Shown here in pieces: positions 1-64,000 of a stretch of 64,000 nucleotides of DNA. The DNA is from Aureliella sp. (GTDB lineage Bacteria > Planctomycetota > Planctomycetia > Pirellulales > Pirellulaceae), in NCBI GenBank assembly GCA_963691875.1, contig OY829846.1:737465-801464 (forward strand), given 5' to 3'. The notes below the pieces were generated by a model, which did no database searches, had not been told where the DNA came from, and worked only from the letters and a program-made list of their open reading frames with translations. A program made the translations under genes and the position numbers. Position 1 is the stretch's first letter, and each line of letters opens with the position of its first letter.

Positions 1-793
1 TACCCCGCAGCCTATGCATGCCATCCGGGGTTAGCCCCAGCTCGGGGTAGCGGTTTACGAACTTTGCGTTGCTTCGAAGACCATTCTTCTCATACCGTTC
101 ATAAATGAGCCAATCCGAGTACATTGCGGCTAGGTCTACATCGTCGTGTGTGCTACTCGGTTTCGATGGTTCTTCAGCTTGGCCTTTGTTCGGCTTCAAT
201 GGTTCCTGCTCTGCGAGATCCAGAAGCCAATCAATGATCTGCATTGATGCACTGTGGCAATCTATGTGCCACGCATACCAACCACTATCAGTGTCCGGGC
301 CGCTTTTGAAACCAGGATGCCCATATGCGTAGATACGCTTCAACTTGAACCCACAGTCCGGTCTTCGCTGTAGTCCGATTTCAACTATGAACTGCCACCA
401 ATCGTCTGCATTACTGACGAACTCTTCTGAATAGCTGCGAAGAAACTGCTTTCTGTATTCCCGGGAAACTACATCTATCGCAAGCTCGCCTAATCTGGCC
501 GGAACCCTCAGATCGTAGTTTTTGTTATCCGGCAATAGGTAACAAATATCCCTGACGAGATTTTCACGAATGCAATATCTCTGTTGTATGACTGCCTTTA
601 ATTCTGGCAGCTGAAACACTAGCTTATCGACCTTAATTGCGGGTAAACGGGTGCAGTTCTGCCGGATCAGGATGGGCAGTTCTCCGTGCCGATCTAACTT
701 ACGTTCAAAAGCCGCACGGAGTGTTCTAAGGCTACGGACAGAGGGCCGCCGCGGTTTCAATCCGGAGTGGTCCCCGGCTTTGTCTGCAGTCAT
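1..793 (-). CDS. Hypothetical protein, partial (runs off the left edge), >264 aa
   Basis: Hand translation from ATG at 793 gives MTADKAGDHSGLKPRRPSVRSL... with no stop down to base 1. It is absent from the ORF track, probably because no stop lies in the window. No family recognised. Confidence 0.6.
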   Translation of the reverse strand, partial: MTADKAGDHSGLKPRRPSVRSLRTLRAAFERKLDRHGELPILIRQNCTRLPAIKVDKLVFQLPELKAVIQQRYCIRENLVRDICYLLPDNKNYDLRVPARLGELAIDVVSREYRKQFLRSYSEEFVSNADDWWQFIVEIGLQRRPDCGFKLKRIYAYGHPGFKSGPDTDSGWYAWHIDCHSASMQIIDWLLDLAEQEPLKPNKGQAEEPSKPSSTHDDVDLAAMYSDWLIYERYEKNGLRSNAKFVNRYPELGLTPDGMHRLRG

Positions 794-1147
794 GGGAAGT
801 CCTATTCTTTGGCTGCCAGGCTGCGTCTCGGTACGGACGGAATAGGGCATCTGTACCGAAACACATTAGCGGGTAATTAGGCCGCAAACCTGGTCACGAT
901 AGCCTAATGGATTAGTCACACGGCCCCACCACCCCGCAGGTGTACGCAGCCCCCCTAAAAAGTATTTGCTAGGTCGCAATTGTGTGCGCGACACGATAGG
1001 TCGCTGCCGCTCCATTCCTCAGAATCTGACCGCCCCCCGGTGTCAGCACAGGCTAACATTCCACGGTTCCCTGCAGTGCATGCAGCAGCTCAGCTAAATG
1101 CTCATCGGCCAGATGCTCCCTGATGCATTCTGCGAACATCTCAGCCG

Positions 1148-1179
1148 GCTGTGGGGTACTTTTTGGGGTACTTTCGCTG
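1148..1179 (+). repeat. GGGGTAC direct repeat, candidate integrase arm-type site (copy 1)
   Basis: gctgtGGGGTACtttttGGGGTACtttcgctg; near-identical to 7257-7291; starts 69 bp before a tRNA 3' fragment. Confidence 0.7.
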
Positions 1180-1216
1180 CTGGTTTCGTTTGGCCCAATG
1201 TTTTGTTGGGTGGGTG

Positions 1217-1234
1217 AAGTCCTTGCGGGGGTAC
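1217..1234 (+). mobile_element. att core: duplicated tRNA 3' end (isotype uncertain, Leu or Arg-like)
   Basis: AAGT-CCTTG-CGGGGGT-A-C parses as T-loop 57-60, T-stem 3' strand, acceptor 3' strand and discriminator. No tRNA 5' half upstream; a terminator follows. Confidence 0.6.
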
Positions 1235-1238
1235 ATTT

Positions 1239-1271
1239 AAGCCGCTTTTCCCTGGGGAATGGCGGTTTTTT
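1239..1271 (+). terminator. Intrinsic terminator after the tRNA 3' fragment
   Basis: AAGCCGC...GCGGTTT stem with inner TTCCC/GGGAA pairing, followed by a T run. Confidence 0.6.
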
Positions 1272-1374
1272 GTTTCCATTCACTAAATAATTCATCTATC
1301 TTTGCGGATTATTTGCTTATTATCAAACACTTGCAGCGGTGCAGAAACCAGCCGCAAACACTATCCGGGCTTTG

Positions 1375-1777
1375 AAAGCAAGAAGAATTGATTCTGACTG
1401 AAAGAGGCACCAATGAGTGACCAACCAAATCCATACAGCGAGCCAGAGAGTAGCGAGCTACCTATCGTTGAAGCGAAGAAGCCCACAAGCAAGCGTAAAA
1501 TTTTGTATTTGATAGCGATCGGTGTCATCTGGACGCTTGCACTTATTGGTTTGGTACCAGTTGTGTTTACGGTCTGGCTTCTTCTTTATGGTCATAAGTA
1601 TTCTTGACCAGCAAATGCATGAAACAAGGCTCCAAAAGCAAGAAGAATTGATTCTGACTGAAAGAGGCACCAATGAGTGACCAACCAAATCCATACAGCG
1701 AGCCAGAGAGTAGCGAGCTACCTATCGTTGAAGCGAAGAAGCCCACAAGCAAGCGTAAAATTTTGTATTGGATAGCG
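1375..1777 (+). repeat. 135-bp perfect direct repeat with 260-bp period (1375-1509 / 1635-1769; extends to 1517/1777 with one mismatch)
   Basis: Direct comparison. The repeat covers the RBS (gaaagagg) and the first 32 codons of two ORFs. Confidence 0.95.
1413..1607 (+). CDS. Small membrane protein (NPY-motif N-terminus, hydrophobic C-terminus), 64 aa
   Basis: RBS-like AGAGG before ATG; MSDQPNPYSEP start typical of planctomycete small membrane proteins; hydrophobic segment LIAIGVIWTLALIGLVPVVFTVWLLL. Confidence 0.65.
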   Translation: MSDQPNPYSEPESSELPIVEAKKPTSKRKILYLIAIGVIWTLALIGLVPVVFTVWLLLYGHKYS

Positions 1778-1942
1778 TTTGGTGGCTGTGTCGTCCCGCT
1801 TGCACTTCTTGGTTTATTGACAGTTTGGCAAGTTTCGTTTTGGATCGCCACGGCTGGCAGTACACCCCCCCCTGCGGTGGATTTAGTGCGCCATACGGGC
1901 TGCTTTTCGCGCAGCGCGGGGCAAAGGTGCAATGAGTTGTAA
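1673..1942 (+). CDS. Small membrane protein, paralog with identical N-terminal 32 aa, 89 aa
   Basis: Same RBS and N-terminus as 1413-1607 but a different TM segment and tail; C8 tract at 1865-1872. Confidence 0.6.
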   Translation: MSDQPNPYSEPESSELPIVEAKKPTSKRKILYWIAFGGCVVPLALLGLLTVWQVSFWIATAGSTPPPAVDLVRHTGCFSRSAGQRCNEL

Positions 1943-2532
1943 CTAACCGGAGAATGAAGGCTCTTTTTCCTTTCTTTTTCCTCTGTTTCTCTCGTTTTCT
2001 GCGAGCAAAAGAAAAAAGCGTAGGAAAGATCTCTAGGCGATAGGCAATGTTACTCGGGCTGCATCTTCGCTACACGAGTCTGAGCGATAGATCTTCGCTT
2101 TCGATAACACGTTAGCCGGACTTCGGGTGCTAAACACTATTATCAATCGTTCGTCGAAGGTCGGATGAGCATGTTGAATCGGTCTTAAGTCTACTCAATA
2201 TGTCGAGTGTTTCCTTGTTGACGTGGAGTACATTGATTACCCGTGTATGGGTTATCTAAGCTAAGCTGTTTGTCCCAAGCGGGCGCACCCGAGTCGCTAC
2301 TGAGATTTCTTCGACGGACGGAGTCTCGCACGATAGTTCGCTGCTTCATAGAATTCAGAGATGATCTAGGGCAGGTAAAATACACGGCGGGCGAGATATG
2401 CTGTCTTTTTACCCTGAATGCATCAGCGCAGATCGGGTCAACCGGCCAAATAGGTTCAGGGCAGATGTGAAGAGGCTCCTGGCGTTATTGGACTCAGATT
2501 TGAGAAGATAGATGGCTGGAAGGAGAATAAGG

Positions 2533-3389
2533 ATGAATCAATGGAGAATAAGCACGGTGTGCTCTTTCCTGTGTCTGGCAGGTTTGTTGGGCTGTCGGCC
2601 CAACATTGAAAAGACCGAAGCAGAAGTACCTGCTGTTGAGAGTCAGCCAACAACCAGCGAGATTCGGATTCTGGCTTGGAATGTTGAGTCCGGCGGAAGC
2701 GAAGCAGAGACCATAGCAACACAGCTCTCCGAGTTTAACACCTATGATTTGTACGCTTTGAGCGAAGTGTCACCGCGACACTTTAAGATCTTTTCCAGCG
2801 CTGTTGGTGACAACTTTACCTCATTGGAGAGCAGGAGTGGCGCAAGTGATCGGTTGCAAATCATCTTTGACAAAAGTCGTTTCGAGCTCCTTGAGCTAGA
2901 TGAGCCTCAGGAGATTGAGGGCATCAAAGTAAACGACGGGAACCATCGTTCACCACTGATCGTGCACCTGAAAGACCGCCGGACCGGCGAGGAGATGCTA
3001 CTGACAGTAGTACATCTTGCGAGACGGAACGAGGAACTACGCGAGCAACAAGCTTTGGGCCTGACTGAGTGGGCGCGAGGCAAGTCGATACCTATGGTTG
3101 CCAATGGCGATTTCAATTTCGACTATTCATTTGTAACTCACGAGGGCAATCAGTCGTGCGCAGCAATGTTTGGCAGTGGGTTAAGCCGCAGGAATGGATC
3201 GATACGAATTGGTCTGGTAATTCTCAAGGCAAAGACCGTTATCCGGATTCGATGCTTGACTTCGCTTTTGTGGCTGGGAAGGCGCGAGAATGGGAGCCTG
3301 TCTGCAACGTGATAGTTCGTCCCGGAGATTTTCCGGATGACGAAAAGACAAGCGACCATCGGCCGACTGAATTAATACTGCATCCATGA
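2533..3389 (+). pseudogene. Endonuclease/exonuclease/phosphatase (EEP) family lipoprotein, frameshifted near 3165
   Basis: Lipobox-like LLGC, ILAWNVES and ANGDFNFD in one frame; VWQWVKP...LDFAFV...SDHRP in the shifted frame ending at 3389. Confidence 0.8.
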
Positions 3390-3523
3390 TGCGACGTGCG
3401 GCATTGATTGATGCTGTGTCTTCTGTCCCCGTGAGATCCGGGTTCTAATCGACGACTTCATCAACTACGAACTCTGCTTCCCGGGAGCCGTTACTGGCTC
3501 CACAAAGGCCAAATGTACGTACT

Positions 3524-4261
3524 ATGACGAGCTACTTACGGTTCCAGTCGATGAAGCAGCGAGAACTTGTGCCAGAGCTCATGGACGATCCCCAGTTGGA
3601 TCGGCTTGAGCATCAAGCTGCTCTCGAAGGACTAAAGCGAATCAATGCCTGGACTGGCAATCCTAGACTCGCATGGAGTTTTTTGCGAAAAAGCATTTCA
3701 AAAGGTCCTGTCAACCAAAAGCTCAGTCTTCTCGATGTAGCAACCGGCTCAGCGGATATACCAATCGCTATACATAGATTGAGTACGAAAACAGGACAAA
3801 GTCTGAGTGTCACTGCCAGCGATATTAGTGTAGCCGCACTTTTGGTAGCCCGACAGCAGGCGTGGAATAATCGAGCGAATATCGAACTGATTGAACATGA
3901 TGTTGTCCAAAACGATATCGAGGGAAAATTCGATTTCGTCATGTCTTCACAATTCCTGCACCATTTGAACGAAAACGAGGTTGTTACCGTTCTAAAGCGA
4001 ATGCGGTCTGCAGCCCGTAGAAAGGTGATAGTGATTGATCTTCACCGGAGCTGGATGAACTTCTATCAAGTTTGGCTCGCCACGCGTTTGCTAAGTCGAT
4101 CAAGAGTCGTGCACTTCGATGGTCCACAATCTATTCGGGCTGCATTCACTTTAAAGGAGTTCGAGAAGCTGGCCGTTCGAGCAGGCTTTCGCGATTTCGA
4201 GCTCTCGTTGAGGTGGCCATGCAGGTTTGTATTCTGTGGGAAAGGCAATGGCACCAATTAA
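3524..4261 (+). CDS. Class I SAM-dependent methyltransferase (PKS-associated)
   Basis: ELMDDP N-terminal motif, LLDVATGSAD SAM-binding loop, FLHH motif. Confidence 0.9.
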   Translation: MTSYLRFQSMKQRELVPELMDDPQLDRLEHQAALEGLKRINAWTGNPRLAWSFLRKSISKGPVNQKLSLLDVATGSADIPIAIHRLSTKTGQSLSVTASDISVAALLVARQQAWNNRANIELIEHDVVQNDIEGKFDFVMSSQFLHHLNENEVVTVLKRMRSAARRKVIVIDLHRSWMNFYQVWLATRLLSRSRVVHFDGPQSIRAAFTLKEFEKLAVRAGFRDFELSLRWPCRFVFCGKGNGTN

Positions 4262-5447
4262 AGAAGTTCCTTCGACTATTGAAATTGACCAAGTGGTAAG
4301 TGGCTCGTGGGATATTGTCGTAATCGGGGCGGGGCTAGCGGGCGCTCTATGCGCACGTCAGTTAGCTCTACAGGGCTGCAAAGTATTGCTTGTCGACCAA
4401 GCCAAGTTCCCCCGATGGAAAGTCTGTGGTTGCTGCCTAAACGGTGCTGCAATCGATGTACTCGCTCGATCGGGGCTTCGCGAATTAATCATGGATTGCA
4501 ATGCGATTCCGCTCAAAGGTCTCGAGCTTTCTTCCGGTCATCGTGTTGCCACTTTTGAACATAAACATGGTGTAGTCGTTTCGCGGGAGAGACTAGATAG
4601 CGCATTGATCCACGCAGCGATCGAGGCAGGTGTCGAATTTATTCACGGGGTCAAAGCACAGATAGATCCGATCGATCCGCAGCAGGTAATCGTGCATCTC
4701 AGAAATATTCCGACGCACGTATCTATTACGGTTCCAATCGCAATCGCAGCAACTGGTCTAGGCGCGCGAGTTTTCTCTGATTGCGTTCATGAGTATCGAG
4801 AAGTCGCAACCTCATCACGAGTCGGTTTGGGGGCAGTGATTGAAGACTGCCCTTCCGAAGTTGAACCCGGTGTAATCTATATGCACTGTAATTCAGAAGG
4901 TTACGTTGGGCTAGTGCGATTAGAAGATAATCGTCTGGACATTGCAGCGGCCTTGGACGCTGACGCAATCAAGCGTTCTCGCGGACCTGCGGAACTAATT
5001 ACCAAGATCTTGAAACAATCGTCAGCTCGTGCGCTGGCGGGCATTCGCTCAGCTTCATGGCAAGGAACGCCCAAGCTGACACAACGACGGGCTAATGTTG
5101 CCGAGCATGGTTGTCTTTTCATCGGAGATGCCGCGGGCTACGTTGAGCCCTTCACCGGGGAAGGCATGGCGTGGGCACTGGCTTGCGGTTACACCTCGGC
5201 AGCATTGGCGGCACGTGCCATCAATGCGAACGAAACCGAAAGGGTCGCCGAACAATGGAAAAAACATCATCGAGAGATGATTGTTCGTCGTTCCCGGGCC
5301 TGCAAACTTATCAGTCTGGGATTGCGTTATCCGATTGTTCCTCAGTTCTCGGTGCGTGCACTGTCGGTCTTTCCATGGTTGGCACAACCGATCGTCCGAT
5401 CCATGAACGCACCTTTCGATTTGAATGCTCTTCCTGATTTCACGTGA
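4248..5447 (+). CDS. FAD-dependent oxidoreductase (geranylgeranyl-reductase/aromatic hydroxylase-like)
   Basis: VVIGAGLAG Rossmann motif, KVCGCCL, IGDAAGYVEPFTGEGM. ATG at 4248 overlaps the methyltransferase end. Confidence 0.9.
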   Translation: MAPIKEVPSTIEIDQVVSGSWDIVVIGAGLAGALCARQLALQGCKVLLVDQAKFPRWKVCGCCLNGAAIDVLARSGLRELIMDCNAIPLKGLELSSGHRVATFEHKHGVVVSRERLDSALIHAAIEAGVEFIHGVKAQIDPIDPQQVIVHLRNIPTHVSITVPIAIAATGLGARVFSDCVHEYREVATSSRVGLGAVIEDCPSEVEPGVIYMHCNSEGYVGLVRLEDNRLDIAAALDADAIKRSRGPAELITKILKQSSARALAGIRSASWQGTPKLTQRRANVAEHGCLFIGDAAGYVEPFTGEGMAWALACGYTSAALAARAINANETERVAEQWKKHHREMIVRRSRACKLISLGLRYPIVPQFSVRALSVFPWLAQPIVRSMNAPFDLNALPDFT

Positions 5448-5449
5448 AG

Positions 5450-6526
5450 CTATTCAAAGAGCGCTGTTTCAGCCATAAGCCCAGGTCCAAAGCCCAACGC
5501 TAGGTGCGGCCCTTTCGATTGCTGTTTCAAAAAACGCTGCAAGACGAACAAAATTGTCGGAGATGACATGTTGCCGTGTTCGGCCAAAACCGCTCGAGAA
5601 TTATTGAGATCTTCCTTTCCGAGCCCCAGTGCTACTTCAACGGCATCGAGGATTTTTGGTCCGCCGGGATGCACGACCCAAGACTGTATCGACGCCAAAC
5701 TGTGGCCACGATCAGACAGCCATTGCTCGAGCCAAGGCCGGAGATTCGCGGAAATTAAGGGGGGAACAGCACTATCGAGCGACATGTCGAATCCAAAATC
5801 CCCGACTTCCCAAGTAATTGCTTCTCGAGAATCTCCAATCAAGTAGGAGGCAGTGTCTGCCAATGAACAAACCGTTCTTTGAGAACTATTTCCTTCCACA
5901 ATCAGGGAGGCTGCTCCATCCGCGAAAAGTGCGTTGCCAAGCATCCGTTTCGGATCCCACTGAAACTTGAAATGCAAACTGCATAACTCGACCGCGACAA
6001 GGAGGATTTTGGCGGAAGGCTGAAATGATGCGAGCCCCAGTGCAGCTCGTAGTCCGTTAATCGCGCCATGACATCCCATGAATCCGACGTTTAGTCGTTG
6101 AGCGCTAGGGGACAAACCAAGTTGATCGAATAGATGGATGTCGACTCCCGGCGCATCGAATCCGGTGCATGATACCGTTACAACATGCGTGATCTCTGAA
6201 GGCTCCACACTCGCGTCCGCCAACGATTTTTCTGCGGCCTCGACTGCGAGTGGACCGGAGTGTTCAGCGTACAACTCCATTCGTTCCCGGGTCGTTGGCC
6301 CTGGCTCGCTGCTGGGCGGGGCACCACGGTCTATCCAGTCGTAAGCAATCGTATATGGCACGCAAGTCCTACGCTGCTCAACATACGATTTGCGGTACAT
6401 CGCACTTAGCAATCGTACTTCCCGATTGTCCCGACAGATGAGGTCTTTCGACATCTCGAGCGCTTGCTGCTGAGTCATCGTATGATTGGGTACCGCAAAT
6501 CCAAAACCAACTATCGAAGCCGCCAC
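5450..6526 (-). CDS. Type III polyketide synthase (chalcone/alkylresorcinol synthase-like)
   Basis: Catalytic triad contexts GFMGCHG, HPGG and GNMSS; LFADGA; GFGPGL. Confidence 0.95.
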   Translation of the reverse strand: MAASIVGFGFAVPNHTMTQQQALEMSKDLICRDNREVRLLSAMYRKSYVEQRRTCVPYTIAYDWIDRGAPPSSEPGPTTRERMELYAEHSGPLAVEAAEKSLADASVEPSEITHVVTVSCTGFDAPGVDIHLFDQLGLSPSAQRLNVGFMGCHGAINGLRAALGLASFQPSAKILLVAVELCSLHFKFQWDPKRMLGNALFADGAASLIVEGNSSQRTVCSLADTASYLIGDSREAITWEVGDFGFDMSLDSAVPPLISANLRPWLEQWLSDRGHSLASIQSWVVHPGGPKILDAVEVALGLGKEDLNNSRAVLAEHGNMSSPTILFVLQRFLKQQSKGPHLALGFGPGLMAETALFE

Positions 6527-7256
6527 ATCAGTTCCTTAGGTGTTCGGTATATCAGAGCCTGTGGATCCTTCGCACGTAGATTTCGTGTTCAAGCATTGGA
6601 CACGATAACGAAACAAAGACTCGCAAGTGCGTAAAGTTTATTCAAAGGAGGGCCACTGAAAATATATAGCTTCAAGAATATGTAGAAATTGGTGCTTGAT
6701 TCTCCTCAGGGCAGTCAGACACAGTCGCACAGCTCGGAAATGCGCCCCCAACTTTTTCGGTATGTCGCTTCAAACAATATCCTTTGCTACGGATGGAACA
6801 TCTTAGAACATCTGATCGAACGACTGGCCTTGTCAGAATTCAACCACTCCAGCGTAAAGTCAACGATGTTGCTGCTTGGATCTCAAAGAGGCTCAGCATT
6901 GGCTTGTTTTTCCGGCTGCGGCCATGCCAAAGACGTCAGATCGTGTTGCGTTCAACATTCTCCGCCGTCCACTGCTATCTTTAAAAATTCCGAGATAAGT
7001 CATGTACCAGTAAAATGCCCCATTTCCTGATACAGAGTTGTGAAGGTATTTGTTGGTAAATAGTTTTGTTTTTATCGCACTGCTTCGACCTGGCTATCGC
7101 TGCGACCGGAGCTGTAGCTTTCTGCGGTTTCGATGGACCATCTTCGGGGCTTTTATTACCCTGGTGATGGACATACGCCTCGCAAAGCCTGTATCAGGTC
7201 TGCCACTTGCGGTGCGGTCAGATGTTCCCCAAGACAGGCTGCGACCATATCAATTT

Positions 7257-7291
7257 GCTGTGGGGTGCTTTTTGGGGTACTTTGGTCGCTG
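7257..7291 (+). repeat. GGGGT(G/A)C direct repeat, candidate integrase arm-type site (copy 2)
   Basis: gctgtGGGGTGCtttttGGGGTACtttggtcgctg; starts 69 bp before the tRNA-Glu-like fragment. Confidence 0.7.
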
Positions 7292-7325
7292 AATCCAGCA
7301 GACCCTTGTTTTTGTTGTTCGGGCA

Positions 7326-7343
7326 GAGTCCCGTAGGGGTCAC
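7326..7343 (+). mobile_element. att core: duplicated 3' end of a tRNA, probably tRNA-Glu
   Basis: GAGT-CCCGT-AGGGGTC-A-C matches the 3' end of tRNA-Glu genes beginning GACCCCT. No 5' half upstream. Confidence 0.75.
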
Positions 7344-7345
7344 TG

Positions 7346-7380
7346 AAACCCTCAGGAGCGAAAGTTCCTGAGGGTTTTTT
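7346..7380 (+). terminator. Intrinsic terminator after the tRNA-Glu fragment
   Basis: Perfect 12-bp stem AAACCCTCAGGA / TCCTGAGGGTTT with an 8-nt loop, followed by a T run. Confidence 0.85.
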
Positions 7381-7386
7381 CTTGCC

Positions 7387-7809
7387 TTAAGCTGACATCG
7401 TGTCAAGCATGACACCGCCAGCGACAACGCCATTTCCATCTGCTACTGACACGACTTCACTAGCCAGCGGCACAGATGTTGTCGTGGCACCTGCTCTCCA
7501 GTGCTTAGCTGTAACTTGCAGATAGTAACTCTCCGCGGTCTTGGTTGAATGCCCGAGCTAAGCGTCTACAACATGAGACGGGAAGCGTTCCTGCAACCCT
7601 GTCCTCCGCGTTGATAGCAGGTTGATGGACGCCTTGGGCCAAGGTGGGTGCCCCCGATATTTGATACACCTTGATGAGAGCATCAATTGGGTAATGGGAT
7701 CTGCATCAGTGTTGTACTTCTGCTTCGCCGCAGATGGTGGTTCCACGCTAAGCCCCGTATTTTCATCGTCGCAATTCACCACGGACCGCACCAGAGCATG
7801 TAATTGCAT
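7387..7809 (-). pseudogene. Tyrosine recombinase/integrase C-terminal remnant
   Basis: Reading through TAG at 7558-7560 gives PWPKASINLLSTRRTGLQERFPSHVVDA*LGHSTKTAESYYLQVTAKH, resembling the planctomycete integrase tail PWPK..QNLR.TR.TEL...FP.HVV..WLG.S...A..HYLQVT. Confidence 0.8.
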
Positions 7810-8048
7810 CGCATGACAAACAACACTGCTCTAGAAAGAAAGCAGGTGAAAGCGCGTAGGCCAAAGTCGCAACTTTGCCTTCAACACCAACTGAAATCTT
7901 GGTTTCGAATTATTCGATCAACCACTAACATGATGTAATCTAAGTTTTGTTCCAAAAGTGGAAAGCGTTCGATCTGACGTTGCAATTTTTTTCACCCCCC
8001 AAGAACTTTGCAGTAAGCGAATAACTTCCTTCGGACATCGCAAATGGG

Positions 8049-9057
8049 TTATCGCAAGGAAGCTCTTCTTCGTCGATGAGCAAGTCCCATCAAACCGGCA
8101 CTTACTAAGACTGCAAGCGAACCAGGCTCTGGCACAGCGATAGACGAACGACTTGCAACTCGGAAACCGTAATCGCCGGCCTCGATCGAAGGGGAGAACG
8201 TGTTGCGACGCCGCGAAGACAAGGCTTCGGAAGACGAGCCATCGGGTATGGCCCAGCTCCCACCACGGACCCCGCGATTCGACGAACCTGAACTATTGTT
8301 TAGGTTAAAGCTTGTCTCTTCCCATTCGTACACATTACCCCCAAACCCATGATTCCAAACGGACTCAACCCACCTGCCTGAGTGATGTCCGCTGGGCCTT
8401 GAGAATCAGATGTGCGTACACCGCCGTGTTGTCGTCCTTACCACTGGACACGGGGGACGGCTTATTTCCATTCAGGCTGGGCCAGGCACCATAACTTCCT
8501 GTAATCGGATTGTAATACGCCGCCTTGTACCACTCGTCCATACTAGCGAGCCAGTATTGTGCGTCCTTGTGACGGTAGAGATTTTCGCCACCCAGTTGCC
8601 AAGCTTCAGCCGAACTCCACAATGAAATATCGTCGTTTACACCACCCTTAGTGAAGTTATACGCCGCCTGGAAACCCTGGCTGGTGTTCAGCCAGTTCAC
8701 AAATCGAGCCGCTTCATTCCATGACACAGACGTTGCTGGCTTCTCCGTCCCGCGTGTTTGCTTTGTGATTTCCAACGATTGTGAGGCATTGAACTTTGTG
8801 ATCATGTCTTCGCTGACTTAGTACTTACCCATCTGGAAGGTGTACTCGACCTTTCCCGCGGTCCCTGGATTACCGGTCGTGTCGTCGGGGTTGTTGGGAC
8901 TACCGATTTCGACGAACGTCATACCGAACTGGTTGGCACCGCTGCCAAAGGTAACGATGTCACCGTACAACGGCGAACTGCCGGCTAGGGCGAGACAAAC
9001 TATGGTGAAGGCAAGTGAAGCCAGGTTTCTAGAGAACATATCAGTGGTGTTTTTCAT
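8049..9057 (-). pseudogene. PEP-CTERM-anchored formylglycine-generating-enzyme (FGE/SUMF1) domain protein with a nonsense codon and a frameshift
   Basis: Signal peptide; MGKY*VSEDMITKFNA (TAA at 8818-8820 in frame); frameshift near 8400; then GGNVYEW, RGGSW, GFRVA and VPEPGS-TM-RRRR. Confidence 0.9.
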
Positions 9058-9383
9058 GCTGAATCGATGTAAGTGAGTAGTTTACTTGGCAAGAATATAA
9101 AGAAAATCCCCAAAGTGCTTCGGAGAGTGAGGGCGCAGCGCTCCCGCGTGCATTTCATAACCATGCGAAGCTCAGACGGGATTTGTCTCAGAGAAATCTG
9201 AAACCTGCATCGAATCGTTGTGCTTGTTGCGTGAACATGCGTTCTCCAAGAGAAGCAGTACGTTCGCACAGCTGGAACCAAGTAACAATCAAAAAGTGTT
9301 CACGAGAACACTTTGGGCACCATTAGCCGAACTCGCAGAGGTTTTTCGAAGTCAAGAACACGCCTCTTCTTTTAAGAACGCCT

Positions 9384-12300
9384 CTAAGGCATCTCCGGTC
9401 GCTGCTCGGCGGACGATCTCTCCGTGTCTCCGCCCACTATCTCCGCTCCACCCTCCTGCTCCGCAGACCTGGAAACTTCAGACGGACTCAGGGCCAGCCG
9501 GAAACCGCCGTTGATCGTTCGGTACGTAGGGTCGTCCGTGCAGCGGTACGCCGACCGGCAATTCGCCGAGACGTTGCCCCCGGTGCCGCCACGGTACACC
9601 CGGTACGAGCCTCTCGCGGAGCCAATCGGATCGGTCGTTGACGCTGAGTCGAGGCCGGTGTACCAATCATGCGTCCATTCGTACAAATTGCCATGAATGT
9701 CAAAAAGCCCGCGACCCGTTGGCCGGAGATCCTTCGGAGGATGCACCCGCTTACCGCTGTTTTCCATGAACCAACCAAAACGTGTCAGCAAACCGATGTC
9801 ACTGCCATACCCGTAGGCCGTCCGAGCCCCGGCCCGCGCTGCTACCTCCCATTCCGTTTCCGTCGGCAAGCGAAAACCACGACTTTCCAAGTTGATCGGC
9901 CAATCCCTTGGGGCCCAGTCCGCTAACGGATTAGGCTCGCGTGGATACTTAACCTCGTCCAAGGAATCAGGAGATGCATAAGCCTGCTGGTCTTCTGGTA
10001 ATCCCATCTGCTGACCTAGCCAGCGAGAGAAGGCTACCGCGTCGTACCAATCCACTCCAAATCCAGCGTCTTCGGGACTGGCGTCGTATTGCGACATGAA
10101 CTCGGAATACGAGGGTTGGAACGCAATCAGTTCCTCGAACTTCACCTCCCGATCCAAGATCGCGAAGGGACGCGTCAGCTCGACCTGATGGCGTTCCTCG
10201 TCCTTCACGCGATCAGGTTCGTCTCCCACGGAGCCTATTTTGTATTCGCCCTCCCGAAGCACGATGAATGTGTAATAAAAAGTGTTGTTTGATACTGGTT
10301 CGGCAACCGATTCATCCGCTCGCTGGTCTGCCAATGCGTCAGAATTTTCGTCCTTGGTGTTCGTCTCCCCTTTACTTTCAAACGCATTACGTCTTTCCGC
10401 GCCAGCGGGATCGCGTTCGTCAGCTTCTTCTGTCGTGTTATCGTTCGGTTGAGGAGGCTCTGTCGGAGTCACGGTAATCGCCAGCGTGAACCACTCACGA
10501 TCAGGCGAATACGGCACCGGAGTCTGATCGATACGGTTGGTGACATCGGTTTGCTCCCAATGCCGCAGGAGCCAGCCCGCCGCACCATGGACGCCCGAAC
10601 TAGGGTCGTTTGCGTACCAGTCCGCCAATTGTTCGTGCAGCGACTTGCGACGCGTTTCCGGGATCTCCTCGATCTGGAACTCACCAAGGGCCAGCAAGAG
10701 CGCGTACCGAGATCGTGCGCTTCGCCGAAACGCTTCGCTTGTGATATCGAGTGATGGTCCCTCTCGTACACGTCGCGTTTCAATATCTAGCAGTTCCAGC
10801 AGCGGCTCGGCACCCACACCTCGCTCGCGGCAGCGAAAAATGAACTGCGTCAGCGCTTCCGGGTCATCGGTGTAATCAAAGACAGGCAGGACTTTTTCTC
10901 GCTCTCCAAGTCTCAGCAACAACACAGCGGCATTGGCTCGCTGCTGGCCGAAAGCGATCCGCTCGACCGATCCCATGTCGTCCGGCGGAAGCGTGGCCGC
11001 CGTGATCGCAAGTGCCTCGACGATGGAGCCCGACGGACTAGCAGAAACCAGCGGATAGAGCACGGCGAACTGCTCTGGCGTGGCGACGGTCAGCAGCTGC
11101 GATAGTGTATCGACGTCCCTGGCGGCGTAGTCGGCAAACGCATTAGCGGCACTGAGTCGCTGTGCATCGGTCACTTCGTTGGCGGCGAAGATTTGTTCGA
11201 GATCCGGTAACAGCTTGTTTTGTAGCGGTCGCAATGCCTCGCGCAGCAGCGGCTGGTACTCGGCGTTGGAAGATACGAGCTGTTCGACCACAAATTTCAG
11301 ATCCTCATCAGTCCAGCCTTCGGTCGCTGATGGCGGACCATAGTCAGCCAGGGCCAATGCCGCTCGGAAACGCCGCCGTGGATCGGCTTCGTTTCTCAGC
11401 ACCTCGCGGAATTCGTCGGTCAGCGTCGCCGCCGAAAAACGCAACAATTTCCGTATCGGGAGTACGTAGGTTACCTTGCCGGTGAGCAATTCTTCGACGA
11501 GCGAATCGACATGCGAAGGATCACTGCTAACCGCCGCCAGGCGAGCGTGCAATTGGCTTCGCTGTTCGTCGAGTGTTTTGGCTGCACGCGATAGCAGGGG
11601 CTTGAGATAGTTGGCGGCGACTTCTGGATTCCCATCCAGTTCCGCAACGATGTCAGGAATCTGATTCGGTTCGGCACTGATTAATTTACCGACCAGCCCC
11701 TCGATGCGGGTTTCTTCTTGCTCCTGCTTTTTCTGCGCAATCAGTTCTTGTCGGTTTTTTTCGATCTGGCTACGGATGCCGAGGCCGCTAACCACGATCG
11801 CGGCCAGAGCTGTAACCGCGAGTGCTGAGCGAATGCCATGCAAGCGTCCAGCTCGGCTCATCATCTTCTTTTGCGACTCAGTCCACTTCCTCTTGTCCGT
11901 CAGCATTCGGATAGTGAGATGCTCCCACCACGACGGCAGCAACCGGTTTCCGGGCTTGGCATTCCAGTTTGCGGAACTGTCGGCCAACTTCAATTCCGCG
12001 CGTCCGCGACGGGTTTCTTTCTGCTTGCGAGTCAACCAGTCTCGCAGTGAAGGAACCAGATAGTCGTGCGTCAGTTGAAAGTACTTTTCCCCCGCCTGAA
12101 GCCGTGCTGTAGAGTCATTAGCATCATCGACACCAGCAGGGTCGGTCGGCGTGATCAAACGGAGTTGGCTGTCCAAGATCCGGATTAGTTCCGCGAAGTC
12201 CCGGGGACGACTGACATAGCCGCTAGTATCCAACAGCTCGGCATGAGAGAGCATGTGTCCTTTGATGTCGGTTCCCCTGTCGGGTAGCAAAGCTCTCAAG

Positions 12301-14294
12301 ACTGCGCGAGCCGCTTTCTGGTGATAGCGGTGTTCCGGAGGAGCGGTGGACGCGTTGAAGGTTGCCTCCAGAAACGTCACGCCCACGCCCTGGGTCCCAC
12401 CGACTTCTTCCAGCACGGCAGGGGTCCACGTCTTGCTCTTCATCATTTCGGCAAACAGCGACAGCCGAGCACAGATCACCTTGCCTTCTTCAGCCAGACT
12501 AGCAATCGCTTCCGAAAGGAATTTTCGTTGCTCTTGATTTGTGTCAGCGATAGCCTCAGGTAGCTTTCCAAACGCCCGCCCAAAGGCGCTTAGAACCTTG
12601 CGAGCGTGGTCGATATCAAACAAATCGGCCAACGCACTGTTCTCACCTTCGACCAGTGGAACCTCTAACTCACGGAGAAAGCGACTGACAGCAAGCCAGA
12701 AATCGTCACGCACCATGGCAATGCATTGCACACGACTTCCATCACACTGCCTTAATGCTTGCACCAGATCAGTATTTGACTCTTCCTTGTGGGCGTACAG
12801 CCATTGCTCGAACTGGTCGAGCACCATTAGCACTTTCTTGCCAACCGGGATACCTTGGCCCTGCCGGAGTGCCGTAAGAGTCTCCTTGAGACTCAAGTTC
12901 TTTCCGAGGGTCGGAAAGAACTTTCGCAGACCATTCAATAAACGTGTTTCGGTCTCCTCTGGTGTGGCTTCGACGTGTACGGGAATGATGTCAGCGGACA
13001 AACGAGGCAAGAGCCCGGCTTTGACTAGAGACGACTTTCCACACCCCGAAGGGCCATAGATCAGCCCGACGGAAAACGTGTTGTCCGCTTCGGTTTCTTC
13101 GATGCGGGTCTTCCAGAATCGCAGGCTGTCGGGCAGTCCCTCGCGGTCACGCGGGCCGGGCAATAGTTCCAGGAAGAAGTCAGCGTCGTGGGCGTCGAAG
13201 GATCTTAAGCCCTTGGGCACTATCCTGATCGGCTGGCTATCTGAATTCTCCTGGGTCGAATCGCCCTTGGCCGTTGCGGAGTCACCAGTCGCAAGGATGG
13301 TGTCTTCCCGAACCGTCTGCTCCGGCGATGTTGTCGAACCGCTGATGGTTGTCTCCCACACTGAGGCCAGGCACAGCCTCAGATCTTCCGACATGTCGAG
13401 CGCGGTCGTGTATCGATCGGCGGCCCGCTTGGCCAGGGCCTTCAAGCAGATCCGCTCCAGCTCTTTGGGAATGCGATCGTCGATCTGACGTGGCGGTTTG
13501 ACTTCCTGGCTGGTGATTTGTGCGAGTAGTTCATGTTGGGTGTCAGCCGAAACGGTTCTGCGTCCGGTCAACAGTTCGTAGAGCACCGCGCCCAGGCTGT
13601 AAATATCGCTGCGACCGTCGACGCGATGTCCCTCTCCCCGAGCCTGCTCAGGACTCATGTAGGCCGGCGTACCCGCGTAGCGAGGTCCTTTGCCGAGGTC
13701 TGCTTCACGGAGCGCGAGCCCAAAGTCAACCACGTAGGGCTCATCGTTCTCGTCCAGCAAGATGTTGCCCGGCTTCACGTCACGATCGACCAAGCCTTGC
13801 TTGTGCGCGTAGTGCAGGGCCTCAGCCACAGTAGCCACTAATTCCACAGCAGATGTGAAGTCCAACCGCGACTTTCTGAGTCGCGCGGCGAGATCGGTCC
13901 CTTCGATGTACTTAGAAACGATGTAGCAAGGGAATTCGTCGGAGCTGCCCACATCGTAGACCGGCACAATGTAGGGATGATCGAGCCCGGCGACGGTCCG
14001 CGCTTCAGTCAAATACGGTTCCGCATCCTCTGGTCGGTTGATCAGCCGGGCGTGTGGTACTTTGACGGCCACGCGCCGATCGAGCTGCTCGTCGTGGGCC
14101 AGATAGACGAGTCCATATCCACCCTTTCCCAACACCTTTTCGATTCGGTAGCGACCAATGCATTCCGGATGCTCTATTGCATTTGTCAGATCGGATGCAG
14201 CTAGCGCTCTCTCTTGATCATTTGTGTCTTGATCCTGTGTGATCGACAAATCCTGGCTGATATCGTCGGGCTCGTCCATTTCAATCTGGGCCAT
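9384..14294 (-). CDS. Ser/Thr protein kinase - STAND-type NTPase - TM - helical repeats - FGE domain protein, 1636 aa
   Basis: GKGGYG, AVK, (D)RDVKPGN, DFG and YMSPE; Walker A GPSGCGKSS; Walker B VLDQFEQ; TM ALAVTALAAIVVSGLGI; FRLPTETEWE, HGNLYEW and GFRLA. Confidence 0.95.
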   Translation of the reverse strand: MAQIEMDEPDDISQDLSITQDQDTNDQERALAASDLTNAIEHPECIGRYRIEKVLGKGGYGLVYLAHDEQLDRRVAVKVPHARLINRPEDAEPYLTEARTVAGLDHPYIVPVYDVGSSDEFPCYIVSKYIEGTDLAARLRKSRLDFTSAVELVATVAEALHYAHKQGLVDRDVKPGNILLDENDEPYVVDFGLALREADLGKGPRYAGTPAYMSPEQARGEGHRVDGRSDIYSLGAVLYELLTGRRTVSADTQHELLAQITSQEVKPPRQIDDRIPKELERICLKALAKRAADRYTTALDMSEDLRLCLASVWETTISGSTTSPEQTVREDTILATGDSATAKGDSTQENSDSQPIRIVPKGLRSFDAHDADFFLELLPGPRDREGLPDSLRFWKTRIEETEADNTFSVGLIYGPSGCGKSSLVKAGLLPRLSADIIPVHVEATPEETETRLLNGLRKFFPTLGKNLSLKETLTALRQGQGIPVGKKVLMVLDQFEQWLYAHKEESNTDLVQALRQCDGSRVQCIAMVRDDFWLAVSRFLRELEVPLVEGENSALADLFDIDHARKVLSAFGRAFGKLPEAIADTNQEQRKFLSEAIASLAEEGKVICARLSLFAEMMKSKTWTPAVLEEVGGTQGVGVTFLEATFNASTAPPEHRYHQKAARAVLRALLPDRGTDIKGHMLSHAELLDTSGYVSRPRDFAELIRILDSQLRLITPTDPAGVDDANDSTARLQAGEKYFQLTHDYLVPSLRDWLTRKQKETRRGRAELKLADSSANWNAKPGNRLLPSWWEHLTIRMLTDKRKWTESQKKMMSRAGRLHGIRSALAVTALAAIVVSGLGIRSQIEKNRQELIAQKKQEQEETRIEGLVGKLISAEPNQIPDIVAELDGNPEVAANYLKPLLSRAAKTLDEQRSQLHARLAAVSSDPSHVDSLVEELLTGKVTYVLPIRKLLRFSAATLTDEFREVLRNEADPRRRFRAALALADYGPPSATEGWTDEDLKFVVEQLVSSNAEYQPLLREALRPLQNKLLPDLEQIFAANEVTDAQRLSAANAFADYAARDVDTLSQLLTVATPEQFAVLYPLVSASPSGSIVEALAITAATLPPDDMGSVERIAFGQQRANAAVLLLRLGEREKVLPVFDYTDDPEALTQFIFRCRERGVGAEPLLELLDIETRRVREGPSLDITSEAFRRSARSRYALLLALGEFQIEEIPETRRKSLHEQLADWYANDPSSGVHGAAGWLLRHWEQTDVTNRIDQTPVPYSPDREWFTLAITVTPTEPPQPNDNTTEEADERDPAGAERRNAFESKGETNTKDENSDALADQRADESVAEPVSNNTFYYTFIVLREGEYKIGSVGDEPDRVKDEERHQVELTRPFAILDREVKFEELIAFQPSYSEFMSQYDASPEDAGFGVDWYDAVAFSRWLGQQMGLPEDQQAYASPDSLDEVKYPREPNPLADWAPRDWPINLESRGFRLPTETEWEVAARAGARTAYGYGSDIGLLTRFGWFMENSGKRVHPPKDLRPTGRGLFDIHGNLYEWTHDWYTGLDSASTTDPIGSARGSYRVYRGGTGGNVSANCRSAYRCTDDPTYRTINGGFRLALSPSEVSRSAEQEGGAEIVGGDTERSSAEQRPEMP

Positions 14295-14973
14295 CCATCG
14301 GAAGCAACACCAGCCTTGATGTTCGTTGACTTGTCACTGGGCTCCGTCGCGTAGAGCAACTTGCGCTTGCGTAGAAAAGCCCGCATCGATCGTTGAACGC
14401 GGTAGCGATAAAAGGAGAATCGCTCAGGAAAGTGCAATTGTCGCATACAGCCGACCGGGGTTCAAGAACTATGCACCGGTCGCGATTGCAACTCACCGTA
14501 CAGCTGAACACCAAGTCGCTGCCCCCAGGAACCAGGCCAGGTAGACCCCGCTGAGCAATCCTGCCCCCTCCGTTCTAAACCGAGTACCGTGGCAGGAGAC
14601 ATTTTGAAATATTAAGATCGAAAAACCGGTTCAAGGCTTGAGATGAGGACAACCTTCGGTGGTTGGACCAGCCAACAGCTTGCAGTATTGAGGCCCGGCT
14701 CCCTCAATCTTAATCATCTTGAAGGCAATGATCTCAAATCGCTCAACGACTATCCTGAGCGGCGAAGTCAGCGCTGGCCGATCTCCATTTTGAATATGGA
14801 AGAACAGCTATCGGACATAACGCAATAGGTCTTTTGTCCGCACCTGCTAAATCCTAATCCGCTTTCGGTGGAGGCCCTTCTTTACAATCCCGACCACCGG
14901 ACTAAGCCTAGGCTGACATGGTTCGGAATGAGGTGCGCAAATAGATCAAGCTTATTTACTCGGGGCCACAGGT

Positions 14974-15657
14974 TCACCCATTCAATTTCTGTTGCCTTTC
15001 CCGCTCTTCTCTCTCCTTTTGATAGACGGCGAAACTTTCCTTCTTCGCTTTCTCCTCCCGGATTGCGTAAGGAATAAAGAAAAAGGAACCTATACCAATA
15101 GTGGTCAAAAACAGCCCAAAGAGTGTCGGTCCTATAATATTCGAAATATGAATCCCCGGTTGTAAGACAGAATCTTCAGGATTCGCTGGATTGAAATACA
15201 CTTCACATGGTTTTGTTACTGAAAGATCAGCAAGCGTTTTTTGGGCCTTATCGTATCTGTTGTAAGAAGGGATTGGAATTCTCAGCCTCGTGCCGTTATG
15301 AGTCTTTCCATCGACCAGATATGTAAAATGAACTGTCGGACGGAAACTCTGGGTACTCCGTCCATCCTTGTCTCGCATCGAAGAAGACTCTACTTTCTTG
15401 GACAGGAGTTGGCCTTGGACAGAAGGCCAGGACGCGGACTCAAGGGCTTCTTGCACATTCACGAAAGTCCAAACTAAGAACGCCACCCCCCTACAAAGAA
15501 AGGGAGTGGGAAAAACCATTTGAAAATAAAATCTATCATCTTGGATTGCCCTGCTTTCTGATACATGCTCATGAAGAAAGGATGGGGTAGTTGTCTCTAT
15601 TTCGCTCTTCGGTTTTAAGGTAGTTAGCGAATCGACTGGAGTCGAAGCGGCACACAC
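14974..15657 (-). CDS. DUF3592-family membrane protein (start uncertain)
   Basis: SWPSVQG...P.V.FTYLVDG...V.FNPANPEDSVL between two hydrophobic segments. Confidence 0.7.
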   Translation of the reverse strand: MCAASTPVDSLTTLKPKSEIETTTPSFLHEHVSESRAIQDDRFYFQMVFPTPFLCRGVAFLVWTFVNVQEALESASWPSVQGQLLSKKVESSSMRDKDGRSTQSFRPTVHFTYLVDGKTHNGTRLRIPIPSYNRYDKAQKTLADLSVTKPCEVYFNPANPEDSVLQPGIHISNIIGPTLFGLFLTTIGIGSFFFIPYAIREEKAKKESFAVYQKEREERERQQKLNG

Positions 15658-15722
15658 TGAGACGCGAATTCGGCCAGCGAAAGTCTGTTGGCCGAAATGT
15701 GAGGAAGTCGATGTTTGTAAGT

Positions 15723-15908
15723 CTACCTCCGATGCTCAATCCGTACGCGTGCTTCCTGCACGGTTGTACACTTTACCGAGCCCAGGCTCTCGTTGCGGAG
15801 CTTGCCACTGTAGCTCTCCACGCCGCCATTTTGCCCGGCGCTAGCTGGTTCAGTTGAAGACATTGGCACATGTGCACCTCGATCACATTGCGGAGCCTGC
15901 GAACTCAA
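15723..15908 (-). mobile_element. IS3-family transposase remnant (integrase core C-terminal part)
   Basis: QNGGVESYSGKLRNESL...TVQEARVRIEHRR resembles QNG..ESFNG.LRDECL...L.EAR..IE.WR; the rest of the element is missing. Confidence 0.75.
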
Positions 15909-16652
15909 CGTGCGATGAAGCCCGATCCGTTATCACTCCGCATAAATGCTCATACGCCACGGAGGGTAAATAGGTCGACCAACACCGCGATAAAGTCTTA
16001 ACTGCTCAGTTTATGACATATCCAATGCATTGCATTTACGAGTGAATTCATCGATGCACGCACGAATCTTTAATATCCCCCAATCGTTTTCGGTCGAAGG
16101 TAAAATTCACTGACCAAAGATGATCATTGAACTCCGATTTGTGGCCAGTGATTCTTCCTTCGCTGGTACCAATCAGATTTCGTTTTTTCGTCTTTTTCGG
16201 GGCCTTCAGGTCTTCCTAGCATAAAAGACGGTAAGTGAGATCTGCTTGGCCTTGCAGCCGTCACTTATGAGCAGATTCACAATCTTCTTGGTGTGAGACC
16301 CTCGCCGAAGCCTAGTCATGAAGAATCTCCATCTGAGAAATACTCACAACACGCCAATCAGTTGTTGAGGAGCACTTAAAGTCGTTGTAAAGCTTGACGT
16401 CCGCGCGGTATTTTGCGAGACGGAACGAGGCAGAAGCAGCATCTTGCTAAGCGAATCGCCTGCACACACAACTATTTACATCTGATGCAACGCTACATCA
16501 AACTAGGCAAGCACTCTGCCCCCCTCAAGAGCAACATCCAATTTTAATGGGCGAACGGGCACATTTATGATAGGAAGCCTTTCCTTCCGAGAAGAATCAT
16601 CGAAAATACAAAGTGTTTTTATATTAGCCTCTAACCGAACGGAAACACGTAA

Positions 16653-19457
16653 ATGGCTAAAAAGCAGGCTGATACCGCAGAGCCAATCTTGAAGAAGCTC
16701 ATTCTCCTCGATGGAATGGCCCTGACCTACCGAGCCCACTTTGCGTTGATTCGCTCGCCCCGATTTACATCTGCCGGCCAATGCACTTCCGCAGTATTTG
16801 GTGTTCTGAATACGCTCCAAGATGTGATCAAACGAGAGAATCCGACTCACATCGCAGTTGCATTTGACACCTCAGAGCCAACGGAACGCCACAAAGTCTT
16901 TCCGGAATACAAGGCGCAGCGGGACGCGATGCCAGAAGACATCGCGGTCCAGTTGCCCTTGATCGACCGACTGTTTGAAGCTTTCAACATCACCACGATT
17001 CGTTTGCCTGGTTACGAGGCGGACGACATCATTGGCACCATTGCGCACCAAGCGTCGCCACTCGGATACCAGACTTTGATGGTCACCCCGGACAAGGATT
17101 ATGACCAACTTGTAACCGAAGACATCTACATAATGAAGCCTGGCCGCAAGGGCGGAGAAGTTGAGATTTTTGGTATTCCTGAGGTATTGGAAAAATGGGG
17201 CATCAAACGCGTTGAACAAGTCATTGATGTGCTCGGCTTGATGGGCGACTCAAGTGACAACATCCCCGGTGTTCCTGGAATTGGCCCCAAAACGGCCATG
17301 AAGCTCATTCAGCAATACGGTTCCGTCGAGGGATTGATTGAGCACTCGGATGAACTGAAAGGCAAGCAGAAAGAGCGTGTGCAAGACAATGTCGAGCAAG
17401 CAATGCTCTCAAAGAAACTCGTGACAATTCAACTCGACGTCCCTCACGAGGTTCACATCCCTTCGCTTCGCTGGGAAAGTTACGACAATAAGAAGCTGAA
17501 AGCGTTGCTTGAGGAACTCGAGTTCGAAACGATTGGCAAGCGTCTATTTGGTAAAACCTTTTCGTCTTCAGCCAGTCGAGCTCAAGTAATCCGCGAGAAG
17601 CGTGAGAAGGAAATCCAAGCAACACTATTTGACATGGACGCCCCACCTGAAGAGCAAACGATTCAAAGCACGAAACACGACTATGTATTGATCGACTCTG
17701 CAGAGCAACGAGCCGAGCTAATCGAAAAGCTCAATAACTCGTCAGAATTTTGCTTTGACACCGAGACGACAGGTAAAGATGCTCGCCACGCACTTCCACT
17801 CGGCTTAGCATTTTCCACTGCGAAAGGGGAAGGTCACTACGTTGTTTGTCCTGAAGACCCATCGAAGGCCCAAGCGGTACTCGAAGAGTTTCGCGAACTA
17901 TTCCAAAACGCGACAATTTCCAAAGTTGGACACAACCTCAAGTATGACCTAACTCTTCTCAAGTGGCACGGCGTTGAAGTGCGGGGCAAACTCTTTGACA
18001 CACTTCTTGGCCACTCGATGAAAGAGCCTGAAATGAATCGAGGGCTCGACTACCTGTCGCAGCTCTACTTGCGTTACAAGCCGGTTTCTTACGAAGAGGT
18101 TACGGGGGGAAAAGACCGAAACCTCAGCGAGGTCGACATCGACAAGGTGGTGCAATACGCCTGCGAAGATGCCGATGTGACGCTACAAGTCGCCAATGTC
18201 ATCCGCCCCAAAATCGAAAAAGAAGGTGTTAGCCCAGTTTGCCATGAGGTTGAATGCCCACTCGTGCCCGTTCTGGTCGACATGGAATACCAAGGAATAA
18301 AGCTCGACACCAACGCTCTGGGCGCCTATGCCAACGTACTTGCTGCCGAGATTGAGGAGCTTCGCGAGAAAATATTCGTTGCCGCCGGTCGAGAGTTCAA
18401 CATCGACTCACCCAAACAACTCGGAGTCATTCTCTACGACGAATTACAACTCGAAAAGAACCCGAAGAAGACCGCCACGGGACAGTACTCAACACGAGAA
18501 TCGGAGTTAGAGCGACTGTCGAATCGCCACGAAATCATTGCCGACATCTTGGATTATCGCAACGCGGTCAAACTAAAGAGCGTTTATGTCGACAAGCTAC
18601 CGGAGGCAGTGAACGAGAAGACAGGGCGACTTCACACTCAGTATGACCAAGCTTGGACCACCACTGGACGAATACAATCCAAGGAACCGAACCTTCAAAC
18701 CATTCCGATTCGCAAACACCGTGGTCGAGAAATCCGCGCAGCGTTCGTCCCACGTGACAAAGACCACTTGATTCTATCGGCCGATTACTCTCAAGTCGAA
18801 CTAAGGGTGATGGCTGACCTCAGTGGCGACCCTGCCTTGATTGAAGCCTTCAAAAATGACGCGGACATCCACTCCTTCACGGCGTCGAAAGTCTACAAGG
18901 TCGACATGAATGATGTGACGCGCGAAATGCGGGACAAGGCAAAGACTGTCAACTTTGGCATAATCTACGGCATCTCTGCTTTTGGTCTTCAGCAGCGACT
19001 GAACATACCGAGGGCCGAGGCGAAAGAGTTGATCGACAATTACTTCGAGAAGTACCCGGGAGTTCAAGCTTACATCGATCGCACCATCGCTTTTGCGAAG
19101 GAGCACGGATTCGTCCAAACTCAGACTGGTCGCAAACGCTTCTTGCGAGACATCAACTCGCGTAACAAGACAGCTGCAAATGCTGCAGAAAGACTCGCCA
19201 TGAATAGTCCCATTCAGGGAACCGCAGCAGACATTCTGAAACTCGCCATGATCCGCGTCCACAAGGCACTGACTGAAGGTGGCTTCAAGACCAAGATGCT
19301 ACTAACTGTTCATGACGAGATCGTATTCGATCTTCACCTCGATGAGCAACAGACGGCGGTTGGGGTCATACGCGAGGCAATGATGGGGGCACTTGAGATG
19401 TCCGTGCCGCTCAAAGTCGAAACTGGAGTCGGAAAGAATTGGCTCGAAGCCCATTAA
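16653..19457 (+). CDS. polA: DNA polymerase I
   Basis: 5'-3' exonuclease (GYEADD, GIGPKTA), 3'-5' exonuclease (FDTETTG), polymerase motifs ADYSQVELR, KTVNFGIIYG and VHDE. Confidence 0.99.
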   Translation: MAKKQADTAEPILKKLILLDGMALTYRAHFALIRSPRFTSAGQCTSAVFGVLNTLQDVIKRENPTHIAVAFDTSEPTERHKVFPEYKAQRDAMPEDIAVQLPLIDRLFEAFNITTIRLPGYEADDIIGTIAHQASPLGYQTLMVTPDKDYDQLVTEDIYIMKPGRKGGEVEIFGIPEVLEKWGIKRVEQVIDVLGLMGDSSDNIPGVPGIGPKTAMKLIQQYGSVEGLIEHSDELKGKQKERVQDNVEQAMLSKKLVTIQLDVPHEVHIPSLRWESYDNKKLKALLEELEFETIGKRLFGKTFSSSASRAQVIREKREKEIQATLFDMDAPPEEQTIQSTKHDYVLIDSAEQRAELIEKLNNSSEFCFDTETTGKDARHALPLGLAFSTAKGEGHYVVCPEDPSKAQAVLEEFRELFQNATISKVGHNLKYDLTLLKWHGVEVRGKLFDTLLGHSMKEPEMNRGLDYLSQLYLRYKPVSYEEVTGGKDRNLSEVDIDKVVQYACEDADVTLQVANVIRPKIEKEGVSPVCHEVECPLVPVLVDMEYQGIKLDTNALGAYANVLAAEIEELREKIFVAAGREFNIDSPKQLGVILYDELQLEKNPKKTATGQYSTRESELERLSNRHEIIADILDYRNAVKLKSVYVDKLPEAVNEKTGRLHTQYDQAWTTTGRIQSKEPNLQTIPIRKHRGREIRAAFVPRDKDHLILSADYSQVELRVMADLSGDPALIEAFKNDADIHSFTASKVYKVDMNDVTREMRDKAKTVNFGIIYGISAFGLQQRLNIPRAEAKELIDNYFEKYPGVQAYIDRTIAFAKEHGFVQTQTGRKRFLRDINSRNKTAANAAERLAMNSPIQGTAADILKLAMIRVHKALTEGGFKTKMLLTVHDEIVFDLHLDEQQTAVGVIREAMMGALEMSVPLKVETGVGKNWLEAH

Positions 19458-19504
19458 ACCGTTTGTAAGATTTGCCACAATACCCTCCGTACCGCACTTT
19501 GGAT

Positions 19505-19912
19505 TCAGGGAAGATATTCTGGCGAATCCCACCACGAAACCTCGAAGTTCTTCTCAGCAACGACACGTCCACCAATCGAAACGGTCATCCGCCAGTCACC
19601 AAGCTTATCTCTGATTGGCTCCCAAATGGTATCGCCAAGATAGAAATCCCAGTCGTTGGTCTTCGCGTAGACCTGCCCATCGAATGGCTCCCGCACCCTG
19701 CCCTGCTCATCTAAGATTCCCGGATGATAGATGCAGTAGTCTATCAACTGATTCTTCGCATGCTGGATATTCACAACAAAACCGAACTCGATGTCTACGA
19801 CCGCCTGAACCTGAGTCGTAAACTCCTGAATTTTCGGCAATACTTTCGATTCGGCGTCCCAGTGATCGTAAATGCCAAAACTACGGATGGTAACAATCGG
19901 CTTTTTGGGCAT
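19505..19912 (-). CDS. DUF3859-like hypothetical protein
   Basis: Clean ORF; IEFG, HP...DE.G...PF.G.VY..NDW.FYLGDTIWEP pattern recalled for this family. Confidence 0.7.
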   Translation of the reverse strand: MPKKPIVTIRSFGIYDHWDAESKVLPKIQEFTTQVQAVVDIEFGFVVNIQHAKNQLIDYCIYHPGILDEQGRVREPFDGQVYAKTNDWDFYLGDTIWEPIRDKLGDWRMTVSIGGRVVAEKNFEVSWWDSPEYLP

Positions 19913-20005
19913 AGTAAGAAAGTTGTGAGTTAGAAAACCGCATAACGCCGAAATGCAAGATCGACGCCGCTCGCAAGATTAGAGCAGAAAAAAAAGCGAA
20001 CCGCC

Positions 20006-20965
20006 ATGGAACCCAAGACGCGTGATGAAGACAAGCCCGCCGCACAAACGACGAATCACAAGAGCTACGGGCGCAAGTGGACCACGAAGGCGCTAATTAT
20101 CGCACGCCGAGTGCACCTTTACGCAGGCCTCTTCCTTCTGCCTTGGGTCTTTCTCTATGGCATTACCGGTGCGATGTTTAACCACCAAGAGCTCTTTGGC
20201 GATGTCACAGCCTACGATGTTCCGCGACGGCCTATCGAAGAAAGCATGCAGAACTTTCCTGAGGAAGAAACTCTTGCAAGAGCAGTTGTCGCGGCAATGC
20301 GTGAGAAGGTCCCCGATTCGAAGATAGAACTTGCGAAACGCCATGAAGCTGCATTCAACAACTCATTTATTTTCCAAGTGCAACACGAGGGCAAACAGCA
20401 CAATGTATTCATTGACCCGGTCCAAAAGAATGCTCGCATTCGAGTCATGCCAGAAAACTCAGAGAGGGCCGAAGTACTTCTACCGGACCTCAAGACTGTA
20501 AAACTGCCGCAGAATCCCTATCAGCTCGCCCGAGAATCCGCAAGCATTGCGATGCGTGCCGCAGGATTTGAAACCCAAGCGACTGCGAGCCCCCTTGGCT
20601 GGTGCAAACTAAATTTCCTCGCCGAAGTCGACGGCAAGCCGGCTCGAATTACTTATGTTCTTCGGGATGGGCATGTCGACACAGTCGGGTACTCAGGCGA
20701 AGACGGCATGTCGCCGCGTTCTTTCTTTATGCAGCTGCATGTCTCGCACGGCCAGCCCCCTTATTGGAACGCTCGCATGTGGTGGTCGCTGATACTTGAC
20801 ACCATGGCGATCGCTATGGTCACCTGGGGGGTCACCGGGCTCGTCATGTGGTGGCAACTCAAACGCACGCGTCTATTCGGAGCATTTGTTCTACTCGTTA
20901 GTATGGCAACAGCAGCTTGGCTCTATTTTGGGATGATGCATTTCTACGCCACAACACGTCTATAG
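20006..20965 (+). CDS. PepSY-associated TM domain protein
   Basis: RRVHLYAGLFLLPW...ITG N-terminal TM, LH.SHG, GVTGLVMWW. Confidence 0.8.
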   Translation: MEPKTRDEDKPAAQTTNHKSYGRKWTTKALIIARRVHLYAGLFLLPWVFLYGITGAMFNHQELFGDVTAYDVPRRPIEESMQNFPEEETLARAVVAAMREKVPDSKIELAKRHEAAFNNSFIFQVQHEGKQHNVFIDPVQKNARIRVMPENSERAEVLLPDLKTVKLPQNPYQLARESASIAMRAAGFETQATASPLGWCKLNFLAEVDGKPARITYVLRDGHVDTVGYSGEDGMSPRSFFMQLHVSHGQPPYWNARMWWSLILDTMAIAMVTWGVTGLVMWWQLKRTRLFGAFVLLVSMATAAWLYFGMMHFYATTRL

Positions 20966-21086
20966 GCTCTGAAGGGTTCGTACCTGTTACGAGAGTCCGC
21001 TCAACTCCGCGATCTAGCATCAGGAATTGTCCGATTTACAAGTCCAGGGGCGCAAGGGATTCTGGTGAATCCCATTACAAATTGGC

Positions 21087-21647
21087 CTACCAGATCATGG
21101 GAGAAAAATTTTCGGGCCCATCAGCAAATTCGGACGGTTGACCGAAGAACTCGTTAACCATATCGCCGAGTCGGTCTCGGGTCTTCTTGCTCATGAGATT
21201 CTGCATCTCACGCGAAGCATCTTCTGAGATCATGATCGGCAATAGATCAATTGACATCAGCCCGCCGCGGCAGATCGCTGCAATCTGGAAATTCCGGCAC
21301 TGCTCCTTAGGAGTCTTCAGAAGAATGCAGCGATCGAGCCATTTCTCGATCTCATCGCCTCCCCACTTCTTTGTGTTTTCAAAACGCATTTCGAAGTCAA
21401 AGCGTTCCTCCATAAAAGCTGAGATCCGTTGAGAAGATTCCTTGGAGAGATCTTCCGATATCTTGTTACGACAATCCATGCAGATTGCCATCTCCAGCAC
21501 TGGCTCGGTACCACGAAAGACGCGTTCAATCCCATACATGCAGTTGTCGGCCATTAGATCGCGATTGCAATCTATGCAGTTTCTAAATGGGCCTTCGTGA
21601 TATAACGAATGAAACTGTGAAGGAATGGGAACCCAGCGTTCTGACAA
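21087..21647 (-). CDS. Hypothetical Cys-containing protein, possible Zn-binding
   Basis: Clean 186-aa ORF with CIDC and CMDC motifs. Confidence 0.8.
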   Translation of the reverse strand: MSERWVPIPSQFHSLYHEGPFRNCIDCNRDLMADNCMYGIERVFRGTEPVLEMAICMDCRNKISEDLSKESSQRISAFMEERFDFEMRFENTKKWGGDEIEKWLDRCILLKTPKEQCRNFQIAAICRGGLMSIDLLPIMISEDASREMQNLMSKKTRDRLGDMVNEFFGQPSEFADGPENFSPMIW

Positions 21648-21727
21648 AACTAAAACTCCGACTGCGATGGCACTCTAGCTGAACTAACCTACGGCTGAAG
21701 GGGCGACACCTATTTAGCCTTGTTGCT

Positions 21728-22684
21728 TTACCGCCCTACCGTCAACTGAAACTTCTTCCGAGTCTCTTCCGTGTTGTATCTCCCGGGTTGCTGCTCATCT
21801 TGGCCTTTTTCGAGCGATTCCAAGGATGGTCCAGACACAGCGAGTCCGGTGGCGGGCACACCGCCCTTGGCGGACCAGACAATCGCGTTGGAAACGAGCC
21901 GAAGAATATTTTGTCGCCCCCAGTTCCAATGATAGTGCCCACCGGTGAAACCGAACGATCTGCCACCATTCTCTCTTTCGTAAGCCCACGCGGTATGCTG
22001 AGGCTCACCATTGGCAACTGCTTTACGCACAGCAGGATTGCCGCTGTGCGCGCCGTCTTTCCGACTCATCGTTTGCTCTGGAGCGATCGCTGATAAAATT
22101 GGCGTGACGCCCTTCATTTCAGGCTGAAAACGCATGTGGAAGTACCATTCATCATTTGCGGCAAAGGGTTTGACTCCCTGGGTGATCGGATGCTTAGGCA
22201 ACGACTTGTATTCAGCCGTCCAATGAGGATTTACCGACCAATTGATTTCGAAGTAACCGCCCAGCCAGCGAAGAAACTCTTTTCCGCCATCATCTGGTGG
22301 AACCTCAACACCGTAGTGCAAGCAAACAAAACCTGAGCCTCGCTTCATATGCTTGTCCAAGACATTAAGATGCTGCAAAGCCGGATGACGTTTCCCACCA
22401 TCACAGTACATTACAATCGTGTCCGCATCATCGAGAACGCTGGCATCCTCTGGCCAGCCGCCCGAGTAGACTTCACAAACCACGTTTTCAGTGGAATTCT
22501 CGATGGCCTCTGCCAAAACCCGACAGCCAGCCAAATGCTCATGCGATCCGTAGCCGTGACTTGGGCGGCCGGCCAGAAAGACGACCTTCAAAGATTCGTC
22601 CGCCATCAGCGACGGAGCAAGGAAAAATGCGAACAGGAAAAACAGGATCAGACCGGAATGGATAGGCAGTTTTTTTCTAGTCAC
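21728..22684 (-). CDS. Secreted ThuA-like (class I GATase-like) domain protein
   Basis: Signal peptide; LAGRPSHGYGSHEH, DEWYF, AWAYER..GGRSFGFTGGH.HWNW. Confidence 0.85.
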   Translation of the reverse strand: MTRKKLPIHSGLILFFLFAFFLAPSLMADESLKVVFLAGRPSHGYGSHEHLAGCRVLAEAIENSTENVVCEVYSGGWPEDASVLDDADTIVMYCDGGKRHPALQHLNVLDKHMKRGSGFVCLHYGVEVPPDDGGKEFLRWLGGYFEINWSVNPHWTAEYKSLPKHPITQGVKPFAANDEWYFHMRFQPEMKGVTPILSAIAPEQTMSRKDGAHSGNPAVRKAVANGEPQHTAWAYERENGGRSFGFTGGHYHWNWGRQNILRLVSNAIVWSAKGGVPATGLAVSGPSLESLEKGQDEQQPGRYNTEETRKKFQLTVGR

Positions 22685-22838
22685 CTTGCGTCCTTTAAGG
22701 AATTCGAGTGGGATGGATGGGGGCAGCGTGAAGGCAATGCAACTGGAACCTTCGAAACCCTATTGTAGCAGCTGCTGGATTCCTGGCGGATTGAGCATTC
22801 GCAGCTTCGCTCGTACCAAACGAATCTCTCGTATTCAA

Positions 22839-23585
22839 ATGACAATTCCGCTCGAACTGCTGCTCAACGAAAAATCGCATTGCGTAGTGAACAAGCCTGC
22901 AGATCTGTTTACACAAGCCGCTCCTGGCATTCCGAATCTGCAGAACCAGTTGGAGGACCAGCTTCTTGGTCAGTATTTCGGCGACAAGTCGGCTGCTCGG
23001 CCCTTTATTGGACTTCCACACCGTCTCGACAAGGGAACTTCTGGGGCCGTGTTAATCGCGCGCAACCAACGAGCGCTCAAGCGTTTTGGACTTCAGTTTC
23101 AAACACGCAAAATCCAGAAGTACTATCTGGCTGTTGTCCAAGGAGATGCCCGAAACTCACAGGGACGGTGGAAGGATACCGTTCGAAAGATTCCAGACGA
23201 GGCCAAGGCCGAAATACTGTCTGATTCAGCTGCCGGCAAGGAAGCTTCGCTCGACGCAAAGTGCATTATCGCAACGCGGGAACTGAGCCTCCTGCTTATC
23301 CAGCTTCATACGGGGCGAATGCATCAAATCCGCATACAGGCTGCCAGTCGTGGTCTCCCAGTCCTCGGCGACCAACTTTACGGTGGTAAGGCATCAAAGT
23401 TCGTCGCCCTACACGCCGCGCGGATTGACTTCTTTCATCCAACTCATGGCAGACAACAAAACGCAACGGCAAAAGTGCCGCCCGCCTGGGACAGCCTGCC
23501 CCAGATGTTGCAAGAGCCATTATCTGATCTGCAGCAAGCACTTGCTACGAGCAAATCAGTTGAGATCACTGCCAAGCAAACATAG
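22839..23585 (+). CDS. RluA-family pseudouridine synthase
   Basis: VVNKPA, HRLDKGTSG (catalytic Asp), TGRMHQIR, LHA. Start trimmed to ATG 22839 to avoid the ThuA gene leader. Confidence 0.9.
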   Translation: MTIPLELLLNEKSHCVVNKPADLFTQAAPGIPNLQNQLEDQLLGQYFGDKSAARPFIGLPHRLDKGTSGAVLIARNQRALKRFGLQFQTRKIQKYYLAVVQGDARNSQGRWKDTVRKIPDEAKAEILSDSAAGKEASLDAKCIIATRELSLLLIQLHTGRMHQIRIQAASRGLPVLGDQLYGGKASKFVALHAARIDFFHPTHGRQQNATAKVPPAWDSLPQMLQEPLSDLQQALATSKSVEITAKQT

Positions 23586-24008
23586 GGAGAAACAAAAAGC
23601 CCAAGTTGCCCTCTGCCCTTTCCACCAGCCAAGCTTGCCCTCGCCGATGCATCTCCTCTTCAGCGACCTCTCCTAAACAGGTGGTATTAGCCCATTGGTA
23701 ACCAAAAGGAACTTGCATACGACCGTGACGATCGCCCCTAAACTGGGTTATTTCCTGCGTTAAAGAACAATCCAAGCAGACTGACTGAAGCAACCAAGAA
23801 AATCCGCACCAATGTTGCAAGAATCGGGCGCTAGCGGCAACCCACAACCAACAGGGGGTGATAACTGCGCAAGCACGCGTACCAGTTGCACAGAGCCATT
23901 TTGCGGTTCTCATATTTGGTTGTGCTAAGCCCCCTCAAATCCCAACGGACTTGGCTCTAAAATAGAGTTCTGAGTATAGCTTTTTTACCTGGAGTTCTTG
24001 ATAGTCCT

Positions 24009-24998
24009 ATGTCGTCAGCACCTCAACTTGACGAGCAGATTCAGGAGCAGGCACAGACTTGCCAGAATTTGCGTGATGAAATTGGCCGCGTACTTGTCGG
24101 GCAGGAACACATGGTTTCTCGCCTGCTAATCGGTTTGCTGACTGGTGGTCACATCCTGCTCGAGGGCCTGCCTGGACTGGCCAAAACCTTGACGATCCGC
24201 AGCTTGGCAGAAGCTATCGACACTGGTTTTTCACGCATTCAGTTCACGCCAGACATGTTGCCCGCAGACGTGATCGGGACCGAAATCTTCAATCCGAAGG
24301 ACGCCAGCTATTTCGTGCGGAAGGGGCCGGTGTTTTCCAATCTGGTTCTCGCTGACGAAATCAATCGTGCCCCTGCCAAAGTCCAAGCAGCACTGCTCGA
24401 AGCGATGCAGGAACGCCAAGGCACGATTGGCAGTGAGACATTCAAACTCGACGAGCCTTTCCTTGTGCTCGCCACTCAAAACCCAATTGAGCAAGAGGGT
24501 ACCTACCCGCTACCAGAGGCCCAGGTCGACAGGTTCATGCTGAAAGTCGTCGTGGATTATCCAACAAAGGAAGAGGAACGGAAGGTTGTCGACCGGATGG
24601 CCAGCGGTCAGCCCATTCCTGAGATGCGAAAGGTTGCTTCTCCTGAGGACATCATGAGTGCCCGAGCCACTGTCGAGAGAATCTGGATAGACGAGAAAGT
24701 CCGTGACTACCTAGTCGACGTCGCCAGGGCAACCCGGAACCCTTCCGAGTACGGTATCTCAGAACTGGAAGACATGATCGAAACTGGAGCCAGCCCGCGA
24801 GCGTCGATCAGTTTGATGCGAGGAGCAAAAGCTCATGCGTTCTTACAAAGTCGCAGCTACGTGACACCCCACGATGTAAAAAGCGTCGCCACCGAGATAC
24901 TTCGCCACCGCATCATTCTGACATACGAGGCGGAAGCGGAAGGAAAGACGAACGATGACATTATCCGCAAGATACTGGACAACGTTCCGGTACCTTAA
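24009..24998 (+). CDS. moxR: MoxR-family AAA+ ATPase
   Basis: GLPGLAKT, RIQFTPDMLPAD, LADEINRAPAKVQAALLEAM, ATQNPIEQEGTYPLPEAQ.DRF. Confidence 0.97.
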   Translation: MSSAPQLDEQIQEQAQTCQNLRDEIGRVLVGQEHMVSRLLIGLLTGGHILLEGLPGLAKTLTIRSLAEAIDTGFSRIQFTPDMLPADVIGTEIFNPKDASYFVRKGPVFSNLVLADEINRAPAKVQAALLEAMQERQGTIGSETFKLDEPFLVLATQNPIEQEGTYPLPEAQVDRFMLKVVVDYPTKEEERKVVDRMASGQPIPEMRKVASPEDIMSARATVERIWIDEKVRDYLVDVARATRNPSEYGISELEDMIETGASPRASISLMRGAKAHAFLQSRSYVTPHDVKSVATEILRHRIILTYEAEAEGKTNDDIIRKILDNVPVP

Positions 24999-25017
24999 CC
25001 TGCGGAGGATTGCTGAC

Positions 25018-25974
25018 ATGCTGGCAAAGGAAGTTATCAAGCGCGTTCGCGAGATCCAAGTGCGAACCGGCCGTCACGTTGCGGACGTCCTAGCTGGACA
25101 ATACTCGTCAGTCTTCAAAGGTCGCGGGATCGAGTTCGACGAGGTTCGTCCTTACGTTCCAGGCGATGAAGTGCGAAGTATCGACTGGAACGTCACAGCA
25201 CGCACCGGCGCCCCTTACGTAAAGCGTTACGTCGAAGAACGACAGCTGACGGTAATGCTTATGGCAGACGTTTCTGCATCTCAAGATTTCGGTTCAGGCT
25301 CACGCTCGAAACGCGAAGTAGCAGCGGAGCTCTGCGCATTACTAAGCTTCTCCGCCACCTTCAACGATGACAAAGTCGGGCTAACACTCTTCCATGGACA
25401 GATTGAGCAGTATATTCCTGCAAGAAAAGGTCAGAAGCATGCATTGCGTGTCGTGCGAGAAGTGCTAACACATGGAGACCGGCTTGAGCAGCAACATCGC
25501 CCGGTACGAATGCGATGGCTCCCATTCGGGCGGCATAGAAGTTGGTGGCGCAAAGGTAGGCAATCAACTGACATAGCTGGAGCGATCGAGTTTCTCCTCT
25601 CAGTCAGCAAGCGGAAAACAGTCTGTTTTGTAGTAAGCGACTTCTTCGACGAAAACTACATCAAGTCACTGCAGATGGCTTCGCGCAAACATGACGTCAT
25701 CGCAGTACTGATCAGCGATCCGCGTGAACTCGAACTTCCAAATGTGGGCATGGTTTCGATGCAAGATGCGGAAACCGGTCAGTTGGTCCAACGTGACACT
25801 GGCTCCGCCGCTTTTCGAACTGCCTTCCGCAATCAGGCCGAGCAGCGTATCCAAGATCTGGAACAAGAGTTTCGGAAAGTTAAGATAGACTTCATCCACA
25901 TCGATGCCTCTCAGTCGGTTGTTGATCCTATCGCCAAATTCTTCCGAATGCGCGAAACCAGGAGGAATCGATGA
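25018..25974 (+). CDS. DUF58 domain protein (MoxR operon)
   Basis: G.Y.S.FKGRGIEFDEVR.Y.PGD.VRSIDWNVTAR; ADVSAS; SDF. Confidence 0.92.
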   Translation: MLAKEVIKRVREIQVRTGRHVADVLAGQYSSVFKGRGIEFDEVRPYVPGDEVRSIDWNVTARTGAPYVKRYVEERQLTVMLMADVSASQDFGSGSRSKREVAAELCALLSFSATFNDDKVGLTLFHGQIEQYIPARKGQKHALRVVREVLTHGDRLEQQHRPVRMRWLPFGRHRSWWRKGRQSTDIAGAIEFLLSVSKRKTVCFVVSDFFDENYIKSLQMASRKHDVIAVLISDPRELELPNVGMVSMQDAETGQLVQRDTGSAAFRTAFRNQAEQRIQDLEQEFRKVKIDFIHIDASQSVVDPIAKFFRMRETRRNR

Positions 25975-27029
25975 GTTCGCGAATCGGCCTATTTGGTAGC
26001 AAGCTCTACATGCTTGCTATTCTGAATCTCCTCATTGCAGCACCAGCTTCTGCAGAAGAATACACCGACGAGAAGTCGCTAGGACCGGTTAAGGTGCTTA
26101 CCACACTCTCGCCGAGTGATCCACGGCTCGGTGACGAACTTTCTTTAACAATCGATGTCACCGCTGAAGAAGACGTCGAAGTGTTGATGCCAGAGTTTGC
26201 GGATGTGGTCAGTGGATTTCCCATCTCGCAATACCTGCCAAAACAAACCGTTACGCCCGCGGGCAAATCGAGATTTACCGTTCGCTACGTCTTTCAAGTG
26301 GAGTTCTCGGGAAAACAAGTCATTCAGCCGATCGCTATTGAATTTATCGACAACCGCGACGGGAAGCAGGCTGCTCCTGAAGACTACGACGCTTACGAGT
26401 TGCTCACCGAAAGAATCGAATTCAGCGTCACCTCGGTGCTCGTGACCAGTGTTGACGAAGAGCTGAATCCGCCGCTGCCTGAATTGGATCTTCCCGCCGA
26501 ATCAATTGCTAAGTCGAGCTACTTAGTGCTTGGTTTCGTTATTGCTGCTGGAATGCTTGCAGCAACGGGATTCTTGCTCTGGGTACGAAATAGAAATGAC
26601 ATCCGCAAAGCAAACGCTTACGAATTGGCCAAACGTCAATTGGATAGCATAGTCGCAGCAGGATCTCGAATCTCCGTTGATGAGTTTTATGTTGAAACGT
26701 CTGCCGTGATCAGACGGTACCTGGAGATTCGTTTTGAACTCGCGGCCCCGGAGTTGACGACAGACGAGTTCCTTCAAATTGCACCCAGCGAAAGTGAACT
26801 GTCGAAGGAGCACCAAGTTCTCTTAAGTGAGTTTTTATCTCAAGCTGACCTCGTCAAATTCTCTGGCAAGGATGCCTCAGAAGGTGAAATGCGATGCTCG
26901 ACAGAGTTAGCTTACAAGTTCCTCGAGGAGACTCGAGCGGAAGCACCTGAAGTTGTTTTGGAAAATTCGGAGGCATTCCACGACCACAATGCGAAACCCT
27001 CGATTACCCAGGAGTCTTCGCATGTTTGA
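25971..27029 (+). CDS. Membrane-anchored Bat-operon protein (BatD-like N-terminus, TM, helical C-terminus)
   Basis: Signal peptide, beta-rich region, TM, then RRYLE.RF...APELTT.EFL and ADLVKF; overlaps both neighbours. Confidence 0.75.
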   Translation: MSSRIGLFGSKLYMLAILNLLIAAPASAEEYTDEKSLGPVKVLTTLSPSDPRLGDELSLTIDVTAEEDVEVLMPEFADVVSGFPISQYLPKQTVTPAGKSRFTVRYVFQVEFSGKQVIQPIAIEFIDNRDGKQAAPEDYDAYELLTERIEFSVTSVLVTSVDEELNPPLPELDLPAESIAKSSYLVLGFVIAAGMLAATGFLLWVRNRNDIRKANAYELAKRQLDSIVAAGSRISVDEFYVETSAVIRRYLEIRFELAAPELTTDEFLQIAPSESELSKEHQVLLSEFLSQADLVKFSGKDASEGEMRCSTELAYKFLEETRAEAPEVVLENSEAFHDHNAKPSITQESSHV

Positions 27030-28053
27030 TCTCGGCTTTGAATTTCGGGACCCTTGGTTTCTTCTTCTAGCTCCACTTGCTGTACTAGTGACGTGGGTCA
27101 TGACGAGATCTGGATCTTCGCTACTGTTCTCCTCTACAACGGGTATCGCTTCGGCCCCGGTTTCAACGAGGCAGCGACTCGCGTTGTTACCACCAGCGTT
27201 GATGGGCCTTGGTATCGTTGCCCTCATCGTCGCACTCGCCCGCCCGAGGACTCCCGAACGCGAAACACAAGTCAGTCGTGAGGGAATCGCTATCATGATG
27301 GTGGTCGACCTTTCCTCTTCGATGAACGCGCGTGACCTCACCGAGGACGTTGGACTGAATCGCCTCGACGTCGTGAAAGATGTCTTCACGGATTTTGTAC
27401 TTGGGAGTGACGACAACAAAATGGGCGGACGTCGCGATGATCTGGTCGGGCTTGTTACCTTCGCAGGCTACGCAGACAGTGTCTGTCCACTCACCTTGGA
27501 TCACGGCAACTTGGCCAACATTGTAAAAGACCTCAAGATTGTCGAAGTTCAGGAAGAAGACGGTACGGCGGTAGGCGACGGACTAGGGCTGGCCGTAGAA
27601 CGACTTCGCAGAAGTAAGGCCAAGTCACGCGTCGCAATCTTGCTGACAGACGGTGTCAACAATGCCGGGGTGATACAACCCACCAAAGCGGCTGAGTTGG
27701 CAAAAGAATACGATATCAAAGTCTATTGCATTGGTGCTGGTACTAACGGAACGGCTCCGGTTCCATCCCGCGACATGTTCGGTCGTTTAACTCTAGTGGG
27801 AATGCCGGTGCAAATCGACGAAGAAACGCTTGAAAAAATCTCCGACATGACGGGAGGCAAGTACTTCCGCGCCACGGACCGCGAAAAGCTTGGAGAGATC
27901 TATTCGGCGATCAACGAACTGGAGCGCACGGAGGTGTCAGAAATTCGCTATTTGAGGTATCACGAACATTTTGCATACTTCCTCAGCAGCGCTTTGGGCT
28001 TGCTCGTTGTAGCCGCTCTGTTGTCCAGTTCACTATTTCGGAAGCTGCCATAA
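27022..28053 (+). CDS. batA: BatA-like vWA domain membrane protein
   Basis: F..PWFLLL, LARP, MIDAS DLSSSM, GTA.GDGL, LLTDG.NN.G, C-terminal TM. Confidence 0.88.
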   Translation: MFDLGFEFRDPWFLLLAPLAVLVTWVMTRSGSSLLFSSTTGIASAPVSTRQRLALLPPALMGLGIVALIVALARPRTPERETQVSREGIAIMMVVDLSSSMNARDLTEDVGLNRLDVVKDVFTDFVLGSDDNKMGGRRDDLVGLVTFAGYADSVCPLTLDHGNLANIVKDLKIVEVQEEDGTAVGDGLGLAVERLRRSKAKSRVAILLTDGVNNAGVIQPTKAAELAKEYDIKVYCIGAGTNGTAPVPSRDMFGRLTLVGMPVQIDEETLEKISDMTGGKYFRATDREKLGEIYSAINELERTEVSEIRYLRYHEHFAYFLSSALGLLVVAALLSSSLFRKLP

Positions 28054-28076
28054 TCGTGGTAAGGAGGCGAGTTTAG

Positions 28077-31000
28077 ATGGACGAATTTCGATTCGCCGAA
28101 CTGAGCTGGGTGCACGCTATGTGGATAGTGATGCTAGTTGCGATTGTTCTTATTGGTCTCGAGCTGCGCGGACGCAGCATCCTCGATCGACTAGTCTCCA
28201 CTTTGATGCAAAATCGGCTAGTGAGCCGAATCTCCCTTTCGCGGCGACTCTGTTCCATAGCGATATTTTGTCTCGGCTTGGTTGCAGTAGTCTTCGGTTT
28301 GATGAGACCACAATGGGGCATGACCGTGCAGAAAATGGCGCGAGTTGATTCGCAGATTATGATCTGTTTAGACTTGAGCAAATCCATGCTCGCCGAGGAT
28401 GTTGTGCCTTCGCGATTGGAAAGATCCAAGGCCGAAATAGATTCCCTGCTTGCGCTACTAGACGAAGGGCAACAAGTGGGACTCATCGGTTTCGCTGGCA
28501 AGGCAACAGTGCTGTGTCCCATGACCACAGATTTCGGTTTTCTCAGGTTGATCCTGAGGGAGGCCTCCCCTTCCATCGTAGGTATGGGTGGGACAAGAAT
28601 TGGAGAAGCGCTTCAGAAAGCAGCAGATGGTTTTCGAGAGACAGGAGATGTCAATCGGCTGATTCTGCTGATCACCGATGGAGAGGACCACGATTCATTT
28701 CCCCTAGATGCTGCCGAAAAGGCGAAGGAGAAAGGGTCTCGAGTCGTCTGCGTAGGGTTTGGCGACGAAATTGGCAGTAAGATCGAAGTCACTGATCCGC
28801 AGACTGGTGTACGTCGTTTCGTCAAAGATTCAGAAGGCAATGCAGTGTTAAGTGCGTTGGATGGGGAGACATTGCGAGATATTGCCTTGAAAACCGAAGG
28901 AGCCTATGTCCCTGCAGGAACTCGTGCGCTGGATCTTCAATCGATCTATGACACGCATATCAAGACTCTGCTGAAGGGCTCCGACACCAAGGAAGATCGC
29001 GTGATCAGAAATGAAGGCTTCCAGTGGTGCATCCTTGTGGCCCTTCCTCTCATTGTTGTTTCCTTTCTAATGCGCATTCAAGTCAACTCACCCGTTGCAT
29101 CGCGACGATTCACACAGGCCGCCGCACCTCTTGTCGCGTTCCTGTTTATAGTTATCTCGCCTGTTCGACCCTCTCAAGCAGCAACATTGCTGGTGCAGAC
29201 TTCAGCCGCGATAGAGGAACCCGGGGAGCGAAATACCAAAGCAGACAAAACAGATGAATCCGCTGCGTTCGACGACAAAACGGAAGAGTCTGACACCGCG
29301 GAAGCGGATGAGGATCCTCCGCAGCTCCGGGAGCTCGATCAACCTCCGCGAACGCTTTACAACATGGGAATCCGGCTGATTTCGGCAAATCCGGATCGTG
29401 CCGAGAAGCTCTTGACAGAGGCGAGGAACAAAGCTGGAGTGGACGGCGAGTTGCGATACCGCTCGTTGTTCAATCTATCATGGGTGGAACTGGAAAGATC
29501 AGAAAAGAAGCTCGAAAGTGAGTCCGAGAAGGCACTTCAGCATCTAGAGTACGCCGCGGGTTACCTGCGCGATGCAATTCGCATTCGTCCCGATGCGGAC
29601 GAAGCGCGGAAAAACCTCGAACTCGTAATGCAGAAGATTCTCGCTCTGCGCGACAAGCTCGCCAAAAAGAACGAAGAGACTTACGAGTCGCGTCTGGACG
29701 ATTTAATTCAAGCACAGCGGGAGCATCAGGCTGAGTTGCAGCAGCTGACCATCATCGCAGACTCTCTGGACAACGTCTCCAAGATGCGTGATGCCTTCCG
29801 AAAAGTTGGCGTGACACAGCGTCGCGTCATCTCAAACATGCAGGTCTTGCATACCGACGCACTACGAGAGTTGGAATCCTTGCGGCAGGAGACAGCCCAG
29901 GCCGCTAACTCCCGCGGACCCAGTAGCACCGCAAGCAAACCAGTCGCACCTGGTGAGAATCAAATCGACCCGCGATTGCGCATGGCACAACTGGAGCAAG
30001 TTAGCTTCTATCTTGATCAAGCGTTGCAGTCCATCGCACGCTCGCGAAGTTTCACGCGCCGCTCACAAGCCGACCGAGCTTTCCTTCGGTGGTCCGCGGC
30101 ACTCACCCAAACAAAACGTGCACGCGATCAACTTAGAAATCCTGTTGAGCTTCTGCAGCGACTAGCAGGTGAGGGAGTCCAGATAGGTCAAGGAATCAAG
30201 CAAGTCCAGTTTTCCGCTTCCAAAGGTGAACCAGCACAATCAACCACACCAGCTTGGCTCACGGACGACTACTTACAGGACGAACAGTCGCAAATGATTC
30301 AGCGATGCGACGAACTTCGAATGATCTTTGAGGGCACGGTTGAGAACTCCGAATCGCAAGCCGGCTCCGAGACGGGCGACAATGGGCAGCAGAAAACGAT
30401 GCTCGAGAACATCAAGCTCGCAATTCCCGAATTGAATAAAGCAACGTCCCTTCACAAAGATGTTTTGCAAGAGCTCCGTTCCAAGCGCTATTCGAAGGCT
30501 CTAGAGGATAACGGCGACGCAGGACTCGCGATGCTGCGTGCCGCAGAATTCTTCTCCAATCTGCAGCAAATGATCGAGACAAGCTATTCCGTCGAATCCC
30601 AAATCGCTGCAATGGAAAAAGCAGCCAGAAGTCAGATCGCCGAGGAAAACTGGGACGCGACCTTAGAATTATTTGCAGGGTTGCAAGAGCAAAACCAAAT
30701 CAGACGCAAGCGACTCGTCGTTCTTTTGCAGCAAGAGAAAGAACGAGTCGAATCACAGAACTCGGAATCCCAGCCCCAAAATCCAGCTGCTCCCCCAACG
30801 AGCGGTGCACAAGATGCCGAAGCTCAGAAGCAGCAGCTCAAGCGGATCGAAATCGCTCTGCAGATCGTGGACGCTCTCGAAGCGGATATGGCCGCGGTCA
30901 CTACCGGAATCAAGGGAATGCAAGCGGCAGACAGATCGTCAAATGAGCGCCCCCCTTCGCCAGAAACTACCTTTCAGTCAGCAGAGTCTGTTTTATGGCG

Positions 31001-31811
31001 CAAGCAATTTCCCCGCCAACCCGTTGACGCCGCAGTTCAGAAATTAGGAGAACTTCGTAGATTATTCTTCACGCTGATAGAACACCTGAAAGACACCGTC
31101 GAACGACAAGCAGAGTTGAGTGACGAAACCAATGAAGCTTTACCACGGAAGAGCCCGAGTCACCAGGAGCTGGGGGCAATGCAGAACAGGCAAAGCGAAC
31201 TCCAAGATATTTCACGGCAGATCGCACAAGAACTAGTCAAGCAGGGTGAGCAGACGAAAGCTAGCACACAGTCTCCCGCCGGATCGGCAACGGGAGATCC
31301 ACAAGACGCTGTTCCTGATCCGCAGCAATTGCTCGATCAGGCCGAAAATATGGTGGAGGCAGCCAGACTGGTAGAGGAGGGCGCAAACCTGATGAAAACG
31401 GCTAAAGAGCAGATCCAGGACTTCATAAAGATCGAAACAGAGCCAGCCCAGAACCCCGCAATCAAACAGTCAGATCCTCCAGAGCAATTTGATGATAGCA
31501 AGGGAATAGCCAAATCAGCCAAAGAAATCTCTGACTCTCAGACTCAAGCGTTGCAAAAGCTGGTCGAAGCCCTGGAATTGCTCGATCAGCAACAAGACCA
31601 GGACGATCAACAGCAAGGCCAGCAACAGAATGAAAATGATCAGCAACAAGATCAACAGGAGCAACAGCAGAATCAATCTCAGCCACAACAGCAGCAGCAA
31701 ATGAATGCCGAGCAAATGTTGCAAGCCATTCGGGATCGCGAAGCCCAGCGCAGAGAAGATAAGAATCGCAGGGCTGTGTTATCCAGCGGAGCAGTGGAGA
31801 AAGACTGGTAG
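28077..31811 (+). CDS. BatB (vWA) - BatC (TPR, Q-rich, C-terminal KDW) fusion with a long helical insert, 1244 aa
   Basis: LMRPQWG, DLSKSM..EDV.PSRLE, ITDGEDH; TPR-like LYNMG/AR.NLE; Q-rich tract near 31590-31700; ends VEKDW. Confidence 0.85.
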   Translation: MDEFRFAELSWVHAMWIVMLVAIVLIGLELRGRSILDRLVSTLMQNRLVSRISLSRRLCSIAIFCLGLVAVVFGLMRPQWGMTVQKMARVDSQIMICLDLSKSMLAEDVVPSRLERSKAEIDSLLALLDEGQQVGLIGFAGKATVLCPMTTDFGFLRLILREASPSIVGMGGTRIGEALQKAADGFRETGDVNRLILLITDGEDHDSFPLDAAEKAKEKGSRVVCVGFGDEIGSKIEVTDPQTGVRRFVKDSEGNAVLSALDGETLRDIALKTEGAYVPAGTRALDLQSIYDTHIKTLLKGSDTKEDRVIRNEGFQWCILVALPLIVVSFLMRIQVNSPVASRRFTQAAAPLVAFLFIVISPVRPSQAATLLVQTSAAIEEPGERNTKADKTDESAAFDDKTEESDTAEADEDPPQLRELDQPPRTLYNMGIRLISANPDRAEKLLTEARNKAGVDGELRYRSLFNLSWVELERSEKKLESESEKALQHLEYAAGYLRDAIRIRPDADEARKNLELVMQKILALRDKLAKKNEETYESRLDDLIQAQREHQAELQQLTIIADSLDNVSKMRDAFRKVGVTQRRVISNMQVLHTDALRELESLRQETAQAANSRGPSSTASKPVAPGENQIDPRLRMAQLEQVSFYLDQALQSIARSRSFTRRSQADRAFLRWSAALTQTKRARDQLRNPVELLQRLAGEGVQIGQGIKQVQFSASKGEPAQSTTPAWLTDDYLQDEQSQMIQRCDELRMIFEGTVENSESQAGSETGDNGQQKTMLENIKLAIPELNKATSLHKDVLQELRSKRYSKALEDNGDAGLAMLRAAEFFSNLQQMIETSYSVESQIAAMEKAARSQIAEENWDATLELFAGLQEQNQIRRKRLVVLLQQEKERVESQNSESQPQNPAAPPTSGAQDAEAQKQQLKRIEIALQIVDALEADMAAVTTGIKGMQAADRSSNERPPSPETTFQSAESVLWRKQFPRQPVDAAVQKLGELRRLFFTLIEHLKDTVERQAELSDETNEALPRKSPSHQELGAMQNRQSELQDISRQIAQELVKQGEQTKASTQSPAGSATGDPQDAVPDPQQLLDQAENMVEAARLVEEGANLMKTAKEQIQDFIKIETEPAQNPAIKQSDPPEQFDDSKGIAKSAKEISDSQTQALQKLVEALELLDQQQDQDDQQQGQQQNENDQQQDQQEQQQNQSQPQQQQQMNAEQMLQAIRDREAQRREDKNRRAVLSSGAVEKDW

Positions 31812-31812
31812 G

Positions 31813-33603
31813 ATGAGAGCTTCTGTTCATTGCATTCTGGTTCTGTGCGTCGCGGGGCTTTGCTGCCTGACGAGCAAGCAAGCCGCGGACGCCCAAACTG
31901 TTCGGGTTACCGCGGATACCGAATCGACGCATTTTGTGGGAGTTCCGTTGTCGTTCGAAATCGTTATTTCGGATGTCAGCATGTTCGCTGACGCCAACTG
32001 CGAGTTCCGCGGCAAGGCATCGAGTGACATCACAGTTCGCCAGGGACGAGTCTCGAAGCAGTCTTTCAATGGCGTGGGCTCGATTCGTTACGGATTCGAA
32101 TGCATTAGCGCCAAGCAGGGCAAAGTCGAGGTCGGCCCCTTCAAGGTCTCGGTTGGTGATCAAGAGGTGGAGATCAAGCCAATCGTTTTCGAGTTTGGAG
32201 AAGTGCCTGCCGATCCGAACATGACCCTAAGTCTAAAGCTGCCCAATTCAAGAATCTATGTTGGCCAACGCGTTCCGCTTGAAGTTGAGTGGGCGATTTA
32301 CGGCGAATCCAACAACGAAGTCAACCATGCCTTTAATCGCCTAGAGATTCGCTCCAGATTCTTCGACATGTTTGAATTCACCGATACACCACGCACCAGA
32401 AGGGACCAGCTAACGTTAAGGATCGCTACGAAACGAGGGGCTGCTGAACTTGTCGCTGATCAGAAAATTGAGGAGCGAAACGGGAAGAACTTTCTCGTCG
32501 TCACCGCAAAACGCTCCTTCACTCCCGACAAAAGCGGAGTATTCGAGGACATTCAGCTCTTCTGCAACTCACAGAGAGCGACTCAGTTCCGCAACGCGGG
32601 CTTTGCATTTTCCTCTCGCTATGAACCGGTTAATCCCAAGCCGATATCAGCAGCATCTTCTCCCCTGCTGCTCGAGGTCTTGCCGATTCCCACTGCGAGA
32701 CGTCCCGCTGGCTTTGGCGGGGCTGTCGGCGAATCTTTCGCAATACAAGCTGCCACCAATCGGTCAATCGTGCGAGTCGGTGATCCCATCTCTTTGGACC
32801 TAACGGTGTCAGGTGTCGGCAATCTGACTGAGGTTTCGATTCCATTAACGGGCGAAAGTGCCATTCTTGATCGCGAATATTTTGACGTCCCCAACGAGCC
32901 ACCAACCGGGAATTTGGCCGCCGGAACTAAGCAGTTCAAGATTCCTATTCGTGTGACGGACGAATCCATCACGGAGATTCCGCCCATTCCCTTGTCTTGG
33001 TTCAACCCAGTCAAGGAAGAGTTTGAAACGATCTACACCAAACCAATCGCGTTGCAGGTCAAAGAAGCTCAAATGCTCGATAACTCGGCCATCGTTTCCA
33101 CTCAGCCAACAACTCCCGAAGAGCGGCCGCAAGCGGATGAGAAAACAAAGAAGTCCAGAAACGCGGTACAACTCAATGCAGCAAATCTTGCCATTCAGAC
33201 GGACCCGACGTTATTGCTGGCTGCATCAGGGGTCTTCCATTTCAGAACGCTTCATTGGGTGTTTTACGGAGCATCGATAGCACTCATATTGACCGCTTTT
33301 GTCTATCGGAAAATGGGGACGAAGGATCCGGAGCGATCGCAAAGCAAGAGTTTGAGCCGCCAGACACAAGCTCAAATCGATTCGGCATTGTCCGCAGAGC
33401 CTGCACAAGGACTGTCCGATATTGCAGAGGCACTTCGAAAATGGATAGCAGAAAATCCAGAAGGCCCTCGAGATTCGCTTGAGCAATTGATATCACAGTG
33501 CGAAGAGTTACGATTTGCCAGCGCCGCGATTGATTCCTCGCGGGTGAACGCCATAGCGAGTGAAGCCAAGGAGTCGATTCGATCGCTGGAGGCGAGAAGG
33601 TGA
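31813..33603 (+). CDS. batD: BatD family protein
   Basis: Signal peptide, repeated Ig-like segments, V.PIP...RP..F.GAVG, G.GNL, IPPI.LSWFNP, late TM. Confidence 0.85.
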   Translation: MRASVHCILVLCVAGLCCLTSKQAADAQTVRVTADTESTHFVGVPLSFEIVISDVSMFADANCEFRGKASSDITVRQGRVSKQSFNGVGSIRYGFECISAKQGKVEVGPFKVSVGDQEVEIKPIVFEFGEVPADPNMTLSLKLPNSRIYVGQRVPLEVEWAIYGESNNEVNHAFNRLEIRSRFFDMFEFTDTPRTRRDQLTLRIATKRGAAELVADQKIEERNGKNFLVVTAKRSFTPDKSGVFEDIQLFCNSQRATQFRNAGFAFSSRYEPVNPKPISAASSPLLLEVLPIPTARRPAGFGGAVGESFAIQAATNRSIVRVGDPISLDLTVSGVGNLTEVSIPLTGESAILDREYFDVPNEPPTGNLAAGTKQFKIPIRVTDESITEIPPIPLSWFNPVKEEFETIYTKPIALQVKEAQMLDNSAIVSTQPTTPEERPQADEKTKKSRNAVQLNAANLAIQTDPTLLLAASGVFHFRTLHWVFYGASIALILTAFVYRKMGTKDPERSQSKSLSRQTQAQIDSALSAEPAQGLSDIAEALRKWIAENPEGPRDSLEQLISQCEELRFASAAIDSSRVNAIASEAKESIRSLEARR

Positions 33604-33673
33604 GCGAGTTCGAACGGACCGAGGCTTTTCAAATCAAGACATCTGCTCAACATTCCGGTGGGGGCCTCGAATC

Positions 33674-34501
33674 ATGATGGCATTTCGGCGAAGCTCGCTA
33701 CAGGTGTTCTGTCTTCTGACTGTATCCCTTCCGATTCCGCTCTCAGCCGCATACGCTGAATCGGATGCCGAGGCGATGTTGGCACGCGCGATTAATGATT
33801 ACTCTTTGGCTATGGAAGAAACTGCACGTGACCAGCAGCTCTCGGCCTTTGCAAAATCCGAACAGCTTTTCCGACAAGTCGCCGAGGCTCTACAGGCCGA
33901 AGGGCGGGAGCCCAACGCAGAACTGCTTATCAACTTAGGAAATTCAGCCCTCCAAGCAGAGCATCTCGGCGTGTCGATCCTTAACTATCGCCGGGCTTTG
34001 ATTCATTCGCCGGACAGTACCCAAGCTAGACAGAACCTGGCCTTTGCTCGAACCCAAGTTGAAGACTGGGCTCAGTACAATGCCGAAGATCCCCTGATTG
34101 ACACGCTGTTTTTTTGGCGGCAGAGGTTCTCTCGCAGCTCCATTCTTGGTGTGGCGGCGTTGAGTTTCCTCCTAGCGTCACTGCTTATTGCGACATCCAT
34201 TGCTTTCCGCCTTAGTTTGCTCCGCAATCTTGCTTTGTTACCGGTCATCATCTGGGGAATTCTACTGTTATCGCTTATCGGCAATCGCGAGAGCCGAAGC
34301 GACGGAGTGATCATTGCTGGTGAAGTTGTTCTAAGGTCTGCAAACAGCAGCAATGCTCAAGAAGTCCTTTCCCAGCCGCTTCCGGATGGCACAGAAGTGC
34401 AAATCTCAGAACGACGCGAAGGCTGGGTTGAAGTTCTTGTGGCCGGAAGAAGTGGCTGGGTTCAAGCGAGGGAAGTCGCAGTCGTCAATCCTTCCATGTA
34501 G
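33674..34501 (+). CDS. BatE-like TPR + TM + SH3 protein
   Basis: TPR-like NLGN...YRRAL...AR.NL.FAR; two TMs; L.DGTEV.I.ERREGWVEV...SGWV. Confidence 0.8.
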   Translation: MMAFRRSSLQVFCLLTVSLPIPLSAAYAESDAEAMLARAINDYSLAMEETARDQQLSAFAKSEQLFRQVAEALQAEGREPNAELLINLGNSALQAEHLGVSILNYRRALIHSPDSTQARQNLAFARTQVEDWAQYNAEDPLIDTLFFWRQRFSRSSILGVAALSFLLASLLIATSIAFRLSLLRNLALLPVIIWGILLLSLIGNRESRSDGVIIAGEVVLRSANSSNAQEVLSQPLPDGTEVQISERREGWVEVLVAGRSGWVQAREVAVVNPSM

Positions 34502-34526
34502 TACTTTCATCCAAACCATCTCGACA

Positions 34527-35987
34527 TCACTTCTTCCTACGGCTGCCGTCATTGTTCGGATCCCAATTCGGATTTGGCGACGGAAGCTGTGCTGCGATTC
34601 GCTCTCGCCAAGACTTGAGTTTGGCATAAAGAGAAGCGGTCTTCTCTGGCAGTTCTCGGCTGAGATCCTTATTCTCCCCAATGTCGACCGAAAGATCATA
34701 GAGCCTTAAGCTGTCGTCTTCGAAGAACTCAATCAGTCGGAAGCTCCCACAACGTATGGCCGAGTACGGGCCATCACCACCTGCGTGGTAATGCGGGTAG
34801 TGCCAGTACAAGTCTCGGTCAAACTCGTGCTCTGGGTTTCTGAAAACCGGTAGCAGATTGACGCCATCTACGTTTACATTGTGTTTCTCGTTGCCGCGTG
34901 CCCCCGCCAGAGCCAGCAGAGTCGGATAGTAATCGATCGTCATGATTGCTGTATCGGACTGGGCACCGGCTGGCAGATTGCTGGGCCACTTCACAATAGC
35001 TGGAACACGCACACCTCCTTCATATGCCGAGCCTTTACCGCGCCGCAACGGCAAGTTCTCGGTGAAGTTATCATGGACTCCGTAACGCTGCGTAAGACCA
35101 CCATTGTCGGAAGTAAAGATAACAATCGTATTCTCTTCAATGCCGCTGCTTTTCAAAGCATCTAGGACACGCCCCACACTTTGATCGAGACTGGCCACCA
35201 TCGCGGCATAGGTTGGGTTACGATGGATAGCTTTTGCGTCTACTTTCGCACGAAATTTTTCGACGAGATCTTGTCGTCCTTGAATCGGTGTGTGTGGAGT
35301 GTGGTAGGCGAAGTAAAGAAAGAATGGCTCGCCAGAATCTGCCGACTTTGCAATGTACTCACAAGCTTGATCCGTTAGCCAATCCGTCACATAACCTTCC
35401 TGAGCCTTAGCTTTCGCGTTGCCCGAGCGCAGGAAGTACCCTTTCGTGCCATCCGGTTTTTGAATCGAAAAATCAAATCCCTGACTAAGCGCATCGGTTC
35501 CGTCAGGCGTCTTCCGACTTGTTGGAGAGTTTAAATGCCATTTTCCAACATGAGCTGTACGATACCCAGCTTCCTTTAAAGCTTCTGCGATGGTCACATG
35601 CCTTGATTCAAGTTTTTTGGTCCACTCAGGAATCTTGAGCTTCGCTCGGGGACGATTCTGTCCCGCGATAAAATCTGTGCATCGAAGCCGGGCGGGATAC
35701 ATGCCGGTCATAATGGACGCGCGTGTTGGTGAGCAAACCGTGCAAGCAGCATAAGCACTCGTAAACTTGACGCCGTCGTTTACCATCCGATCCAAATTCG
35801 GAGTTTCGTAGAAATCACTGCCGAAACTGCCCGTTCCTGTCCAACCTAAGTCATCAGCTAATAAAAAAACTATGTTGGGCCTCTGCACTACTTTCGGTTC
35901 CGAACGCTCATCGGCATAACAGCTCTGCGAGGACGCATTCGGGAGAACAAGAAGCAATAGGACCAAGGTTCGTAGAAATTGGGGCAT
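34527..35987 (-). CDS. Secreted Cys-type sulfatase (arylsulfatase family)
   Basis: Minus strand confirmed by reverse complement; PNIVFLLADDLG, CSPTRASIMTG (CxPxR), GKWHL, SDNGG. Confidence 0.95.
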   Translation of the reverse strand: MPQFLRTLVLLLLVLPNASSQSCYADERSEPKVVQRPNIVFLLADDLGWTGTGSFGSDFYETPNLDRMVNDGVKFTSAYAACTVCSPTRASIMTGMYPARLRCTDFIAGQNRPRAKLKIPEWTKKLESRHVTIAEALKEAGYRTAHVGKWHLNSPTSRKTPDGTDALSQGFDFSIQKPDGTKGYFLRSGNAKAKAQEGYVTDWLTDQACEYIAKSADSGEPFFLYFAYHTPHTPIQGRQDLVEKFRAKVDAKAIHRNPTYAAMVASLDQSVGRVLDALKSSGIEENTIVIFTSDNGGLTQRYGVHDNFTENLPLRRGKGSAYEGGVRVPAIVKWPSNLPAGAQSDTAIMTIDYYPTLLALAGARGNEKHNVNVDGVNLLPVFRNPEHEFDRDLYWHYPHYHAGGDGPYSAIRCGSFRLIEFFEDDSLRLYDLSVDIGENKDLSRELPEKTASLYAKLKSWRERIAAQLPSPNPNWDPNNDGSRRKK

Positions 35988-36160
35988 TAAGGCTCTCTCA
36001 CCATTCAAGGGCGCGAATCCGACTAACTCAATTCTTGACCCACGACGACCTATTGTCGCTGGCTTGTGCGGGTTTCAGTCGAGTATACTGGAGCGTCGAA
36101 ATGGCTGGAGTCGCCAGACGCCATTTTCTCTTAGCTCGCCGCACATCGATATGGAATCGC

Positions 36161-39100
36161 ATGAGACGATTAACGAACCGAACAGTCTTGGCAGTTTGCT
36201 TTCTACTTCTTGCATGCCTTAGCGTCAGGTCCTCAAGTGGCCAAGGGACATTTGTCGAGCAATTGCTGTCCACTCAACCAGTCGATCTCGTTAATCAGGT
36301 TCGTGCAAACGGCGACGCGAAACGTGGTGCGATTTTGTTCCACCAGCCGCATCTTCAATGCTCGAAATGTCACGCCGTCGATGCAAATGCTTCTCCACTA
36401 GGTCCAAATCTGGCGAAGTGGAAAGAGCAGCCGACCCCCCAATATCTGCTGAATTCCATCCTGAAGCCTTCCGAGACCATTCGAGAAGGTTACGCGACGG
36501 TTTCCGTACTAACGGAAGACGACCAAGTCGTAACGGGTATCTCGGTTTCCAAAGACGAGAAGTTTATCGAACTTCGCGACCCGGCGGAGCCAGAGCGCAT
36601 ACAGCAGTTTGAGCGTGATTCACTTCAAGCTGTTTCTCAGCCGAAAAAGTCCGTGATGCCGGCAGGGCTCATTGCGCAGCTGGCTGGCAAAGAGCAATTC
36701 TATGACCTCGCGAAGTATGTATTGGAAATCGCAGAATTGGGAGCAGAGCGTGCTGCAGAGCTGCAACCGCCGGCCAACATGACTCAGCTCCCACCTTTGC
36801 CTGAGTATGAAGATCGGATCGCCCATGCACAAATGCTTAGCAGCTTGGACAAAGAGTCCTTCAAACGCGGGGAGAAGATCTACAATCGAGTGTGTGCGAA
36901 TTGCCACGGAACCCAAGAACGAGAAGGCTCCTTGCCAACATCGCCCAGGTTCGCGTCGGTCAAGAAACTGAAGAACGGGCATGATCCGTTCCGAATGTAT
37001 CAAACCTTGACACATGGCCACGGCCTCATGGTAGCTCAGCGTTGGATGGTGCCTCAGCAAAAGTACGATGTAATCCACTACATACGCGAAGACTATTTCA
37101 AGAATAAGAACCAGGATCTCTACAGTGAACTAAGTGACGCGTTTCTCGCCGGACTCCCCAAGGGTGATACAACTGGACCCGAACCGGTGCGATTCGATCC
37201 CTACGTCGCAATGGATTACGGCCCATCGCTCGTCAATACCTATGAAATCCAGCTGAACAATAATGGAGACCGAGTCGGACGAGACCTCGGACGAGGCCCA
37301 CGAAGCAATGATCCTTGGGCGAATCCTGACAACTACTTCGCGCCGGGTGAAGCTCCAAACTACGCATACAAAGGAATCGCAGTCCGATTAGATTCCGGTG
37401 CCGGCGGTGTCTCGCGTGGTCACTACTGGATGGTTTACGATCATGACACAATGAGCATGAATGCAGCCTGGAGCGGTGATTCATTCATCGACTACTGCTG
37501 CATTCAGTTTGATGGGCAGCACAATACTCACAACCGGCTCACAGGCGAGATCCATATTGAGAATCCTGTAGGCCCTGGATGGGGCCAGCCTTTGACAGGT
37601 GTCTTTCAAGACCCGAGACCTGTCGGCCGTGATGGTCGAGCCTACGGTCCGCTCCCCTCTGCTTGGTACAAGTATCACGGGCTCTATCACCACGGCTTGA
37701 AGACGATCCTCAGTTACCGAGTTGGCAATGCGGAAGTGCTCGAGCTTCCAACGGTGATTGAGACGGATGAGCCCATCTTCGTTCGACACTTGAACATTGG
37801 TCCTGCGGAACATCAACTGCGTTTGCGACTCGGGCCTGCCGGAACTCAAGCCAAGATTAACGGCAGCAATCTTGCAAGTATCGAAGAACAAGCCGGCTTT
37901 GCGGTTATGGTCTTGCAGCGACATGATTCCACCCTTCGACTCCAAGTTCTGTTGAGCGACGGTGATATCGATGATTCCATTGAGATCCCAGAAGTCGGAG
38001 ACCTCACTGATTACACCAAGGGCAGCCGAGCGCGTTGGCCCGAACGAGTGAAGACCTCGATCAAGACAGTGCACGACGACGTGTTCGCGGTCGACGAGCT
38101 GACCTTGCCGAGCTCGAATCCTTGGAACGCCCAAGTCCGCGCCACAGGTTTGGACTTCTTCGCCGATGGCAAGCGGATGGCACTTTGCACTTGGGATGGC
38201 GACGTCTGGCTAATCAACGGCGCCTCGGAAGAAAGCGGCGAGTTGGAGTGGCAGCGAATTGCGACGGGCATGTTCCAGCCTCTGGGACTCAAGATCGTTG
38301 ACGAGCAGATTTTTGTGACTTGTCGAGACCAATTGGTTCGCCTGCATGATCTGAACGGCGACAACGAAACGGACTTCTATGAGAACTTCAACAGTGATCA
38401 CCAAGTCACTGAGCATTTCCATGAATTCGCGATGGGCTTGCAGGCGGACGATAGTGGCAACTTCTATTACGCCAAAAGCGGTCGCCACGCCAAGCGAGCA
38501 GTGGTGCCTCACCACGGCACTTTGCTTCGCGTTGCATCTGACGGCAGTCGCACGGACATCATCGCCACCGGATTCCGTGCCGCCAATGGCGTGTGCATGA
38601 ACCCTGACGGTTCTTTCTTTGTGACTGACCAGGAAGGGCACTGGAACCCAAAGAACCGAATCAACTGGGTGACCGAAGGTGGATTCTACGGCAATATGTA
38701 TAGCTTCACCGATGTAGTCGATTCCTCCGACTCAGCGATGCAGCAACCATTGTGCTGGATTACCAATGCTTTCGATCGTTCTCCTGCAGAATTACTCTGG
38801 GTGCCAGAGAACGCTTGGGGCGAGCTTGGGGGAAGTCTTCTCAACCTATCGTACGGTTACGGAAAGATCTTTGTCGTCCCTCACGAATCGGTCAATGGAC
38901 AGCTGCAGGGTGGTATGTGCCAGTTGCCGATCCCTGACTTTCCATCTGGATTGGTTCGAGGGCGTTTCCATCCGGAACGTGGCGATCTCTATGCTTGTGG
39001 AATGTTCTCTTGGGCAGGTAGCCGACAAGCCCCCGGCTGTTTCCACCGGGTTCGTTACACGGGTAGGCAAGCTAACCTGCCGCTAGAACTGAATGCGAGG

Positions 39101-39415
39101 CCCTCCGAGTTTGCAGTCCGATTCACCAACACAATTGACGCTGCTACAGTGAAAGACACTTCTCGCTATAAAGTCAGAGCTTGGGATCTGAAACGCACGC
39201 CAAACTACGGCTCGAAGCATTTCAATGAACGCGAACTCAGGGTCACTTCCGCAAGTCTGGACGCCGACGGAAAGACGGTTCTGCTTGCGATTCCCGACCT
39301 AGCACCTACGTGGGGAATGTCAGTCGAGTACCGCTTGAAATCGAAAGACGGAAAGGAATTCCGCGGACTCATACACAATTCCATTCATAACCTCACCGAC
39401 ACAGCGAAAGACTAG
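36161..39415 (+). CDS. Secreted protein with two c-type heme motifs, DUF6797-like and sugar-dehydrogenase-like propeller regions
   Basis: Signal peptide from ATG 36161; CSKCH and CANCH; MDYGP; G.FQPLGL, FHEF, GFRA.NG, DQEG.W.P. Confidence 0.85.
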   Translation: MRRLTNRTVLAVCFLLLACLSVRSSSGQGTFVEQLLSTQPVDLVNQVRANGDAKRGAILFHQPHLQCSKCHAVDANASPLGPNLAKWKEQPTPQYLLNSILKPSETIREGYATVSVLTEDDQVVTGISVSKDEKFIELRDPAEPERIQQFERDSLQAVSQPKKSVMPAGLIAQLAGKEQFYDLAKYVLEIAELGAERAAELQPPANMTQLPPLPEYEDRIAHAQMLSSLDKESFKRGEKIYNRVCANCHGTQEREGSLPTSPRFASVKKLKNGHDPFRMYQTLTHGHGLMVAQRWMVPQQKYDVIHYIREDYFKNKNQDLYSELSDAFLAGLPKGDTTGPEPVRFDPYVAMDYGPSLVNTYEIQLNNNGDRVGRDLGRGPRSNDPWANPDNYFAPGEAPNYAYKGIAVRLDSGAGGVSRGHYWMVYDHDTMSMNAAWSGDSFIDYCCIQFDGQHNTHNRLTGEIHIENPVGPGWGQPLTGVFQDPRPVGRDGRAYGPLPSAWYKYHGLYHHGLKTILSYRVGNAEVLELPTVIETDEPIFVRHLNIGPAEHQLRLRLGPAGTQAKINGSNLASIEEQAGFAVMVLQRHDSTLRLQVLLSDGDIDDSIEIPEVGDLTDYTKGSRARWPERVKTSIKTVHDDVFAVDELTLPSSNPWNAQVRATGLDFFADGKRMALCTWDGDVWLINGASEESGELEWQRIATGMFQPLGLKIVDEQIFVTCRDQLVRLHDLNGDNETDFYENFNSDHQVTEHFHEFAMGLQADDSGNFYYAKSGRHAKRAVVPHHGTLLRVASDGSRTDIIATGFRAANGVCMNPDGSFFVTDQEGHWNPKNRINWVTEGGFYGNMYSFTDVVDSSDSAMQQPLCWITNAFDRSPAELLWVPENAWGELGGSLLNLSYGYGKIFVVPHESVNGQLQGGMCQLPIPDFPSGLVRGRFHPERGDLYACGMFSWAGSRQAPGCFHRVRYTGRQANLPLELNARPSEFAVRFTNTIDAATVKDTSRYKVRAWDLKRTPNYGSKHFNERELRVTSASLDADGKTVLLAIPDLAPTWGMSVEYRLKSKDGKEFRGLIHNSIHNLTDTAKD

Positions 39416-39438
39416 GCGAACCCGATCGATTTTCAGCT

Positions 39439-39700
39439 ATGCTGCGCGAGCAATCATTGGCTGTGAGTAACTTCGCCAAACGGACCGCAGCTGTCTGCTG
39501 GGTCGCGCCCGCGTTGCTGGAAGTGGAGACGGGCTTCAGGAAGATTCACGACCACGGGCTTGACGCACTTAACGCCCCTTTCTCAGCTGTACAATCCCTT
39601 GTTTCAGAGCCGAGCTCGCCGGTTGACGCTTACCCAGTCAGTAGCTCCGGATGAACCAATATCCCCACCGTAATAGATCTTATGAATGCGAGACACACTC
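39439..39700 (+). mobile_element. Possible IS256 (mutator) transposase C-terminal remnant
   Basis: WVAPALLEVETGFRKIHDH resembles W.A..LLE.E..FRRI.GH; a possible element end lies near 39661-39700. Confidence 0.45.
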
Positions 39701-39763
39701 AATCCGCGGTTGCCACGAGTGCCCTGTTTATCGGCTTCGCGCGACTGCGCACATCTAATTCAA

Positions 39764-40786
39764 TCATTCAGTAGGATGGCGGCGGAGGTTGTATAGCCCT
39801 TGCAGCACCACCGAAACTGGAAGAATAGCCATTAGCAAAGCGGTAACTTCAATGAGTCTGTCCGAGCTTTGAAAACGCCTTCGGTTTTCCTTTAACTCAG
39901 CTGCTTGATTCCTCAAAGCCGTCTTCAGTCTAGGTACCTTCTTGTCCTTCGCAGTAGCCAAACTTTGTCGCGCTCGGTCCAATGACGTTATCGCGGAACG
40001 CAGGCTTGGCTTCAATTCTTGCTTCACAGCATTACGCACATCGCCCAACAACGCACCGGTTTCCTGCAAAGCCTCTGAGGCCTCCCTAAGTTCAAGCGAA
40101 AGCTGATCGAGCAGTTCCTTTTCCGATTCAAGTACTATCTTGTTCTTCCAGTCCACGAACTCGGGGATGGGGACACTCTCTGAACGAAAATTGGCCTGAA
40201 TTAACGCAGGCACTTCGACCATTTTTTTCGATCTCCCAATTTGCAGAGTTGGAATATCCAACTCTACTCTCGTTAAGCCCAGATCAAGCTTCTTCTTACT
40301 GGAGCCAAGCTTTGCCGTTGGATATGGAATCTCGACACTTTGTTTCTTTAGGTCCCAGGTTGGAATCTTGAACTCAAACTCCCTTTGCTTCATATCAATG
40401 CTGGGAATCTCAAGCGGCAGCAGCTTGGATACCCGCGCGACAACTTGACTCCCCTCACGCCCGACTTTTGCAAAGCCTTGGGCAGACGATTGCCAGCGTT
40501 GCATCGAAGATGCCAACTGATCGGCAATACCTTGCCCTGCAACGAGTGTAGAACGATGGCGCTCGAGACTCAAATCGATCTGGTCCATCGCACCTTGCCA
40601 ATCATGCAACAGATCTTTGCCCTCTGACAGTTGCGTTTGGGACTCTGAGGCTAAACGATCCAGTCCCAGAATGGATTCTCGCAGCTTGGGAGCAAGGTAG
40701 ACATAACCAACGACAACAGCAACAGGGCCGATAGCACCCGTCGTAATCTGCAACAGCGCAATGGAAGAGTATCTTGTCATGAACAT
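39764..40786 (-). CDS. Hypothetical membrane protein: TM - coiled coil - beta/Pro-rich segment - coiled coil - TM
   Basis: 340-aa ORF filling the gap between genes; hydrophobic ends; heptad-like flanks. Confidence 0.75.
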   Translation of the reverse strand: MFMTRYSSIALLQITTGAIGPVAVVVGYVYLAPKLRESILGLDRLASESQTQLSEGKDLLHDWQGAMDQIDLSLERHRSTLVAGQGIADQLASSMQRWQSSAQGFAKVGREGSQVVARVSKLLPLEIPSIDMKQREFEFKIPTWDLKKQSVEIPYPTAKLGSSKKKLDLGLTRVELDIPTLQIGRSKKMVEVPALIQANFRSESVPIPEFVDWKNKIVLESEKELLDQLSLELREASEALQETGALLGDVRNAVKQELKPSLRSAITSLDRARQSLATAKDKKVPRLKTALRNQAAELKENRRRFQSSDRLIEVTALLMAILPVSVVLQGLYNLRRHPTE

Positions 40787-40961
40787 TTCCTGACGTCGAT
40801 AATAGTGTTGTTCAACGTACGGCCCTCATCCAGAACACGGCAAGAACTAGCCGCACGGCAATAGTTTACGAAGCAGTACCGATGTGCGATTTTCGAACGG
40901 TCTGACTTGTGAACAGAAAACCATACAGGTTTTGAAGCTGTACCGCCAAAACAGGACTGCC

Positions 40962-41879
40962 ATGAAGGTTTTTTATTGTGATCATTTTGAATTGCCACTC
41001 CCAGCGGGGCATCGCTTTCCCATCGACAAATATCGGATCGCTAGGGAGCGCGTTCGAGATGAACTCGGCGAGCGCATTGCTCTAGTTTCAGCACCGTCGG
41101 CGACTCGTGATCAACTGACTCGAATCCATAAAGCGGCCTATGTTGAACAAGTATTCGTTGGCAACCTATCAGATCTTGCCCAGAAACGAATCGGATTTCC
41201 TTGGTCCCCCAAGATGCGAGAACGATCCTTGCGTTCGACGGGAGCAACAATCGCTGCTGCTCAGGCTGCCATCACGGATGGCATTTCCGTGCATCTCTCC
41301 GGTGGAACACACCATGCCTTTTCTGAGGAAGGACAAGGGTTTTGCGTATTTAACGATGTGGCCGTGGCCGCTTGTGACGTACTACACAAAGAACAAGCGA
41401 GCAAGATCCTGGTTGTCGACTTGGATGTGCATCAGGGCAACGGTACCGCTTCTATCTTCCAACACCAAGAGTCAGTTTTTACATTCTCGATGCATGGCAA
41501 CCGCAACTACCCATTTCGAAAAACCGAAGGAGACTTGGACATCGGGCTTTCAGATGGCATGGACGATGTGGAGTACTTGCGCATCTTGGGAGAAGCCTTT
41601 GAGCAAGCACTTCCATTATCCGACACCGATTTCTGCTTCTACATCGCGGGCGCCGATCCCTACAAAGAAGACCGCATGGGTCGTCTTGCACTCACGAAGG
41701 CCGGCTTGAGGCGACGTGATGAGTACGTCATCGGACGCCTCCAAGACCTCGGCACTCCCACAACGGTTGTCATGGGAGGCGGATATGCGGCAGTAGAGGA
41801 TGTCGCTGAAATCCACGCTGCTACGGTCGAAATTGCAGTTAGAAGTTTTGAGGAGCGAGACTCAGCCACCGACGGCTAA
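40962..41879 (+). CDS. Histone deacetylase family (Zn-dependent) protein
   Basis: HRFP..KY, GGTHHA, GFCVFNDVA, DLDVHQGNGT, GADP...DRMG, MGGGY. Confidence 0.95.
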   Translation: MKVFYCDHFELPLPAGHRFPIDKYRIARERVRDELGERIALVSAPSATRDQLTRIHKAAYVEQVFVGNLSDLAQKRIGFPWSPKMRERSLRSTGATIAAAQAAITDGISVHLSGGTHHAFSEEGQGFCVFNDVAVAACDVLHKEQASKILVVDLDVHQGNGTASIFQHQESVFTFSMHGNRNYPFRKTEGDLDIGLSDGMDDVEYLRILGEAFEQALPLSDTDFCFYIAGADPYKEDRMGRLALTKAGLRRRDEYVIGRLQDLGTPTTVVMGGGYAAVEDVAEIHAATVEIAVRSFEERDSATDG

Positions 41880-41932
41880 AGCCACCGGCAGGCATCTTAT
41901 CGGCGACAGGCAGGATTTGTATCTACCACCGT

Positions 41933-44434
41933 CTAGTTTCCGTAAACGGCATGCTTCGCGTCGCCACCGCTCTTCAGATACGCGAGGATCTGAGCGATCT
42001 CCTCAGGCTTGAAGGTATCGAGCAGACCGGAAGGCATCATCGAAACGGTAGACTCGCGGCGTTCGATAATATCTTCGACACCTACATTTGTGAAATCACC
42101 AGGCGCTAGCATATTTGTAACGATCTTGAGCGTATCTCCGCTCAGATTCGCCACCCGGCCAACAACTACGCCATTCTCAGTCAAAAACTGAGTTGCACCG
42201 TATTGATCACTTATTTCTTTGTTCGGATCAATAATTGCAGTAATCATGTCCTTGTCGTTAAATCGTTTACTTGCTGCGGTCAGATCCGGGCCTTGGATGC
42301 CGCCTTGACCGTTGAAGCGATGACACTTGAAGCACTGTGCTGTAGCGGTTAGAACTCGGCCTTTCTCGTAGTCCGGCTGAATCTTCACGTCAGCTAATAC
42401 TTTCTGGAGTTCTTGCAAATTCCATTCAGCGACCAGTTCTCGCGGAGACAAATCAGCCAATGGATCTTTCGGTGCTGGCATCTTGCCTGCAAGCTCTCCG
42501 ATTTCCGCTTTCTCTTCTTCAGACAATTGCTGCAAGGCCGCGTCACGAATGTTCTTAAGGAAGCCACCGAAGGATGCACCGCCTCGGGCAGAAGAAACAT
42601 CGAAGAACCAGCGGAAGTAGGCCAAGCGAGTTTCTTTGTCCCAGCCTGTTTTCATTTCTCGAAGACAGAACGCAAAGTGAATCTGATCCTCTTGTGCGTT
42701 TGCAAGCGTCATTTGTTCAACGCAACGAGCTACGACGCCTGGAGCTTCCAGGTAAATCAACTGCTTTGCGAGTTCCCGATTCAGCAGTGCATTTTCGTTC
42801 GGAAAGTGTGCATCTAGCTGCAAAAGGATCTTCTTCTTTTGCTCTTCGTTTGGCGCACCAAGTCGCATCCACACAAGTTCGTGGGCTCTAAGCAACTCAA
42901 GCTTCGTAGCTAGCGGTAAACCAGCAAAATTGATAGCGGAAAGCCGATCGACCAAGATCGCTTGATCCTCCTTTGAACCAGTTCGAGCCAGAGCGTAGGC
43001 TACATTGATAACGCCAAGAATCGAGGACTTCTCGAGTGCCAGCTCACGCCAGCTATCTACGGGAAGATGCTCAAGAACGATCCGAGCTGCATATCTAATT
43101 CCCTTATCGGTGTCTCCGATGGACGCCAGTGCCATTTTGGCACCTTCCGGACTCTTGCTGTCGTGGAAAGTCTCAAGAGCTCGTCGCATTCCGCGATTTC
43201 GAGCTAGTACACGTGGCGCAGGCTCTAAATCTCCTTTAGACAGCGGCTTCGTATACTTCACCCGATAGAGCCCCGAGGCCGTCTTCCGCCCACCAACTGC
43301 AAAGTAGAGCATCTTGTCAGTCGGATGCACCAACACATCCGTCACGGCCATGGGCGCCGCCGTCAGAAAGGTTTCATAGTCCCCAGTGTAGGTCGAGCCA
43401 TCCTCGCGCATATGCACAGCGTGGATCGCCCCATAACTCCAGTCACAGATAAAGAGCGCGTCCTGATACTTTCGCGGGAACTGCGTACCGTATCCAAAAC
43501 AGATTCCGGTAGGAGAGCCTGGACCAATGTTGACCACTGCACCGAAACTGTCGCCGTAGTAGTCAGGCCATTTTCCGGTTCCATTCCGCCAGCCAAACTC
43601 TGCACCGCTAACAACGTGATTAACTCGAGTCGGTCGGTACCATGGTGAACCAATATCCCATTCCATGTCGGCATCGTATGTAAATAAGTCGCCGTGCTTG
43701 TTGAAAGCGATATCGTACTCGTTGCGAAATCCTGTTGCGATGAGCTTCAAGTCTGAACCATCGGAAGCCATGCTACAAATCCACCCCCCCGGAGCTAGGC
43801 GACCTCGCATGTGACCTCGTGCATCAGGAAGACGACCAAGGAGATGGTCTTCGCCCCAAAGACGAGGAGCCACACCATCTTTTGCTGCCGCCGGTATATC
43901 CACTTGATTACCACAGCAGAAGTAGATACGACTTTTGTTGGGAGAAAGTATCAAAGCATGCGGACCATGCTCACCGGCCTTGTCAGACAGCGGCACGATA
44001 TATTCAACTTTGTCGAATTGATCGTCACCCGTCGTGTCTCTAAGTCGATAGACACCTGGGCCTTCCGCCAAAGTTCCTTCACGTTGTTTCTTATTTGCAT
44101 TGATGTTGATGTATAGCGAGTCAAAGGCGTAGAGCATGCCCTGAGCTAAGCCAATGTTCACGTCGAGCTGCTCCACTGCGGCGACACCATCGTTGAGCGT
44201 CGTCCGATACAGCTTGCCGTACTGGTCGCTAGCAATGATTCGACCTTTGTCGTCGGTGCAAAGCGAAACCCAAGAACCGTGACCAGCTTTGCTGACGTCA
44301 TGAACGAGTTCGACCTCGAAGCCAGGTAAGGTTTTGAACGCGCCGGCAGGACCATCTTCCGCGCTGGCACTAGGAACTACGAACAGGGACGTAAGGAAGA
44401 CATAAACGAGGAACTGTCGCATATGGAGATTCAT
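41933..44434 (-). CDS. PVC-type membrane-bound dehydrogenase-like protein with c-type heme
   Basis: F.TLPGFEVELV, GFRNEYD, DADMEWD.G.PWYRPTR, HEAT-like region, CFKCH, SMMP.GL. Confidence 0.88.
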   Translation of the reverse strand: MNLHMRQFLVYVFLTSLFVVPSASAEDGPAGAFKTLPGFEVELVHDVSKAGHGSWVSLCTDDKGRIIASDQYGKLYRTTLNDGVAAVEQLDVNIGLAQGMLYAFDSLYININANKKQREGTLAEGPGVYRLRDTTGDDQFDKVEYIVPLSDKAGEHGPHALILSPNKSRIYFCCGNQVDIPAAAKDGVAPRLWGEDHLLGRLPDARGHMRGRLAPGGWICSMASDGSDLKLIATGFRNEYDIAFNKHGDLFTYDADMEWDIGSPWYRPTRVNHVVSGAEFGWRNGTGKWPDYYGDSFGAVVNIGPGSPTGICFGYGTQFPRKYQDALFICDWSYGAIHAVHMREDGSTYTGDYETFLTAAPMAVTDVLVHPTDKMLYFAVGGRKTASGLYRVKYTKPLSKGDLEPAPRVLARNRGMRRALETFHDSKSPEGAKMALASIGDTDKGIRYAARIVLEHLPVDSWRELALEKSSILGVINVAYALARTGSKEDQAILVDRLSAINFAGLPLATKLELLRAHELVWMRLGAPNEEQKKKILLQLDAHFPNENALLNRELAKQLIYLEAPGVVARCVEQMTLANAQEDQIHFAFCLREMKTGWDKETRLAYFRWFFDVSSARGGASFGGFLKNIRDAALQQLSEEEKAEIGELAGKMPAPKDPLADLSPRELVAEWNLQELQKVLADVKIQPDYEKGRVLTATAQCFKCHRFNGQGGIQGPDLTAASKRFNDKDMITAIIDPNKEISDQYGATQFLTENGVVVGRVANLSGDTLKIVTNMLAPGDFTNVGVEDIIERRESTVSMMPSGLLDTFKPEEIAQILAYLKSGGDAKHAVYGN

Positions 44435-44631
44435 CAAGGCGAGTAACGGAGGAAAGTAATCACTGCACGCTATGCAGCATATCTGCCCATTATACATCCG
44501 CCAGTAGGGTGGATGCTCCCACTAAGAGGAAGAGCCGCGGGTTCTGGCTGCATGACCACCGTGAGTCTACGAGAAACTCGGGTTTTTCCATATAATTGCG
44601 GGTTAAAGTAAGCCCCCATTTGGAAATAAGA

Positions 44632-47600
44632 ATGACAATCAGTTGGAAAGACCTTGGTGAAGATTGGCTAGTCGAAGACTCTAGTGTTGCTCTTGGATGG
44701 GATGCAACCAAAGCTTCCGAGGAGCAAAAGCAGCTGCGAGAGTACTTAGCAATGCAGCTGGACGTAAACGGCCTAGCTGTTCCCGCATCGAAAGAGACTG
44801 GCGCCTTCAGCGTTGGCTTTCTTTCGAGCCTACGTGAAAAGAATCGCCTGCTATCTGGCCACACACCAGCTGTCGATCGTCGCATTGAAGCTTTTCTTGC
44901 ATCCCATTTCGACGCAGAAACCTTCGGAGCCTTACAACTCCCCAAATCCTCTTTCGTACTCGATCGACATGGCTTGGCTCGACAACTGAGCCTACCTGCT
45001 GAAGGTGACGAGTTTGAGAACGACTTGCTATCGAGCTACCGAGTCTTCAACGGTGTTGTTCACAATCCGGCAGCAGACCGTCGGACCACCAAAGGCACTT
45101 TTCACGTTTGTGAAGGTGGGTTACCAATTCCAGCGGATAAACGCGCCGTCCCCAAGAAAGTTTTCGCGCGGTTGTTTCAGCATGCGATGAATCCGCCGAA
45201 ACAATGGTTGAAGCTTCCGTACCTGCATGGCCAGGAAGGCATAAATGAAACCTTTGTCTCATTGCTAATTCGACCGTTGGTTTGTCCAGCAGTACCGGGC
45301 TATTGTAGCCATAAGAAGATGGAGGTGCGTTTCTTTGTTCCGGGAGGTCTGGTTAGCAACTTGGACTTTGTCGAATCCATTTTCGGCAACGGAGGCGATC
45401 CATTGCTTGCCGAGAACGACGCAGGGCTCGATGTCGAACATTGGTCGGGTCATACGGGAACAGTCATTCTTGCTCCGCACCTTTGTCATTTGACAAAGAA
45501 GGAGCTTGGCTTGCCCCACATCGACGACGCATCGGAACGTCAGCGGCGCGATGAAATGTGCTACCAAGCGGAGGATGAGAAATACAATGGCGGCACGGCC
45601 TTCAAAGTCACTTGCCGAACAGCAGACGGAGTCATTGTCACCCTGATTGCAGACAACTATTTCGGATACTGCAAGAAGGAAGTCAAGACTCAGATCAGCT
45701 ACGCCACCAACTTGATGGGCAACGCGGAAGAGGAGCACGCCGGCGGCACGATGGCATTCCCGAGTTGGTCACTTGGCGACGAGTTCCAGGTCAAGTCGCA
45801 GCAGTATAACGGCCGCACGATGCAAGACATGCAACGCGACTATGGCAACTTCATCGCGTTTCAGCCCGAGGGATACGGACTGGACAAGAATTGCAAGTCG
45901 CTGGTTTACATCCCAGAGGCAGCCAAAGCCAGCTTGTACGATCAGAAGATCCACTGGACGCAGGACGACAAGCCACAGAGCATTCCCTTGCAGCCGGGCA
46001 TCACCTACATGGCGCCCAGTGGCTATCGTATCCAGATGGAAAAGCACCCCAAGGCACCATCATGGCGACTGATCGGGATCAGTGGGGAAGGAATTGTTTG
46101 CCACAAGCCCTGCACGGTCAGCGGTGGTGGCAAAAGTGAGATCTCGAAATCACTGCGTGATTATATGCTCGCCGGACCAATCTTTGTCGGGGACCTAAAA
46201 TCCGATTTCCAGAAGATCGATGATATCTTCAGCAAAGACTACTCCAAGCGCTGGCGACGTGACTACGCAGACAAACCAGACTACGGCAAGACGCCGAGTC
46301 GTTCAGTGCTGGACCCCACTCGATCCCTTGGCAGCTTCATCAAGTTGATGACGCCCTCGACGGATTACACGGAAAAGTACAACGCCTGGCTCAAGGACAT
46401 TCCGGGCCACATCTATGCGATGGCCTTCATTATCAAGCGTTTTTCTAAGCCAGAGTGGGGCGAAGATTGGGAGAAGCATTTCTCAGTCGACAACGTGAAC
46501 GGCGAGCCCGGCCACGAAATGAAATACCGCAACCGCAAACTCGTCGGAATGTATTTGCGTGTTGGTTTGGATGGTGAAAAGCGTTGGCAAACTTACAAAG
46601 TAAGGCAAGACTTTGCCAGCGCTTGCAAAATCCAGCTAGAAGATGACATCAGTGCATCCGTGGTCGTGCCGGGTTCGAATTTGGGAGACGGTTTCGATGC
46701 GTCAAGCAGCTACAAGTTCGTCGCGAACTGCGAGTACCGGTTGTTCCAACGCCCAGACGATGCCGTGCATCGCGGCTTGGACAAACAGACAGAGAAAGAT
46801 ATGGCACGCAGCCAGAATTTCTTCTGCAACTACGAACCGCTAGGCCGAGCGGAAGCCGAGGCCTTGGCTGCGGACGTCTTGCAATTCGGCGACTTCACCC
46901 AGCCAATGCAAGACATGCTGAATGATGCACGTGACGAAGACTCGGCCTTCGTAGTCAGTTCAGCTCATCCGCGCCTTGTGGATGGAGTCCCTTCGAAGAA
47001 TCCACGCTACTTGCAGGATCGAACAGATCTATCAGATCCCGACCAAGTCTACATCGCGAAACAAAGCGTTCGCTTAAATCGCGCACTGGCAGCCGACTCC
47101 CCGATTTACCAACCAGTGTCAGCAGTCCTTTCTGGACGTCGGAATAATCCGCCAGATAAGAAAGCAGGGATTCGCTCGCTGGCAGTCTACAATCCGATCC
47201 ATTTTCAGGAGTTGCCTGAGCTGTTCATGGATTATGTGTGCTCGCTAACCGGTAAAAGTCCTTCGACAACGGGCGCTGGCAGTGAAGGTGCCCTAACCAA
47301 GGGTCCTTTCAATGCCTTGCTGCCAATTCACGATTTGAATGCAGCCTTGGTCAGCATGATTCTGACTCGCATCGGCGGATTTTCGACGGCAGCTGGCTAC
47401 GTCGGCAGCGATATTGAGGTCGGACACGACATCAGCTTCCTCGTTCCCGAGCTCTGGTGCCGACTCGATGCATCACAGCGAGATCCAGAGTACTTGATCA
47501 AAGAGAAGCTCCTAGAAAAAATGGAGGACTACCAGTTCCAAGGCCGTCAGATTCTGGCAAGTCGGCTTGGCTATCGAATCACCGAGCGATTCGTGAGGAT

Positions 47601-48114
47601 GTTCTTCGGTCGGCTGTTCGATAATCCAGATAAAGTCTTCGACAAGCGAATTCTTTGCCCAGAGGTTCAAGACGAAGAGGGCTTTGCTGACGGCGTCGAC
47701 CACATCGTCGAAGCCCAGCAAAAGGTCGCAGCAAGATACTTCGAGGATGGCAGCTATGAATTGGCTTGCCCACCGCTCAAGGCCGTTCTGTCTGTGATGG
47801 CTCATGGAAATTGGGAAGGTAGGACGTTGGATGATCCTGAAGTACGAGCGATGTTTACCCGTGATTCACTTCTGGCAAGCGACTGGTATCAAGCTCGCTT
47901 GGCTGCCAAGCAACATTCTGACATTCGCTTGTGGACGGCGCATAAAGATTACTTGAGTCAATTCACCGATGATCCACAGCAAGTAGATCTCGTGAACCGC
48001 CATGATCTTCAGGACCGGTTGCAGGAAGCTGAGGCCAAACTGGGGGAAGTAAGCGAGCCTAGCTATCTTAGTAGCCTCATTGGCACCCTTGGAACCGACC
48101 CAAGCCTGACCTAG
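44632..48114 (+). CDS. Probable pyrophosphate-dependent phosphoenolpyruvate carboxykinase (PPi-PEPCK)
   Basis: About 1160 aa; HNPAADRRTTKGTFH, DNYFGYCKKEVKTQIS, EEEHAGG, HKPCTVSGGGKSEISK and TGKSPSTTGAGSEGALTKGPFNAL match recalled motifs of the Entamoeba/Propionibacterium family. Confidence 0.8.
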   Translation: MTISWKDLGEDWLVEDSSVALGWDATKASEEQKQLREYLAMQLDVNGLAVPASKETGAFSVGFLSSLREKNRLLSGHTPAVDRRIEAFLASHFDAETFGALQLPKSSFVLDRHGLARQLSLPAEGDEFENDLLSSYRVFNGVVHNPAADRRTTKGTFHVCEGGLPIPADKRAVPKKVFARLFQHAMNPPKQWLKLPYLHGQEGINETFVSLLIRPLVCPAVPGYCSHKKMEVRFFVPGGLVSNLDFVESIFGNGGDPLLAENDAGLDVEHWSGHTGTVILAPHLCHLTKKELGLPHIDDASERQRRDEMCYQAEDEKYNGGTAFKVTCRTADGVIVTLIADNYFGYCKKEVKTQISYATNLMGNAEEEHAGGTMAFPSWSLGDEFQVKSQQYNGRTMQDMQRDYGNFIAFQPEGYGLDKNCKSLVYIPEAAKASLYDQKIHWTQDDKPQSIPLQPGITYMAPSGYRIQMEKHPKAPSWRLIGISGEGIVCHKPCTVSGGGKSEISKSLRDYMLAGPIFVGDLKSDFQKIDDIFSKDYSKRWRRDYADKPDYGKTPSRSVLDPTRSLGSFIKLMTPSTDYTEKYNAWLKDIPGHIYAMAFIIKRFSKPEWGEDWEKHFSVDNVNGEPGHEMKYRNRKLVGMYLRVGLDGEKRWQTYKVRQDFASACKIQLEDDISASVVVPGSNLGDGFDASSSYKFVANCEYRLFQRPDDAVHRGLDKQTEKDMARSQNFFCNYEPLGRAEAEALAADVLQFGDFTQPMQDMLNDARDEDSAFVVSSAHPRLVDGVPSKNPRYLQDRTDLSDPDQVYIAKQSVRLNRALAADSPIYQPVSAVLSGRRNNPPDKKAGIRSLAVYNPIHFQELPELFMDYVCSLTGKSPSTTGAGSEGALTKGPFNALLPIHDLNAALVSMILTRIGGFSTAAGYVGSDIEVGHDISFLVPELWCRLDASQRDPEYLIKEKLLEKMEDYQFQGRQILASRLGYRITERFVRMFFGRLFDNPDKVFDKRILCPEVQDEEGFADGVDHIVEAQQKVAARYFEDGSYELACPPLKAVLSVMAHGNWEGRTLDDPEVRAMFTRDSLLASDWYQARLAAKQHSDIRLWTAHKDYLSQFTDDPQQVDLVNRHDLQDRLQEAEAKLGEVSEPSYLSSLIGTLGTDPSLT

Positions 48115-48866
48115 AGTCTTAACTCTCGTGTGTACATCACAACCCAACGCTTCATTCATAAAGTTGCTATTTTCGAATCTCGGAACGAGGATTGCAGCCC
48201 TTTTTTGTTGGGCTTCTGCGACTTACTCTTCTTGGAGAAAGTCGCGAATAACACGAGCGGAGTGGGGCCAATCTAGAGATTCGAAATCCGCACTAATGTC
48301 CATATTCGGGCCCAGCGTTTTCCTGCCCTAGTCGCACCGGTCTTTGCGTGACAATCGGACCGTTTTCATTACTTGCAGGTCAAAAACTGGATCGCCCCAA
48401 GTGCATGAAGCTTGTGGCAGTTGCTTTAGAAGAGCTACCAACGGAGTCCTCGAGCGTTTAAATCAAGGTCTGCTGTGACGAAAGATTGGTCGATCTCACT
48501 TGCGAATTCACGCTCAGGACGGAAAGGCTCCTCTCTGGGAAAGCGGATGAACAGTGGAATAATCAGAGCAGCGTGACCTTTGGAAAACAGAGTATCTATT
48601 CGCGGCGCGACAGATTCAAGCAGTTCACTAACATCGAATCTCATTCCGATCTCGCCGAGTCAATCGATCAAGCACTCGAGGCAGATGATGCCGGCAAAAT
48701 AAAGGAGCTTGATCTCAAAAGCGAAGTTCTCATCCTTCTCCGATTCGCCCCCAATTAGTTGCCGAGGAGGGATTACAAAGGTTTCCGGGCGTCGTTATGC
48801 AAAAAGGCGTTCCCCTTAAGAAACGCCTTTCCGGTGCAAATACTTCATCACGATCTGCCTAGCCTA

Positions 48867-51290
48867 CTAATCCCAGGCATTCACAACTTCACCATCATCT
48901 CGACTGAAAAGTGCCTTCCAAGTATCGATATCCAGGTACTCGGAGAGGAATTGCACTGAACCATCCCCTAACACGGCGTTGGTGCCGTCGGGGTATGGCC
49001 CGAAAAGCTGCCAATATGTGTCAGGATCAAACTCAAACTCAGTCGGTTTCGTCCATGGCTCAGCGAGTTGGTCAGACGCTTCAATGACCATGATCGTAAT
49101 AGAAAGCCCATCGGTGACCTGCCCAAACCGGATACCTTGCTCGTCGTCGGGATTGTTAGAGAGCATCCCGTGTTCCCCGCCATTTCCCAAATAAACGGTC
49201 ATGCCTGGGTCGGCCATACTCACGGGCGAACGGTAGGCATCGGGCATTTCCTCAAGCAGAGCAATGTTGTGATCGCTGTCCCAGGGTTCATCCAAATTAA
49301 AACGCTCGTAGAGATTCGTGTATCCCAGGAACGGAAGCAGTTTGACGCGCCAGCTAAGCAGGGGAGTTCCGTCCTCCGCCTTGGTGTAAGCGGCAGGCAG
49401 GAGGCTGCGGTAGGCTGCTCCATGATTGTGGACCGCCAATCCAATTTGCTTCAAATTATTTACAGAGGTAGCTCGCCGTGCCGAGTCACGGGCAGCCTGA
49501 ACCGCTGGCAAAAGAAGTGCCATGCCAATCGGGCCTGCTACCACAATATTCACCGACGGAACGGTTTGATAGCTAGTAAGCTGCCACCCACCCTCGTCGC
49601 TTCGCAGTACGGATTGCGAAGGAAGAATATGGCGATAGACACTCCGATACGAAGGCAGTGTAACTTGCGAAAGAGTTTGCCCCAGCACCTCAGCATCCGG
49701 CCCCAAACCAGCTTCATCTGCAAAAACACCGGCCATGCCGCCGAACATTGCACCGTAGGCATAGATCATTTCATACTGCCGCTTCACATCCTGATATGCG
49801 AAGCCAACGATCCCTTCTTCGACCGCAAGCTCACTTAAATCTAGCCTCTCGTCGCTTGGCGCCGGATCAACATAAGGCCGGAGGGTCTGTGGATAAAGGC
49901 TGACCCACAAATGCCCGTCGTGCAGAGACCAGCTAGGCTGAACCGGCATGGGGAAATCTGGGATAGTAAGAGTGTAGACAGTCGCATCTGCGAGATCGCG
50001 AGCTTGAATCTGGGGACCACCTCGTACGTCAAGCTGCTGAAAAGTGGAAATAAGATCCTGATTGACTCTCTCAAGAGCGACTTGATCCTTTAGGTCTACC
50101 GTCAGCAGAGTGCCTACCCCAAGTCCGTCTCCGGCGCCATTGAAAAGAGTCCAGGTGGATCCTAAATGAGCAAGAATGTCAGTCTGTGGATTGATTCCTA
50201 TCTCATCCTCAATCTGCCCCATTTCACGTTCGAAGCCATCCACGTCACGTGGCGAAAATCCACGCGCGAGTGCGATGACCTTCGTCATCACATCATTCAA
50301 GTTGATCGAGATACTTGTGACATAGAGTGCATCCGCTGGAACATTCTCTAGCGACTTGAGATTCAGCGGCTCGGTTCCAACCATGGTGAGCAATCCGGAC
50401 GCTGGACCATTCCAGCTTAGTCTCGCATGGTCCACCAACGCGGTTTCATCGTAGCCCGAACTGCTGGTGATGCTCTTCAAGCTATGCAGACCAAGTGCCT
50501 GAACCATAGGCTGTATCGCTTGAGCAGCTGGTCCAGCTGTTTCCATCGCTTGGCCATAGATGGCTTCTAGATTAACAAAGCCTACTGAAGTACGACGCGG
50601 TACAGGCAGTTGTTTTTCGAGTTCTGCTAGCCACTTGGGTTTACCGCGATCAGACTTCCCACGTGCAGCTTGTACGAGCTTGGTCATGCTCGCGCGGCCG
50701 ACACCAACAAGCAACTTGCCATCGACAGCAGAAAGATAGACAACGGACTTGAAGGGAGACTCTGGTAACATGACCGCGTAAGCGTCTCGCTCTTCCATCT
50801 TGCCTTTTCGCAGCGGCAAGCCTTCACTATCGGCCATCGTGATCAGAGATTTCAAAAACTGCTCCGCCCCGTCGCCGAATTCAAAGGCAAGCCCAGCCTC
50901 AACCTTGACGGATTTTTCCTGCATGTTGACGTCTACAGACTCAACGAGCAAACAACCTGGACGCGCGAAGAGCATGCCCATTACTTGCGGCATTATCGCC
51001 TTGACGGCTTGTTGCTTCAAAGCCGGTTGATCCCGCATTGCCAGAGTAGCTAAGACCGTGATTTGTTCCGTGATCTGTTCACCGAACTCAACAATCTCCG
51101 GCTCGTTCATCATGAGCTCCGCCTGATTAGTTGAACCCTCGGCTGCAGGCTGTAGCCCTGTCCAGCTGGAGAACATCAAGCAGTTCTCCGGCGCGACGGA
51201 GTAGCCGAAAGAACCTTCCTGCGCGAGTGATTGCGGAACACAGAAAATGGATAGAGTCAGCATGAGCAAAAAGGGCGTCGGACGTCGCAT
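48867..51290 (-). CDS. DUF1559 domain protein with a large N-terminal secreted domain
   Basis: Signal peptide; [43 protein letters not shown]. Confidence 0.88.
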
Positions 51291-51743
51291 ATCTCGTCTC
51301 TCAGGAAGAAATGAAGTCTGAACTTCGGTCCCAAGCTAAGTAGCCCTTGGCGACCTCATTCTGCGGCATGGCAGTGTATCATGCTTAGTGCGTACCTGCA
51401 CAAACAGAAGACAGAACTCCTCGATGAGTTATTCCCACTCAAGCCGGCGTGTTCCGACTCACAGTAAGAGAGTCCCAGTCATACGAATTCGTCTATAGTC
51501 GCCGATCGATTTGCGTTCGTAGCTTTCGACATGAGATATGCTTATAGCTTTTCTGGACGACTCAAACTCGATTTGATCGAGCCCGGCGAGTTGTGCGGAT
51601 GACAAGCAGGATGCCCTTTTGAATCAAGATATTATTTTTTAGTTCCGCTGCCGACTTTTGATCAGTTCGAGAGCCAGGGATGGCCGACGCCTTTCGGCGA
51701 TGCGGCTCACCAATTTCGACCTGAACTGCGAATTCGGAGCCTA

Positions 51744-52460
51744 CTAATCTCGGTTAGATGCTTGCGAAAAGCGATATAGATAGTAGAGCAACGTGAGAAC
51801 TGCTTGCAAAGTTGCAGCTACATAGGTCAATGCAGCTGCATTCAGTACGCGACTCACGTAGTGAATCTCGTTGCCGGACACGATTCCGAGCTCGACGAGT
51901 TCTCGCTTCGCGCGGGAACTGGCATTGAATTCAACCGGCAAGTTCACAAGCTGGAATGCCACAACTCCCGCAAAACAAATGATGCCCAGCAAAAGGACTG
52001 GCTTTCCCAACGGCGCCATGCCGTAAAAAACCATGGCAAGTCCAGCCATCATTGCTAAACTCCCGAAACCACTGCCGAAGTTTGCAGCGGGAACGGCGAG
52101 GTTACGCACGACGAGCGGTGCGTATTTTTGGGCGTCCTGCAAAGCATGCCCGACCTCGTGCGCAGCAATTCCTACAGCCGCCATAGAATTTCCGTGGTAG
52201 TTCTCTTGGCTCAGTCTCACGACTTTTGCCTTCGGATCGTAGTGATCGGAAAGTCTTCCAGCGACCGACTCAATGTTCACATCGTACAGGCCCCGGGCGT
52301 CAAGAATCCTTCTCGCAGCTTGAAAGCCGGTAGACGAAGCACCTACTTGACTCATTTGGTTATAAGCGGATTTCACCATCCACTGAGCTGCCATCGCCAG
52401 CAAGAATGCGGGTGCCAGAAAAATCATCAGGCCGAAATCAAGAAAGGGACTACCAAACAT
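51744..52460 (-). CDS. Putative neutral zinc metallopeptidase (YugP-like), membrane-bound
   Basis: LSDHYDP, AAHEVGHALQ (HExxH), TLPVEFNAS-like NLPVEFNAS, AAALTYVAA. Confidence 0.92.
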   Translation of the reverse strand: MFGSPFLDFGLMIFLAPAFLLAMAAQWMVKSAYNQMSQVGASSTGFQAARRILDARGLYDVNIESVAGRLSDHYDPKAKVVRLSQENYHGNSMAAVGIAAHEVGHALQDAQKYAPLVVRNLAVPAANFGSGFGSLAMMAGLAMVFYGMAPLGKPVLLLGIICFAGVVAFQLVNLPVEFNASSRAKRELVELGIVSGNEIHYVSRVLNAAALTYVAATLQAVLTLLYYLYRFSQASNRD

Positions 52461-52818
52461 CGCTGTACTCCTAAAACTTTGCGAATCGGGACTCTTGCCG
52501 AACAGTCAAGCAGCCTGAACGACCGCTATGAAGCCTTGCTAGGTTAGAGTTGCCGGACGGCGCAGTCTGACTTGGCAGTCGTCTGCTCCACCTAGGGGAT
52601 GTTGCACTTTCCGGGCCAACACTTGGAAGCCGTACCGAGAACTCCTTCGTTTTGCCCGGAAGAAACTTACCAAGCTTGCCAAATATGCCGAAAACAGGCT
52701 TTGAATACGGAAAGATTTTGTCCAAATACCAATCGGGCCTTGTGGAAAAACACCGTCTTCGATTAAATTCTTCGGTCTAAATTCGTGGGAAGTGCGCGAG
52801 ATTGCCATTCCTCGGAAA

Positions 52819-52902
<84 letters not shown>

Positions 52903-53003
52903 CTGATAACAACCACTAGTCGCAACGGACTAGCGACATTGCAGATCTAGACGTTTGTTGTCTTTGCATTTCAATTCACATTTTGTAGGCTCGGAAATAC
53001 AAC

Positions 53004-53369
53004 ATGCCAACCATCAATCAGTTGGTTAGACGCAACCGTAAGGTGCAGAAGAAGACGACCAAGTCGGTCGTTTTGGACAAATGCCCACAGAAACAAGGCG
53101 TTTGTTTGCAAGTTCGTACCATGACGCCCAAGAAGCCTAACTCGGCTCTGCGTAAGATCACACGTGTACGTCTTTCCAACGGCAAGGAAGTAACAGTTTA
53201 CATCCCTGGCGAAGGCCACAATCTGCAAGAGCACTCGATCGTGCTCGTTCGCGGTGGCCGAGTTCGTGACCTGCCTGGTGTGCGTTACCAGGTTGTCCGC
53301 GGTGCTCGTGATACGCTTGGCGTCGACGGACGTAAGCAAGCTCGCAGTCGTTATGGTGCCAAGAAGTAA
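53004..53369 (+). CDS. rpsL: 30S ribosomal protein S12
   Basis: [27 protein letters not shown]. Confidence 0.99.
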
Positions 53370-53394
53370 GCAAGAATAGGAACAGACAAATCTC

Positions 53395-53865
53395 ATGGGT
53401 AAGATTACCGCAAGTCGCACCACGCTTCGACCAGATCCAAAGCACCAATCGCTGCTGGCTGGCAAGTTCATCAATTGCCTGATGCTCGACGGCAAGAAAA
53501 GCACCGCTCAGCGCGTTTTTTACAACGCATTGGACTATATCGCTGAAAAGGTAACGGATCGTCCTGCCATCGAAGTTTTCGAAGAAGCGGTTGAGAACGT
53601 GAAGCCTTTCATCGAAGTTCGCTCCAAGCGAGTAGGTGGGGCTTCGTACCAAGTACCGATGCAAGTCAACAAGGCTCGTCAACAGTCGTTGGCAATTCGA
53701 TGGCTCCTACAAGCTGTCCGTGAAAAGAAGGGTCGGGCTGTGCACGAGAAGCTAGCCGAAGAACTACTTGCAGCGTTTCGCAAGGAAGGTACCGCCATGT
53801 CGCGTCGTGAGAACACTCACCGTATGGCGGACGCCAACAAGGCCTTCGCACACTTCGCTTGGTAA
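53395..53865 (+). CDS. rpsG: 30S ribosomal protein S7
   Basis: [32 protein letters not shown]. Confidence 0.99.
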
Positions 53866-53881
53866 ACCACCAAAACAATTC

Positions 53882-53919
53882 ATAGCCGCGTTGTCGAATC
53901 GGATAGCGCGGCTATTTTT
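53882..53919 (+). terminator. Intrinsic terminator after rpsG
   Basis: ATAGCCGCG / CGCGGCTAT 9-bp stem followed by T4. Confidence 0.65.
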
Positions 53920-54188
53920 ATGCGCTGGCAGATAGGACGAACATCCTCATTAGGGAGGAGCATCCTTGCTTGTCATCGCCGCAGCCAACTCCGTCACTCT
54001 CCCTCTTGCCTAGCAGGGTTAAGGGAGAGTCGAGCCGCCACACTCGGAAGGGGTCCTTCGCAGGATACTCCGTCCCCGTCGTTGTGGCTCCGCTACTCCC
54101 AGAATTCCTCGCTGGGGTCGGAAAGTGAGGTTGTCCTGGTGAGCCCTTCACCCGCTTGAAAAAGTTGCTTGACTGAAATGGAAGCATC

Positions 54189-56282
54189 ATGGCTCGTGAA
54201 CTAGAATCCCTACGAAACATCGGAATCATCGCTCACATCGACGCCGGCAAAACGACGGTGACCGAGCGAATGCTGTACGTCTCTGGCGCGAAGCACAAGG
54301 CCGGCGGAGTCGACTCGGGCAATACTGAAACCGATGACGACCCCGAAGAGCAAGATCGCGGCATCACGATCTATTCGGCATGTGTGACGTTCAACTGGAA
54401 AGACGTCACCATCAACTTGCTGGACACTCCTGGTCATGTGGACTTCACAGCTGAAGTCGAGCGCTGCCTTAGAGTCCTCGATGGCGCTGTAGTCGTATTC
54501 AGTGGCCGTGAAGGTGTCGAAGCACAAAGTGAGACCGTCTGGAGACAAGCCGACAAATATAGGGTGCCTCGCATCGTTTTCATCAACAAACTCGACCGAG
54601 AAGGTGCAGACTTTTACCGAGTGCTTGACGAAATCGGCCCACGCTTAAACGCCAAACCCGTCCCCATTCAGATCCCAGTCGGAATGGGACCCGCACACGT
54701 CGCCGATCCCTTCGTCGGTGTCATCGACTTGATCGAGATGAAGATGATTCGCTTCTCCAAGGACGACGATGGGCGGAACGTCGAGACAGAAGAAATTCCA
54801 GAAGTCATGCTGGACGAAGCTCAGGTATATCGAGAATCGATGCTCGAAGCTCTCTGCGAAATAAACAACGACATGATAGAGTTGTTTATGGAAGAGAAAG
54901 AGATTCCAAACGAACTCATTCAGACTGCGTTGCGAGAAGGCTGCATCACGCGACAGATCCAGCCGCTGGTATGCGGTTCGGCCTTGCACGGAATGGGAGT
55001 ACAACCGTTGCTCGATGCCGTCGGCGCCTATTTGCCTTGCCCCCTCGATCGCCCGCCAGTTGTCGGCGTCGATCCGAAGAAGGCAGACAAGGAACTTTCA
55101 CGCAAGCCCTCCGATAAAGATCCCTTCTGTGCGTTGGTTTTTAAAATCCTTCCCGCCAAGACAGGCGACTTGTACTGGATTCGCGTCTATTCCGGAACGG
55201 TGAAAGCCAACTCGCGAGCCTACAACCCGAATCGCGAGAAGAAAGAAAACGTCGCTCAACTATGGCAAATCCATGCAACCAAGAAAGAGCGGGAAGGTCA
55301 AGTAGAACAACTCCGCTGCGGCGACATCGCTTGTGCCATCGGCCCGCGACACTCGATCACCGGTGATACGCTTTGCGACACCAAGGACTTCATTCAACTG
55401 CCGAGTATTGAGTTCGCTCAAACTGTGATCTCGATGGCCATTGAGCCTGAAAACACAACCGATCGCAAGAAGTTGTCCGAGGTGCTCGAGATGCTCGAAC
55501 GCCAGGATCCGACATTCGACGCCGTCGAGAACGAAGAATCAGGTCAAACGTTGATCAGCGGCATGGGTGAGTTGCATTTGGACGTGATCAAGCACCGATT
55601 GACGCGAGACTTTAACCTGAACGTCAAGTTCTACAAGCCGCGAGTAAACTACCGCGAAACGATTGGCAAAAAAACCACTGTCGAAGGGCAATGCAATCGA
55701 CAGATTGGCGCAACTCAGATGTTTGCTCGCGTTCAGTTCGAAATTGAACCACTCCCCGATCCTGCAGCAGACGTGATCGTCCTCGATCGCTTCTTTGGCG
55801 ATGATGCATTGCCAATTGAACTCAAAGACGCAGTCATGGAAGAGCTTCGCGGACGCGCGGTCGGTGGCGGCATGATTGGCAGCTTCCCGCTGTCTGGATT
55901 CCGCATCAGTTTGGTCGGCGGCGAAATGCACGAAGTCGGTTCGGACGAAGTGGCGTTCCGCATTGCGGCCAATGACGGATTCGATGCTGCATTGACCCAA
56001 GCCAAGCCAAAATTGCTCGAACCCATCATGCGACTCGACATTGTTACTCCGGATGACTACGTCGGCGATATTGTCGGAGACCTTCAGCAACGCCGCGCTA
56101 TCATCGACTCGACCGAGTCGCGGGGCATTATGACGGGTGTTGTCGCCTTCGCTCCACTCAAGGAGTTGTTCGGTTACTCCTCAGCCATCCGTTCCCTTTC
56201 CCAAGGCCGGGCTGGCTGTTCGATGGAGCCTCACGGATATCAAGAAGCCCCTGAATCCGACCTTGAAAGCTTTGGATTCTGA
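54189..56282 (+). CDS. fusA: Elongation factor G (divergent paralog type)
   Basis: AHIDAGKTT, RGITI, DTPGHVDF, NKLD, SGMGELHL, LLEPIM, LSQGRA. Confidence 0.95.
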   Translation: MARELESLRNIGIIAHIDAGKTTVTERMLYVSGAKHKAGGVDSGNTETDDDPEEQDRGITIYSACVTFNWKDVTINLLDTPGHVDFTAEVERCLRVLDGAVVVFSGREGVEAQSETVWRQADKYRVPRIVFINKLDREGADFYRVLDEIGPRLNAKPVPIQIPVGMGPAHVADPFVGVIDLIEMKMIRFSKDDDGRNVETEEIPEVMLDEAQVYRESMLEALCEINNDMIELFMEEKEIPNELIQTALREGCITRQIQPLVCGSALHGMGVQPLLDAVGAYLPCPLDRPPVVGVDPKKADKELSRKPSDKDPFCALVFKILPAKTGDLYWIRVYSGTVKANSRAYNPNREKKENVAQLWQIHATKKEREGQVEQLRCGDIACAIGPRHSITGDTLCDTKDFIQLPSIEFAQTVISMAIEPENTTDRKKLSEVLEMLERQDPTFDAVENEESGQTLISGMGELHLDVIKHRLTRDFNLNVKFYKPRVNYRETIGKKTTVEGQCNRQIGATQMFARVQFEIEPLPDPAADVIVLDRFFGDDALPIELKDAVMEELRGRAVGGGMIGSFPLSGFRISLVGGEMHEVGSDEVAFRIAANDGFDAALTQAKPKLLEPIMRLDIVTPDDYVGDIVGDLQQRRAIIDSTESRGIMTGVVAFAPLKELFGYSSAIRSLSQGRAGCSMEPHGYQEAPESDLESFGF

Positions 56283-56585
56283 TTGAAGCGTCTTGAATTG
56301 AGCCCAATGGCCTCAGCCTCAGTTCCAGGTAGTAAGATTAGCGCAAGCTGACACTATCGATCTAGACAGCTTCTGTGAAACGGTACCGAGAGTCACGCAG
56401 TTCCGTGATTGGCTCCGAAGCTGACGCTCTGCGGCTAAAGAAGTCAAGAGAGCCAAAGCAAGCCCCCGCCTCCGGCTAAGCTTTGCACAGCTCCGCTTGG
56501 CGATCGGCTAAAGTAAACACGACCGTTTTCGATTCCCTCGAGCGTTGAGGCTCGACTCGCTCCCCCCAGACTCTGCTCTCAGATC

Positions 56586-57080
56586 ATGACAACATACCAG
56601 CATCGTTTTGACAACGTCACCGATTATCTTCATCACCGCGCACCCTACTTGATGGTGGACCAAATTGTCTCGATCAGTTCAAAGGAAGTAGTAACCGAGA
56701 AGAAACTCACAGGTGAAGAGTTCTTTTTCCCTGGGCACTTTCCTGGAGCTCAAGTCCTCCCAGGCGCAATGATGCAAGAAATGACCACGCAGTCGGCCGG
56801 TATCTTGATTGCTGCGGAATACAATCCGATGCAAGAGTACAACACCCACGATCCTCACTTTAACGAATATGCTTTGGGCGTGCTTGTAAAGGTAAAACGA
56901 GCCCGGTATCGGGGCTTTGCACGACCAGGAGACCTGCTAACGGCGACCGTGACTTTGGAGGAGATTATTGGCGACGTCTACGAGTTCAGTGCTCGAATCG
57001 TATCGGGCGAACAGCGACTGACGGAGAATCGCTTTCAGCTCTCCAACATCAAGTCCACCGTGCTCAGCGGCGTTGCGTAG
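56586..57080 (+). CDS. FabA/FabZ-like hotdog-fold dehydratase
   Basis: LHHRAPYLMVD, FFFPGHFPG..VLPGAMMQE, ARYRGFARPGD. Confidence 0.85.
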   Translation: MTTYQHRFDNVTDYLHHRAPYLMVDQIVSISSKEVVTEKKLTGEEFFFPGHFPGAQVLPGAMMQEMTTQSAGILIAAEYNPMQEYNTHDPHFNEYALGVLVKVKRARYRGFARPGDLLTATVTLEEIIGDVYEFSARIVSGEQRLTENRFQLSNIKSTVLSGVA

Positions 57081-57343
57081 CAGTCGACCGGCTGCAAGTG
57101 AAATAGATTTACAGTTTTTAGATCTCAGCCGATTGGAGTTAGCCAAGGCTCTAGGCAAGTGCAGCATCACGTCACATTGGTGCTTCCTTCGGGACAAATA
57201 CCATGTAGCACACAACCGGCTCACGATCCGATCCTCGTGACCAGCCTTTTCTGCTAGTAGAAACGATGCTATCGCTCTGCATCTGAAAGAGGGTGGACAA
57301 TGGTCTCTATTGTCTGTCGGTCCCGGTATGACGGCTGGCATAA

Positions 57344-57381
57344 CAGAGTTGCCCAAAGTCTTCAGAGTTGCCCAAAGTCTT
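57344..57381. repeat. Perfect 19-bp tandem duplication
   Basis: CAGAGTTGCCCAAAGTCTT twice (57344-57362 and 57363-57381). Confidence 0.9.
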
Positions 57382-57994
57382 GACAACGCTCGAGACAAAC
57401 GCGTTCTTAACACAGGAAAGGGTGTCTTGTCTAGCAAACAGCTCAATACAAACTCCACTAACCGAATCTAGAAACTTGCTCTGAAAACAAGCACCGGCTA
57501 TCGGAACAACCTATCTGGTAGGGGGGTGGCTAGTTGCGGGCGGATGAGGTGGCCGCTACATTGAAGATTAACTTTGGGAAAGTTCTGTGAAGAATCGAAT
57601 CAATCGGTTCAGGCTTGCTCAGAGTTTGCTCTTCTGATCAACGGCTCATTCTCTTGATCGGTGCCTGGGCTTTCGGAGTCCGCACGCGGAAGGGCTACCC
57701 TACTACTCGCGAAAATACAATCGCGGTGCTGCAAGAAGCGATCCGATCTTCTTTTGACAACAAGTTTTTGTTTACTCCTCTTTTTGCGTTCTGGGCATGG
57801 TCTTGCTGTGGATCAGTTTACTCCTGAGAGCACTTTGCTTGCTTTGGATGGAGAATCTGCCACGCGATCGAACGTTATTCGATGAGGCCGAAAAATCTGG
57901 CTCTCGAAATTGCCAAACTCTCTTCGCAAGAAGCCAAGACCGTGCGGCTTTCTCCACTCGTAGTCACGCGTTTCAGAACGAGGGTGACGCCGAT

Positions 57995-58190
57995 GGGGTA
58001 GAGGAACTGCCACGATGCCAGACCGTCTTACCGTCCAATTTGGGTAAAACCGACTTCAAAAGGCCATTCAAGCAGGAAGTGGACACACGACCTCGCTTGG
58101 CCAACCAAGTGAAGTCTGACTTGTTGTTTCTAACGAAAGACTTTTTACCGGAAAGCGCTTTCCCGCGGATAGCATCGCGTTACTATCCCC
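57995..58190 (+). ncRNA. ssrS: Probable 6S RNA
   Basis: About 196-nt rod: closing stem GGGGTAG..CGATGC..CCG / CGG..GCATCG..CTATCCCC; central bubble with a 3' hairpin GGAAAGCGCTTTCC; GGTAAAA/TTTTACC; CAAGCAG/CTGACTTG; apical GCTTGG-CCAA-CCAAGT. Lies directly upstream of rny. Confidence 0.75.
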
Positions 58191-58206
58191 TCGAAAGGTT
58201 CTCCCC

Positions 58207-59823
58207 GTGTTTCAATTCATCGATCAGCTCGACTTAGTTCGGGCCACATCTTCTTACTTGCTGCTCGGCCAAGATAGCGGTGTCGTGCCAGTCATCGCTG
58301 GTGTTGGCGGCTTGGCAGTTGGCGCAGGCGCTATTTTGCTGATGAACCAGATGCGAGCCAAGGACCTAAAGGCCCAAGCTCAAGCGGTTCTCGACAAAGC
58401 TGCGGCTGAATCAGAGAACATCAAGAAGTCCGCTGAGCTCGCAGCCAAGGAAGAGTCGCTCAAGCAGCAAAAGGAAGTGGAGAAGGAAGCCAACAAGCTT
58501 CGCAATTCGATTCAGAAGAAAGAATCGCAGCTTGAGCGCCGCGAAGAGCAGCTGAATCAAACTGCCGACGACTTCAAAAAGCAAGAGAAAATGGTTGAGG
58601 CAAGCCAACGGCGCCTGACCGAGAAGATGCAGGAGAATAGCAAACGTTCTGAACAATTGCAGTCATTGATCACCAAGCAGACGAACGAGCTACAAAAAGT
58701 CAGCGGGATGAAACGTGACGAGGCCAAGGAACGCATGCTTGAGCTACTTCGCGATGAACTCGATCAAGAGGTCGGTAACGAAATCCTCAAGCATGAGCGA
58801 CGCATCGCCGAAGTCGCAGAGGAGAAAGCTCGCGACATCATCCTTACTTCGATGCAACGTTATGCGTCACAATATACTTCCGACAGTACAACTAGCACTG
58901 TGGACATCCCGAGCGACGAGATGAAAGGTCGCATCATTGGTCGAGAAGGTCGGAACATCCGTGCCTTTGAGAAGGCCACGGGAATCGATGTCATCATCGA
59001 TGACACTCCGGGTGTAGTGATCGTCAGTGGCTTTGATCCGGTTCGCCGCGAAGTCGCTAGGCAATCGCTCGACAAATTGATCTCCGACGGCCGCATCCAT
59101 CCATCACGAATCGAAGAGATTGTGGCTGAGACGGAAAAGGAGATCGAGAAGTACATCATTCGAAAAGGCCAAGAAGCGGTGGAAGAAGTCAACATAGGCG
59201 GCGTGCACAAAAAAATCGTCTACATGCTCGGCCGTTTGCACTTCCGAACGAGCTTCAGCCAGAACGTACTTCGGCATAGTATCGAAGTCGCTTTTCTTTC
59301 GGGATTGATGGCGGAGATGACTGGCTTGGATCCAGAGTTGGCTCGTCGAAGCGGATTGCTTCACGACATTGGAAAAGCTGCGGACCACGAGCTCGAGGGC
59401 GGTCACCCGAAGATCGGTGCCGACTTGCTAAAGCGTCACGGCGAGAATGAGACAGTCGTTCACGCGGCTCTAGGCCACCACGATCAACTCACCACCGACT
59501 ACCCCTACACCCTGCTGGTAGCAACCGCCGACGCTTGCAGTGCATCCCGCCCTGGTGCCCGACGTGAATCACTGGAACGCTACATCAAACGCATGGAAGA
59601 GCTCGAGTCGATTGCCACCGACTTTGGCGGAGTCGAGCAAGCGTTTGCGATTCAAGCTGGGCGCGAACTACGCGTCATCGTAAGCGCTCATGACACCGAT
59701 GACTCCAAGGCGGCCAAGATTTGCCGGGATATTGCGAAGGCGTTCGAGCAGCAATTGACTTATCCAGGTGAGATTAAAGTGACCGTGGTGCGTGAGTCAC
59801 GTTTCGTCGAGGTAGCTCGGTGA
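58207..59823 (+). CDS. rny: Ribonuclease Y
   Basis: N-terminal TM, coiled coil, KH domain [14 protein letters not shown] domain [17 protein letters not shown]. Confidence 0.97.
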
Positions 59824-60692
59824 TCGAACCTGCGATCCTCCCTCCAGTTGACGAAAACGCGGTGCGTGTTGCCTTCATCGGCGACGTCGTCGGAAAACCT
59901 GGAATGCGGATTGTCTGCTCGACCGTTCCTTGGCTGCGACGCGAACAAGGCGTGCAGTGTGTGATTGCCAACGCAGAGAATGCTGCAGACGGCTCAGGGC
60001 TGCGTTGCAAAGATTATCGAAGGTTGGTCGAACATGGTGTCGACGGTATCACGCTCGGCGATCATGTGTTTCGCAAGAAAGAGATCATCGGTGCACTTGA
60101 GTCCGAATCCAACTTGATCCGTCCGGCCAATTTACCGTCAGAAGCACCCGGTGCTTCACACATGATTCTGGAAGTGGATGAAGAAACCAAAATCGCCATT
60201 TTCAGCGCGTTGGGTCGCGTCTTCATGAAACCGGTCGACTGCCCCTTTCACGCAATCGATCGCCAGTTGGAAGAAACGGTGGGTGTGACACCGATACAGA
60301 TTGTGGATTTTCACGCTGAAGCAACGAGCGACATGCAGATCATGGGGCGTTATCTGGATGGTCGTGTTTCAGCCGTTCTGGGGACTCATACGCATGTAGC
60401 CACTGCGGATGACTGCATTCTCCCTGGTGGAACTGCCTTCCAGAGTGACGTCGGAATGACCGGGCCATTTGAAAGCATCTTGGGCCGGAAGATCGATGCG
60501 GTGCTAGAGGCCACCCTCAAATCTTTGCCTACCCCATTCCAAGTGGCAACTGCCGATATTCGATTGAACGCAACAGTCCTCGACCTCGAGCGCGGCACGG
60601 GCAAGTGCCGCAGTATCGAACGCATAGAAGTTCGCGAAGACTACATCCTGGCCTATCAGGAAAGACTAGAAGCGTCGAAGAAAGTCCTGTGA
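59820..60692 (+). CDS. ymdB: YmdB-like metallophosphoesterase
   Basis: [41 protein letters not shown]; overlaps the rny stop. Confidence 0.93.
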
Positions 60693-61171
60693 ATTCATCG
60701 ACGCCCACAGCTTCAAAATCGCCACTCTCGGATCCAGTAAACAGCCAGTCCGGATTCGCTGTGAATCGTCTCAGCTGGTGGATCCGTTTAAGCTGTGTCC
60801 TTGCCGTGGTGCTCAATTCAGGACTTTTAGTCACAGCACGCACCCTAACTCCATCGCACCAGGGATTGGGCACTCACCAGCAATTAGGCTTACCACCCTG
60901 CACTTCTATTCTCCTTTTTCAGATGCCCTGCCCAGCCTGCGGCATGACAACCTCTTGGGCTCATTTGCTGCGCGGCCATGTTTTGGATGCATTTCGAGTG
61001 AACGCGGGCGGCACGCTGCTAGCAATGATTGCGATTGGCTATCTGCCGTTCGGCTGCTATTTTGCCTTCACCGGAAAGGGGACACGAAGAGAATCTTTTT
61101 CTCTGATTCTCGGCGCTTCGCTTTTGCTCGCTATCTGCATTGCGACCGCACAGTGGCTAATTCGGCTATAG
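60689..61171 (+). CDS. DUF2752 domain membrane protein
   Basis: GTHQQLGLPPC...CPACGMTTSW...N.GG; GTGA overlap with the ymdB stop. Confidence 0.8.
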   Translation: MNSSTPTASKSPLSDPVNSQSGFAVNRLSWWIRLSCVLAVVLNSGLLVTARTLTPSHQGLGTHQQLGLPPCTSILLFQMPCPACGMTTSWAHLLRGHVLDAFRVNAGGTLLAMIAIGYLPFGCYFAFTGKGTRRESFSLILGASLLLAICIATAQWLIRL

Positions 61172-61841
61172 GAAACCTTGGGGCGAAGCCTGGCTCAATG
61201 CTCCAAGCATAAATCTTCTGCATAATGACGCATGACTGATCCGAGCAGTGATGGGAGCGAAAGGTATCCTATGTCATCGAGTCGAAAATGAATGACGACC
61301 TTGCCAAATGCCAACCACCCTGCATCACCGGTGAAAAGCGTCAATGAGTGACGTGACGGCACGAACCGCCATCACCACGGTCGTCTCGTTCAAGCCATAT
61401 CTCGCTCTTGCTTGGCGACAATCCAATCGCGGATTCATTCGTCTGAAGCCAGGAATACCAATTGTTGGAGGAGTCAGCAAAACCGATGAAGCCAGTTTCC
61501 GGAGTCAGTTCGACATCGTCTGCGCTGAAGGTGACTGTCTCTTGCGGTCAACTTGGGAAACTAACGAATGTTTGTTTCTTCAACACTCCTCACTAATTCG
61601 GGAAGCCTTTGGATAGACGGCAATCATATCGAGGTGGATAGGTATGCAATAGCTTGCGCTCACCGCGTACTGTTTCTGCACGATATCACAAATACACAAA
61701 TTGCTATCAAAGAACGAGCTAGCGAAAGGCAAATTAAGCTGCTAAGAGTTCTCTGACACGAGACACTGTGCCCAAGAGGGGGTGAGCCAGCTCGTGACTG
61801 TCGAATCAAATATTATCACCGAAAGGGCCTGAGGCTTTCCT

Positions 61842-62504
61842 ATGAACAGCAAACTACGCTGCTACTCTTTAAGTACACTTGCTACCTTGCTGCTCATCTC
61901 ATGTATCGCTTTCTCCTCTGGATGTATCAACCTTGCAGCCAACATGATCCACGCGATCCAGGGCAACATGGTGCCAGCTGAGTTTGACGGCCTTTCTGGC
62001 AAACGTGTGGCTATCGTGTGCCGCACAGATGAGGGCCTTAAATCGAGTGCCACAAACACCATCCTGCACAACAATCTTCAAGCAGCTTTGGCCATGCACC
62101 TCGAAGACGTCAAACTCGTTCGGCGATCTCAGTTAGAAAAATGGTACGCACAGAATCCAGAGGACAGATACGACTACTACAAAGTCGGTGAAGGTGTTGA
62201 CGCGGATCTGGTTGTTGCGGTGGAGATCTCGAATCTTAAGCTGAAGAATGGACAGACACTTTATCGTGGAGTTTCCGACATCAGCGTCAAGGTGCTGGAC
62301 ATGGAGCGTGAAGTACTTTTATTCCACAAACAGATGCCTGAGATCTCTTTTCCTAACTCAACAGGCAAACCGATTACCGATACGAGCGAAAACAAGTTTC
62401 GCCAGTTCTATCTTGCTTACGTGACTCGAAAGATCGGAGCTTTGTTCTATCCCGTCGACGCTCATGCCGATTACGCAATCGATGCCACGATGAGCAGCTT
62501 CTAA
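61842..62504 (+). CDS. Putative lipoprotein
   Basis: Hydrophobic leader ending SSGC; clean 220-aa ORF. Confidence 0.8.
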   Translation: MNSKLRCYSLSTLATLLLISCIAFSSGCINLAANMIHAIQGNMVPAEFDGLSGKRVAIVCRTDEGLKSSATNTILHNNLQAALAMHLEDVKLVRRSQLEKWYAQNPEDRYDYYKVGEGVDADLVVAVEISNLKLKNGQTLYRGVSDISVKVLDMEREVLLFHKQMPEISFPNSTGKPITDTSENKFRQFYLAYVTRKIGALFYPVDAHADYAIDATMSSF

Positions 62505-62868
62505 GCTGAAGTCGACGACAGCTTGCATAGCGATCCCAATATCGCCTACCAATCTGCCGGACTTTGTACCTCTTCCGAAACATACTGGAATCTTACAACC
62601 AACTGTTTCTGCAACGTCAAAGAGCAGTGCCCTGGTGATCGCTTGCTGATCGGGAGGACTCACACGCTTGAGCGTCGTGCTGATATTTCCGCAACCTGCC
62701 CTTTCTAGCAGGATTCGTTTTTTCGAAATATTGCTCGTAGACTGCCGGTCGCTTCGATCTATCTCGTTCGGCTAATCTCCGACCAGAGCCACCACCTACG
62801 CACTCGTGGATGCATCGCGACGACATTTTCATGCGCGACTGCGGAGTTCAGACACGGTTCACTCTGAA

Positions 62869-63529
62869 ATGAAGCCTTCTCGGCAGTCGCGTTTCCGATG
62901 GCTGCGAGGCGTTTCTAAGTCTCGCTTTGTCCTGTTTCTCGAATATTGGAAAAACGTTCTGTGTGGTCTAGTTCCGGTCAATCGAGACTTCACGCCAGCG
63001 GAAGACGGTATCGAGATCTTTGTTATTTAGTCTGGAGTCCGAGCGGTAATCGTTCTTCCAGTCTCAACATCAACCGTCAATTGTCACAACAAGTTGGGAG
63101 CCTTCTTCTATCGCCGCGACATTCCGAGTGCATCGCGTGTCCTGATAGGATGGGGCGACAGAGGCTTCTTCCTCGAAACGGAATCTGGTACGACCTGAAG
63201 CTATCGACTGCAGCCAGCGCACTACGTTGGCACTCTATCAGCTGTATCCTCGTGACTTTTACAGATCCGCGGTATTATTCCGATGCAACTTCCGTCAAGA
63301 TTTACAAGGAACAGTACGAGCAATTGGTAGCGTTCATCGAGCAAGCATTTACGCAGAATGATGAATCATTGCAGAGACCAATCGAAGGCTATGCACACAC
63401 GAAGACTGGCGCTTTTTTCAAGCGAAAGGAAACTACCACTCGCTAAATACTTGCGAGACTTGGGTCGGCCGAGCACTACGATCGGCAGGAATGGAAGTGC
63501 TTTGGTTCGCGCTTTTGCCCAGCACATAA
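62869..63529 (+). pseudogene. DUF2459/TIGR02117-like gene with several frameshifts and stops
   Basis: Pieces in different frames: VPVNRDF..AEDGIEIFVI*, WGDRGFFLET, WYDLKLSTA, EQYEQLVAFI, YHSLNTCETWVGRALRSAG. Confidence 0.7.
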
Positions 63530-63568
63530 ACTCTGCACTTTCCATTTGTAAATGAGCGACAGAGCCTA

Positions 63569-64000
63569 CTAAGCAATAATATCTTGCATAACGTTACCGT
63601 AGACATCGGTCAATCGGAAGTCACGACCTGCGTAGCGATATGTGAGCTGTTCGTGATCCAATCCGAGCAAGTGCAGGATAGTTGCGTGCCAATCGTGGAT
63701 GTGACACTTGTTCTCGACCGCTTCATAGCCGTGCTCATCCGTAGCGCCGTAGCTGAAACCGCCTTTAACGCCGCCGCCGGCCATCCACGTCGTGTAACCT
63801 TTGTTGTTGTGGTTACGTCCATCAGATCCCTGAGCCGCAGGTGTTCGCCCAAATTCACCACCCCAGATCACCAAAGTTTCTTTCAGCATATCTCGGTCCT
63901 TCAAGTCCTGAAGTAAACCGGCGATGGGCTTATCACAAGCCGTTGCGCGAGTTCGGTGATCCGCCGTCAAGTTTGTGTGCTGGTCCCAGCCACCATGCGT
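63569..64000 (-). CDS. DUF1501 domain protein, C-terminal part (runs off the right edge)
   Basis: [56 protein letters not shown]. Confidence 0.93.

What the first reader, a model, noticed from the sequence alone, without database searches (positions are those of the whole stretch)
1148..7380. Two att scars from different tRNAs share one arm-site architecture with identical spacing
Seen: two orphan tRNA 3' ends (1217-1234 AAGTCCTTGCGGGGGTAC; 7326-7343 GAGTCCCGTAGGGGTCAC), both cut at tRNA position 57 in the T-loop and both followed by a terminator. Each is preceded by the near-identical motif gctgtGGGGT(A/G)CtttttGGGGTACttt starting exactly 69 bp upstream. Known: tyrosine integrases that target tRNA 3' ends duplicate the 3' fragment and bind direct-repeat arm sites near the core. 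Inference: these are the right ends of two related elements that keep the same arm sites but use different tRNA cores, nested or stacked here. That would suggest an element family with retargetable core specificity, or an island carrying another element's attachment site.
Basis: partly seen in the sequence, partly recalled or inferred. Interest (0 to 1): 0.8.

Follow-up and report, generated by a model that had tools for sequence, protein, structure and literature searches.

The report
Orphaned integrase tails at two attR scars
The two look-alike motifs mark right-end junctions left by small mobile elements of marine Planctomycetes that insert into tRNA genes; their attachment site lies inside the integrase gene, so each insertion cuts off the last ~57 codons and leaves them as a scar.

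Summary
GGGGT(A/G)CTTTTTGGGGTAC occurs only at 1153-1171 and 7262-7280. Each copy starts 64 nt (69 from "gctgt") before an 18-mer shaped like a tRNA 3' end, and a hairpin plus U-run follows. On the minus strand both loci encode the last ~57 residues of a tyrosine integrase family found in Pirellulales. In circular 9.6-10 kb relatives (PrimPol-helicase, family-A polymerase, integrase), the integrase ORF runs through the whole attP: P' repeat, terminator hairpin, tRNA core, P repeat, then a conserved helical tail. Integration therefore detaches the tail, as in myxophage Mx8. The GGGGTAC direct repeat sits on both arms at fixed distances. It co-varies between the arms of one element and is read in two different frames (VP versus STP), so the constraint is on the DNA; it is probably the arm-type integrase site. 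Family members sit next to tRNA-Arg, Glu, Gln (two kinds), Asn and Leu. Locus 2 matches the 3' end of the organism's own tRNA-Glu exactly, and a family integrase lies next to that tRNA. Locus 1 is an Arg-type scar for which no exactly matching parent tRNA was found. No excision was seen. It is a new variant of a known kind.

The parts
1053..1234 (-). Locus 1: orphaned 3' end of an integrase gene. It encodes ..TPARTSPTQQNIGPNETSSESTPKSTPQPAEMFAECIREHLADEHLAELLHALQGTVEC and ends at a stop codon at 1053-1055.
   Evidence: tblastn of the full-length integrase of circular element L041, residues 442-498, matches window 1232-1065 (53% identity, E 3e-12). It aligns with 10 full-length family C-termini. 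Six synonymous differences against locus 2 fall at conserved residues (read).
1153..1171 (+). Locus 1 P-arm direct repeat GGGGTAC-TTTTT-GGGGTAC (half-sites 1153-1159 and 1165-1171); a putative arm-type integrase site, read as STPKSTP on the minus strand.
   Evidence: The same 19-25 nt are found in L003, L014 and L048. Spacing to the core is 64 nt, as in the attP of L040 and L041 and the attR of L048 and L019; in L044 the spacer is 1 nt shorter.
1217..1234 (+). Locus 1 core (O): an Arg(CCT)-type tRNA 3' fragment, AAGTCCTTGCGGGGGTAC.
   Evidence: 17 of 18 match the O(Arg) fragment GGTTCGAGTCCTTGCGGGGGTAC in sister-strain L013. 15 of 18 match the 3' end of tRNA-Arg(CCT) in L003. The attP core of circular element L044 is GTATCCTTGAGGGGGTAC. 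The exact parent tRNA in the source genome was not confirmed.
1239..1271 (+). Locus 1 hairpin plus U-run (terminator-like). Its loop TTTCCCTGGGG is shared with the P' hairpin of the Arg-type element in L003.
   Evidence: dG -15.6, z -2.6; compared with L003.
7156..7343 (-). Locus 2: orphaned 3' end of an integrase gene. It encodes SDPYGTLPEQQKQGSAGFSDQSTPKSTPQQIDMVAACLGEHLTAPQVADLIQALRGVCPSPG and ends at a stop codon at 7156-7158.
   Evidence: It reads the core in the same frame (SDPYGT) as integrase P0004 of the same genome, so excision would rebuild an ORF of about 491 aa.
7262..7280 (+). Locus 2 P-arm direct repeat GGGGTGC-TTTTT-GGGGTAC.
   Evidence: The identical variant is the P' repeat of the L048 element.
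7326..7344 (+). Locus 2 core (O): 19 nt identical to the 3' end of tRNA-Glu(UUC), from position 57 onward.
   Evidence: 100% match to the tRNA-Glu of L013 and L014. A contig of the isolate's own runs joins ACCGCCCTTTCACGGCGGCAACACGGGTTC to position 7326.
7345..7380 (+). Locus 2 terminator hairpin plus U-run (the B' side of the junction).
   Evidence: dG -26.1, z -6.3. It is unlike the P'(Glu) arm seen after the intact tRNA-Glu.
7387..7724 (-). Fragment of an older, more distant tyrosine integrase gene (C-terminal catalytic region ..LGHSTKTAESYY..DTMSA). It has an in-frame TAG at 7558-7560 and converges on the core. It is probably the remnant of an earlier element at the same tRNA.
   Evidence: The single alignment of L041 integrase residues 306-497 to window 7719-7177 is 30% identical overall; the fragment's match to the L003 integrase is 23%. 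No GGGGTAC repeat lies between the hairpin and this fragment.

Best explanation
Loci 1 and 2 are right-end (attR-type, P-O) junctions of a family of small integrative, self-replicating elements of Pirellulales (Planctomycetota). The elements carry a lambda/Tn916-like tyrosine integrase with three domains, and the attP site lies inside the 3' part of the integrase ORF. In the circular form the ORF runs, on the strand antisense to the tRNA, through these parts in order: the catalytic domain; the P' direct repeat (read as KVPxKVPQ); a hairpin that acts as terminator for the tRNA strand; the core O (the last ~18 nt of the target tRNA); a 44-45 nt spacer; the P direct repeat (read as STPxSTPQ); and a conserved two-helix tail (..FAECIRQHL..LL.EL..). 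Recombination at O rebuilds the tRNA at attL. It leaves an integrase whose C-terminus now reads into the antisense strand of the tRNA, and it carries the last ~57 codons, with the P repeat, to the far end of the element. Those detached pieces are what lie at 1053-1234 and 7156-7343. The GGGGTAC-N5-GGGGTAC repeats are most likely the arm-type sites bound by the integrase N-terminal domain. Locus 2 is the attR of an island or array at tRNA-Glu(UUC). Its attL, with intact integrase P0004, lies outside the window, and an older integrase remnant sits on its B' side. Locus 2 is a proven tRNA fragment. Locus 1 is an Arg(CCT)-type junction stranded inside the strain-variable part of that region. It was probably brought in by co-integration or by recombination between related elements through their shared arms. 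Shown: the anatomy, the homology of the tails, ORF continuity in the circular forms, the tRNA-Glu match, and the range of targets. Inferred: integrase binding to the repeats, any regulatory role for the loss of the tail, and the history of locus 1.
For: The minus-strand peptides of both loci align with residues ~442-498 of full-length (499-529 aa) family integrases. Those integrases lie on contigs of 9.6-10 kb that carry no tRNA gene. One contig (L041) has a 55-nt terminal overlap, and gene order is circularly permuted between contigs. In L041 the same 19-mer GTACCCCTGAAAGTACCCC occurs on both arms and is read as VPLKVP at P' and as TPESTP at P. The repeat co-varies between arms within an element and between half-sites across elements: GGGGTAG x2, GGGGTGC x2, GGTGGTG x2. 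Distances are fixed: the repeat starts 64 nt before O on the P arm (63 in L044) and lies 110-115 nt after the tRNA end on the P' arm. Integrated relatives lie next to tRNA-Arg, Glu, Gln-CTG, Gln-TTG, Asn and Leu. L048 is a clean attL/attR pair with an exact 18-nt repeat, the repeat at -64 and an orphan tail; L019 is a second case. For the source organism, P0004 lies on a contig of the same 7.08-Mb length and ends in ..SDPYGTRTR, which is the antisense reading of the locus 2 core. The isolate's contigs show the intact tRNA-Glu and its P' flank. The sister-strain scaffold places tRNA-Glu and the integrase 13.8 kb from locus 2. The AF2 model has an N-terminal three-stranded sheet plus helix (pLDDT above 90), a disordered linker over the attP-encoded part, and two tail helices. 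Foldseek matches full-length lambda Int and Tn1549 Int.
Against: The attL that pairs with locus 2 is not in the window, and its distance in the source genome is unknown. The synteny evidence comes from a same-species metagenome scaffold that differs left of position 3547. No empty site and no excision joint was seen. For locus 1 no intact tRNA with exactly this 3' end was found: the isolate's tRNA-Arg(CCT) has a different discriminator and a different flank. The integrase fragment to the right of locus 2 aligns collinearly with a full-length integrase, so locus 2 could be one decayed attP-form gene rather than an attR next to an older element. Pfam does not recognise the N-terminal domain. No binding or activity data exist.
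Confidence: 0.8

Rival explanations
1. Both loci are decayed copies of whole attP-form integrase genes (P-O-P' kept together), for example junctions between tandem or co-integrated elements. On this reading they are not the right ends of elements lying to their left.
For: At locus 2 the integrase fragment, hairpin, core and tail align collinearly and in one frame with L041 integrase residues 306-497. At locus 1 the hairpin after the core resembles the P' hairpin of Arg-type elements (shared TTTCCCTGGGG), and the downstream flank differs from the flank of the isolate's tRNA-Arg. The sister strain has a composite O(Arg)-P'-repeat-spacer-O(Glu*)-P'-integrase remnant, which shows that such fusions occur.
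Against: At locus 2 the region between the core and the integrase fragment lacks the P' repeat and the family's P' hairpin layout. The fragment's own match to a family integrase is only 23% identical (L003), whereas the locus 1 tail is 53% identical, which points to two different origins. A junction between a new element and an older resident one has the same sequence layout as this rival, so for locus 2 the two readings largely coincide.
Confidence: 0.25
2. The GGGGTAC repeat is conserved only because it encodes a proline-rich repeat (KVPxKVP or STPxSTP) in a flexible integrase linker. It is not a DNA site.
For: The repeat always lies in coding sequence. All subfamilies keep a P-containing repeat with a 4-residue period (NPHQNPHQ, KTPPKTPP and others). 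The region is predicted to be disordered.
Against: The same DNA words are read in two frames within one protein (VP at P', STP at P). P0002 and P0003 read the P' repeat in the other frame and then return to the family frame. A 25-nt stretch is identical between integrases that are otherwise only 23-67% identical. The position is fixed relative to the core on both arms, and the integrase model has an N-terminal fold like that of arm-binding domains.
Confidence: 0.1
3. The resemblance is chance, or the loci are copies of a generic short repeat (REP- or MITE-like) unrelated to integration.
For: Only two copies exist in the window, and ARAGORN and Rfam call no tRNA there.
Against: There were no matches in 100 shuffles. 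Locus 2 is identical over 19 nt to tRNA-Glu of the same organism. Both loci show significant protein homology to integrase C-termini and have the same anatomy as proven attR sites.
Confidence: 0.01

Closest known systems
Myxophage Mx8 IntP/attP (Myxococcus xanthus)
   Same: attP lies within the integrase coding sequence. Integration gives the prophage integrase gene a new 3' end and leaves the catalytic part intact (PMC6070905, citing Tojo 1996 and Magrini 1999; PMC4383910 notes that the integrases of Mx8 and SSV extend across attP). That the Mx8 attB lies in a tRNA gene 3' end (tRNA-Asp) is from my own recollection, not from a paper read here.
   Different: No detectable sequence relation: tblastn of P0008 against 50,697 phage records gave only a weak Microbacterium phage hit. 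The elements here are 7-10 kb replicons without capsid genes, not a ~50 kb phage. Only ~57 codons are detached. From memory, Mx8 replaces 112 residues; I did not check that figure. Both arm repeats lie inside the ORF.
Lambda/Tn916-type heterobivalent tyrosine integrases with arm-type sites
   Same: The predicted protein has three domains, including an N-terminal sheet-plus-helix domain. Foldseek aligns 384-397 columns to full-length lambda Int. Direct repeats sit on both the P and P' arms at fixed distances from the core.
   Different: The arm sites lie within the integrase's own coding sequence. There are two half-sites with a 12-bp period per arm, plus a possible inverted third copy. No IHF or Xis sites were identified. 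Binding has not been tested.
SSV-type 'suicidal' integrases of archaeal viruses and plasmids
   Same: The att site is carried inside the integrase gene, which is split on integration (PMC8371274).
   Different: In the SSV type the gene is disrupted, so the integrated copy is not intact. Here the split lies after the catalytic Tyr box (LGNS..HYAM), and integrated copies keep long intact ORFs of 439-455 aa. The review states that self-disrupting integrases occur only in archaea.
tDNA-flanked genomic islands as catalogued by Islander; tandem island arrays
   Same: The signature is an intact tRNA plus a displaced 3' fragment, with the crossover in the T-loop to acceptor region and an integrase next to the tRNA. 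Tandem accretion at one tRNA is also seen (PMC4383910).
   Different: Here the displaced fragment is part of an ORF, so pipelines that reject fragments overlapping coding sequence could miss it.
P4-like and other satellite or integrative elements with integrase, AlpA-type HTH and PrimPol/D5-type helicase
   Same: The core gene set is integrase, an HTH_17/AlpA-like protein and PrimPol-DUF3987.
   Different: Many members add a family-A DNA polymerase with a 3'-5' exonuclease. No capsid-redirecting or packaging genes were recognised. The host phylum is Planctomycetota.

Membership tests
tRNA-targeting integrative element (tDNA plus displaced fragment signature) | An intact tRNA gene in the same genome whose 3' end is identical to the displaced fragment | tested here: met
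   Locus 2: 19 of 19 nt match tRNA-Glu(UUC) in same-species loci L013 and L014. An isolate contig joins the tRNA-Glu body to position 7326.
tRNA-targeting integrative element (tDNA plus displaced fragment signature) | The same feature for locus 1 (an intact tRNA ending in AAGTCCTTGCGGGGGTAC) | tested here: inconclusive
   The isolate has a tRNA-Arg(CCT) homologue (71 nt, 10 mismatches to L003), but it is followed by G-CTTCTC rather than A-C-ATTTAAG. Its T-arm sequence could not be read. The closest matches are the L013 fragment (17 of 18) and the L044 attP core.
tRNA-targeting integrative element (tDNA plus displaced fragment signature) | A tyrosine integrase gene between the tRNA and the fragment, next to the tRNA | tested here: met
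   P0123 and P0122 converge on tRNA-Glu in L013 and L014. P0004 lies on a contig of the same 7.08-Mb length as the source genome. The isolate's loose ends show the P' flank and the integrase 3' end. The position relative to the window in the source genome is not known.
tRNA-targeting integrative element (tDNA plus displaced fragment signature) | Excision to a circle and an empty attB | tested here: inconclusive
   No joints were seen in the isolate's or the metagenome contigs, but assembled contigs drop rare variants. Circular forms exist only for relatives (L041).
Mx8-type arrangement (attP inside the integrase ORF, C-terminus exchanged on integration) | The integrase ORF is continuous across the core in the non-integrated form | tested here: met
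   Ten to fourteen family proteins of 490-529 aa read through P', O and P to a conserved tail. DNA was checked in L040, L041 and L044, which carry no tRNA gene.
Mx8-type arrangement (attP inside the integrase ORF, C-terminus exchanged on integration) | The integrated copy has a different C-terminus, and the detached part lies at the other end of the element | tested here: met
   Integrated copies end in ..S(Y/C)P(A/T)RTRT, the antisense reading of the tRNA. Orphan tails lie at attR in L048, L019 and both window loci.
Mx8-type arrangement (attP inside the integrase ORF, C-terminus exchanged on integration) | Sequence homology to Mx8 IntP | tested here: not met
   tblastn of P0008 against the phage collection at E 1e-3 found only Microbacterium phage Footloose. 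The arrangement works like Mx8, but the integrase is not a detectable relative.
Mx8-type arrangement (attP inside the integrase ORF, C-terminus exchanged on integration) | The change of C-terminus alters integrase activity or specificity | not testable with these tools
   This needs recombination assays with full-length and truncated integrase.
Heterobivalent (arm-binding) tyrosine integrase | An N-terminal arm-type DNA-binding domain | tested here: inconclusive
   The AF2 model has a three-stranded sheet plus helix at residues 3-53 with pLDDT above 90, and Foldseek alignments to full-length lambda Int span 384-397 columns. There is no Pfam hit and no domain-level structural comparison was made.
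Heterobivalent (arm-binding) tyrosine integrase | Repeated arm-type sites on the P and P' arms, distinct from the core | tested here: met
   Direct repeats lie 64 nt before the core (63 in L044) and 110-115 nt after the tRNA end. They co-vary between the arms of one element and are independent of reading frame.
Heterobivalent (arm-binding) tyrosine integrase | Physical binding of integrase to the arm sites | not testable with these tools
   This needs EMSA or footprinting.
SSV-type suicidal integrase | Integration splits the gene so that no intact catalytic integrase remains | tested here: not met
   The core lies after the LGNS..HYAM tyrosine box. Integrated genes keep all catalytic motifs.

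The most novel reading that the evidence does not exclude
A widespread family of marine Pirellulales replicons (7-10 kb; PrimPol-helicase with or without a family-A polymerase) has packed its whole ~210-bp attP into the 3' end of the integrase ORF. That stretch holds both arm-site pairs, a tRNA terminator and the tRNA core. Integration would then reversibly remove a conserved two-helix tail. This would act as a built-in switch between an 'integrating' and a 'resident' integrase. The modular arms-plus-core cassette would also let the family move between at least six tRNA targets, and the stranded Arg-type cassette inside a tRNA-Glu array could be a snapshot of such exchange.
Probability: 0.35. 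Interest if true: 0.75.

Novelty: new variant of a known kind. Interest (0 to 1): 0.6.

Why it matters
The finding explains a puzzling pair of motifs as a regular by-product of integration, and it defines an element family in a phylum whose mobile DNA is little studied. I found no description of it in the papers I searched. As far as I could find, it is a second bacterial lineage, after Mx8, in which attP lies inside the integrase gene. A recent review describes self-disrupting integrases as exclusive to archaea (PMC8371274). The family offers a natural series of closely related integrases (50-85% identical) with the same arms but different tRNA cores, which is good material for studying how core specificity is re-targeted. 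It also matters for annotation. The orphan tails and the integrase ORFs that read into tRNA genes will be mis-called, and island finders that discard tRNA fragments overlapping coding sequence may miss these islands. In this organism the tRNA-Glu array appears to include a cluster of a type III polyketide synthase, a methyltransferase and a flavoprotein, so the elements may move secondary-metabolite genes.

Tried and rejected
- Exact-motif scans. The genome collection gave 12 loci, of which only one (L003, a Planctomycetales MAG) is a real relative. The viral contigs and the metagenomes gave no match.
- A protein search with the locus 1 peptide found only the window's own ORF.
- Look-ups of window or source-genome proteins (P0001, the methyltransferase, P0004) returned 'not on record'. 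The DNA to the left of the window could therefore not be fetched. Cluster mates P0122 and P0123 and the PKS gave same-species scaffolds instead.
- Attempts to read the isolate's tRNA-Arg T-arm through L003 gave only the flanks. A narrow lay on locus 1 found no second contig.
- A test for an attB-type contig at locus 2 was negative. The loose end at 7326 is best explained as the attL contig.
- PolA-like hits at 18.4-19.4 kb turned out to be the host's 934-aa DNA polymerase I, not an element.
- A weak tail-like hit at 22946-23128 lies inside a long ORF that looked to me like a pseudouridine synthase; I ran no family search on it and did not pursue it.
- The resemblance between GGGGTAC and the tRNA-Arg acceptor end was considered as a possible core mimic and dropped, because elements at other tRNAs keep GGGGTAC-like repeats whatever the tRNA end is.
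- The idea that the tail is an independent small ORF starting at the shared ATG was dropped, because L019 and the full-length proteins lack that ATG.
- Pfam on the N-terminal 99 residues and a PDB sequence search gave nothing useful.
- The simple terminator scan missed both hairpins.

Full report

Yes. The sequence reads gctgtGGGGTACtttttGGGGTACttt at 1148-1174 and gctgtGGGGTGCtttttGGGGTACttt at 7257-7283. The 18-mers AAGTCCTTGCGGGGGTAC (1217-1234) and GAGTCCCGTAGGGGTCAC (7326-7343) each begin 69 nt after 'gctgt'. The 19-nt repeat, allowing two mismatches, occurs only at these two places in the window and in none of 100 shuffles. The looser pattern GGGGTnn-N5-GGGGT also occurs only there. Each 18-mer is followed by a stable hairpin and a U-run: -15.6 kcal/mol with z -2.6, and -26.1 kcal/mol with z -6.3. 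ARAGORN and Rfam find only one tRNA in the window, tRNA-Leu(CAA) at 52819-52903.

**2.

Read on the minus strand, both loci give related peptides that run from the 18-mer through the repeat to a stop codon:
- Locus 1: ..CTPARTSPTQQNIGPNETSSESTPKSTPQPAEMFAECIREHLADEHLAELLHALQGTVEC*
- Locus 2: ..SDPYGTLPEQQKQGSAGFSDQSTPKSTPQQIDMVAACLGEHLTAPQVADLIQALRGVCPSPG*

Conserved residues differ by synonymous changes (TGC/TGT, GAG/GAA, GCT/GCA, CTG/TTG, GGA/GGC), which indicates selection on the protein. To the right of locus 2, at 7387-7724 on the minus strand, lies a fragment of a tyrosine recombinase (..LGHSTKTAESYY..) with an in-frame TAG.

**3. Relatives.**

An exact-motif scan of species-representative genomes found one true relative, L003, a Planctomycetales MAG. 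There the same 25 nt lie inside the 3' end of a 441-aa integrase ORF that converges on an intact tRNA-Arg(CCT). The order is tRNA, hairpin, repeat, integrase.

A protein search with that integrase gave 582 homologues, from Stieleria, Rhodopirellula, Novipirellula, Rubripirellula and many marine metagenomes. Most are 435-460 aa long and end in ..S(Y/C)P(A/T)RTRT or similar. Those endings are antisense translations of tRNA T-arms. In 15 loci with DNA in hand, the integrase sits next to tRNA-Arg(CCT), Glu(UUC), Gln(CUG), Gln(UUG), Asn(GUU) or Leu(CAA). Where a recognisable repeat is present, it lies 110-115 nt after the tRNA end. The two half-sites change together between elements: GGGGTAG twice, GGGGTGC twice, GGTGGTG twice.

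**4. The attachment site lies inside the integrase gene.**

About a tenth of the family proteins are 490-529 aa long. After the tRNA-antisense peptide they continue with ..TAENTG..STPESTPQ..(F/L)A(E/D)CIRQHL....LL.EL... The two window peptides align with these C-termini. By tblastn, L041 integrase residues 442-498 match window 1232-1065 at 53% identity (E 3e-12), and residues 306-497 match window 7719-7177 (E 2e-13).

These long integrases lie on contigs of 9.6-10 kb in which every gene is on one strand. The genes are a PrimPol-DUF3987 primase-helicase (about 780 aa), a family-A DNA polymerase with a 3'-5' exonuclease (about 760 aa), the integrase, an HTH_17/AlpA-like protein and several small unknown ORFs. 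L041 has a 55-nt exact terminal overlap, gene order is circularly permuted between contigs, and none of the contigs carries a tRNA gene. They are therefore circular, attP-form molecules.

In tRNA orientation, attP reads as follows:
- tail stop ... P repeat (19 nt)
- a spacer of 44-45 nt
- the core O (18 nt, resembling a tRNA 3' end)
- a strong hairpin plus T-run (z -5.7 to -7.2)
- the P' repeat
- the body of the integrase gene.

The distance from the start of the P repeat to the start of the core is 64 nt in L040 and L041 and 63 in L044. The two window loci also have 64.

**5. The repeat is a DNA-level feature.**

In L041 the identical 19-mer GTACCCCTGAAAGTACCCC occurs on both arms. It is translated as VPLKVP on the P' side and as (S)TPESTP on the P side of the same ORF. 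L044 has GGGGTATATT(G/T)TGGGGTAC on both arms, and L040 has GGGGTA(T/C)TTTCAGGGGTAC. P0002 and P0003 read the P' repeat in the 'STP' frame and then return to the family frame. A 25-nt stretch is identical between integrases that are otherwise only 23-67% identical.

An AlphaFold model of a full-length member (mean pLDDT 83.5) has these parts:
- a confident N-terminal three-stranded sheet plus helix;
- a SAM-like core-binding domain;
- the catalytic domain;
- a disordered stretch that covers exactly the part encoded by attP;
- two tail helices (pLDDT 76-84).

Foldseek aligns the model to Tn1549 Int and, over 384-397 columns, to full-length lambda Int. I therefore read the repeats as arm-type sites for the N-terminal domain. 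This is an inference; Pfam does not recognise that domain.

**6. Proven attR sites look exactly like the window loci.**

In Rhodopirellula sp. P2 (L048, a complete genome), tRNA-Gln(UUG) with integrase P0032 and an exact 18-nt repeat 7.4 kb away enclose PrimPol, DUF3987 and HTH_17 genes. GGGGTACTTTTTGGGGTAC starts 64 nt before the repeat. The antisense ORF reads SYPARTLPTAEITGEHADDLAGTPKSTPALPERFVECVCDHLDDALLNKLIARL..*. L019, from a TARA metagenome, shows a 10.6-kb element at tRNA-Gln(CUG) with its own repeat variant at the same distance and a homologous tail.

**7. Locus 2 in its own organism.**

Integrase P0004 (455 aa) lies on a contig of the same 7.08-Mb length as the window's ORFs. It ends in ..SDPYGTRTR.., the same frame and the same words as locus 2. 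Contigs from runs of the organism itself (97% of the window's words) join the tRNA-Glu body ACCGCCCTTTCACGGCGGCAACACGGGTTC to position 7326. They also show the P'(Glu) flank and the integrase 3' end around a copy of the repeat.

A same-species metagenome scaffold (L013 and L015) is collinear with window 3547-16526 at 98% identity, and locus 2 is 100% identical there. It carries tRNA-Glu(UUC) ending in the same 19 nt, the family integrase P0123 and a remnant of the element's polymerase. These lie 13.8 kb to the left of the locus 2 equivalent. Excision at O would rebuild an integrase of about 491 aa. Locus 2 is thus the attR of an island or array at tRNA-Glu. That array appears to include the cluster of a methyltransferase, a FAD oxidoreductase and a type III PKS at 3524-6526. 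The hairpin and the old integrase fragment to the right of locus 2 differ from the family's P' arm. I read them as the remnant of an earlier, more distant element at the same tRNA.

**8. Locus 1.**

Its core matches 17 of 18 nt of a fragment GGTTCGAGTCCTTGCGGGGGTAC in the sister strain. It matches 15 of 18 nt of the tRNA-Arg(CCT) of L003, and it resembles the attP core of circular element L044, GTATCCTTGAGGGGGTAC. It is therefore Arg-type. The organism has a tRNA-Arg(CCT) homologue, but that gene is followed by G-CTTCTCTTTTCCC.., with no P' signature. An exact parent tRNA was not shown, and locus 1 is not the attR of an element now sitting at tRNA-Arg.

Locus 1 lies in DNA that is strain-specific. 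Positions 1-3546 are replaced by other DNA in the sister strain, and the ORF to its left has no relatives in the database. In the sister strain the corresponding region holds a composite: O(Arg), a P' hairpin, the repeat, a 43-nt spacer, a degenerate O(Glu), P'(Glu) and an integrase remnant. In that composite one repeat serves both as the P' repeat of the first part and as the P repeat of the second. Recombination between related elements through their shared arms, or co-integration of a circular Arg-type element that kept its attP, would explain both strains. This step is inference.

**9. Comparison with known systems.**

The arrangement works like myxophage Mx8. There attP lies within the integrase gene, and integration gives the integrase gene a new 3' end without inactivating the enzyme (PMC6070905; PMC4383910). 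The integrases are not detectably related, however. It differs from the archaeal SSV-type 'suicidal' integrases, because the catalytic part stays intact here (PMC8371274). The arm logic is that of lambda- and Tn916-type integrases. The gene set recalls P4-like elements that carry an integrase, an AlpA-type protein and a primase-helicase, with a family-A polymerase added. A preprint on the Planctomycetes plasmidome does not describe these elements.

**10. Verdict.**

What is new is a Planctomycete family with the whole attP, both arm-site pairs included, inside the integrase ORF. I rate this a new variant of a known kind and of moderate interest. No activity (excision) was detected in the available contigs. 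The functional claims about arm binding and the role of the tail remain to be tested.

Noticed in passing
window 3524-6526: A three-gene cluster: a SAM methyltransferase (3524-4261, +), a FAD-dependent oxidoreductase (4227-5447, +) and a type III polyketide synthase of the chalcone-synthase type (5450-6526, -). This layout is typical of alkylresorcinol-type clusters. It lies between the two att scars, and in the sister strain it lies between tRNA-Glu and the locus 2 equivalent.
   Followed up: partly
window 1368-1524 and 1628-1784: A tandem duplication (157 nt, 96% identical, 260-nt period) covering the 5' halves of two small predicted membrane-protein ORFs (1413-1607 and 1673-1942). Neither has a Pfam match. 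The isolate's contigs break here.
   Followed up: no
window 2512-3389: An endonuclease/exonuclease/phosphatase-family gene appears split into two overlapping ORFs (2512-3312 and 3069-3389), so it may be frameshifted. The isolate's runs show variant letters at 2913 and 2929.
   Followed up: no
window 2324-2352 versus 3548-3576: An inverted 29-nt copy (76% complementary) of the first codons of the methyltransferase gene (MKQRE..). It lies 1.2 kb upstream, exactly where synteny with the sister strain breaks (3547). It may mark a rearrangement.
   Followed up: no
window 7407-7428: A direct repeat GACACCGCCA-gc-GACAACGCCA between the locus 2 hairpin and the old integrase fragment. It could be the arm-type repeat of that older, more distant element.
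   Followed up: no
L033 4631-4648, L034 5573-5590, L035 4452-4469: A more distant integrase subfamily (35% identical) has the same tRNA-Glu 18-mer about 125 nt upstream of the integrase start codon, with no tRNA gene nearby. This is a different int/att layout aimed at the same core.
   Followed up: no
L013 1972-2190 (minus strand): A composite scar in the sister strain: O(Arg) fragment, P' hairpin, repeat, 43-nt spacer, degenerate O(Glu), P'(Glu) and an integrase remnant. A single repeat is shared by two attachment sites.
   Followed up: partly
window 955-1005: A stretch of about 50 nt that matches three different contigs of one marine metagenome run (X1). It suggests a short dispersed repeat just left of the locus 1 tail.
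   Followed up: no
window 52819-52903: tRNA-Leu(CAA), a target of this integrase family in L021, is unoccupied here. The rpsL gene follows it directly, and no second copy of its 3' end exists in the window.
   Followed up: yes
P' and P arms of L040, L041, L014 and L044; window 7291-7303: A third, inverted copy of the half-site ((G/A)TACCCC) lies 8-25 nt beyond the direct repeats on both arms. Locus 2 keeps a degraded version (AATCCAGCAG). The P arm looks like a duplicated copy of the P' arm.
   Followed up: no
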